64,000 bases of DNA from Macrostomum lignano. Lineage: Eukaryota. The notes beneath the pieces are model-generated. The model saw nothing but the letters and a program-made list of their open reading frames with translations, did not search any database and was not told where the DNA came from. The translations under genes and the position numbers were made by a program. Below are positions 1 to 64,000 of the stretch, piece after piece; position 1 is the first letter of the stretch; the number at the start of each line of letters is the position of its first letter. The DNA lies in contig NIVC01001291.1 of NCBI GenBank assembly GCA_002269645.1, positions 62,001 to 126,000 on the forward strand, written 5' to 3'.

Positions 1-29
1 GATAGTGAGCAATACGCACGTAACAATGC

Positions 30-66
30 CTGTCTGTCCGTCTGTCTGTCAGTTGTTGTCTGTCTT

Positions 67-120
<54 letters not shown>

Positions 121-136
121 AGTTGTTGTCTGTCTT

Positions 137-189
<53 letters not shown>

Positions 190-238
190 CCGTCTGTCTG
201 TCAGTTGTTGTCTGTCTTTTTGTCTGTCTGTCTGTCTT

Positions 239-304
<66 letters not shown>

Positions 305-320
305 AGTTGTTGTCTGTCTT

Positions 321-377
<57 letters not shown>

Positions 378-406
378 CCGTCTGTCTGTCAGTTGTTGTC
401 TGTCTT

Positions 407-459
<53 letters not shown>

Positions 460-488
460 CCGTCTGTCTGTCAGTTGTTGTCTGTCTT

Positions 489-541
<53 letters not shown>

Positions 542-570
542 CCGTCTGTCTGTCAGTTGTTGTCTGTCTT

Positions 571-620
<50 letters not shown>

Positions 621-633
621 AGTTGTCTGTCTT

Positions 634-702
<69 letters not shown>

Positions 703-723
703 CTGTCAGTTGTTGTCTGTCTT

Positions 724-780
<57 letters not shown>

Positions 781-801
781 CTGTCAGTTGTTGTCTGTCT
801 T

Positions 802-862
<61 letters not shown>

Positions 863-891
863 CCGTCTGTCTGTCAGTTGTTGTCTGTCTT

Positions 892-985
<94 letters not shown>

Positions 986-1009
986 CGTCTGTCAGTTGTT
1001 GTCTGTCTT

Positions 1010-1082
<73 letters not shown>

Positions 1083-1111
1083 CCGTCTGTCTGTCAGTTG
1101 TTGTCTGTCTT

Positions 1112-1178
<67 letters not shown>

Positions 1179-1181
1179 TAG

Positions 1182-1272
<91 letters not shown>
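30..1272. repeat. (TCTG)n/(GACA)n microsatellite with recurring TCAGTTGTTGTCTGTCTTTT and CCGT variant blocks
   Basis: Directly visible; the ORFs 5..1303, 123..1181, 205..1311 and 471..1292 are its translations (CLSV/QTDR repeats). Confidence 0.97.
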
Positions 1273-3025
1273 ACAAGCTCGTATCCATCCATCTACGAGC
1301 TAGCTATCTAAAGACAGCGTGCATGCCCAACGAAAAGAAAGTCAGAGCTGCTGTACACCCTCAGAAGCCACGTGGCTCAGAAGTACGAACGGAATGGGCC
1401 TAACAGATTGCTGGTTGCAAACTAACAAACTTAATGGAAGTACACTTGTGATCCATTATTATATAAAACATGTCGCTTGGCTTTGGAACATTTGGTCTTT
1501 CATGTCGGCTTTGCAGAAGTCGCTCATTTTACGAGTATCTGGCTATGTCTGACGCTGCCCTTTCAAACAGAATTTTGCCAGCCTCTGACTGAAGAAATTC
1601 CAAGGATCTGTTAAAGATTAAAATTGATGTGTCAAATTGTGTAGCAACCGTTTGTAATTTGTATCCCTTGAATCACTACTACAGATCCGAAGATCTTTTT
1701 GTTGCCTTTGAATGTGATGCCAGCAATGCCATTTATGCAGCAATGTACCAGAGACTTAAACAGTTAATTTATGGTTTGGGAAAACAGTTCTTTTGTAGTG
1801 CAGGCGCATTGCTTGTTTTGTTTGTTTGTCGGGGCCGGCTGCTCCAGACCAGTACCGACTGGTTGGGGGGTTGGGGGCCGTGTCCTCTAGCGGGGGGGGC
1901 TTTAGGCCCCACCCCTTTGTGTGCTTTGATTGGCTCTGCCCTTCCCTGGCTGGTCAGCTCTGCCCTGCGGGCCACGCTGATTGGTTGTGTTTTTTTGTCT
2001 TTTATGCTCTCTTTTTTTGGGTATATGTTGGCCGACTCTGCGGGGTTTGAGTCAACTCTGGTTTTTGCCCGATTTTAGCTTGAAAAGTCAAGTTGAGTTA
2101 TATAGAAATTAAGAGAACTAGTGCAACTCTCTCCGAAGAGAACATACGAGTAAGAGATTTTTCCCGAGATAAAAGATATACGATATATGAGATTCAAGTG
2201 ACTTGACCGGTAAGCGCTGCCTTTTCTGTGTTCCTCCTTTGGAATTGCCAGGACTGTGCTTCCGTACCGTATCAGTAAAGGCTAGCGCGCCCTCACGCCT
2301 GTTCTGTAGATTCGCTATCATTAGGTACTATACTATTATAATATTGCTACCTGTACTTACATAGAAGTGTTTTGTGAGTGCCCCAGCACCACATTTCACC
2401 AGGCCCAGATTGCGCGTCCAGCCCTTTTTGTCCAAGTCTGTGCTAAATTCTCAGCCTCAACTATCATTACAAGCCGCAGATCCTACTATTGCTGCAGCGA
2501 AAGTCAAGATTTTCTCCTGTTGATTGATGTCAGTAGTACAGCCATATTTTTTTCCATGAACAGGGAAAATTTTCTAAACAGACTCTGTCAATCATTGACA
2601 AGATCCAATTCAAATACAGACAGTAGGGATACAGACAATGCCAGTGTCAATTATCTGAGCGAGCTAGCAGTTGCACTGAAAAGTTGATTGGCAAATAATC
2701 CAACATTTTATTGCAATTTTTTAGACAGGATTCGGTCACGGATCGCTATTCATTGATAAGACGGGGGAAAATTTTTAATAAAAAGCAGAATGACGACAGG
2801 CCACGTCTATTGTGTTTGCGATGAAAGAAGCGCTAGCTAATGGAAAAATTCATTGTTAGATAATTACCAAGTTGGACGACAATAGGACAATAGCTAGTGG
2901 AAGGCTTTGCATCGGTCAAGTATTGACTCAGTTTTACAGGAAAAATCGAGTAAAATTCATCAGTCAATAAAAGCCGAGACAGAGTCACACGGCCTCCGAT
3001 AAATTGTTGCACCCTTCTGACTAAA

Positions 3026-3823
3026 ATGTCGCTCTTCATCATCAGAACGATTCTGCTGCACCTGCTAAGCACTGCGGTGAATCTTTCGGAGTCCTGCAGC
3101 GAGCAGCACAGGAGGGCATTCCATCAAACTGTTGGACTGGACTGCGTGAACGCCAGCTTCACCCAGACTGTGCCGGGTCTGTGCACTCCGCTAGAGTGCA
3201 GCATCGCCTGCGCTAGGAAGAACAAGTGTCAGGCCTTCCGACTGCTGACTGATAGCGCCTGTCAGTGCAAGCTGTTCCTGTTCGATGCGTGCAGTCACCG
3301 GGTGCAGTCTGTGCCGAGCTGCACTCGTCAGGTGACTGTGTATGTGAGGTCTCTGCCCGGCCTACCCCCGGGTCGCCTGTGTCACCTTGGATACGAGCAC
3401 ACTCTGCACGGCACCGCCTACAAGCTGGTGAGCAAATCGCCAGCCACCTGGGCGAATGCTCATCTGCAGTGCAATTTAGATCCGGGCTTAACCAAGTTGG
3501 CTGACGCAATCGATACTGACGAAGCGGCCTATCTAATGCGGCTGAAAAATCTAAGCCTGACAACTCCTGAGATGGGGGCATTGGACTACTACCTGGGAGG
3601 CAGTCAGGCTTCGGCCAACACCATAAAACTTGACGGCTGGCGTTGGGCAGACTGCAACCTGTCAATCAGCCAGCACGTGTGGGACAAAGGCAAAGGACAG
3701 CCGGACAATGGATTCCCAGACCAGGCCTGCACGGCTCTGTTTAGCGGGTTTACAAATGGAATTGACGACTTTGCTTGCGATTCGACCATAGCTTTCATCT
3801 GCGAGTGCCAGCAGGTGTTCTGA
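3026..3823 (+). CDS. Secreted protein with N-terminal PAN/Apple-like domain and C-terminal C-type lectin domain (265 aa, intronless CDS)
   Basis: Hydrophobic signal peptide; PAN-like LECSIACARKNKCQAF; CTLD pattern TW..A...C, YYLGG, GWRWAD, W..G.GQPDN, ACTAL, DDFACDSTIAFICE; AATAAA near 4092. Confidence 0.85.
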   Translation: MSLFIIRTILLHLLSTAVNLSESCSEQHRRAFHQTVGLDCVNASFTQTVPGLCTPLECSIACARKNKCQAFRLLTDSACQCKLFLFDACSHRVQSVPSCTRQVTVYVRSLPGLPPGRLCHLGYEHTLHGTAYKLVSKSPATWANAHLQCNLDPGLTKLADAIDTDEAAYLMRLKNLSLTTPEMGALDYYLGGSQASANTIKLDGWRWADCNLSISQHVWDKGKGQPDNGFPDQACTALFSGFTNGIDDFACDSTIAFICECQQVF

Positions 3824-4080
3824 TCGCACACTGGTCGAGTTGCGAGACAGGAGAATCAGTCAGAAACTTTAACCATTGCAGTTGGGACCTGTTTTATCGA
3901 CTAAAATCTACTCTCTTTAACAAGCTGAGTGGACAAGTCGTATTTATTGGTTTTTATGCTCACAAAAATCCTGTCCCCTAGAAAAATCTATAGTTGTATA
4001 ATCCATACAATTGGAATGCTTACCTGCGAAATATTTAGACTAGCTATCAGGCCATCAATAACTTGAAGCTCGCGCTCCAA

Positions 4081-6960
4081 ATTTAAGTGCAATAAACCCA
4101 TGCCTCAACTGAAATACAAAAGATATGAATAGAATCACTTTTTGCAATACTCCCTACAAAAACTTTTGTAGCTAAATATTGTCTTTTTAAAATAAAGTAT
4201 AAATGTGAACTTTTGGCATTACATTTAACTAAATAGAGCAATAGTTTAGTAAGTTTTAAATCTATTTACTTTATTAGTAAAAGCAAACAATTTTTTTGTA
4301 TTTGAGACCTTTATTTGACCTAATAGTATTTGATCTCTTAGGGGCTATAAAAGTGAGGCATATATTTATACAACTGCTGACTGATCTAGTAAGTTAAAAT
4401 TTGGCAACTCACAATACAAATTGACAATTTATCATTATAGTTGATAAAAAATAAGGGTCTTAAATCAAAATTTACTTTTTTTCAATAATTTGTTTACATC
4501 TTTTACTTTTTAGATAAGCCTAGCTTACCAATAGAAGTTTCTTTAATATAATTTGAGTAATATAATTCCAATCCATCCTATTGTTCCTCACTCTTAATTT
4601 TTTTCATAACATAATTACTCTTTTACAATATTTGATACAAGCTACTATAATATGGCTGCCATGTCTCTAGTCTCAAAACAATTTTATCTTAGCCACATAA
4701 CAAATTGTATTTGGTTAAATCACTCATGAAAATATCATATGCCTACATGTATATGCCTATCTATACACATGCAAATTCTATAGTTTAGACTTGCTATGCA
4801 ACTTTAGTTCATTTTAAAAGTCAATTTTAGGTTTTTCTCTTTTTCTATTATCTTTTTTTGAATTTTTTTTCTTTCTCTTTTATCTTTCTTGCATTGGTTC
4901 TCTGTCATCTTTATTGCCTTTAAACTTTTGGAATAATCAAATTTAAAATTTACCTTAGCTAGTAGCCTTTAATTTAGCTAGAATAGCCATTAGCCAGGCT
5001 GATGAGGTATTGCATATACATAGCTTTTTGTTGCATTGTTTATTATTGTCTGCCAAAAGATATATAAGTAAGCTTATTTGCCAAACTTAAATGTTAACAA
5101 CTTTTCTAGTAAGGTATATTATAAGCCACTATAGACCTAACCAAGCATTTTGTCTATTATAAATATTTATCGAGATAATCTTGTCTGTGAATTTATTAAA
5201 TTATCTTTTGGCGAAAACGTGATCAAAATTGGTGAAGAATTGCAAGCTCTAGAGCATTATGGACAAGCATATAAATATTAGAGATTTAATATATTTGGAT
5301 TGTTTTATGGATACTTAGAGCAAATTTCTATAGATTAGCTTTTAAGATAAGATTACAATCATATAAGTATAATATTGATAATTATTAATCAACATAAAAA
5401 TAGCAATGCTTGTAAAGCAAAATATATAAATAAGTTAATGTCCTAAGATTTATCTCAGGTAAAAGTAGACCTAGTGAAATTATTTTATAGCAATGCAAAA
5501 CACTATTGTATGAGTATTCTTATTTTTAAATATATATTCCTGGATAAAAGCAAACTTTTTTAAATGATTTTTTTCTATTTACAAGTAACACTAACTCTTT
5601 TTGCTTGATTCTATCTAATGTACATAAGGTGTATATGCATACTTTTTTCTTGGGAGTCCTACACATCAACTATGTATGCCAACTTTTGGTATGCAAGGCC
5701 AATGAATACCCAAATTTTTTGGCATATACTACATGATCTGGAGTGTGGCCCTTTGGTAGAAATTCTGCCCTTTAAGCAATTTACTAGATTCTAAAGTAAA
5801 TATCTTAATTCTAAATAGTTTATTCTCTTTAGGGTTAGGCCTTTTCTTATATAAGTATCAATTATTCAAAAGGTAACATGAGAATAAGCATTACCCTTGA
5901 AGCTAATTATTAATTTTGTTTCAAATTCTTCTAAATAGAATACCTAGGCTCTAGAGAGATAGGAACTCAAATGCTCAAAAGAATAGATAAATAAGAACAA
6001 GTTTATTTGGTTTGGCTTTCAGCTATCATCTATTTTTAATAATTTTTTCTTGCTATTTAAAACAAAATGATAATATATAGACCAATATCTAGATTATATA
6101 CTAGTGCATGTGAGAATGAAATTTGTTTCTTTAGCTCTTATAATAGGCTTTATACCAAAACAAAAATGAAAATTGGCTAACTATATTTAGAGCTTAGGCT
6201 TTTTAATCTATGCAAAAATAAGTAAATGAAAACTGGGTAATATTTTATTAAAATTTTAAGGAACTAGTTTATTTTATTATTTCTGTTTTAGGCCTACTTT
6301 TAGTCTTTTTTCTTAGAAAAGTTAAATACAACAAATTTTAATTTATTTTTATTTACTTTTTAGAATACACCTATATTCTGCTTTTTTTGATCAAAATTTA
6401 GCTTCTCAACTAGGCCTATGCACATAGGGACTACACTAAAACTTAAACTTGTCATTTTTTGTATAGTACCTAAATAGGTCCTAAATAGGGCCTAGTCACT
6501 TTAATAGCAATCCCTATGGCTATGCATATAGAATTCTAATTATTTTGTCTTAGGTATAGCCAAGATAGATGATAAATCTATATTTAATCTAGAGACAAAG
6601 ATAGGCCTAAGATAATATTAGGGTTTCAAAAACTAATTTTGCATGTGACCCCTCAATGGGCCTCATAGCCTTCATATGTAGGCCTAAGCATAATATACGT
6701 TCACAACTTTCTTAAAGTGCTCAATTACCTTAAAAACTCATAAGACCAAACCTAGACTAAAACCTAGCTTCTTTTATTTTTTCCTTTGTATTTAAAAACC
6801 TATTAAACTTAGTTTTTGGCCCTACGCCCCTATTAAACTGTTAAACATGATGCAACTGCCTTGCAAAAAACCTACTTTTTATTCAAATTTGACTTTTGCA
6901 TGCAGAGGCCCTACTTTAAAATCAAGGGACTCTTAGAGAAGTCCCTACCTTTAGCTTTAG
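4081..6960. other. AT-rich, almost CpG-free block; probable heavily mutated transposon relic
   Basis: About 5 CpG in 2.9 kb while GpC is common; no intact ORF. TE origin is inferred, not shown. Confidence 0.45.
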
Positions 6961-8803
6961 TATTACAATTCTGAATTTCACAAAAGTCGGGGACGAACGT
7001 TCTGCAGGCAGTACGATTCGAAGAAAAGCTACTTTAAAAAAGCAACTCACGACTAAAGTCGACGCACGCACAAATTATAAGATTTTAATGGCATCCTCGT
7101 GAATTCCTTCACAATCGGCAGCTTAAACGCACATGTATATTGCGCTCCTGTAGATCCCGACTACGCTACGAGCACGCTCAAATATGGGTCAAAATTTTCG
7201 TGTAACAAATTTAATGTCAATTTTTTTCGATTGGTACATTTTTGCACGTGGTACAGCTCCCTTAAAAATATATTGCTTGAGCTATCGCTGGCTACCGTAG
7301 CGTGCTTTAACCGACAAGTAAATCTCAATATTTTCTATATATCTTGCTTGTCGAAGAGCATCGGCCGTAAAATATAAAAATAAAGCAAAAAACAGAATTC
7401 CATTAATTTTTTGATTTATTGATTTCCTAAAATATACGTTATGTACAGTGAAATTACATCATATGATTGATATATATTTATTTATAGAAACTGAAGGAAC
7501 TGCAAAAATACTTTGCAAAAAGCCCCTTGTTCTAAAGGCATACATGTACATATATGCCGGACATCGAGCATATGTTTAAAAACAATCTTGCTCAAGAGTT
7601 ACAGTAATTACATTAGAACTTTCCTAGAGTCAGTCACGGGATGAAAAAGTAAGAAACGAATAGAAATTGCTGATTTATGTAAGTAAGCAGGTTCAAGGCG
7701 ATAAAGGGGAATCCCGACAATAGGGCATGAACAATACAGACCAAGCATTATATCAGAATCAATAAAGGGAAACCAGTTGCAAATAATATTTATATAAAAT
7801 TTGGCTCTACAAAAAGCTGCCCTGGGCGCGCAATAGAAGAGCACTTGCTGCAGAGAGCAATTGCAGCAAATTTCATGCGATTTTATAAGCACAATCTATG
7901 TTAGAGAACAACAAGCAAACAGAAGCAGATCAGATCAAGAAAGTGCTGAAAAACATAATCCAAAAGAGAGATAAATATTCAGATAGTTAAGGATAATTCA
8001 CACCAACAATAAAAGTACATAGAAGAACTTTATAATGAAATTTGCGTTTTATTATTGTACAAATTATATTGCTTTTACTGTAATAAATTAATTTACGTAT
8101 GTGGAGGTCAATGGAAATGAGTTTGTTGTAAAAAAAAAGCTACTTTATCGCACGTACATACGGCTACAATCAGGGATAACGTATAGAACAATTAGCAATG
8201 ACACTAACCAAACAATCTAAATGGACAATTAAAAAAGAAGCGAGACAGAAGTTGATTTAAAAGAGATCTAAACCGGTCGATCCAGACACGACTGATATAA
8301 TTTACACTGTTGTACACAAGCACTTTGAAGAGACCATAGGAGAACTAGAGTTTGACCATAACGATTTAAGAGGGGGGGATAAGAGGTCAATGCATTTCAA
8401 AATGCATATTAAGAGGCTAATTAAAATGACACAATCAAATCTAACAAGTAAAACTGTGCTGTAGCTTTAGGGACAAACGCATTTGCTAAATGGAAAAACA
8501 AAGCTGCCAAGTTGGCGGGGGCATTATCTCTCGCATCACTGCCAAGCTGATTTTGGACATTGCAAATATGCATATATAGCTACTAACAACAGAAAGCAAT
8601 GCATGCAAGTCAAAATATTAATTTAGCGATTGCTTCAAATCCGCTCCCATTTTTACAGAACTTGGCCAGTTAATATTAACAAAACAATGTAGAAAGAAGG
8701 CCGTGTTGCCACTGCGTTGCAACTACTGAGCTGACAGTAGTAACGATAGCGCCTCGCAATCCAAATAATTTCACTGGGCTCACAATTAATTGAAGAGCCC
8801 CAG

Positions 8804-11581
8804 CTAGCTGGCGTCGCTGACTTCGCCTCGACTTATCGACGTGGTCCGCCGACGCCGCCTACTTGAACGATTTCGAGCACTGTCCACCTCGACGTTGGCG
8901 AAAGTCGGCGAGGCGACAGACGAGGCCCGCTCGTCGTCAGCTATGGACGCTGCTGCCGCTGCGGACGAAGAGGACGACGAGGCGGATCCAGAAGCGGCGG
9001 CCATGGCCGAACGCATCGCGACAAAAGCTGCGGGCGCGTGTGCGGACAGCAAGTCCAACAGCATCGCCCGTGTCCGAGCCAGCAGCTCGGCCAGCACCCG
9101 GCTAGGCTGGGCGGACGCCTGCAGCAGAGGCGCCGGGCCGGCAGCCGCCGAGTTTTTGTCCGGCGATGACAGCGCCATGGCGGCGGCGCAGCCGGCTGGC
9201 GAGCTGCCCGACGGTGCCAGCCGGCGGGAGACGGCAACCAGGCGAGCGGCCAGGCGCTCCTCGCTGGCTCGCAGATCGTCAAGTCCGTCGGCGAGGCTGC
9301 AGACCCGCCGGCAGTCGGTCAGGCCCCGGGCCGAGCGGCCCAGCTCGATCGGGCTCGGCCGCTTCGACGGAGGAATTCGGCGGACGTCGGCCGGCCGAAG
9401 GAAATGGCCGAGACGGGCGCGGCCACGGTCGGCCGGAGCCGGACAGAGCTGCTCGGGAGGCAGGAGGCAGGCTCGGGGCCGGCTGAACACCTGTACGGAG
9501 AGGGTTGGGTGATTAACAGAGTAGGGAAATGCAGCTTTGATGAGGCCATTCTACAGCAGTTTGTTCAATTTAAATTCGCGCCAAATAACACATTTTGTTG
9601 ATTGCCACTCAAGACTCGTCCCAGTTTTTTTAGAATAAATTAGCAAAGAAATTCGGTCAGTTGTTTAATGCAGCAGTTTCCATCCCATACTGCTGCAACA
9701 AACTACTAATAATTATATAGCTTTTCCGACAATCTTCAAAATGAAAATCAGCTCTAAGCACAGGGTTGGCAAACTCCGGCCGTTTCTCATCTTCCCTCTC
9801 GTTTCTCATCTCCCCTCTCGTTTCTCATCTCCCCTCTCCTTTCTTATCTCCCCTCTCCTTTCTTATCTCCCCTCTCCTTTCTTATCTCCCCTCTCGTTTC
9901 TCATCTCCCCTCTCGTTTCTCATCTCCCCTCTCCTTTCTCATCTCCCCTGTCCTTTCTCATCTCCCCTCTCCTTTCTCATCTCCCCTCTCCTTTCTCATC
10001 TCCCCTCTCCTTTCTCATCTCCCCTCTCCTTTCTCATCTCCCCTTTCCTTTCTCATCTCCCCTCTCCTTTCTCATCTCCCCTCTCCTTTCTCATCTCCCC
10101 TCTCCTTTCTCATCTCCCCTCTCCTTTCTCATCTCCCCTCTCCTTTCTCATCTCCCCTCTCCTTTCTCACCCCCCTTCTCTCTCAGGTCAAGCAGTGCAA
10201 TCAAACAGCAAAATGGCAACAAACCTGCGGCCTGCAAGGCTCCTCCTGGAGTACCCGCAGCATCCGCCTGTACTGCTCATCCTCCGGACTGCAGGCTGGC
10301 GAGTCCGGCCCGACATTCTCGTGCGACCCCAGCGCAATATCCGCGTCCGCCAGCACCAGCTCCTCCTTTACTAGGCGAATCGGGCCGGCCGTTTGTCCGG
10401 TCGGGACCGGTCGGGTCAGCCGGACGCTGGCCGGAGCCGAGCCAGCTGGCAGCGTCTGGTTCGGCAGCGCCGGCGAGGCGAACGCGGCAGCGGCGGCCGC
10501 GCCAGCTGGAAGCGCCCGACCGCCGCCTGGATCGGCTGGCGGTGGCTGCGAATGATTCTGACGGTACAGCATGGTGGCAGCGCCGGCCGGGGACATTGCG
10601 CTGGATGGTGATGCCGCAGACGCCGGAGTCAATGCAGGCTGAGCCTGCGGCGCCAGCGCTTCGATGCTGCCAGCGGAGGCAGCGGCGGCGGCAGCAGCAG
10701 CGGCGGCCAGCAGCTGGGAAGCGGAGTCCGGCTGCAGCTGCTGTTTCCGGGCCCGCTTTCTCGGACTGGCGTCCGCAGCACCCGCCGGGTCGCCGGCTCG
10801 ATTAGCGCCGGAATTGGCGTTGTTGGCGCCGGCCACGCCCGCCGCCGCAGTGGCAAGTTCAGTGCCGCGTTTGCGCAGAATTGACGGCGCCTGGCGCAGG
10901 CCGAGGCCGGCCTTGCCAGCTGATTGGCTCTGTGCCAGAGGGTCCTGGGCGGCCGCCGCTGCCGCCGCTAATGATTATAAAGTATAGCGCATGGTTAGTT
11001 TAATATTACTAATAGTAGGCTCTGCAAAAGCATATCCACATTCTAATAGAGATATTATCCAAATTCAATTCATAGCCAGATGGTACTAATACTGATACTA
11101 ATATGTAGTACTAACTAGATGACGAGGTATTTAGCCCTTATAGAACAGTCATTGTTACTCCTGCCGTTTACCCAAAATTGCTTTAATTTTGCTCTAGGGT
11201 TTCTTTTACAGGTAAGTCGTATTTTTGGTCAAAAAGTAAGTCGCATGGCCAGTGTAAATCAGGGGGTTGCGCATGTATGAGGACAAACCTGGCGCATTGT
11301 TGGATGAGCGAATTCTAAACTGCAGAATGTCGTCTGTATGCGGCTTGGCCACGGCAGCGATGTGCATGAACTCGCCGGCCGGCCGGCCCACCCCAGCTTG
11401 GCTGTCCGCTCCGGCCGCACCGCCGCCTCCACCGCCGGCAGCGGTTCTGCCGCCGCCAGCCACAGAGATAATGCTAGACGATGCCTGAGTAGTGAGCGAC
11501 AGCAGCTTAGGCAGACCAGTAGCTGGAGGGCCAGCTGGCACAATGCCAGGTGGGTCTGGCTTAGCCGGGGCGCCGCTAGGG
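8804..11581 (-). CDS. SAP130: Sin3/HDAC complex subunit SAP130-like, last three exons (11581-11289, 10967-10225, 9490-8804); 5' end unresolved
   Basis: Phase-compatible junctions CCAG|GTTTGT..CATTAG|CG and CAG|GTTTGT..TACAG|GTG. The protein has SPRKRARKQQ (human SPRKKPRKQQ), RPRACLL, HFLRPADVR..K.P...EL and a terminal helix LAELLARTRAMLLDLL, matching the SAP130 C-terminal domain from memory. First in-exon ATG is at 11367. Confidence 0.72.
9781..10170. repeat. 19-bp pyrimidine-rich minisatellite (CCTTTCTCATCTCCCCTCT)n in SAP130 intron
   Basis: About 20 copies visible. Confidence 0.95.
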
Positions 11582-11702
11582 CTGGCATAGAAACGATTAT
11601 TAACGGTCTTTTGAAAGATCATGATGGCCTAAATGGCTGTTCGAATGCTTGCACTGTTGCTAAGGCTGCAATTGGAACAATGGCATGTTTTCAATTTAGG
11701 CG

Positions 11703-13244
11703 ATGCAATTTTGCTACTTATAGTAGAAAATCAGAAAAAATACACCTAAATTTAGATTCTGGCTTTTGTTACCAGAACTTGATTGGAAACAGAAATGAAA
11801 AAAAGATTGACTTATTAATAATTTTAAATGCAATTACTCAGCCAACATATAAAGCATAAAATATGCTCATTTTATGTCCAACATAAAATAATTATGCAAC
11901 TTTCTGCTTTGGATTTGTCTAATGATTACTTTAATACTATTGATTTTATTATAATTACCATTACCAATCTATCAGAAAATTTTGCAACAAACAATATATA
12001 AGCAAAATATTTTAAAGAACCCAAAGCAACTTCAAAGCAGTTTACTTTTGGATAAAAGGTTATTAAATTTTGATAGCAAATATTTAGAAAACAAAAGCTA
12101 ATTAAATATTATTAATTATTACTTATCATTAAAGACTTAATGATATTGACAAACTGACAAAATGTTCTACAATATGATTTTTTAATACTTTTAGATACAA
12201 TTTTGTCAAACTATTAATATTAGACATATAATCTATATAAAAAATTCTAAGCAGTATTACATTATAATTACAAGGCAAATTTTAGATTAAAATTTTAATA
12301 ATCCACTTAAACTATGTAATAGAAGGACATGGTATGGTTTAAAAAATAAGACTTTTTAAGAATTTATATTTTTGTGCAAAATCATGTACATCATTTATAT
12401 AGACCCCTATATTACAATTCTAATAACTAATTTGTCTACAAAAACAAATATGTTGAACTTTTTATTTTAAACACTTGTAACACTTATTAAAATATCAAGT
12501 CAAGTTAGCAAATGCTAATGTGAATACCTTAAGCTATGAGGTAAAAATAAGATCATAATCCTAAAAAATATTTTTATTAGACCTTTATTATACTTATTAG
12601 ATCTATGCAAAAAAGGTATTTAGACCAAGCAAATATTATAGAATTATAAGCCAATTATTTAAAGCCAAGCTTAGCAATAAACAAGCCATAGACAAATTTA
12701 TTTTTTAAGTTCTAACTAAGGAAAAAGAAAAAATTTGCATTTATAGTAGCCTTTTGTCTTTTTTGACATTTTGAATACAAGAATAAAATTTGTCTTAATA
12801 GATTTTTTATTTCCTATTGACATGAATAATCTTTTATCCTAGGTCCTATCTTGGTTGATTTAAATAAGTAAATAGGCAAATTTTATGATCTTTCTAATGA
12901 AATTAGTAGGCCTATTTAAAAGGAAAAAAGCTGCCAATATAGAGGCCTAGGTTCTATCTAGCAATTAAAGACTTTAAGGTTTTTAGGCCTATTATTATAG
13001 CATAAGACTTAGAGCTAATACTTAAATACCTTATTTAAGTTTTCACTTTGCAAGGCTCTTTATTATTAGGGCCTAGGCCTATTATATTAGTAGCCAGAAT
13101 AACTAAACTTGGCATTAACCTTAATGGATTTAGGGGGAGGCATACAGGATGCACAGTACCCATGAAGTTTAATTTCTATTTATTTTTCCTATGGGTAATA
13201 GGCTCATGCATTATCATGTAGATGTATGATATAAAATACATGTA
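11703..13244. other. Second AT-rich CpG-free block, probable TE relic
   Basis: No CpG found by eye in about 1.5 kb; frequent CTAG/AGGCCT. Confidence 0.45.
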
Positions 13245-15039
13245 CCGTCCTTAGTAATATGCACCCCATTCAAATAAACTGGATCTGCACCTGTGTGATA
13301 AGGATGGATTCAACTGCAACAGCAGCAAGAAATGGTTTTACCGCGAATGAAACACTGGTGCGATACTTTGAGCATTTTATTGAGCTTTGCTGCTTTCATA
13401 CAGTTGACAAAATGCTAGGCCTAGGCCCTAGTCGATGAAGTGCTGGTTGACATTGACAAAACGAAATGTCTGGTTAGGCCTACTGGAAATTTGACCTCTA
13501 ATATAAAGACTATTTTTTTAATATGTAGGCCTACCGTAAAATGGTTAGCGAACGTTATGCAGGTGCAGGTCCACTTGACCCGGGACCCGGCAACGGCAAC
13601 GGCAGTACCTAGTAATTGTATTGCACTTGAATTAACCTCTCAGTCTCACAATGAAGTAGACAGAAAAAAAACAGGGAGAAGTTGAATAGCAAGTATTTTT
13701 TGGATAATTTACAACTATTTAAATATATTAATGAGACATGATGGTATCGTTCATTTGAGTAATCAGGGACTAGGGATGCTTTTAAGCCAAAGAGTAAAAA
13801 TGTCTAATATGGTCATTTAAATCAGTGCGAATAAATCCTAAAAGCGTGAATTACGTAAATAAAAGTTTATTTATGTATTATAAAATGCAGGATTCAACGC
13901 GAACTGGAATCACAGTAAAATTCGTGTTATTAGAGCACTTCGTGTTTTATGTATGGAACATCGTTAGATTAGAAATTTCCCACAAAGCAACACCCATTCT
14001 TAGTGAATAGGCTGGCTTTATGGCCGGCGGTTTGAGGACCTTTAAGGATCGATGTCACAAGTCTGGAAAAGCAACTCTCAGTGTGTTTTTTCTCCTATTT
14101 TTTTAGTTTTTATATGACCTATGCTCGTCTGACTGTCACTTTTGGGCCGTTTTGGCTCCAAAAATTATAGGAGTTTGAAACTCGGTTTACCTAGGCCTAC
14201 TTAAAAACTAATTAAACTTTTGGTTAATGGCTCACAATTGCCAACGTCTGCTGTATACTGTATCATGACTCGCCAGTACTAGAATCCCCTGCAAAATGTC
14301 CTCTCTGTCCCTATACGGTTAATGCGATCCATTTTGTCTTGGCAACGTTTCTTTAATCGGCTGTGTCCTCGAGATTGACAGTAAAAGGAGGACACGGGTT
14401 GTGGCGGCGGATAGCCTAGCTAATCTACGTAATAGTTGATTTCTACCTTCAAGTTCTCTCTGCTTGTCTCTCGCTGACCTCTTAATTATATAGGACCTAG
14501 CTGCTGCCACATATATCTTCGCTTTACCTCGAGGCATCGATTAAATGTTTTGAAGGCCGAACCCAGCATAAGCTGCACTAAACTAGATCAACTGCTTATT
14601 ATGTACAAATGTACCTACACAGGTGTGTGCAATTCGTAAATATATGTGCGTGTTAGACTCTCAGCATTGAACATCCTGGAATGCCTAAGCGATATCAACT
14701 GCAATGATCGACATCTGTATAGCAGGAATCTGTAAGTTTGTGAAACAAACAGACACACTGGGGGGCAGCGTCCTCCAACAGACAGTCTACGAACACGCGC
14801 TTGTCCTCGATGTTAGAGCACCTGCTGCATTAGCACCCACCCACCAATAGGTGTACATCATGCTGAATAAAAGCAACTTCACAAAGAAAAATAACTATTG
14901 CTCACAAGCAGATTTTCTGATTCGTCTTGGATAATATAATCATTTACATGTATTTTAAAAATCTAATCAATTTGAAAGGGTTAAAAAACTTGATCTAGGC
15001 AACCAAGTGTCCATATTCTGACCATAATTACACGTGTGG

Positions 15040-18000
15040 CTACAGAGTTCCGCCTTTGTAAGCTACTCGAATTTCAAACGTCCTGATTTCCATAGGCCTC
15101 AGCGTCATCTCGAGCGACTTGGTGAGCGGTCCCCTGCGAGATTGCTGATCAACTGCCTCTGTCTGCATGGAGCGCCACTTCAGCCGGGTCTGATCCGCCA
15201 GGCGCTGGTTGGCGGACAAATTCAACTCAACGGCATCCAGGATGGCGAACGCGGAAAATGTGGCTCCCAAATCGACTGTGACCGGCCCAGAATGAGCTGA
15301 CGATTCGTTTGCTTGAAAGATGTTCTCCAGCCGGAGTAGCAGTCGGTCGGGACTTTGACGCCAGGGCTCCAGAGTGAGAATCTGGACGCTGTCCGGCAGC
15401 GGAGCGGTCAAGGCGCTCCATTGGCACCAAGCGGAACGCGGCTGCAGCAGCGAGAAAGTCACCAGGGGAGAGCGGTGCCGCTGACTTGCCAGCAAGCGGT
15501 AGCGATCGGCAGAGGCCGCCGGCTCAGCCAGGAAGTACCAGTGGCTGGTCTTCACCACCAGGCCCCGGCCGTCGGAGCCGCGCTCACGCAGGGCTTCGCC
15601 AACGCCAAATCCGTCGTCATCGAGCGTCACTCGGTGCAACATCACGCTGAGCTGGCCTTCGGCTGGTCGCGAGGATGCGGCCGCGGCTCGGTCGGTCAGC
15701 ACCGTCAGCTGACGAGCGGCATCGGCAACGCTGACGATGGCGTTAGCAGGCCGGAACTGGGCGGCCTCTGGCCGGCTGGGGTCTCGCCGAGCCCGCATCA
15801 GCTGGCGGCCGTTCGAGTCCACCAGGAATTCGCCGGATGACGCCGACAGACCGTCGGCTGAATAGACGGCGACAACTTCCCGACCGACACCGTCGTCTAG
15901 CGGTAGCGGACCGACAGTCGACTCGGCTTCTAGATAGTTTGAACTGGCACCCGGATACTGCCTAGTAACCAGGTACGCCCAGTCGTTGTAGTTAAAATGG
16001 GTTTCGTTGACTACGGGACCGATCACTTGGGCTTGAATGCGAGCGGATAGCGTCTGGGGTCGGTCCGTTGTTGGCCTGGGAAATTGTTTCACAGCTCAAG
16101 TACAGTTACGAGCTAAGATTTAGAGTCACGCATCTTAAGACCCACCTCAGTCACTTCAGGAAGCCCCAGATCAGTCACTTCAGGAAGTCCCACATCAGTC
16201 ACTTCAGGAAGTCCCACATCAGTCACTTCAGGAAGCCCCAGATCAGTCACTTCAGGAAGTCCCACATCAGTCACTTCAGGAAGTCCCACATCAGTCACTT
16301 CAGGAAGCCCCAGATCAGTCACTTCAGGAAGTCCCACATCAGTCACCTCAGGAAGTCCCACATCAGTCACTTCAGGAAGCCCCAGATCAGTCACTTCAGG
16401 AAGGCGCTACCAAACTCACCCACCTCAGGCACTTCAAGGGGAAGGAAACAACATACATGTACGACAACTTCCGCTTACACACCTGAACACGTAGGCCCCA
16501 GACGGTCTGAACTGCTCTCCACTAGAGTTGCCGCGCATTCCAATGTAGAACGCCAGACCGACGCTAATTTCCGACGCCGAGCGACCCGCGTTGGTCGTCG
16601 GCAGAATCGGCGTGAACACGGACGCGCCCGGGTCCGTGGAGTTGCACGGCTCCACAGAGTACACAGCGTAGCCTAGCGGAGGAATCGAGGCTACGAAGAA
16701 CGCCAGCTCGTTGACAGCTATCGATAGGTTCCTCTCGGGCACCCGGAGAGTGCCATTGTTCACCGGGATTGTCTGCGAGGTGACAGGGGCTCCGGCTTCA
16801 TCCAGTACGCGGTAGTACCGTCCGGTCACGGGCAGCCTGGCCGAGTGCCAGCTCAATCTGCTGGCCGGATTGTAGAATGTGACGAAGAAGCGTCCGGTAG
16901 CCAGCTCGGACACCGGACAGTAGGACGCGTTCAGCAGCTCGCAGGCGCGCAGGGCGTCCCGCTGGCTGAGGTTGCCGAACTGCAGCTGGGCCAGGCGGGC
17001 CTGCCAGAGCGGGTCGCTTGACGCGATGCCGTCCGACAGGCGCAGGGCGTAGTCAAAGGCGACCGCCTGCTTCTCGGTGCCTGCAGGGGGCGAAGGCATT
17101 GGTATGCTTCTGATTGGGGAAAGCACACTGGAGAATTCTATTTTCTAGAACCTTCTTGATTTCACTAGGACCCTACATTCTCCGTGACATTGACATCCCT
17201 CATTGACATTGGCACCTCTGTTTGACATTGGAACCTCTGCTTGACATTGGAACCTCTGCTTGACATTGGAACCTCTGCTTGACATTGGAGCCTCTGCTTG
17301 ACATTGGAACCTCTGCTTGACATTGGAACCTCTGCTTGATATTGGAACCTCTGCTTGACATTGGAACCTCTGCTTGACATTGGAACCTCTGCTTGACATT
17401 GGAACCTCTGCTTGACATTGGAACCTCTGCTTGACATTGGAACCTCTGCTTGACATTGGAACCTCTGCTTTACATTGGAGCCTCTGCTTGACATTGGAGC
17501 CTCTGCTTGACATTGGAACCTCTGCTTGACATTGGAACCTCTGCTTGATATTGGAACCTCTGCTTGACATTGGAACCTCTGCTTGACATTGGAACCTCTG
17601 CTTGACATTGGAACCTTTGCTTGACATTGGCACCTCTGCTTGACATTGGAACCTCTGCCTGACATTGGAACCTCTGCTTGACATTGGAACCTCTGCTTGA
17701 CATTGGAACCTCTGCTTGACATTGGCACAAAAATACGCTCGTAGGCTGTCAGGGTCTTAAGAAGTCAGTCAGCGTCACAGGGCCAGGTACGGCTGCAAAC
17801 TGAAGGAGTCGCTGACGGCGCAACAGGTCGCTTGGACGGACCAGACCGGCGCGGCGATAGAGTACCGCGTTGGAGACTCGCTTGTGGCCGATCTTGAAAG
17901 CAGCGTGCAGCCTCCGTCAGCGTCCACTGCCTGGTTCGCACCCCACATCTCCTCATACGCCTTACACCTCCTCTAACACCTTACAGCCTCCTCTAACACC

Positions 18001-21000
18001 TCACAGCCTCCTCTAACACCTCACAGCATCCTTTAACACCTTACAGCCTCCTCTAACACCTCACAGCCTCCTCTAACACCTCACAGCCTCCTCTAACACC
18101 TCACAGCCTCCTCTAACACCTCACAGCCTCCTCTAACACCTCACAGCCTCCTCTAACACCTCACAGCCTCCTCTAACACCTCACAGCCTCCTCTAACACC
18201 TCACAGCCTTCTCTAACACCCCAAAGCCTCCTCTTACACCTCACAGCCTCCCCTAACACCTCACAGCCTCCTCTAATACCTCACAGCCTCTTCTAAAAAC
18301 TCACAGCCTTCTCTAACACCTCACAGCCTCCTCTAACACCTCACAGCCTCCTCTAACACCTCACAGCCTTCTCTAACACCTCACAGCCTCCTCTAACACC
18401 TCACAGCCTCCTCTAACACCTCACAGCCTCCTCTAACACCTCACAGCCTCCTCTAACACCCCAAAGCCTCCTCTTACACCTCACAGCCTCCTCTAACACC
18501 TCACAGCCTCCTCTAATACCTGACAGCCTCTTCTAACACCTCACAGCCTCCTCTAACACCTCACAGCCTCCTCTAACACCTCACAGCCTTCTCTAACACC
18601 CCAAAGCCTCCTCTTACACCTCACAGCCTCCCCTAACACCTCACAGCCTCCTCTAATACCTCACAGCCTCTTCTAACACCTCACAGCCTTCTCTAATACC
18701 TCACAGCCTCCTCTAACACCTCACAGCCTCCTCTAATACCTCACAGCCTCTTCTAACACCTCACAGCCTTCTCTAATACCTCACAGCCTCCTCTAACACC
18801 TCACAGCCTCCTCTAACACCTCACAGCCTTCTCTAACACCTCACAGCCTCCTCTAACACCTCACAGCCTCCTCTAACACCTCACAGCCTCCTCTAACACC
18901 TCACAGCCTCCTCTAACACCCCAAAGCCTCCTCTTACACCTCACAGCCTCCTCTAACACCTCACAGCCTCCTCTAATACCTCACAGCCTCTTCTAACACC
19001 TCACAGCCTCCTCTAACACCTCACAGCCTCCTCTAACACCTCACAGCCTCCTCTAACACCTCACAGCCTCTTCTAACACCTCACAGCCTCTTCTAACACC
19101 TCACAGCCTCCTCTAACACCTCACAGCCTCCTCTAACACCCCAAAGCCTCCTCTTACACCTCACAGCCTCCTCTAACACCTCACAGCCTCCTCTAATACC
19201 TCACAGCCTCTTCTAACACCTCACAGCCTCCTCTAACACCTCACAGCCTCCTCTAATACCTCACAGCCTCTTCTAACACCTCACAGCCTCTTCTAACACC
19301 TCACAGCCTCTTCTAACACCTCACAGACTCCTCTAACACCTCACAGACTCCTCGTTTCTCACCAGCCACTGCATCGTGATGCTGCGCCACCCCCTGCGCC
19401 TGCCGCAGGCGGTCCAGCCTCTCCGAGGCGTCGCCGAGCACGGCCGGTCCAACCGCCGCCAGCTGCTTGACCGCCTGCAGGTGGCCGGACGCCCACCTGA
19501 CCAGCCGCTTCAAAGCCGGCCGGCTGCTGTAGAATCCGGTCCAGTAGGAGTTCGGCCCGGACGCGTAGGGAAAAAAGTCGCCAGTCTTCACGGCGTAGGC
19601 GAGGCCCTCATCGTTCACAGCCTTGGTGTAGCAGTCGGGCGAGCTGTAGTAGGCGGTCAGGTTGTGCTGGCTGGTGTTGGCGTTCACAGCCGCAATCAGT
19701 TTGTCAATTATCTTGAAATTCTTCCTGGCATTCTCGTAGGCAAAGTCGCAGCCCATGGTGAGCAGCAAGTGGCTGGTGCGATGAGCCAGCCGGAGGAGGT
19801 CCACCTGCACGATGAACTTCCTGACGGCCTCGGCCACGTTGAAGTCGTGCAGTTGAGGGTCGTCCTGCACCGGCTGGTCGCCGCCTTCGTAGTTGGTGCC
19901 GGGCGGGTAGCAGTAGCCCGACACGAAGTCGCCGGCAAAGATGTCAGCCGAAGGGCTGCCGAGGTCCCGACTGGCGTGCCAAACCTTCGCGAGAGGCGCG
20001 GCGATGATATACACACCAGCCCATCACCTGTGTTACACACCAGCCCATCACCTGTGTTACACACCAGCCCATCACCTGTGTTACACACCAGCCCATCACC
20101 TGTGTTACACACCAGCCCATCACCTGTGTTACACACCAGCCCATCACCTGTGTTACGCACCAGCCCATCACCTGTGTTACGCACCAGCCCATCACCTGTG
20201 TTACACACCAGCCCATCACCTGTGTTACACACCAGCCCATCACCTGTGTTACACACCAGCCCATCACCTGTGTTACACACCAGCCCATCACCTGTGCTAC
20301 AAACCAGCCCATCACCTGTGCTACAAACCAGCCCATCACCTGTGCTACAAACCAGCCCATCACCTGTGTTACACGCCAGCCCATCACCTGTGTTACACAC
20401 CAGCCCATCACCTGTGTTACACACCAGCCCATCAACTGTGTTACACACCAGCCCATCACCTGTGTTACACACCAGCCCAACACCTGTGTTACACACCAGC
20501 CCATCACCTGTGTTACACACCAGCCCATCACCTGTGTTACACACCAGCCCATCACCTGTGTTACACACCAGCCCATCACCTGTGTTACACACCAGCCCAT
20601 CAACTGTGTTACACACCAGCCCATCACCTGTGTTACACACCAGCCCAACACCTGTGTTACACACCAGCCCATCACCTGTGTTACACACCAGCCCATCACC
20701 TGTGTTACACGCCAGCCCATCACCTGTGTTACACACCAGCCCATCACCTGTGTTACACACCAGCCCATCAACTGTGTTACACACCAGCCCATCACCTGTG
20801 TTACACACCAGCCCAACACCTGTGTTACACACCAGCCCATCACCTGTGTTACACACCAGCCCATCACCTGTGTTACACGCCAGCCCATCACCTGTGTTAC
20901 ACACCAGCCCATCACCTGTGTTACACACCAGCCCATCACCTGTGTTACACACCAGCCCATCACCTGTGTTACGCACCAGCCCATCACCTGTGTTACACAC

Positions 21001-23155
21001 CAGCCCATCACCTGTGTTACACACCAGCCCATCACCTGTGTTACACGCCAGCCCATCACCTGTGTTACACACCAGCCCATCACCTGTGTTACACACCAGC
21101 CCATCACCTGTGTTACACACCAGCCCATCACCTGTGTTACACACCAGCCCATCACCTGTGTTACACACCAGCCCATCACCTGTGTTACACACCAGCCCAT
21201 CACCTGTGTTACACACCAGCCCATCACCTGTGTTACACACCAGCCCATCACCTGTGTTACACACCAGCCCATCACCTGTGTTACACACCAGCCCATCACC
21301 TGTGTTACACACCAGCCCATCGCCTGTTTACTCTCTCCCTACCACTGCTGCACACTCTCCCTACCACTGTTGCACACTCTCTCCCCTGCTGCACACTCTC
21401 ACCCCTGCTGCACACGGACGAGTCATCCAGTCCAATGACTCACAAACTGCATTCTCCTCGTTATCACTCTCTGCACTTCATCCAGGAAGTGAATCCGAGC
21501 AAAGTAGAAGGCGTCCAGCCCCATCTGAGCTAGCAGGGCGGCGAACTCTTTGCTGTGGCCGAACGGATCAATTTGCCAGCCGACTCTCGGCCTGGCGCAG
21601 TCGCCGAACGTGTCATTCAAGAAGCGCATCCCCAGGGTCTGCTGGTCCACAATGTCCGCGTAGTGCGTGGTGGCTTCGTCGTTCATGCACCAGCCGCCCT
21701 GGGCGAAGTGCAGCTGCCCGTTGGCAACCAGTTGGCGGACCTGACCGAGGTGGACGAATTTAAAACATTTTTTGCGCTTCACTTTGCTACTTTAAGTAGG
21801 AATGATGGCTTTCAGCTGATTTTTTTCTTGTGAGTTTAGTAACAATCGAAATGGGAGCAACTAAATGACAAATTGGCAACTAATTGAGCAATTGGCAACT
21901 AATTGAGCAATTGGCAACTAATTGAGCAATTGGCAACTAATTGACTAATTGGCAACTAATTGACTAATTGGCAACTAATTGACTAATTGGCAACTCATTG
22001 ACTGCCGACAGTTTGACAGATTGATCTAATAGGGTTTAGGTTAGGGTTAGGTACATGTATTAGGCAAGGTTTAAGGTTTAGGGACTAGGGTTAGTAAGGG
22101 TTTAAGGATAGGATTAAGGTTAGGTTAAGGTTAGGGTTTATGGTTGGGAGATATGGGTAAGGGATTAGGGTTGGGTTAGGGATTAGGGTTGGGTTAGGGA
22201 TTAGGGTTGGGTTAGGGATTAGGGTTGGGTTAGGGATTAGGGTTGGGTTAGGGATTAGGGTTGGGTTAGGGATCAGGGTTGGGTTAGGGATCAGGGTTGG
22301 GTTAGGGATCAGGGTTGGGTTAGGGATCAGGGTTGGGTTAGGGATCAGGGTTGGGTTAGGGATTAGGGTTGGGTTAGGGATTAGGGTTGGGTTAGGGATT
22401 AGGGTTGGGTTAGGGATCAGGGTTGGGTTAGGGATTAGGGTTGGGTTAGGGATCAGGGTTGGGTTAGGGATTAGGGTTGGGTTAGGGATCAGGGTTGGGT
22501 TAGGGATTAGGGTTGGGTTAGGGATCAGGGTTGGGTTAGGGATTAGGGTTGGGCTAGGGATCAGGGTTGGGTTAGGGATTAGGGTTGGGTTAGGGATCAG
22601 GGTTGGGTTAGAGATTAGGGTTGGGTTAGGGATTAGGGTTGGGTTAGGGATTAGGGTTATGTTCTGCAGTCAATTCGTGGCATTCATGTGTCACAGACCC
22701 AACAGAAATAAAACCTGCATCATCTAATCGATAATCCATGGGGCAGTTTTTTCTGAGGTCCTGAGCTTGACCCCGAGATCTAGCACCTTTAACTTGTCAT
22801 TGCTGTCAATGTGAATTCGCACCTGGTCCCTAGTGGAATTACTCTGCTCCCGCCACCATCGATAAAAAAATGCCATCTCGACATAAGTGAATTTCCTCTT
22901 GGAATCGAGGCTCAGCTCGCGAATGACATTGTCCAGAATGAACTGCACTCTGTAGTAATAGTACTGGTCCACCGTCCGCAGCCAGCCAACATCGTCGTGA
23001 GTGTGCGGCACAATGTGCAGGTTCACTCGGCGAGGCACAGCAGCGGGACAGCCGTTGTAGCCGCAGCTGGCGCTTGTCGCTGCAGCTCCGGGCACTTCAG
23101 CTGCTGTCAGCAGCAGCAGCAGCAGCGACGGCAGAAGTGCAGTGTGCATCTTCAT
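15040..23155 (-). CDS. MAN2B1: Lysosomal alpha-mannosidase (GH38), 5 exons: 23155-22823, 21740-21444, 19984-19363, 17080-16483, 16075-15040; about 960 aa
   Basis: Signal peptide; HTHDDVGWL zinc site; WQIDPFGH nucleophile; MGCDF acid/base; [10 protein letters not shown]; QHHDAVAG; SGAYVFRP; TDRA/HR motifs. All four introns are GT-AG with consistent phases 0,0,1,2. Confidence 0.95.
16141..16404. repeat. 24-bp minisatellite (CAGTCACTTCAGGAAGTCCCACAT)n in mannosidase intron 4
   Basis: About 11 copies with a periodic GCCCCAGAT variant. Confidence 0.95.
17205..17728. repeat. 19-bp minisatellite (TTGACATTGGAACCTCTGC)n in mannosidase intron 3
   Basis: About 27 copies visible. Confidence 0.95.
17760..17940 (-). 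mobile_element. Decayed non-LTR retrotransposon (RTE-like) 3' fragment in mannosidase intron 3
   Basis: Reverse complement aligns with 33050-33220 (TGGACGCTGACGGA, TTCAAGATCGGC, ATCGCCGCGCC, CTGTTGCGCCGTC). Confidence 0.7.
17958..19352. repeat. 20-bp minisatellite (TCACAGCCTCCTCTAACACC)n in mannosidase intron 3
   Basis: About 70 copies; begins about 10 nt inside the intron donor. Confidence 0.96.
20010..21322. repeat. 24-bp minisatellite (ACACACCAGCCCATCACCTGTGTT)n in mannosidase intron 2
   Basis: About 54 copies; source of the [16 protein letters not shown] pseudo-ORFs. Confidence 0.96.
21868..21998. repeat. Short 19-bp tandem repeat (AATTGAGC/ACTAATTGGCAACT) in mannosidase intron 1
   Basis: About 6-7 copies. 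Confidence 0.85.
22031..22639. repeat. Interstitial telomere-like array, 18-bp unit ATTAGGG-TTGGG-TTAGGG, in mannosidase intron 1
   Basis: Directly visible; degenerate TTAGGG-like lead-in from about 22031, regular array from about 22160. Confidence 0.93.
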
Positions 23156-23261
23156 TAGATGCCACTGCTTCGGGGAATAGAGAAATAATGTCCAAAGTCG
23201 TGAAATATAAAAATTATCAAAAGAGATATCTCTTTTTTTCTTTTTTTCTCCCTCAGTGCTT

Positions 23262-23938
23262 GAATCTGCCTTTCTGCTCCCTCAGTGCTTGAATCTGCCT
23301 CTCTCCGCCCTCAGTGCTTGAATCTGCCTCTCTCCGCCCTCAGTGCTTGAATCTGCCTCTCTCCGCTCCCTCAGTGCTTGAATCTGCCTCTCTCCGCCCT
23401 CAGTGCTTGAATCTGCCTGTCTCCGCCCTCAGTGCTTGAATCTGCCTCTCTCCGCCCTCAGTGCTTGAATCTGCCTCTCTCCGCCCTCAGTGCTTGAATC
23501 TGCCTCAATCCTCTCACTCAGTGCTTGAATCTGCCTCAATCCTCTCACTCAGTGCTTGAATCTGCCTCAATCCTCTCACTCAGTGCTTGAATCTGCCTCA
23601 ATCCTCTCACTCAGTGCTTGAATCTGCCTCAATCCTCTCACTCAGTGCTTGAATCTGCCTCAATCCTCTCACTCAGTGCTTGAATCTGCCTCAATCCTCT
23701 CACTCAGTGCTTGAATCTGCCTCAATCCTCTCACTCAGTGCTTGAATCTGCCTCAATCCTCTCACTCAGTGCATGAATCTGCCTCAATCCTCTCACTCAG
23801 TGCTTGAATCTGCCTCAATCCTCTCACTCAGTGCTTGAATCTGCCTCAATCCTCTCACTCAGTGCATGAATCTGCCTCAATCCTCTCACTCAGTGCTTGA
23901 ATCTGCCTCAATCCTCTCACTCAGTGCTTGAATCTGCT
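23262..23938. repeat. Two-part minisatellite with core CAGTGCTTGAATCTGCCT (29-bp units, then 31-bp units) upstream of the mannosidase ATG
   Basis: Unit tail switches from CTCTCCGCCCT to CAATCCTCTCACT near 23505. Confidence 0.93.
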
Positions 23939-26225
23939 TGACAGAAGATAGCAAACAATGCACTAAGGTGACAGTAAACTCACCAAGTATAAGCAAATGA
24001 TACAATGCTCTATCTTTTATGACGATTAAAATGAGATATTGCAATAATTATACACGAATTTAAAAATGTTTGTCTTACATTTAGGAATAATGCGAGACCA
24101 TCGAGACTGTGTTAAGGAGCGACTGATTTGTACATGTTTATACGCGTGTGCGGAAAAGAGTGAAACTGAAAAGTGATAAGATAAAATGTTATGTACAATT
24201 AAGACGCATATTTGCCGTTGTCGACACAACTTTCAAAGGCCTATAGATAATGCATAGTAGCCCAAAAGTATTGCACTAATGGGTGACGAGGTATCGTCCC
24301 GCTGTTTACTTTTTTTGAAAGCAAAAACACTTGCAATTGCCAGGATTGGCATGAATAAAACTGCAAATGCACCCAACAGAGGGACAGAGAGTGGCGAATG
24401 GCATATACATATGTATTGCATCTGCAGTTTGGACTGTTTTCAACCATACAGCTGAATAATAATAGAGGTAAGAGAGCTGCTTGTAGATGAATGCAGCTCA
24501 ACAAAGTTTTTAGTTTGATATTCGAAAATTGCAGCATGCGCTTGCATTCGCAGAGTGAGGGATGAATAGTATTAATATATGCTCACTATATGCCACACAA
24601 TTGCCAGCTTATAATCAACACAATAGGCCAAAAATGAAGCTCACTGCAACCACCTGCTACTTTAAAACCCCCCTCCCCTGTTGATGTGACTGAAATATTC
24701 GACTCACCTATATAATAAACTAATATACAAATAATGCCCATAAAAACTGCTGAACTATTATTATGAAGCAATGCCTGCACGCGGTGGCTATTCAAGTCAA
24801 ATCTTCTTCAACCAGGTGCTCCGGCGCCGGTGTGCATATGCCTTCCATCTCATTCTTAAAAAGCTTGAGTTCTTGAAGAATGGCAGAGCACACGGAGAGA
24901 AGCACAAAGCAGCTAACAGTATGAGCTGCCCGTGTTTAGCCTGGGGGTGCAGGGCTGGGCGGGTCCGCTAAGGCGGCACGCAGCTGCAACAGCAAAAGCA
25001 GCCCCTCCACACCACTCCGACGTGCTCAGCCAGGCGCGTCTGCTTGCCTCACTCGGAGAAGAAAAATGCAGTCGTGATCGCCTGCAGCCATAATAGCGAG
25101 CACTGCATTGTTCTGACCCAGCCCCAGCCCGCTGTCATAACCCTCTCCCTCTCTCCCCCCGAAGAACTCCAAGACCCAACAATGAGGCGGTGAGGGTCAG
25201 GCGACGGTCGCGGCCCCCCAAACTGCACAGCACTGGCCACGCACACAGCCGCCCGCCGTGAGGAGCCCTATAAGTAGGACCGAGCTGAGCCCAGAGCTAA
25301 ACTTAAAGAGCTCGGAGCTTCAGCTTGACTATTACAGCGGCTTATTAGTATATTCTACTACTATAGCCAGCCTGACAGACCAAAACAGATCCGGTAGCGC
25401 TGGGCGAGCAGGTGACATGCGAAGACTGCAATAGCAATATTTAATCTCAATTGTTGCAAATTGCGCAATAAAAAAGCGCCTAAAATCGTATTGCACCTTC
25501 CCCGCTCAAACGCTATCGGATTAAATCGGCCAGTCAACAATACATAATATTGGAGATTCCCAGTCGTAATGCAATACCAATAACAAACTTTTCAATTCCC
25601 CATTATTTCAGGTTTCCACAACACACCTGCGCACTTCAAGAGAGACAATGAAGAAAACAGCAATAACACAACATCATTTAATAAACGTGTATATTTAACA
25701 CCGCTAAGTTGAGAAATTATATTTGATATAGTAGTGTATTTTTTTACTTTTCAACGCTCTAGCATTACTCATTGCTAGTAGTATGATGCGGGCTAGATAG
25801 ACAAGGGCAGTGCAGGATGTAGAGAAATGGAGACTGACAGCAACAGATGATGCGTATTTAATGAATTTTTACAGCAGAGATGACCGACTGCGCTAAAAAC
25901 GGGGAACAGAACAGAAATAAGTGCCGCGATGACAAAATCGCATAATTTTAAGAGAGCTAATCAGCAATCAACTTTTACAGTTACATTTGTACTAATCAAC
26001 TATGGCTGAAGGTATATCAGCATAACTTGACAGTTGAAAAGAGAAAAACAAATTTATACAAAACAGTTCAATTTGACAGATTGGCTAAATAATAAAAAAT
26101 TACTTGATTAAAAAACGGCCAAACTTTTAGTATGAAAAATGTAGCTATTTAGCAATAATTTTGCCCTGCTGCCACGCTGTAATTAATGAGTTAATTTAGT
26201 CAAAGAAAACCCGGGGATTCGGGCC

Positions 26226-27241
26226 TTAGCCACTCTTGCCCTGCGGCACAGCCGGCAAGCTGCCCTTCTTCTTCAGCAACACAGGATGGATAGAGGGCAG
26301 CACGCCGCCAAAGCTGATGTGCACGTGCTTCAACAGTTCGTTCAGTTCGGCGTCGTTGCGCACGCCTAGCATGATGTGCCTGGGCGTGACGGTCTTCCTC
26401 TTGTTAGCCCTGGCAGCGTTGCCTGCATGTTGGCGTTTTGTGCGGAGCGGGGGGAGAACAAATCTAAGCTTGACTTGCTACTGATAAGTAGCACCATTGG
26501 CGCATGGGAGAAAAAGAATGCATTTTTTTCAGTCCTGTTGAGCTTGAACCGTCATGAGCTTAGGTCCGTGATTTAGAATTTTATCATCATAGAGTTACTA
26601 GTAATAGTTCACTGGGCTGGGGTAATGAAGCTACTCTGCTAAGCGGCTGGATTCCAAGTGCAATCACAATAATTTTGGAGCTAAATTGGAATCTCGGCTT
26701 GGCTCTGCTTGCGCAATTAACGCGGCTTTGAGGCCCACAACCAGGGCACAGTGAAGTGTTCATGCCTAAATATAAGTGCGTACGCATCCGCGCGCTTGTG
26801 TGCCTGCTCAGGGGAGTCGGTGGAATGGGCAGCAACGCATCTCGCCGGTTGTGACCTTAAGTGTCGCTTAAAGTGCGCCAGGGTGCACACAGGTCCCCTG
26901 ACTCTAATAAAAGTAGAGAGCTACGCTGATTCCCCTTAGTAGCAATCATTCATTCTAAACTAATATGATATGCAAAATTATTATATCATATTACCGTGTA
27001 CACATTCAACGGCTTGAGTAGAGCTCTTACCGCTTAGTTCGTTGACCTCCGCAACCAGGTACTCCATGACGGCGGCAAGGTAGACGCTGGCGCCGACGCT
27101 AACTTTCTTACCGTAGCGACCGAGTTTCAGGTAGCGATGAACCCTAGCAACCGGCATAACTAGTCCGGCGCGAGACGATTTGCTTTTCTGCTGCTTTCCA
27201 GTAGATTTTCTGGCAGCTTTACCACCGGCACGACCAGACAT
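26226..27241 (-). CDS. H2A: Divergent, intron-containing histone H2A variant (exons 27241-27031 and 26422-26226; 135 aa)
   Basis: [27 protein letters not shown]|NAAR.NK, TPRHI, RND.EL, GGVLP.IHP.LL.KK. Phase-1 intron AGCG|GTAAG..TGCAG|GCAAC rejoins the Gly codon. Confidence 0.92.
26529..26590 (-). ncRNA. C/D-box snoRNA (copy 1) in the H2A intron, predicted 28S rRNA 2'-O-methylation guide
   Basis: Minus strand: C box ATGATGA ... GGTTCAAGCTCAACAGGA-CTGA (D box). The 14-nt guide is complementary to the conserved LSU rRNA motif CCUGUUGAGCUUGA. Confidence 0.8.
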
Positions 27242-27349
27242 GATTGGCTAACTCGATCAGCTGGAATTATTAAATAGAAGATGCGGCGTTTGCAGTAACA
27301 ACTTGTTTGGTTTTAAAATGAATTGATAGTTAACAAATTGAATAGATTC

Positions 27350-27412
27350 TCAGTCCTGTTGAGCTTGAACCATCACTGTTTTTGTAGTTCAGGTTAAGAA
27401 TTTTATCATCAT
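27350..27412 (-). ncRNA. C/D-box snoRNA (copy 2) upstream of the H2A ATG, probably in a 5'UTR intron or outron
   Basis: Minus strand: ATGATGA-TAAAATTCTTAAC-CTGA(D')-ACTACAAAAACAG-TGATG(C')-GTTCAAGCTCAACAGGA-CTGA(D); an acceptor-like TTCCAG lies about 90 nt downstream. Confidence 0.83.
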
Positions 27413-29570
27413 GATATTTAGATAGAATATTAAAGATAGATATATCTGTAAACATTACTATAGTTAGTTTAGGTAATAATAAAAAAAATAAATGCCCAAA
27501 CTAATTGGATTTTTAATAACCTGCAGGGTTGAGGCAGTGGGATGGGAACCAAAGATGCAAGATTCAAAAGCTTTCTACAGAATAAGAGGCAATAGCATTG
27601 GAAAGATTTGTCAGCATAGTTTAATATTAATACATTATAGTCAAGGTGGTATAGTACATATCATGGTCCCATAAAACTATAAAGTACCATAGAAAGTGAC
27701 TTTGTTAGAAAATTCTGGCATATTTTTGCCTTTAACTAAGAATCTTAGTGTATATAATTTTGGGTTTAATATTAGCATATAGTTGGTATGCAAAAATGGC
27801 CCATTTTCCAGTTTTTGCATTTATGGTATAACTGGACATTGATCAAAGAAAACTTAAAAAAGGAAGCTAAAATAAAAATAATGTCCAACTTACAAAGAAA
27901 AAAAAATTATAGAAATAAAATGACACTTCCATACTTTAATAAAACATCTTGCTTCTGAAAGAATGTATAAAAAGTTGGCATAGAAATTTTATATATGCAC
28001 TAATGAACTAGGGAGGGGTGATAAAATCTGGATTGTAGGAGGCTAGAATTCCTATGAATTATTCAAAACTTTTAAACAAATGACAGCAGATAACAAAGCA
28101 TAATATGATGTAAAGAAAAAATAGTAAGCCACAAAATTTTTGAAAGGTATAGTATAGTATAATATTAAGAATAAAAGGTGCTCCATATGACAATTATTAT
28201 TGTAGCCAAAAAAATATATATATATTCACTAAAAGTTATTTTATCAAAAAATTGTGTTTTTGGTTTTGTTCATAACTTTTATTATTTCTTTCTTAATTTA
28301 ATTTTGATATATTTTTCTATTAAAAACATTTAGACATTTTTTGACTTACATTTTATAGCATTCTACAATAATTATGGCTATGGTTATGGGAAATTTAGGG
28401 TGGCACTTTTTCAAGCAAAATTTGATTACAGACTGCAACTATGGAGATCTTGCCAATTGGCAAAGATATGGTTATGGATTATAGAGATTTGGAGCATCAT
28501 ATATAATTTCTTGTAACAATATAAATCAAGCAGAATTTTTTTTGTAAAAAAGGTTTATTTTATTTAAATTTTTATATTTTTGGCTAAAAAAATAAACACA
28601 ATATTGGCTATCTCATATAAAATGCATCTATATTTATAGTACCAAACTAAACATACCTAAATCTAAGAGTTTTTGCTTTTTGTTTAATTGCTTTTGCTTT
28701 GTCTTCACATTTTGGTCTTTGCCTTTGAAAATTAGGGTTTTTTGTTAATTTATAATTTGGCTACAAAAAAAATGGAATACAGAGATTTGACTAATTTTGG
28801 CTACAAAGATAAAAAGGTATAACAATACAATAGAGCATTATATTTTACCACTATTTTTTAATTATTGTGTATCTACATTTACAAGTCCTACTTTCAGTAC
28901 TTTATAGGAAAAATACACTCTAAAAGTCAAAGCATTTATCACAACAAAACAGTCAACTTTTTTACTCTTAAATCTATTTTTATAAACAAAATATTTATTT
29001 AAACTTCTCAATAAGATATATATAATTAAGTGCAATAATTCAATTTTTAATTTTAAAAATCTTACTAGAGTCTCTAAAATAAACTAAGTATGCATTAGCC
29101 TTGCATGCCAAAAGTAGGTATACACAATTGGCATGCATCACACCTAAGAAAATATTATGCATGGATGTATTATGCGCTTTAAAAAATCATGCAAAAAAGT
29201 TATTGTGAAGTAGAAAAAAAGATGAAAAAAGTTCATTTCTAAGTATAAATTTCAAGCTTTCTAGTTTTTTAGTACGTAACAAAATAGTTAATAAAATCTT
29301 TGAGTATCAATTCTTTTCAATAAATAATATTGCCAAAAAGTAAAAAAATTATCAAATTATCTCCCAAAAAGGTTCATTACACAATCGAAAAAGATCTTTT
29401 ATTGTCATAATATTGGCATAGTTATAAGAATGGGCATACACTCCATTTTTAATATAGGCCACTATATTTGTAAATATTCAATTTTTATTCAGGTGTGCAC
29501 CCAGCATGATCTAGATTCTAGACTATGGCTATATGGGGCCTAATAATATATAATATAGCTTAGACCCTAA

Positions 29571-31466
29571 GGTAGGGGGTCCAGTGAGAAAATTTTTTTC
29601 TGAATTCTTAACTTTTAACTATGCCATTTTGTAGATCTGGATGTTCTGATTGAAATGACACCAAGGTTTTGAAAATTGGTTCAGTAATAAAAAAGTTATT
29701 GAGGTTTTTCTTCTGAAAAAATGCATTTTTTTTGTATCTCAAATACACTAGAAACTGTGCTGTTTTTGGAGGAAAAAATATGTTTTTTGCAGTAAAATCT
29801 GTATAACATTTTTATTTTTCAACCAATCTTGGTGCTTTTGGTGTCATTTTGTAGCATTTTGTTTCCACTTTTTGATCCTGTATTCTGATGTGTACATGTG
29901 TTGCTGGAATTAATGCACTTTAGTGGAGATTGGCAAAAATTTGTTAAATACTATTTTTCCTGGGATATATTACTTTTACTTATTTAGGGTATATCTCTAT
30001 AATTCCTGAACCAATCTTATTGTTTTTGGTGTCATTTTGTAGCTCTTTGTTGCCACTTGTGGATCTTATATTCTACTAGGCACATATGCTGCTAGGGTGT
30101 ATGGAATTCAGTGGAAATGGATTATTTCAAAAGTTATAGCCACAGAAAGAAGACCACTTTTTTGCCATTTTTCCCTTCTGCACAAGCCAAAAACAGGCTC
30201 ACTGGACCCCTATTGGAATAAGTTTTCAGACACTGTGGACAGTGCATCTAGTGCGCCATGGCAATCATAAAGTGGCCTGGACGGTGCGTCATGACAATCT
30301 TCAAATCCTAAGGTGGTATGGACGATGTGTCATTCAAATCTTCAAATCCTAGGGTGCCATAGCACTCTAGGTTTAGGTGATATTGTGCATGACTCCAGTC
30401 TCTATCATGTTCATTCTGATGATGCATCACTCGTTTTTGAGATTTAAAGAGATTGAGAGAAAGTTGTGTGTTTTACCGCACTTGTGTTTTACTGCACTCT
30501 GTTCTGTACTGTACTTCTGCCCCCTTCTGTTGTAGTTGTATCTATTTCTTAATTCTTAGTCTACTCGTCTTTTGACTTACAAAGTTACATTGTTGGTCTA
30601 TTCAAAGAAAAATAAATAATGTAAATAGTGTGGCAATTGCATCAGTGAGTACTTAAAATAATTACGAACACTAAAACCCTTTACTTCAATTTGGCTAATC
30701 GGTTAATACAAAATGAAGAAACTCCGTGATGAACAACACAGAGTTCACGAACAAACAAAATTGTCTTTGCCTTATCCACACACTTTTTCAGTAGTAGTTG
30801 TAGCACTTTGGCTCGGGTTGGGTTATCAAATCTGATAACTATTTAGCATGGTGTTTCGAAGAATATTTTCACATTTAAATGTCAGCATAAATAAATGTCT
30901 GCGCAACCAATCAAAAAGATAATTAAACAAAGCAGAAAATTTGTTGAGACTTTTAATAGAATTTAGTTTACTTTTTTATTTCTTGCAACTGCGTTATAAG
31001 AGAACATTAAGAGCAATTAGCATTTGGCACTATGTTATAATGTTTATGAGGCAATAAAGAACATTTCTGCTGCGATCTTTCAACTACAATTTCCAATTTT
31101 ACGATTAACTTGCATGCATATTCTAGATGACACAGCAATCAATACATATGATAGGAGATATGCTATACTATAGCCCATAGCAATATTATCAAAGTTATAG
31201 AAATTAGAAAAACAAGTTTTACTTACAGTTTGCTGAATTTCCACCGTGCTGCTGACTTTCTCCTGTGCATGCTTCTCATCCTTGTTCAGCAGCGCTGTAT
31301 GTAGCGCGTGATGTCCTCCTTGCATCTTACCTGTGAGCTGCTGTGCGTCATGGCGCATGGCGCGCGTAGCGCGCCATGCGCCATGACTATGAGGAAAAAG
31401 AAAAAGTGCGCCGGACGCCGTCCGCGAAAATACCACTTATTCCAATAGGGCACTGGACCCCCTACC
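29571..31466. mobile_element. Non-autonomous PIF/Harbinger-type MITE (about 645 bp once the nested insert is removed)
   Basis: 18-bp TIR GGTAGGGGGTCCAGTGAG (29571-29588; the right copy is split by the insert and ends CACTGGACCCCCTACC at 31466); TAA target duplication at 29568-29570 and 31467-31469. Confidence 0.82.
30208..31450. mobile_element. Non-autonomous DNA transposon (1243 bp) with an 8-bp TSD (hAT/P/Merlin-type size), nested in the MITE right TIR
   Basis: Perfect 16-bp TIR CCCTATTGGAATAAGT (30208-30223 / 31435-31450); TSD CACTGGAC at 30200-30207 and 31451-31458; subterminal GCGCCATG/GCGTCATG motifs; no transposase ORF. Confidence 0.88.
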
Positions 31467-32599
31467 TAAGGCCTAACAATAACTAACAAAAAATTTATAA
31501 ACATATAATGGCCTGACTAGAATATTCAATTTTTAGCACTAAATTTAAATAGGCAAATATTATTAGCATTTATAGCTTGTGCAAAAAATATACTAGTATT
31601 GTTAAAAATAGACTAAAAAAGTAAAGTAAAACAAAAACTTTTTCATTATTTATTGAAATATAATTATGATCTTCAACTTTGCTATTCAGTATGGCACATA
31701 GCATGATCTCCACTATGACCTATGCCATAATAGCAGCTAGGCTAGGCCTATTAATTTAAGCCCTCTATAATAGGCATTAGGATAGGCCTAGCCTAGGCCT
31801 AGGCCTACCCCACTGGCACTGTTCCTTAAGATGTAATCTGCGCTGTGGACTACCTAATTGATCTGATTAACAGCCAGACTTCGTTTTTAGCACATTAGAT
31901 ATGGTTCCCTGTCTCGAATCGTGTTGGCAGGCTTGCGACATAGTCATAGGCCTAGTAACCTAGTTATGCTTTGCATAGAAAGGAAGTAGAGCCTAGTATT
32001 TAAAAATATTGTACTGTTATCAGACTTAAGGGATTTAGAAAGGAAGAACAATAATCTTCAACAATATATTGATCAATAAACTAGGAGCACGGTTTTCTTT
32101 AAGCCGTTTTCTTGTAAGTGGGTCTAGAGAGAGGGATAAGAGAAGCAGAGTGGCTGACTCTTGTGGACGAAATATTCGTTGTTAAATAAATCTTCGTGGA
32201 TTGATCAAACGAATTTAGAAACATTTTAAATAAGCTATGACAAACTTAAACAAAACCTAATATACTTTTTATATAATAAAGAACTTTAATTAAAAATTGC
32301 TGCAAAAACTAATTTAAATATTTTTTTACTTTGGTTATTACCCTGTTTTTTACTTTAAATTTTAAGTAGGAAGGGCTAGTGCAAACGCATAAAAAGAGAA
32401 TTAATAAATAGCTAACTAAAACGACTGATTTTATTGCAAAAGTAAGAGCTCGAAAGATTGTCAGTAAAATAAATAGCGAACGAAAACTTCGATGATTCTG
32501 CTAAGTATGAAAAATACTGGACAAAAATATAAAGTGGGACTTGCCAAAAAGCCTTTGATGGCCTAGAGTATGATAATTAATCAATTAACAACCATAATT

Positions 32600-32894
32600 C
32601 TGGCTTCGCCATAATAAAAGCTAATGGGGGTGGACAAGCCAATGCTTTGTACCCCCACCCCACTTTGTGACCCGTTATGCTAATCAATAATTTTTCTTTA
32701 GGGCGCCAAAGTGTAGCGTTTTTTGCGCCAAAATGAGTGCCTGTGGCGCTAAAATGAGTGCCTGGGGCGCCCAAAATGAGTGCTGGCAAAACGATTCTCA
32801 AAATAATGAAAATGTGGGAATTTAGTCATGTACATGTTCATGTTAAATTCTTTAGCTTTGTCCCCCCACCATAAAATCTATGGCGACGCCTCTG
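32600..32894. mobile_element. Possible small MITE with degenerate ends and internal ~21-bp GCGCCAAAATGAGTGCCT repeats
   Basis: Left GGCTTCGCCATA..GGGGGTGGACAAG resembles the reverse complement of the right end CTTTGTCCCCCCACC..TATGGCGACGCC; no clear TSD. Confidence 0.35.
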
Positions 32895-32989
32895 CTGGTG
32901 TCTGACGTTCGCAAGGACCTGCGACGACGTCGCCGTGGACTAGCCCTGCCTTTTGTTCCGTGAGGGCTGTCCTGCAGTCCGAGGCCCTG

Positions 32990-33400
32990 CCTGACCGCCA
33001 GAGGGCGGCGTTGTCCCAGGCAGTGATCGATACCGTCCTGTTGTACGACGCCGAGACCTGGACGCTGACGGAATCGCTCGAACAGCAGGTCGATGCGGCG
33101 CACGCTGACTTGCTGCTCGCCGCCTTCAAGATCGGCTACGAGCGAGTCACCAATGCGGCACTCCATCGCCGCGCCAGCCTGTTCCGTCCCAGCGAACTGT
33201 TGCGCCGTCGGCGACTCCAGCTGGTTGGCCATATCATGAGCCGAGTTTACTGGCCGCAGCCGGTGCAGGAGGTGCTGCTGCTGACGCAGCCCTGTGGGGA
33301 CAGGGCGCGCATTCGGCTGCCGGCGGTGCGGCCTACATTTGCGCCCAGCCCTCAAACGCGCCCTAGCTGTGACATTGTCTCACGCCTGACTGGCTGACAA
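32990..33400 (+). mobile_element. 5'-truncated non-LTR retrotransposon fragment (RTE-like, post-RT C-terminus)
   Basis: LLYDAETWTLT...VTNAALHRR....SELLRRRRLQLVGHI matches the LLYG.ETWTL..., V.N..L..R, RRL...GH pattern of RTE-clade ORFs; a second copy lies at 17760-17940. Confidence 0.78.
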
Positions 33401-34557
33401 TGTATTTTATTTGTTGTTTCTTATTGTATTAGTAGCGTAGACGCTTTGTTGATTACTATGTGTATTGAATTTAAATTCGTGTGTGCGCATTACATGCACA
33501 ATTTTTTTAAAGAAGAATACGGGACAACAGTCGGTTTCTTCATTTTGGTTTCGAATTATCTTTCTGCTATTTGCTTAAATTTCGTATGATTTTAATTTTC
33601 ATCGATATGGAATTTCGATATCTAGAAAGCACGGATTGCTTCACGGATCACGGCAGACCAATTGAATTGCTTTCAGACATCAATCTGACACAGAGCACAC
33701 GCTATTACATGTACATTAGCGTTGGCTTCATACAGTGGATTATGCTTCGTGCAATTTCTCTTATTACAAATCATTAATTTTTCGGGGTCTAGGATTTCCA
33801 TATTTAGGATGGAATAATGTTCGCGAGTTCGCATGCTTGTACATGCACATAGATACAGTCCCCCCCCCCGAATTCCATCAACGCAATATGCATTTGGCAT
33901 GCAGAAAGCAGGTCAAGTTTCAGATCGAACTAAACCATATTTAATTAGTTGTTGAGACGCTTCTCTCTCATTTCATCACGTATCGACAATTCCGTATAGC
34001 TTCCAACTACTTTATAACAATTCAGGATGTTGCACTCGCAAATGGTAGAAATTCTATGAAAGGCCGCAATTGCTTCAGCTAAATGTCTATGCTCAGGCGC
34101 GTCGCCACCGGGGGGACCGTCAGGGGGGACATGTCCTTCCAGTAAAAGCTATGGGGGAACATGCCCTGATGCCTGACCATAATATAAATAAGTTAATCAG
34201 ACGGAGCTTTCGATAAAAACTGAAGCCATATCTGTAGCCATCGAATAAAAGTACAAATTCGAAGAGATTTAAGTGGCCTTCATCCTGCTTCCGCCCCTCT
34301 CCCTGCTGCACGATCGAGGGATGGAGCTGTACTCAGCTTTGGCTTTTATAGCCAGCCTCCCCTGTCTTCTCTCCCGTGTCTCGACGCCAATTGCTCCATA
34401 TTGATTTAATGGGCACTCGGAGAGCAGCACAGATTTTGTTATTTACGAGCATTAATAATTATGCCTTATCAACCGCGAAACATATCTATACTGCTGGCCG
34501 CACTTTTTAATAAACACATCTTGTAATATTTGTAAAAATCTACTTCTAGTAAACAGG

Positions 34558-34987
34558 TTCACCTGTTGGAGTGAGCACAGATATCACCACACCTGTTGGA
34601 GTGAGCACACATATTATGCACCTGTTGGAGTGAGCACACATATTATGCACCTGTTGGAGTGAGCACACATCTCACCACACCTGTTGGAGTGAGCACAGCT
34701 ATCACCACACCTGTTGGAGTGAGCACACATCTCACACCTGTTTGAGTGAGCACACATATTATGCACCTGTTGGAGTGAACACACATCTCACCACACCTGT
34801 TGGAGTGAGCACACATCTCACACCTGTTGGAGTGAGCACACATATTATGCACCTGTTGGAGTGAGTACACATCTCACACCTGTTGGAGTGAGCACACATC
34901 TCACACCTGTTGGAGTGAGCACACATATCATGCACCTGTTGGAGTGAGCACACATCTCACACCTGTTGGAGTGAGCACACATCTCAC
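34558..34987. repeat. 27-30-bp minisatellite with core CACCTGTTGGAGTGAGCACA
   Basis: About 15 copies with CATCTCA(CCA)/CATATTATG tails. Confidence 0.93.
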
Positions 34988-35045
34988 CAGCCAGCCGCTA
35001 CAAAGGAAGAGGAGAGGCAGTCACAGAGTGTTTCTCCCGCTCATC

Positions 35046-35102
35046 CTATTGGTCCAAGGCGGAAGGGTGACGCTGCCCTCACTGACCAATCAGGGGGCGG
35101 GA
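35046..35102 (+). promoter_or_regulatory. Candidate proximal promoter (two opposed CCAAT boxes, GGCGGAAG, TGACG, GC box), possibly for the downstream GPCR
   Basis: ATTGG 35048-35052, CCAAT 35086-35090, GGGGGCGGG 35093-35101; a donor-like CCAG|GTGAGA at 35307 could close a 5'UTR exon. The link to the GPCR is inference. Confidence 0.4.
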
Positions 35103-35409
35103 GGGCTCCGATGAGGCGGATGAGTGTGGATAATAGAGCAAGCAAGACAGGCATGGGGAACGGCTGCATCCGCACAAACAATATTGATCAGCACCGCTTC
35201 AGCGTAACCTGCTGCAATTTTGCAAATTAATCATTTTTCAATTCAAAAACGCGCCCTTTTATATCGGTGATCTTGACAGCTCCAAATTTATTAATATTGA
35301 AACCAGGTGAGAAGACAATTTTTTTATTCGTTTAAAATGAATCCGCATGGCTGAGCAAACTCATGCCACTGGGCAAAAAATTGATCAACTTATCAGGTCC
35401 CTTATATCT

Positions 35410-36478
35410 CCGTAATCCCATCTCATAATCTCATATATCATCACTCTCATACTTAATTAGTCTCACATCTCATCAGTCTCATATCTCATCTATATCACAT
35501 CTCATCAGCCACATATCTCATCAGTCTCACATCTCATCTATATCACATCTCATCAGTCTCACATCTCATCAGCCTCATATCTCATCAGTCTCACATCTCA
35601 TCTATATCACATCTCATCAGTCTCACATCTCATCAGCCTCATATCTCATCAGTCTCACATCTCATCTATATCACATCTCATCAGTCTCACATCTCATCAG
35701 CCTCATATCTCATCAGTCTCACATCTCATCTATATCACATCTCCTCAGTCTCACATCTCATCAGTATCACATCTCATCAGTCTCACATCTCATCAGCCTC
35801 ATATCTCATCAGTCTCACATCTCATCTATATCTCATCTCATCAGCCTCATATCTTATCAGTCTCACATCTCATCAGCCTCATATCTCATCAGTCTCACAT
35901 CTCATCTATATCACATCTCATCAGTCTCACATCTCATCAGCCTCATATCTCATCAGTCTCACATCTCATCTATATCACATCTCCTCAGTCTCACATCTCA
36001 TCAGTATCACATCTCATCAGTCTCACATCTTATCAGTATCACATCTCATCAGTCTCACATCTCATCAGCCTCATATCTCATCAGTCTCACATCTCATCTA
36101 TATCTCATCTCATCAGCCTCATATCTTATCAGTCTCACATCTCATCTATATCACATCTCATCAGTCTCACATCTCATCAGTCTCATATCTCATCAGTCTC
36201 ACATCTCATCTATATCACATCTCCTCAGTCTCACATCTCATCTATATCACATCTCATCAGTCTCACATCTCATCAGCCTCATATCTCATCAGTCTCACAT
36301 CTCATCTATATCACATCTCCTCAGTCTCACATCTCATCAGTCTCACATCTCATCAGCCTCATATCTCATCAGTCTCACATCTCATCTATATCTCATCTCA
36401 TCAGCCTCATATCTCATCAGTCTCAAATCTCATCAGTCTCACATCTCATCAGTCTCATATCTCATCAGTCTCATATCA
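35410..36478. repeat. 16-bp minisatellite (AGTCTCACATCTCATC) with A-B-A-C 64-bp higher-order pattern
   Basis: Variants AGTCTCAC, TATATCAC and AGCCTCAT alternate regularly from about 35520. Confidence 0.93.
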
Positions 36479-36937
36479 GATCATGCCTCAAGTATAAATT
36501 GAGAGGCATTCAGACCACAGCGCAACAGATCAAAATATTTTCCCAATGCCCATGCAGGCCGAATTCGTGTCCGAAAAAAATCTTTTTAAACGAACGAATC
36601 GCTCCGGGGGCCGGACAGGCAAATTAAATTAGACTTCGAGCCCTTCGTATCGGCCATTGGGCCACTTAGACTGCCGGCAGCTGCTGGGGGAAGGGGGAGG
36701 CAGTCAGGCCTTGGGGAAGGCCACTTCTGGGATTGCAGCGGCAAACGGCCGAATTGCTCCATCACTGGGCAGCTGGACTTTGGTTTGGGATAAAGGTTCA
36801 TCTGTGGCCGACCTCGCTGATGAATAGAAACATTGAGGAGCTGATTTTTCCCAAGAGAAGTGCAGATGTTCTGAAAAAATTATTATTAAAGTAACACCAC
36901 AACAATACCTGAGCGTCATTATAAAAATAGAAATCAA

Positions 36938-38684
36938 TTCACAAGCATCAGACTCACATCTCAAACCTGTTCACAAGCATCAGACTCACATCTCAAACCT
37001 GTTGACAAGCATCAGACTCACATCTCAAATCAGTTCACAAGCATCAGACTCACATCTCAAACCTGTTCACAAGCATCAGACTCACATCTCAAACCAGTTC
37101 ACAAGCATCAGACTCACATCTCAAACCTGTTCACAAGCATCAGACTCACATCTCAAACCTGTTCACAAGCATCAGACTCACATCTCAAACCTGTTCACAA
37201 GCATCAGACTCACATCTCAAACCAGTTCACAAGCATCAGACTCACATCTCAAACCTGTTCACAAGCATCAGACTCACATCTCAAACCTGTTCACAAGCAT
37301 CAGACTCACATCTCAAACCTGTTCACAAGCATCAGACTCACATCTCAAACCTGTTCACAAGCATCAGACTCACATCTCAAACCTGTTCACAAGCATCAGA
37401 CTCACATCTCAAACCTGTTCACAAGCATCAGACTCACATCTCAAACCAGTTCACAAGCATCAGACTCACATCTCAAACCAGTTCACAAGCATCAGACTCA
37501 CATCTCAAACCAGTTCACAAGCATCAGACTCACATCTCAAACCAGATCACAAGCATCAGACTCACATCTCAAACCTGTTCACAAGCATCAGACTCACATC
37601 TCAAACCAGTTCACAAGCATCAGACTCACATCTCAAACCAGTTCACAAGCATCAGACTCACATCTCAAACCAGATCACAAGCATCAGACTCACATCTCAA
37701 ACCAGTTCACAAGCATCAGACTCACATCTCAAACCAGTTCACAAGCATCAGACTCACATCTCAAACCAGATCACAAGCATCAGACTCACATCTCAAACCA
37801 GATCACAAGCATCAGACTCACATCTCAAACCAGTTCACAAGCATCAGACTCACATCTCAAACCAGTTCACAAGCATCAGACTCACATCTCAAACCAGTTC
37901 ACAAGCATCAGACTCACATCTCAAACCTGTTCACAAGCATCAGACTCACATCTCAAACCTGTTCACAAGCATCAGACTCACATCTCAAACCAGTTCACAA
38001 GCATCAGACTCACATCTCAAACCAGATCACAAGCATCAGACTCACATCTCAAACCAGTTCACAAGCATCAGACTCACATCTCAAACCAGATCACAAGCAT
38101 CAGACTCACATCTCAAATCAGTTCACAAGCATCAGACTCACATCTCAAACCAGTTCACAAGCATCAGACTCACATCTCAAACCAGTTCACAAGCATCAGA
38201 CTCACATCTCAAACCAGTTCACAAGCATCAGACTCACATCTCAAACCAGTTCACAAGCATCAGACTCACATCTCAAACCAGTTCACAAGCATCAGACTCA
38301 CATCTCAAACCAGTTCACAAGCATCAGACTCACATCTCAAACCTGTTCACAAGCATCAGACTCACATCTCAAACCAGTTCACAAGCATCAGACTCACATC
38401 TCAAACCAGTTCACAAGCATCAGACTCACATCTCAAACCAGTTCACAAGCATCAGACTCACATCTCAAACCAGTTCACAAGCATCAGACTCACATCTCAA
38501 ACCAGTTCACAAGCATCAGACTCACATCTCAAACCTGTTCACAAGCATCAGACTCACATCTCAAACCAGTTCACAAGCATCAGACTCACATCTCAAACCA
38601 GTTCACAAGCATCAGACTCACATCTCAAACCAGTTCACAAGCATCAGACTCACATCTCAAACCAGTTCACAAGCATCAGACTCA
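36938..38684. repeat. 32-bp minisatellite (CACAAGCATCAGACTCACATCTCAAACCAGTT)n
   Basis: About 54 copies; source of the 566-aa pseudo-ORF. Confidence 0.96.
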
Positions 38685-39297
38685 ATACTCATAATTGCAT
38701 GAAGCTTTCCGCATTAAAAAATGTCTCCATCATCCAGCTCTCCATCGTCTCGCTCACTAAAAAGCCGGAACCCAGAACGCATCCCCGGTAGCAAAGCGGT
38801 GGTGAAGCTTGCTGTCGTGTTTGTCCCATCCTACCCTGTGCTGCGGCCCCGCCCTTTCGAACGTAGCGCAGCTCTTCTCAAGCTTGCTCAGCTCAAATTC
38901 CCCAGTTGCCGTGCTCAGCTCACGGATGCAGGGACGAGCTGGCGAATGCCGCTCAGTCAGGCAGGCAGGCGGGGGGCAACAGCGAGGTTGAGTGAAAATC
39001 GGTTGCGATAGTCAGCCAGTGAGCTTCTCAACGGGAGAGGCAATGCAATGAAAATAAGTCAGAGGAAAAATCTTAACTGCCTTTGAAGAAAATGTAAAAA
39101 CGTAAGAAGCAAATGGCTGCATGGCGTAGCGAGTCAGACTTCAAAGAGGATTTATGATCCTGAGCGCTCATTAGTTTTCATTGAGTAGTGCCGCTTTTTT
39201 ATTGAGATTTGTTGGGGAAGTTTCCCGTTTCAATGGGAATAATGATTAAAATTGAAGTCTGCGTTGGGGACAGAGGTAGAAAATAGAAAATGTAGTA

Positions 39298-39468
39298 AGA
39301 GAGGTAGGGAGATGAAGAGAGATAATGGGAGAGAGGTAGGGAGATGAAGGGAGACAGGTAAGAAGATGAAGGGAGAAAGGTATTGAGATGAAGGGACAAT
39401 AATTAGAGAGAATGGAGGGATAGCGGCAAGGAGATGAAGGGAGAGAGGTAGGGAGATGAAGGGAGAGC
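39298..39468. repeat. Degenerate purine-rich repeat (GAGAGGTAGGGAGATGAAGG)
   Basis: A few imperfect copies. Confidence 0.7.
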
Positions 39469-40473
39469 GATGGGGGTGTGGCAGAGCAGGCAAAACGGCA
39501 TATTACTGTGACCAAATTCGCAGCTTAACTTTGTCAAACTCGTCCCAATACCCCGAGTTGCTGCTAGCAAAGCAAAGTCCTCTAGAAGAGTCACCGCCCA
39601 AGAAATCAAAGAAGCAATTCAAAACTCTCTGCTCCGGTTTCCATAGCTCTTGGGGGGGAGTGGCTATTGTCGTCAGTCTCAGGTCAAACACTGCGTGTGA
39701 ATCGCAATCAAATCTTTGAATAGCTTTTCGCCTTCACATGTTAAGCCCCCCTCCCCAGACACAGCAATTGTTCTTCCGTATTCCGAGTGTCCAAATCCCA
39801 TTTCAATCTGAGCGTTTGTTCTGTAGCAGAAATTCTCCGGCAACAGATGTAACTTTTGGGGGAGGGGAGCACTGCAAACCCTTCTGATCCTGGGGAATTA
39901 CTAAGGCAGAGCACTCGCCATTTCATTCGGGTCTCATTCTGTTGCTAGGGGGAAATTCGTGTTGAAATCTCCGTTGGCTTTGCTTTCCCTGTCAGCGCAA
40001 TTTAAATCAAACTGTCTGTCTGCCTTGGGTAGGGCGAAAGCAGATTTTCTCACATTGAAAGCCAATGATTTACAACTGTTTTCCACCGCTGCAACCCGCT
40101 CTTGAGAGTCTCAGTTCTGTTTTAGATAGATAGATAGATAGATAGATAGAATAGACAGTCAGACAGATTGCAGCAGCAGTAAGCAGTGGGATAACGGGCT
40201 CCAGTAAAAGCTACTGGATAATCTCGATGAGAGGCGGCCTGATTTGATGGGATTTCCGGCCTGTCAGCCGCTCAAATACCTCTGACTGGCTTAAGGGATT
40301 TTCAACGTTATTCACGCCACTAGGTCTGTCTGTCTGGAATGGACCTCTCTGTCAGATTTGACCTCGAAGAAGTTTCTTAGCTGAGCAGTTTTGGAAATTT
40401 TGCATACTCCCGTCTGGAAGCGCAGTCAGTCACGATTTTTAATCTTGTCGTCAGTTTTAACCCCACCACTGCC

Positions 40474-42470
40474 GTCTCTAATCACGACGCTCACTCATCA
40501 CTGGCATCTCTAATCACCCCGCTCACTCATCACTGGCATCTCTAATCACCCCGCTCACTCATCACTGGCATCTCTAATCACCCCGCTCACTCATCACTGG
40601 CATCTCTAATCACCCCGCTCACTCATCACTGGCATCTCTAATCACCCCGCTTACTCATCACTGGCATCTCTAATCACCCCGCTTACTCATCACTGGCATC
40701 TCTAATCACCCCGCTCACTCATCACTGGCATCTCTAATCACCCCGCTCACTCATCACTAACATCTCTAATCACCCCGCTCACTCATCACTGGCATCTCTA
40801 ATCACCCCGCTCACTCATCACTGGCATCTCTAATCACCCGCTCACTCATCACTGGCATCTCTAATCACCCCGCTTACTCATCACTGGCATCTCTAATCAC
40901 CCCGCTCACTCATCACTGGCATCTCTAATCACCCCGCTCACTCATCACTGGCATCTCTAATCACCCCGCTCACTCATCACTGGCATCTCTAATCACCCGC
41001 TTACTCATCACTGGCATCTCTAATCACCCCGCTCACTCATCACTGGCATCTCTAATCACCCCGCTCACTCATCACTGGCATCTCTAATCACCCGCTCACT
41101 CATCACTGGCATCTCTAATCACCCCGCTCACTCATCACTGGCATCTCTAATCACCCGCTCACTCATCACTGGCATCTCTAATCACCCCGCTCACTCATCA
41201 CTGGCATCTCTAATCACCCCGCTTACTCATCACTGGCATCTCTAATCACCCCGCTCACTCATCACTGGCATCTCTAATCACCCCGCTCACTCATCACTGG
41301 CATCTCTAATCACCCCGCTTACTCATCACTGGCATCTCTAATCACCCCGCTCACTCATCACTGGCATCTCTAATCACCCCGCTCACTCATCACTGGCATC
41401 TCTAATCACCCCGCTTACTCATCACTGGCATCTCTAATCACCCCGCTCACTCATCACTGGCATCTCTAATCACCCCGCTCACTCATCACTGGCATCTCTA
41501 ATCACCCCGCTTACTCATCACTGGCATCTCTAATCACCCCGCTTACTCATCACTGGCATCTCTAATCACCCCGCTCACTCATCACTGGCATCTCTAATCA
41601 CCCCGCTCACTCATCACTGGCATCTCTAATCACCCCGCTCACTCATCACTGGCATCTCTAATCACCCCGCTCACTCATCACTGGCATCTCTAATCACCCG
41701 CTTACTCATCACTGGCATCTCTAATCACCCCGCTCACTCATCACTGGCATCTCTAATCACCCGCTCACTCATCACTGGCATCTCTAATCACCCCGCTCAC
41801 TCATCACTGGCATCTCTAATCACCCCGCTTACTCATCACTGGCATCTCTAATCACCCCGCTCACTCATCACTGGCATCTCTAATCACCCCGCTCACTCAT
41901 CACTGGCATCTCTAATCACCCCGCTTACTCATCACTGGCATCTCTAATCACCCCGCTCACTCATCACTGGCATCTCTAATCACCCAGCTGACTCATCACT
42001 GGCATCTCTAATCACCCCGCTTACTCATCACTGGCATCTCTAATCACCCCGCTCACTCATCACTGGCATCTCTAATCACCCGCTCACTCATCACTGGCAT
42101 CTCTAATCACCCCGCTCACTCATCACTGGCATCTCTAATCACCCAGCTTACTCATCACTGGCATCTCTAATCACCCCGCTCACTCATCACTGGCATCTCT
42201 AATCACCCCGCTTACTCATCACTGGCATCTCTAATCACCCGCTCACTCATCACTGGCATCTCTAATCACCCCGCTCACTCATCACTGGCATCTCTAATCA
42301 CCCCGCTTACTCATCACTGGCATCTCTAATCACCCGCTCACTCATCACTGGCATCTCTAATCACCCCGCTCACTCATCACTGGCATCTCTAATCACCCCG
42401 CTCACTCATCACTGGCATCTCTAATCACCCGCTCACTCATCACTGGCATCTCTAATCACCCCGCTCACTC
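40474..42470. repeat. 31-32-bp minisatellite (CTGGCATCTCTAATCACCCCGCTCACTCATCA)n ending at the GPCR acceptor
   Basis: About 62 copies; ends about 13 nt before CAG at 42481-42483. Confidence 0.96.
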
Positions 42471-42498
42471 TCCCGCCCTCCAGTGAACTCAACAGCAG

Positions 42499-51935
<9,437 letters not shown>

Positions 51936-52014
51936 GCAGTCAAGCTGTGGCGACAATTTGAACAAATGAATGTACTTTTAATGAAACCCTAACGGCAACG
52001 ATTTCCTGGTAGAA

Positions 52015-52550
52015 ACTGTCAACAGGTAGCCCGGGTCACCTGCTGGTAGGCCTTGTCAACAGGTAAACTCCGGTCAACAGGTAGATCCTGTTAACAGGTA
52101 GCCCAGGTCACCTGGTAGGCCTTGTCAACAGTCAAACCCTGTCAACAGGTAGCCCAGGTCACCTGGTAGGCCTTGTCAACAGTCAAACCCTGTCAACAGG
52201 TAGACCCTGTCAACAGGTAGACCCTGTCAACAGGTAGACCCTGTCAACAGGTAGACCCTGTCAATAGGTAGACGCTGTCAACAGGTAGACGCTGTCAACA
52301 GGTAGACCCTGTCAACAGGTAGACCCTGTCAACAGGTAGACCCTGTCAACAGGTAGACCCTGTCAACAGGTAGACCCTGTCAACAGGTAGACCCTGTCAA
52401 TAGGTAGACGCTGTCAACAGGTAGACCCTGTCAACAAGTAGACCCTGTCAACAGGTAGACCCTGTCAATAGGTAGACCCTGTCAATAGGTAGACCCTGTC
52501 AATAGGTAGACCCTGTCAATAGGTAGACCCTAGACCCTGTCAACAGGTAG
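52015..52550. repeat. 17-bp minisatellite (GTAGACCCTGTCAACAG)n downstream of the GPCR stop
   Basis: Degenerate lead-in, then about 20 regular copies. Confidence 0.93.
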
Positions 52551-53252
52551 AGGGCAAAGAACAAGTAAACTATGCACTTCGAAATCAAAATCCAGTCTTT
52601 TCATATCCGCATAGTTTCCAAGGACTGCTAAATTAAACTTTAAATAGTCCCGGTTCCCATCCAGACGGCACTGGGTTTGGGGCTAGCTAGCTAAACCAGT
52701 TAAGTGTAAACAAACGAGCAAATACTCTATTCTTACTACTTGTACATATCAGCGTGAAAATGCTCTCTATAAAACGCTTGAACTTCTAAAAAATTGAAAT
52801 GTGTTTATTTTTAAGCGGAAATATTTTAGTTCACTGGCGTATAGTTTCTTTCTTGGAAAGGCACGATCTTATTGTCCAGAGTTGATGTTCGTCGCTCTTC
52901 TTGTTTAGTGAAGCCCCTTATTCATACTCGTCCAGCAAGGGCTTATTTTTCCTTGTCAGTAGTACAATTTCGTGTCTGTGAAGAACTATTTTGCCAGCGC
53001 GATGATACTACTCATAGTAGGTTTCTATTAACTAATGTGTTTTTGTCGAGTTCCCTTATGCATCGATATCAATCTGACAATTCCTATGTACTTTATTGGT
53101 GTCATATTACTACATCAATGTAATGATAGTGATCGGTTTATAAAGATCACAGTTTAAGTAGATGGATTTGTTTTTAGAAAATTCGACACTGCTAAGATGG
53201 GGAAAATTAATGTAAAACATCAAACTATAGCTGACATTATTTGATCGGAGGA

Positions 53253-53808
53253 TCATGTGCTGGAGATGTCACAGGGTGCTCTATCATGTGCTGGAGATGT
53301 CACAGGGTGCCCTATCATGTGCTGGAGATGTAACAGGGTGCCCTATCATGTGCTGGAGATGTAACAGGGTGCCCTATCATGTGCTGGAGCTGTCACATGG
53401 TGCCCTATCATGTGCTGGAGATGTCACAGGGTGCTCTATCATGTGCTGGAGATGTAACAGGGTGCCCTATCATGTGCTGGAGATGTAACAGGGTGCCCTA
53501 TCATGTGCTGGAGCTGTCACATGGTGCCCTATCATGTGCTGGAGATGTCACAGGGTGCTCTATCATGTGCTGGAGATGTAACAGGGTGCCCTATCATGTG
53601 CTGGAGATGTAACAGGGTGCCCTAGCATGTGCTGGAGATGTCACAGGGTGCCTTATCATGTGCTGGAGATGTCACAGGGTGCCCTATCATGTGCGGGAGC
53701 TGTCACAGGGTGCCCTATCATGTGCGGGAGCTGTCACAGGGTGCCCTAGCATGTGCGGGAGCTGTCACAGGGTGCCCTATCATGTGCGGGAGCTGTCACA
53801 GGGTGCGG
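53253..53808. repeat. 31-bp minisatellite (CTATCATGTGCTGGAGATGTCACAGGGTGCC)n
   Basis: About 18 copies. Confidence 0.94.
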
Positions 53809-53842
53809 GAATACACGAATACACTAAGAGTACAAAAGTGTC

Positions 53843-53854
53843 AATAAATTTATT
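53843..53854. terminator. Palindromic polyadenylation signal AATAAATTTATT (AATAAA on both strands)
   Basis: The minus-strand AATAAA lies 35 nt after the rhodanese stop; the plus-strand copy faces the convergent GPCR. Confidence 0.55.
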
Positions 53855-53888
53855 AGCCAAAAGCCAGAGCCCAGCGCCGTCTCAAGGC

Positions 53889-54254
53889 TCAGTCCTTGTA
53901 GGCCTTGGCGGGATCGGCCTGCTGGCTCTTCCAGTCGCTGAAGCTACCGCTGTAAACTCCCACATTGGTGAAGTTCAGCTTGGCCAGAGCATCGGCAGCC
54001 ATGCCAGCCCTCTTGCCAGCCATGCAGGAGGTGATAATCTGATCGCCCGCTTTCGGCTTGTCTCCATGGTAACGAGCTTTGAACTTGGAGTCCGGCAGTT
54101 GCATCGCCTCGGCGACCTCGCTGTGCGGCACGTGGATGTACTTCGGGTACCGGCCGTGGGTGTCCAGCTCCTCCTGGGTGCGAACGTCCAGCAGGCAGCC
54201 GCTGTTTGTCTTCAGCATCTTCACCACCTCATCGTAGCTCACTGGCTTGGCCAT
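53889..54254 (-). CDS. Single-domain rhodanese/thiosulfate sulfurtransferase-like protein (121 aa, intronless CDS)
   Basis: LLDVRT.EE...G, IHVP, active-site loop SCMAGKRA, YSGSF.DW; TSTD1/TSTD3-like architecture. Confidence 0.92.
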   Translation of the reverse strand: MAKPVSYDEVVKMLKTNSGCLLDVRTQEELDTHGRYPKYIHVPHSEVAEAMQLPDSKFKARYHGDKPKAGDQIITSCMAGKRAGMAADALAKLNFTNVGVYSGSFSDWKSQQADPAKAYKD

Positions 54255-54544
54255 GGCTTAGCAAAATATACGTAACTGTTGCCGCAGCAGTCGGTTAAGA
54301 AGGCTGGAATTCACCGCGGGTTTTGTTAAACAACTAACTATTTCTGCTTTTGTCTGTCAGCATCTTGATGCTGTCACTGAGAAGAGGGGAAATAAGGATA
54401 GACAGTTTGGCTAAGAGAATAGTTGGCATACTCGTACTTCAGTTTCTATGGGCCAGGCAAGGGGGGGGGCTTTAGAACTACAAACTCACGAGCCAGCAAC
54501 AGCTTAGCAGTTCCGCTTTTCCTGATGGCTTCTTCTTCTGCTAC

Positions 54545-55101
54545 ATCTCCCCTCCTCCATCCCATCCCCTTCCCCTCCTCCATCCCCTCCCCTCCTCCAT
54601 CCCATCCCCTTCCCCTCCTCCATCCCATCCCCTTCCCTCCTCCATCCCCTCCCCTCCTCCCCTCCTCCATCTCCTCCCCCTTCCCCTCCTCCATCTCCTC
54701 CCCTCTTCCCCTCCTCCATCCCCTCCTCTCCTCGCCTCCTCCATCCCCTCCCCTCCTCCCCTCCTCCATCCCATCCCCTCCCCTCCTCCCCTCCTCCATC
54801 CCCTCCCCTCCTCCCCTCCTCCATCCCCTCCCCTCCTCCCCTCCTCCATCCCCTCCCCTCCTCCCCTCCTCCATCCCATCCCCTCCCTCCTCCCCTCCTC
54901 CATCCCCTCCCCTCCTCCCCTCCTCCATCCCCTCCCCTCCTCCCCTCCTCCATTTCCTCCCCTCCTCCCCTCCTCCATCCCCTCCCCTCCTCCCTCCTCC
55001 ATCCCCTCCCCTCCTCCCCTCCTCCATCCCCTCCCCTCCTCCCCTCCTCCATTTCCTCCCCTCTTCCCCTCCTCCATCCCCTCCTCTCCTCGCCTCCTCC
55101 A
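54545..55101. repeat. C/T-only low-complexity array (CCTCCTCCATCCCCTCC variants)
   Basis: Directly visible; the Pro/Ser- and Gly/Glu-rich ORFs are artefacts of it. Confidence 0.93.
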
Positions 55102-56169
55102 TCTCTGTCTTCCATTTCTACTTGCATGCAACTCCTCGGCATCTGCTCCTACTCATATCCGACAGGAGCTCGGTGACTGCCAAAGTGGATGCCGTTAATT
55201 AATCTGCTTGAAAAACGAATGGAACACTGCGCCATTTGAGCTATTCGACTCAATCAGTTTCCGACTTCCCAATTAATGATTGTCAATATAAATAATGCTT
55301 ACTGGATGAATATCATTGAAATACATTTTCTATCCTTGCCTATCCATCACTGACAAGTGGGAGCCGGTGCGCTTCATCTCTGCCAGAATCATTCCCAGCC
55401 TCCGCTGTTGCAGATATGCTAATCAGGCCCGGTTTTCCAATTAGCTAAACAGGATTCTAAACTCAAAGCATCCATCGATAATCGGTCATTTTTATGACCA
55501 TCTCAGCCGTGGCTGGGAAATACCAGTATGATAAATCCGCTTTGAAAATCTGCTTGCTCGCCTGACCGAGGGTTTGGGAAAAAGAGAGAAATGATAGAAA
55601 ATTTGCATATCATTTATCATTTAATCATATTTTAGGCTTTGAAATAATAAACAAATAAAATTCAGATCCTCTTGCAACTCACCCGAAGTTATTTAGCCGC
55701 TAACTAATTCCGTCAGGCGGTTGGGAAATCACTTGAGCCGAGAAAGCAAGATATTCAGCTTTTATCAGTCTCTCTCTGTGTCTCTGACTAAGCAAATCTC
55801 TCACTGTACTCCCATATGCACACTGCAGGTCCGCAGTTTGGGGCTGATGAGGGGTAAGGATTGTAGGGTTGGCCTGCGTCACAGTTACAGCGTGTACAAG
55901 TGTACACTCAACTGCTTTCCAGTTTAAACCTGCCTGTCTGTCTGGTTCTGCGGCAAATCTGGTGTGAAATTCCTAAATGCCCTTCACTTCTTATCGCTAA
56001 TGCGAGCACGCAGTATGGCATGCTTAGCCTCTTGAGATATGTTACAGAAAATTTCGGCTAAGGGGGGTAATTGCTTGGTTACCAAGAGTACTGTAATACA
56101 ATTTGTTCTTTGAGAAAGCGACAAGAAAAAAACAGTTTTTCTATGAACACTATAGCAGAATAGAAATTA

Positions 56170-57170
56170 GTTGGATTGCTAAACTATCCAGGTATGGGTT
56201 AATATATCGAATGGATTGCTAATCTATCCAGGTATTGATTAATATATCGAATGGATTGCTAATCTATCCAGGTATTGATTAATATATCGAATGGATCGCT
56301 AATCTATCCAGGTATTGATTAATATATATCAAATGGATTGCTAATCTATCCAGGTATGGGTTAATATATCGAATGGATTGCTAATCTATCCAGGTATTGA
56401 TTAATATATATCAAATGGATTGCTAATATATCCAGGTATGGGTTAATATATCGAATGGACTGCTAATCTATCCAGGTATGGGTTAATATATATCAAATGG
56501 ATTGCTAATCTATCCAGGTATGGGTTAATATATCGAATGGATTGCTAATCTATCCAGGTATTGATTAATATATATCAAATGGATTGCTAATCTATCCAGG
56601 TATGGGTTAATATATCGAATGGACTGCTAATCTATCCAGGTATGGGTTAATATATATCAAATGGATTGCTAATCTATCCAGGTATGGGTTAATATATATC
56701 AAATGGATTGCTAATCTATCCAGGTATTGGTTAATATATATCAAATGGATTGCTAATCTATCCAGGTATTGATTAATATATATCAAATGGATTGCTAATC
56801 TATCCAGGTATGGGTTAATATATCGAATGGATTGCTAATCTATCCAGGTATTGATTAATATATATCAAATGGATTGCTAATCTATCCAGGTATGGGTTAA
56901 TATATCGAATGGATTGCTAATCTATCCAGGTATTGATTAATATATATCAAATGGATTGCTAATCTATCCAGGTATTGATTAATATATATCGAATGGATTG
57001 CTAATCTATCCAGGTATGGGTTAATATATCGAATGGATTGCTAATCTATCCAGGTATTGATTAATATATCGAATGGATCGCTAACCTATCCAGGTATGGG
57101 TTAATATATCGAATGGATTGCTAATCTATCCAGGTATTGATTAATATATCGAATGGATTGTTAATCTAGC
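56170..57170. repeat. 40-42-bp minisatellite (GTATGGGTTAATATATCGAATGGATTGCTAATCTATCCAG)n
   Basis: About 24 copies with GTATGGG/GTATTGA variants. Confidence 0.95.
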
Positions 57171-57568
57171 CATGTATGGAACAAAATATCGAATGGATTG
57201 CAAATCTCGCCAACGCGAATGAGGGAATCAAATGGATTGCTAATCTAGCTAACAAAATTTATCGACCCTGTCGCCATAATTTACTGCGGGTGCATAACTC
57301 TGACCATGAATTTGTTGACCTTGAAGTGGTAAATAATAATAATAATAATGTTAAAATGTTAAAAATTGATGAACTTTTTTATATCAAAACAAAATTGTTC
57401 TGGAGTTTCATCGAATTTTTGTGCTCGAAAACAGTGTTGATCCGCTACTTGCAGTAGTATAATCGGTTTTTACTGCTTTTAATTTGGTGTTGAAAATTTC
57501 TACATGTGGGGTTCACAAAATCATCGATTAGTAACTTAACTTACGCTATAAAGAGGCATGCAAAGTAT

Positions 57569-57768
57569 TCTTAGAATATCAGCTTGTTGCTTAGAATATC
57601 AGCTTGTTGCTTAGAATATCAGCTTGTTGCTTAGAATATCAGCTTGTTGCTTAGAATATCAGCTTGTTGCTTAGAATATCAGCTTGTTGCTTAGAATATC
57701 AGCTTGTTGCTTAGAATATCAGCTTGTTGCTTAGAATATCAGCTTGTTGCTTAGAATATCAGCTTGTT
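57569..57768. repeat. 20-bp minisatellite (TTAGAATATCAGCTTGTTGC)n
   Basis: 10 identical copies. Confidence 0.96.
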
Positions 57769-58169
57769 TTTCAAGTGTCATGTTTTTCTTTTAGAATGTG
57801 AAGAGTGTTATTTGAGCTTCGGATTGTTTTCCAAGTTTTCAGATTGTTTCATAGAATGCCCTGTTTTTTTCTTTTTGTTATTAATTTTCTTCGAATGCAT
57901 TATTCTCAAAAATTCTATGATGCTTCTTTAAACGTCAGATTGCCTCAACTTTTCAAATTGCATTGTATGTTAGAATGTGAATTCATTTTTGGAATTCATT
58001 TGTCATTTTTCGAACAATGCAAAATTCAAGGACTACTTAAATGACATATATATAGGACGCAACACTCGAAATCTATGGTAAATGTTTTGAATTGTCTTAG
58101 AACATCACATTCGCACTTTTTCTAAGGATTTAAGATTGTACGCTCGTATCTATAAAATGGCGATGCTTT

Positions 58170-58735
58170 CTTAGAATTCACGATTGATTTTTCTTAGAAT
58201 TAACTTCTTTTCTTGGAATCCGTTTTTTTTCTTGGAGCTTGATCCTTTTTTAGAATTCGATTGTTTCTTAGAATTCGATTGTTTCTTAGAATTTGATTGT
58301 TACTTAGAATGCGATTGTTTCTTAGAATTCGATTGTTTCTTAGAATTCGATTGTTGATTAGAATTCGATTGTTTCTTAGAATTCGATTGTTTCTTAGAAT
58401 AGGACTGTTGATTAGAATTCGATTGTTTCTTAGAATTCGATTGTTTCTTAGAATTCGATTGTTTCTTAGAATTCGATTGTTTCTTAGAATTTGATTGTTT
58501 CGTAGAATTCGATTGTTTCTTAGAATTTGATTGTTTCTTAGAATTCGATTGTTTCTTAGAATTCGATTGTTTCTTAGAATTCGATTGTTTCTTAGAATAG
58601 GATTGTTGATTAGAATACGATTGTTTCTTAGAATTTGATTGTTTCTTTGAATACAATTGTTTATTCGAATACGATTGTTTCTTAGAATCCGATCGTTTCT
58701 TAGAATACGATTAATTCTTAGAATTCGACTACTTC
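58170..58735. repeat. 18-bp minisatellite (TTCTTAGAATTCGATTGT)n just downstream of the innexin stop
   Basis: About 28 copies; source of the ILRNNR pseudo-ORF. Confidence 0.94.
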
Positions 58736-58776
58736 TAAACAAGTCAGATTGCTTCCTAGGTCAGTATCGTCAGGTA

Positions 58777-61700
58777 TCAAACGTAGGTGGACTCGTTCCC
58801 ATCGTCGTCTCTGCCTAACTCGTTGCCATTGTCGTCCTCCTCCAGCTGATGAGCGCCGCCGCCCGACACCTGTCGCTGCGCCAGCCGCATTGTGGCTGTC
58901 AGCGGAGCCGCCGCCGAAGCAGCCGTGGCTGTTGGGCAGCCGCCGCTGAACCGCAGGTCCCAGCTCTTGGCCGCCGTGGCCTGGCCGTCCCGGTAGCGGC
59001 GCCAGACCTCCCGAGCCACATCAGCCGCCAGCAGGTCGCCGGCGCAGCGGCCGATCATGCGCAACAGGAAGACGCCATCGTGCCGCAGGAAGTGGCGCAG
59101 GAACCGGCGCGCGGTGGATCGGTCACCGGCCTGCGGCGGCACCCCGCCGGCCCTGAGATACTTCTTGAGCAGCGCCCGGCGAGACGACGGCAGGATTGAT
59201 GAGACCGCCCAGGACAGGCAGGAGGCGGCGGTGAGCAGGGCCAAGGCGAACACCCAGAACCATAGGAAAATGTAGATCTTCTCGTTGAGCATATTGTTGG
59301 GCAGGACGCATTGTACCGTAAATTTGCTAGTTGTGCCAACCATATCGGCGTAGAAGTCGCACCTGGTTGACAAGGCGAATTCTGGTATAGAAGCGCATAG
59401 CAACTGTCCACATAGCAACCACCCACATAGCAACCACCCACATAGCAACCACCCACATAGCAACCACCCACATAGCAACCACCCACATAGCAACCACCCA
59501 CATAGCAACCACCCACATAGCAACCACCCACATAGCAACCACCCACATAGAAACCACCCACATAGCAACCACTTAAGTGTAGCATAGATAGTTCCTCGCC
59601 TGGCAACCCGAGGAAAAATGCCGCTGGAGTGCCAGGTCCGCCCGGTGAGCAGGCTGGCCAGAAGGCTGGCGCCCCAGTAGCTGGTGGCCTCGCTCAGACC
59701 CAGCAGCCGCTGCATCAACGCCAGCTGCCCAGAGACACGCAGATGTACATCGCTTTAGTCAGCAGGTAGGCAGACACCAGGGCGAATCCGGTTCTCCGAG
59801 TCAGCAGGCGGCATCGACGACTTCTTGACAGAGGCTGGGCATGCCTCATCAGTTTGTGAATGTGCTCGGCCAGATAGGCAATCAGGCGGTGCCGCCTGTC
59901 CTGATCCAAGGAGGTGGCGGCGGCCAGGGCGAAGCGCATCGTGTCGTTCAGGCTGGCGGCTCCGATGCGGTCGCTGAGGCAGAGCCAGGCAAGGCGGGGC
60001 AGGTAGAACAGCAGCGCCTGCAGTGCCAGCACGAATGGCACCCACTGGTAGTAGTCTGTAGGTTGCCGTCAAACAGACGGAGATCGAGGAGAGACGAGAA
60101 GAGTAGAAGCTGAGATGGTAGTAGAGAGCTGAGAAGAGTAGTAGAAGAGATGGTAGAGAGACGGAAAGAGTAGAAGCTGAGATGGTAGTAGAGAGACGAG
60201 AAGAGTAGAAGAAGAGATGGTAGAGAGACGGAAAGAGTAGAAGCTGAGATGGTAGTAGAGAGACGAGAAGAGTAGAAGCTGAGATGGTAGTAGAGAGACG
60301 AGAAGAGTAGAAGAAGAGATGGTAGTAGAGAGATGAGAAGAGTAGAATAAGAGATGGTAGTAGAGAGACGAGAAGAGTAGAAGAAGAGATGGTAGAGAGA
60401 CGGAGAGAGTAGAATCACAGATGGTAGTAGAGAGACGAGGAGAGTGAAAGGAGAGATGGAAACGGACAGTCTGAGAGAGCAAATGACTCACTTTATCACA
60501 AATATCATGTACTTAGCGATTTTTTTGAGCACGCGAGTAAAATTGAAGCAAACATTCTACAATGTACATGAGTAGCTAATAGCAGCAATGCAATTATCTT
60601 GTTCTTGTAATAGCCAGTGAGGCAAGTCTGCATTTGTATATCAAAGGCTTGCTTGCGTCCTTAAGTGGCTAATTGATTCCCCAGTGCTAGGAGAATTTCG
60701 TTTGCTCTGACGAAGATCCTTGGGGGAGGGATGATGCTATTCCGATCTTTGCGAGTGCTGCTTCAACCGATTAGTTGTTATAGGCTTAGTTGCAACCAGA
60801 CTAAAAGCTCGCAGGGTCTCAATGGGTAATTAAACCCCGAGTGAAGAGGTTGAGGGAGCAATGAAACCCTGGCTGAAGGGGTTGGGGGCAATGAAACCCT
60901 GGCTGAAGGGGCTGGGGGCAATAAAACCCTGGGTGAAGGGGTTGGGGGCAATGAAACCCTGGCTGAAGGGGCTGGGAGCAATAAAACCCTGGGCGAAGGG
61001 TTTGAGGGAGCAATGAAACCCTGGCTGAAGGGGCTGGGGGCAATAAAACCCTGGGTGAAGGGGTTGGGGGGCAATAAAACCCTGGGTGAAGGGGTTGGGG
61101 GCAATGAAACCCTGGCTGAAGGGGCTGGGAGCAATAAAACCCTGGGCGAAGGGTTTGAGGGAGCAATGAAACCCTGGCTGAAGGGGCTGGGGGCAATAAA
61201 ACCCTGGGTGAAGGGGTTGGGGGCAATGAAACCCTGGCTGAAGGGGCTGGGGGCAATGAAACCCTGGGTGAAAGGGGTTGGGGGCAATGAAACCCTGGGT
61301 GAAGGGGTTGGGGGCAATGAAACTCTGGCTGAAGGGGCTGGGAGCAATAAAACCATGGGCGAAGGGTTTGAGGGAGCAATGAAACCCTGGCTGAAGGGGC
61401 TGGGGGCAATAAAACCCTGGGTGAAGGGTTTGAGGGAACAGCAAAACCCTTGATTTGGGATTTTAGCCATAAAAGGATGTTGAGTTGGAGTTCCGATGGA
61501 TACATACTGACGAAAATCGCCGCAAAACCTCACATATGGTTCGCTCTTCCCGCTGCTTTTCGTTGCCTTTCGGCAGGGTGTCGTCCAGCGGCCAGAAGTA
61601 CATATTATCCACCCAGCAGAGGTTCTCGATGTACTCCATCCTCTGCGAGTCCAGTTCCAACAAGCTCCAGCATTGAATAGGTGTGAACAAATACTGTCTG

Positions 61701-61840
61701 GACGCAGAGATGCTCGCCAAGAAGATCAGTACGGCGGGCGTGATCGTGTAGTTCAGAACGTCGACAAAGTCTTCGGCTGAACCGTGTTGACCCAGCGTAA
61801 CGCGGAACTGGTTCGCTTTGAGCAGGAAGTCGAAGTTCAT
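58777..61840 (-). CDS. inx: Innexin (gap-junction protein): exons 61840-61534, 60055-59600, 59362-58777; about 449 aa if a 1-nt deletion near 59729 is corrected
   Basis: QYLFTPIQCW, YIENLCWV, YYYQWVPF, FPRVA|RCDF, QCVLPNNMLNEKIYIFLWFW. Intron 1 is GT-AG, intron 2 GC-AG; exon 2 is 1 nt short of frame. Confidence 0.9.
59395..59575. repeat. 15-bp minisatellite (CATAGCAACCACCCA)n inside innexin intron 2
   Basis: About 12 copies; reads (WLLCG)n in the innexin frame. Confidence 0.94.
60085..60450. repeat. 32-35-bp purine-rich minisatellite (GAGATGGTAGTAGAGAGACGAGAAGAGTAGAAGCT) in innexin intron 1
   Basis: About 10 copies. Confidence 0.9.
60850..61445. repeat. 30-31-bp minisatellite (GCAATGAAACCCTGGCTGAAGGGGCTGGGG) with higher-order variants in innexin intron 1
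   Basis: About 19 copies. Confidence 0.93.
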
Positions 61841-64000
61841 GCTAAAGGGTGGGAATGGCGCCTCATGTGACTGGGATGTCAGCGGGTTCGTTTTGTTATG
61901 GTTTTCTGGCTTAGTCTTAGGGTTTGCCCTACTTCGTCAGTCATTGTGTCCCAGATACTTTGGTCAGCCATTATCAGCCCCACATCATACTTTGGTCAGA
62001 TACCATTGCACTATGCTGTGATCAAACTGAACTTATTGCTCTTCAGTCGTCATAACGTAGAATTACCTGCACAATTACAATAGCGCGCATGATTCAGCAA
62101 ACTCTAACTACAAGTAGCAGGCAATTAATGCACAGCTAAAGTAGAAGGACTCCTAATGCACTCGATTTTCTTAGAAACGAGTTGGAGGCCGCTATGAAGC
62201 GTATGTATTTGTCGTATTGCTAGTACATTTAGTATGCACTGAATGGGGTTTGGCCATAGCGTGCTTCTACTATACTGCAGTTGTTCATTTTGCAAGTGTA
62301 GACGACCGCTCACCTTTTTCTCGTTACGATACAGAACTCGGCCAAGTCCTATCGATCAAGCAGTTTTTCTTCGAAAATGTGTCAGAGCAGGCTAAGCAGA
62401 GCAAACTTGAAGGTGAAATTGTGTTGACGAAACACGGGCCCTCTTCTGCAGAAAAGTGGCTGCGGAGCTGAGTGGCCGGGATTCCAAGCTTGGGAGCTCA
62501 CAAGTTGTGAGGGAGCTATTTCAACCGTTATCCCGTCTCTCATGCGATTGGATCTTTGGTTAAGTTCTCACCGTGAGAAGCCTGCAGCCTCGTTGATGGA
62601 GGAGATATTTTTGAAAATCGATTTTCACCATGGCTTGATGAATTTCTGATCTGCCTTAGTGAGTCCGGTGGAAGAGCTCATTAACTGGTGCCGACCAGAT
62701 TTGCGATAAGATTCGTCATCTTTTTCACTCAAATATAGTACGTACTCGTGGCAATACGCGGGAAATCAATGGATAACTCAAGTAGAGAATTCGCACTTGC
62801 AAATCGCTCAGTTTTCGCTACAAAAAATGTTGGCGAGATGGAAAGTTTCCAGTTTTTTTCAGCACTAAATTTGCAACAATACATGTATCTCAACTTCTGG
62901 AATTCCGCGATTACATGCAGAGCACGCATGTGGCAAAGTTCAAACAAAATTTCTGCTTTACCGGTTCTTCCTAAATTTTGGACGGTTTTTTCAGTTGGAT
63001 TTTTCTCACCCTGTTTGGTAACCCCCTTGAACTTTATCCTTTATCCAACAGGTAATGCTGAGGAGATCGTGCATGCATGGTCTTGCAGGGCGGCGTCCCA
63101 CACGAAGCCATACCTGCTTTTTGTTTGCCTTCATTCAATTTTAACAAGTCTCTTTGGAGCCCCAATAATACATGCAATTTAGTGATCATTTAATTTTCAT
63201 ACTGTATCACTGAAACAAATTATGTCATACTAGCTGTATGTCCCACGCATTCAACACAACTTGTTCTATATTGCAATAAAATTTGATGGCTTGGCCACAA
63301 AAGGCAGAGGAAACAGAAAATAAAGCGCTCGATTGATTGGATTATAAGCCACGATTGGATTATAAGCGTTCTATGGAAAATTTTAGAGGCAGATTTACCG
63401 AGAATTGCATTACGACGGAGATAGCAGGTTTTCATTTTTCGGCACAAAAATAGTTAATTATTGCTTTTGAGATAAGGTTTTTGATCAGACCCAGTGTTTA
63501 TCTTTTGATATGACTTGACTTTCTTATGGCTCTATTGATATTTAAAAACCTTTCGTTCAGAAAATATGTATTCTATGTAATGTAAAGTTATTCTATGTTT
63601 ATATATGTTAAGAAGCCAGGGCAAGCGTGCATGCCCTACTAAGCGGACTTTTGATATTTAAATTAGCGTTTAGGAAAACATTATAATTTTCTATTTGTAC
63701 ATGAGTTATTAAATATAAATATTTACCTATTTAAGAAAAAATAACTCTGTTTTTGTCTGTTGTATTTGTTGTAATGGGAAATGATATTTTGAAATCGTTT
63801 TTCTAATGTTTTTAATTATGCGCGCCTCGACGATCCGCGGACGTCTAAGTGTGGAAGTCTAAGGCCTAACGGCTAGCGCGAATTTGTTTGTATATACAAT
63901 CAAAGTTTCTATAAATTTTTGCTTGTGTTAAAAAGACTATTTTTATCTCCTTCTTATATTCTGCAAGCATGCAACCTGCAACAGCAGTAGAAACTGTACA

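What the first reader, a model, noticed from the sequence alone, without database searches (positions are those of the whole stretch)
26529..27412. A histone variant gene hosting a duplicated C/D snoRNA that targets 28S rRNA
Seen: two 62-63-nt copies on the H2A sense strand, one in the coding intron (about 106 nt from the acceptor) and one about 90 nt before the acceptor preceding the ATG. They share the first 16 nt (ATGATGATAAAATTCT) and last 22 nt (GGTTCAAGCTCAACAGGACTGA) while the middle has diverged, a pattern of selection on boxes and guide. Known: the guide is antisense to the conserved LSU motif GACCCUGUUGAGCUUGACUC near the peptidyl-transferase region, and the D+5 rule predicts 2'-O-methylation of the G in CCUGUU. 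Typical hosts are ribosome or translation genes, so a histone variant host would be unusual and would couple a chromatin variant to ribosome modification. The conserved TAAAATTCT after box C may be a second, unassigned guide.
Basis: partly seen in the sequence, partly recalled or inferred. Interest (0 to 1): 0.82.

Follow-up and report, generated by a model that had tools for sequence, protein, structure and literature searches.

The report
Two snoRNA copies in flatworm H2A gene
A divergent histone H2A gene of the flatworm Macrostomum lignano carries two copies of an ordinary-looking box C/D small nucleolar RNA that should direct a sugar methylation on 28S rRNA; relatives elsewhere sit in translation genes, so only the host gene is unusual.

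Summary
Two 62/63-nt elements lie on the minus strand at 26529-26590 and 27350-27412. They share box C plus 9 nt and an 18-nt guide plus box D, while their flanks are only randomly alike.

They are very probably real box C/D snoRNAs. A 14-nt guide is antisense to the LSU motif CCUGUUGAGCUUGA, and the D+5 rule points to the G of CCUG. A metagenome scan found about 20 more C/D snoRNAs with the same guide in unidentified eukaryotes. A model built only from those finds exactly these two copies (E 1e-9 and 3e-7).

The window is Macrostomum lignano. The host is a flatworm-specific divergent H2A. One copy is firmly in its coding intron.

The other copy lies 89 nt before a TTCCAG acceptor upstream of the ATG. 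That site fits the species' spliced-leader acceptor motif but is not kept in two other assembly copies, so it could be a 5'UTR intron, an outron or a separate gene.

Orthologous H2A genes of Schistosoma, Echinococcus, Paragonimus and one unnamed relative lack the snoRNA. Same-guide snoRNAs elsewhere sit in eIF4G-like, RPL12, BTF3 and W2-domain genes. The histone host therefore looks like a lineage-specific relocation, not a functional coupling.

The target is not a mapped site in yeast, human, fly or Dictyostelium. This is a new member of a known kind, of modest interest.

The parts
27350..27412 (-). Upstream box C/D snoRNA copy (63 nt). Box C AUGAUGA 27412-27406; 5' (D') guide UAAAAUUCUUAAC 27405-27393; box D' CUGA 27392-27389; box C' UGAUGG 27375-27370; 14-nt rRNA-antisense core UCAAGCUCAACAGG 27368-27355; box D CUGA 27353-27350.
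   Evidence: Sequence. Full-length match, 34.5 bits and E 1.2e-9, to model R1, which was built only from environmental same-guide snoRNAs. Weak Rfam C/D hits: SNORD36 20.8 bits, SNORD50, DdR1.
26529..26590 (-). Intron box C/D snoRNA copy (62 nt). Box C 26590-26584; shared 5' element UAAAAUUCU 26583-26575; possible degenerate D' CGGA 26568-26565; C' UGACGG 26554-26549; antisense core 26547-26534; box D 26532-26529.
   Evidence: Sequence. Full-length match to R1, 26.7 bits, E 3.3e-7. A weak snoZ107_R87 hit covers the guide only.
27031..27241 (-). H2A coding exon 1 (ATG at 27241-27239; 211 nt).
   Evidence: The spliced translation is 100% identical to M. lignano BOX15_Mlig005952g1. Pfam hits Histone and Histone_H2A_C. 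The annotated gene spans 1016 nt in NIVC01001291.1, and the window is identical to that contig.
26423..27030 (-). Coding intron (608 nt, GTAAGA...CAG, phase 1) that holds the intron snoRNA copy. The copy lies 440 nt from the donor and 106 nt from the acceptor.
26226..26422 (-). H2A coding exon 2 (197 nt, stop TAA at 26228-26226).
27261..27266 (-). TTCCAG acceptor-like site 19 nt before the ATG and 89 nt after the upstream copy. It fits the M. lignano SL trans-splice acceptor motif [T/C]TNCAG.
   Evidence: Sequence; motif from PMC8629364. The AG is replaced by CATG or TGCATG in assembly copies L002 and L003, so its use is unproven.
27519..27520 (-). Candidate cis donor (CAG|GTTATT) after a short, GC-richer possible non-coding exon 1. 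If it is used, the upstream copy lies in a 259-nt 5'UTR intron.
   Evidence: Sequence only. The GT is kept in L003. It is a weak match to the GT[G/A]AG donor motif reported for the species.

Best explanation
These are two paralogous box C/D snoRNA genes of Macrostomum lignano on the sense strand of a flatworm-specific divergent H2A gene.

Inferred mechanism: Pol II transcribes the H2A pre-mRNA. The intron copy is released by splicing, and probably also the upstream copy, from a 5'UTR intron or an outron. Exonucleases then trim each to the ends protected by the Snu13/Nop56/Nop58/fibrillarin core bound at the C/D kink-turn. The 14-nt element just upstream of box D pairs with 28S rRNA at CCUGUUGAGCUUGA. 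That places the G of CCUG opposite the fifth guide nucleotide, where fibrillarin 2'-O-methylates it. The site is in helix 74, next to the peptidyl-transferase ring (E. coli G2067 / yeast G2409 equivalent).

The H2A gene serves only as an expression vehicle.

Shown here: the sequence anatomy, the gene structure, the species, and homologues with the same guide elsewhere. Inferred: expression, processing, methylation, and the presence of the motif in this species' 28S.
For: Canonical box C (AUGAUGA) and box D (CUGA) lie 62-63 nt apart in both copies. The upstream copy also has D' CUGA and C' UGAUGG.

Thirty-eight nucleotides (boxes, guide, 9-nt 5' element) are identical between the copies, while the flanks are 25% identical. 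That pattern is selection, not recent copying.

The 14-nt antisense match abuts box D. It stops on both sides exactly where complementarity to rRNA stops, so it is not an rDNA fragment.

A metagenome scan for guide + N + CTGA gave 56 matches on 52 contigs. Twenty-five of the matches, on 23 contigs, have a box C (RTGATG[A/T/C]) within 80 nt upstream. Most of those are 58-64 nt long in total, and many have terminal stems.

The base next to box D varies (A/G/C/U), as expected for the unpaired position 1.

Model R1, built from 14 of these without any M. lignano sequence, finds precisely the two copies, end to end. The scores are 34.5 and 26.7 bits, and the next hit scores 7 bits.

The intron copy lies 106 nt before the acceptor of a verified coding intron. 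This is close to the preferred position of intronic C/D snoRNAs (PMC8162545).

Two copies per host gene also occur in environmental relatives L056 and L065.
Against: There are no expression or methylation data.

Terminal stems are minimal, 2 bp and 1 bp. The intron copy lacks a consensus D' and has C' UGACGG. No Rfam family reaches its threshold.

The predicted Gm is absent from the Nm maps of yeast, human, Drosophila and Dictyostelium that I could read. The site's use therefore rests on guide conservation only.

The match of R1 over guide and box D is partly by construction, because the scan pattern selected those bases.
Confidence: 0.78

Rival explanations
1. Only the intron copy is processed from the H2A transcript. 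The upstream copy is a separate unit: either an independently transcribed snoRNA gene in the H2A promoter-proximal region, or RNA released from the outron of an SL-trans-spliced pre-mRNA rather than from a cis intron.
For: TTCCAG|C fits the SL trans-acceptor motif, and about 30% of M. lignano genes are trans-spliced. The only candidate cis donor (GTTATT) is weak. The AG is not kept in assembly copies L002 and L003, which read CATG and TGCATG, the same bases as the 3' end of the SL ...TTGCATG.
Against: There are no RNA data. The L002/L003 differences could be real polymorphism that merely resembles the SL tail, or a polishing artefact. The 89-nt spacing to the AG is what a splicing-dependent C/D snoRNA would show. 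I found no precedent for outron-derived snoRNAs in a quick literature check.
Confidence: 0.4
2. One copy, most likely the intron copy, is a decaying paralogue that is no longer assembled into a stable snoRNP. The other copy does the work.
For: The intron copy has no CUGA D', a C' of UGACGG and essentially no terminal stem. It scores lower against R1, 26.7 against 34.5 bits.
Against: Box C, box D, the full 18-nt guide and the 9-nt 5' element are untouched although the flanks have randomised. D'/C' boxes are commonly degenerate. Environmental relatives also carry CGGA, CGAA or CAUA at the D' position.
Confidence: 0.15
3. These are not functional RNAs. They are chance motifs, a repeat or retroposed snoRNA relics, or a fragment of rDNA in antisense.
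For: There is no Rfam hit at gathering score. There is no thermodynamic fold signal, z 0.64 and -0.30, although none is expected for C/D snoRNAs.
Against: There are only two copies in 64 kb, with selective conservation. The rRNA complementarity ends at 14 nt, so this is not an rDNA insert. The same guide and box arrangement recurs in unrelated eukaryotic contigs inside introns of translation genes. R1 gives E-values of 1e-9 and 3e-7.
Confidence: 0.04

Closest known systems
Unnamed same-guide box C/D snoRNAs found here in environmental eukaryote contigs (for example L017, L019, L047, L053, L056, L058, L060, L065, L066; L020/L026/L049/L061; GC-rich L025, L029)
   Same: They share the identical 14-nt antisense element directly before box D. 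Most are about 58-64 nt long and have a C' box just upstream of the guide and a D'-like CNNA 12-15 nt after box C. Some have two copies per host gene. L066 also has a similar 5' element (UGAAAUUCAUAUC-CGGA).
   Different: Their hosts are translation-related genes: MA3/eIF4G-like, uL11/RPL12, NAC/BTF3 and W2-domain. The M. lignano host is an H2A. Their taxa are unknown. None of them matches an Rfam family either.
snR78 / SNORD52 (U52) and snR66, the guides for yeast 25S Um2421 (human Um3904) and Um2417
   Same: They target the same conserved LSU stretch, GACCCUGUUGAGCUUGACUC. They have the same class and mechanism (table in PMC8817022; my numbering check).
   Different: They methylate different nucleotides, the U residues 8 and 12 nt downstream of the G predicted here. 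Their guides differ and share no sequence similarity with this one beyond the boxes.
Rfam RF00360 snoZ107_R87 (plant C/D snoRNA)
   Same: It contains the same antisense string, UUCAAGCUCAACAG.
   Different: The score is 12-15 bits against a gathering score of 50. The guide lies in the 5' half of a 117-nt RNA and is not followed by CUGA, so the targeted nucleotide may differ. I could not establish its target from the literature.
snR67 / SNORD31 (U31), guide for the universally conserved P-loop Gm2619 (human Gm4166, E. coli Gm2251)
   Same: It is a C/D guide for a Gm near the peptidyl-transferase centre.
   Different: It is a different site, about 210 nt downstream in yeast numbering. I considered this identity and rejected it.

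Membership tests
Box C/D snoRNA (2'-O-methylation guide) | Box C (RUGAUGA) near the 5' end and box D (CUGA) at the 3' end | tested here: met
   AUGAUGA and CUGA are present in both copies, 62/63 nt end to end.
Box C/D snoRNA (2'-O-methylation guide) | Terminal stem bringing C and D together (kink-turn stem I) | tested here: inconclusive
   Only 2 bp (upstream copy) and 1 bp (intron copy) of flank pairing are present. Environmental relatives often have 4-5 bp. Short stems are tolerated in well-positioned intronic snoRNAs.
Box C/D snoRNA (2'-O-methylation guide) | Internal D' and C' boxes | tested here: met
   The upstream copy has CUGA and UGAUGG. The intron copy has degenerate forms (CGGA?, UGACGG).
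Box C/D snoRNA (2'-O-methylation guide) | An antisense element of at least 10 nt directly upstream of D or D', with the target opposite the fifth nucleotide | tested here: met
   There are 14 contiguous Watson-Crick pairs to CCUGUUGAGCUUGA at positions 2-15 from box D. Position 5 is C, opposite G. The rRNA motif is taken from general knowledge, not from this species' 28S.
Box C/D snoRNA (2'-O-methylation guide) | Intronic position about 70-100 nt upstream of a 3' splice site (animals) | tested here: met
   The intron copy lies 106 nt before a verified acceptor. The upstream copy lies 89 nt before an unverified AG.
Box C/D snoRNA (2'-O-methylation guide) | A stable small RNA bound by fibrillarin, Nop56, Nop58 and Snu13, with the target actually methylated | not testable with these tools
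   No RNA or methylation data were available. The planarian RiboMeth-seq study lists 28S sites only up to position 1600 and none in this region.
Any curated Rfam C/D family (SNORD36, SNORD50, DdR1, SNORD51, snoZ107_R87) | Score at or above the family's gathering threshold | tested here: not met
   The best score is 20.8 bits against 30 for SNORD36. The others score 10-19 bits against 36-75.
   Scores are 34.5 bits (E 1.2e-9) and 26.7 bits (E 3.3e-7), covering model positions 1-60 of 60. The guide and box D part is favoured by the way the family was collected.
Histone H2A (host gene), flatworm-specific divergent clade | Histone fold plus H2A C-terminal domain, and closest relatives restricted to Platyhelminthes | tested here: met
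   Pfam Histone and Histone_H2A_C. Identity is 100% to the M. lignano protein and 73-82% to the closest relatives (the named ones are Schistosoma, Echinococcus, Paragonimus and other flatworms). It is about 54-67% to H2As of other phyla.

The most novel reading that the evidence does not exclude
The upstream copy is matured from the outron of an SL-trans-spliced H2A pre-mRNA. I found no description of that route of snoRNA biogenesis. In addition, the snoRNA belongs to an uncurated, widespread family that defines an rRNA 2'-O-methylation site (helix 74 G, E. coli 2067 equivalent) missing from all model-organism maps.
Probability: 0.2. Interest if true: 0.5.

Novelty: new member of a known kind. 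Interest (0 to 1): 0.3.

Why it matters
M. lignano has no published snoRNA annotation that I could find. These would be usable first entries with a testable target.

The finding also shows that a guide family absent from Rfam and from the yeast, human, fly and Dictyostelium maps is shared by many uncultured eukaryotes. That points to an unmapped Nm site beside the peptidyl-transferase ring.

The histone host illustrates how freely intronic snoRNAs move between highly expressed genes. It gives no reason to think that chromatin and ribosome modification are linked.

If the upstream copy proves to be outron-derived, it would add a processing route for trans-splicing animals.

Tried and rejected
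1. Rfam at gathering score on the window, the M. lignano loci, the orthologous loci and the environmental contigs found nothing for these elements. E-value mode gave only sub-threshold C/D hits.

2. I first suspected the target was the P-loop Gm (snR67/U31) or a U58 site. I rejected this after reading the site tables and counting positions.

3. Orthologous H2A loci were checked: Schistosoma spp. L005-L008, Echinococcus L009, Paragonimus L014 and an unnamed relative L004. None has the guide (up to 2 mismatches allowed). In the loci scanned for it (L004, L005, L009, L014), no strict C/D candidate lies in the gene. The P0002 contigs are spliced transcripts and say nothing about introns.

4. The three M. 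lignano assembly copies are near-identical recent duplicates, so they say nothing about constraint.

5. Taxon identification of the eIF4G-like host contigs returned only unnamed metagenome proteins.

6. I looked for a target of the 5' element UAAAAUUCU(U/A)A. I found no convincing complement in the conserved rRNA or snRNA stretches I know. The nearest, the SNORD36-type site GUGAAGAAAUUC, has 3 mismatches in 13. Without this species' rRNA the question stays open.

7. The GC-rich 330-nt block in the coding intron shows no fold signal (z 0.07).

8. Literature searches for snoR87/Z107 and for At G2399/G2404 led nowhere. The planarian RiboMeth-seq study was uninformative for this site.

Full report
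**What is there.** On the minus strand the window encodes a two-exon H2A gene. The ATG is at 27241, exon 1 runs to 27031, a GT-AG intron spans 27030-26423, and exon 2 runs 26422-26226. The spliced 135-aa product is 100% identical to Macrostomum lignano BOX15_Mlig005952g1. It has the Histone and Histone_H2A_C domains. The window is base-for-base identical to contig NIVC01001291.1 of assembly GCA_002269645.1 over the 9 kb compared. The protein is 73-82% identical to its closest relatives; the named ones are H2As of other flatworms (Schistosoma, Echinococcus, Paragonimus and others). It is about 54-67% identical to H2As of other phyla. "Divergent, flatworm-specific H2A" is therefore a fair description.

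**The repeat.** The two elements are 26590->26529 (62 nt, in the coding intron) and 27412->27350 (63 nt, upstream of the ATG). Their first 16 nt and last 22 nt are identical. Each block occurs only twice in the window, even with mismatches allowed, and no shuffle reached two matches. The middle is about half alike. The 40-nt flanks on both sides match at 10/40, which is random. Box motifs alone are common: there are 68 RTGATGA motifs in the window, and 7 are followed by CTGA at a suitable distance. The evidence therefore lies in the selective conservation and in the guide.

**Anatomy.**
- Upstream copy: AUGAUGA (C) - UAAAAUUCUUAAC - CUGA (D') - 13 nt - UGAUGG (C') - U - UCAAGCUCAACAGG - A - CUGA (D).
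- Intron copy: the same C box, the same first 9 nt after it, the same guide and the same D box. Its D' is degenerate (perhaps CGGA) and its C' is UGACGG.

Terminal stems are minimal, 2 bp and 1 bp. Neither copy folds better than shuffles, which is normal for C/D snoRNAs because their guides must stay single-stranded.

**The guide.** Positions 2-15 upstream of box D are perfectly complementary to CCUGUUGAGCUUGA. Complementarity to the rRNA motif GACCCUGUUGAGCUUGACUC stops on both sides, so this is not an inserted piece of rDNA. The fifth guide nucleotide (C) faces the G of CCUG.

**Which rRNA site.** I first thought this might be the universally conserved P-loop Gm (yeast Gm2619, snR67/U31). 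The site tables show that it is not. The motif contains yeast Um2417 (snR66) and Um2421 (snR78; human Um3904, U52). That count reproduces 2417 and 2421 correctly and places the predicted G at yeast position 2409. By my own alignment to E. coli this is G2067, at the start of helix 74 next to the central loop of domain V. That alignment rests on my own knowledge and was not tested with a tool.

No Nm at this position appears in the Dictyostelium, yeast, human and Arabidopsis comparison table or in the Drosophila map. The planarian RiboMeth-seq study lists 28S sites only up to position 1600, so it says nothing about this region. I did not have the 28S of M. lignano. Its possession of the motif is inferred from universal conservation.

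**Independent support from other organisms.** I scanned public metagenome contigs for TCAAGCTCAACAGGNCTGA. The scan returned 52 contigs with 56 matches. About half are GC-rich, prokaryote-like chance hits. Twenty-five matches, on 23 contigs, have a box C (RTGATG[A/T/C]) within 80 nt upstream, where about one would be expected by chance. Most of these are 58-64 nt long, and many have 4-5-bp terminal stems. The base next to box D varies freely (A/G/C/U), as expected for the unpaired position 1. None extends the pairing past the 14 nt.

These snoRNAs lie in introns of genes whose exons match the following families:

| Pfam family | Likely gene | Contigs |
|---|---|---|
| MA3 | eIF4G-like | L047, L053, L056, L066 |
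| Ribosomal_L11_N | RPL12 | L020 group |
| NAC | BTF3 | L065 |
| W2 | W2-domain gene (eIF5/eIF4G/eIF2B-epsilon family) | L029 |

L056 and L065 carry two copies each. Their taxa could not be named. None hits an Rfam family.

I built a sequence profile from 14 of these snoRNAs, with no M. lignano sequence in it. It finds exactly the two window elements, end to end, at 34.5 bits (E 1.2e-9) and 26.7 bits (E 3.3e-7). The next hit scores 7 bits. The guide and box D part of that score is favoured by how the family was collected. Box C, the C' box and the spacing are independent of that selection.

**Is the histone host conserved?** No. The orthologous H2A loci of four Schistosoma species, Echinococcus granulosus and Paragonimus kellicotti, and an 81%-identical relative from an SRA assembly, contain no copy of the guide even with two mismatches allowed. 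In the loci scanned for it (L004, L005, L009, L014), no strict C/D candidate lies in the gene. The relative's coding sequence is intronless.

The three M. lignano loci all carry both copies. They are near-identical recent duplicates and carry no information about constraint. Taken with the translation-gene hosts seen elsewhere, the simplest reading is that an ordinary snoRNA relocated into an intron-bearing gene in the Macrostomum lineage, and that the gene is presumably well expressed. I found no literature on histone-variant hosts. Nothing here suggests a regulatory link between the histone and the ribosome.

**Where exactly is the upstream copy?** In the window it lies 89 nt before TTCCAG|CTGATCG..ATG. 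That hexamer fits the [T/C]TNCAG motif reported for M. lignano spliced-leader acceptors. About 30% of the species' genes are reported as SL-trans-spliced (PMC8629364). A possible cis donor (CAG|GTTATT, 27520) follows a short, GC-richer stretch, but it is a poor match to the reported GT[G/A]AG donor.

In the two other assembly copies the AG is absent. L002 reads ...TTCATG|CTG and L003 reads ...AATGCATG|CTG. These bases equal the 3' end of the SL (...TTGCATG). There are three possible explanations:
- consensus polishing with SL-bearing RNA reads;
- a short retro-conversion;
- coincidental polymorphism; two of only five differences between L002 and the window across ~26200-27660 (the gene, its intron and ~420 bp of upstream sequence) fall here.

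The first two would imply trans-splicing at this junction and would put the snoRNA in an outron. I could not decide among a 5'UTR intron, an outron and an independent gene. I found no described case of an outron-derived snoRNA.

**The 5' element.** UAAAAUUCU is conserved between the copies although the sequence after it has diverged. In the upstream copy it sits in front of a perfect D' box. One environmental relative (L066) has a similar string followed by CGGA, as in the intron copy. It is therefore plausibly a second guide. I found no convincing target among the conserved rRNA and snRNA segments I know. The D' positions differ by 2 nt between the copies, so a shared target nucleotide is not obvious.

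**Verdict.** The unusual host is real for the intron copy, but it is lineage-specific and probably incidental. The "coupling" idea has no support. This is a new member of a known kind, belonging to a guide family that is widespread but uncurated.

Noticed in passing
window 27261-27266; L002 and L003 at 3976-3981: The acceptor-like TTCCAG before the H2A ATG reads TTCATG in contig NIVC01001135 and AATGCATG in NIVC01002491. Both match the last 4-6 nt of the M. lignano spliced leader (...TTGCATG). This could be an RNA-read polishing artefact, a retro-conversion or a coincidence.
   Followed up: partly
L017, L019, L020, L025, L026, L029, L039, L042, L044, L046, L047, L049, L050, L053, L054, L056, L058, L060, L061, L065, L066: Uncultured eukaryotes in public metagenomes carry box C/D snoRNAs with the same 14-nt LSU guide. 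They sit in introns of eIF4G-like, RPL12, BTF3 and W2-domain genes. None matches an Rfam family, and the implied Nm site is absent from model-organism maps.
   Followed up: partly
L046:1237-1312 (-): The contig where the guide appears to sit in the D' position (only 44 nt from box C to the CTGA, with a TGATGA just downstream) also holds an snR61/Z1/Z11-family snoRNA (47.6 bits). This suggests a plant- or protist-style snoRNA cluster.
   Followed up: no
window 26595-26925 (-): A GC-rich block of about 330 nt lies inside the otherwise AT-rich H2A coding intron. It shows no fold signal (z 0.07) and no Rfam hit. Its origin is unknown.
   Followed up: partly
window 15040-23155 (-): A GH38 alpha-mannosidase gene lies about 3 kb downstream of the H2A gene on the same strand. 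One of its introns holds a 1.4-kb tandem array (about 19.9-21.3 kb).
   Followed up: partly
window 42499-43452 (+); 53889-54254 (-); 58777-61840 (-): Other genes in the window are a rhodopsin/Srw-type GPCR, a single-domain rhodanese and an innexin (two exon-sized ORFs with Pfam hits).
   Followed up: partly
window 1-1300, 9741-10400, 16068-16500, 17145-17728, 37002-38702, 45127-45650, 50301-51600, 54423-55200, 58200-58742, 59950-61500: Numerous long micro- and minisatellite arrays produce spurious long ORFs in all frames. They make up a large share of the window.
   Followed up: no
window 32960-33397 (+): An ORF whose sequence looks to me like the C-terminal part of a non-LTR retrotransposon reverse transcriptase. 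It has no Pfam hit at E <= 0.001.
   Followed up: partly
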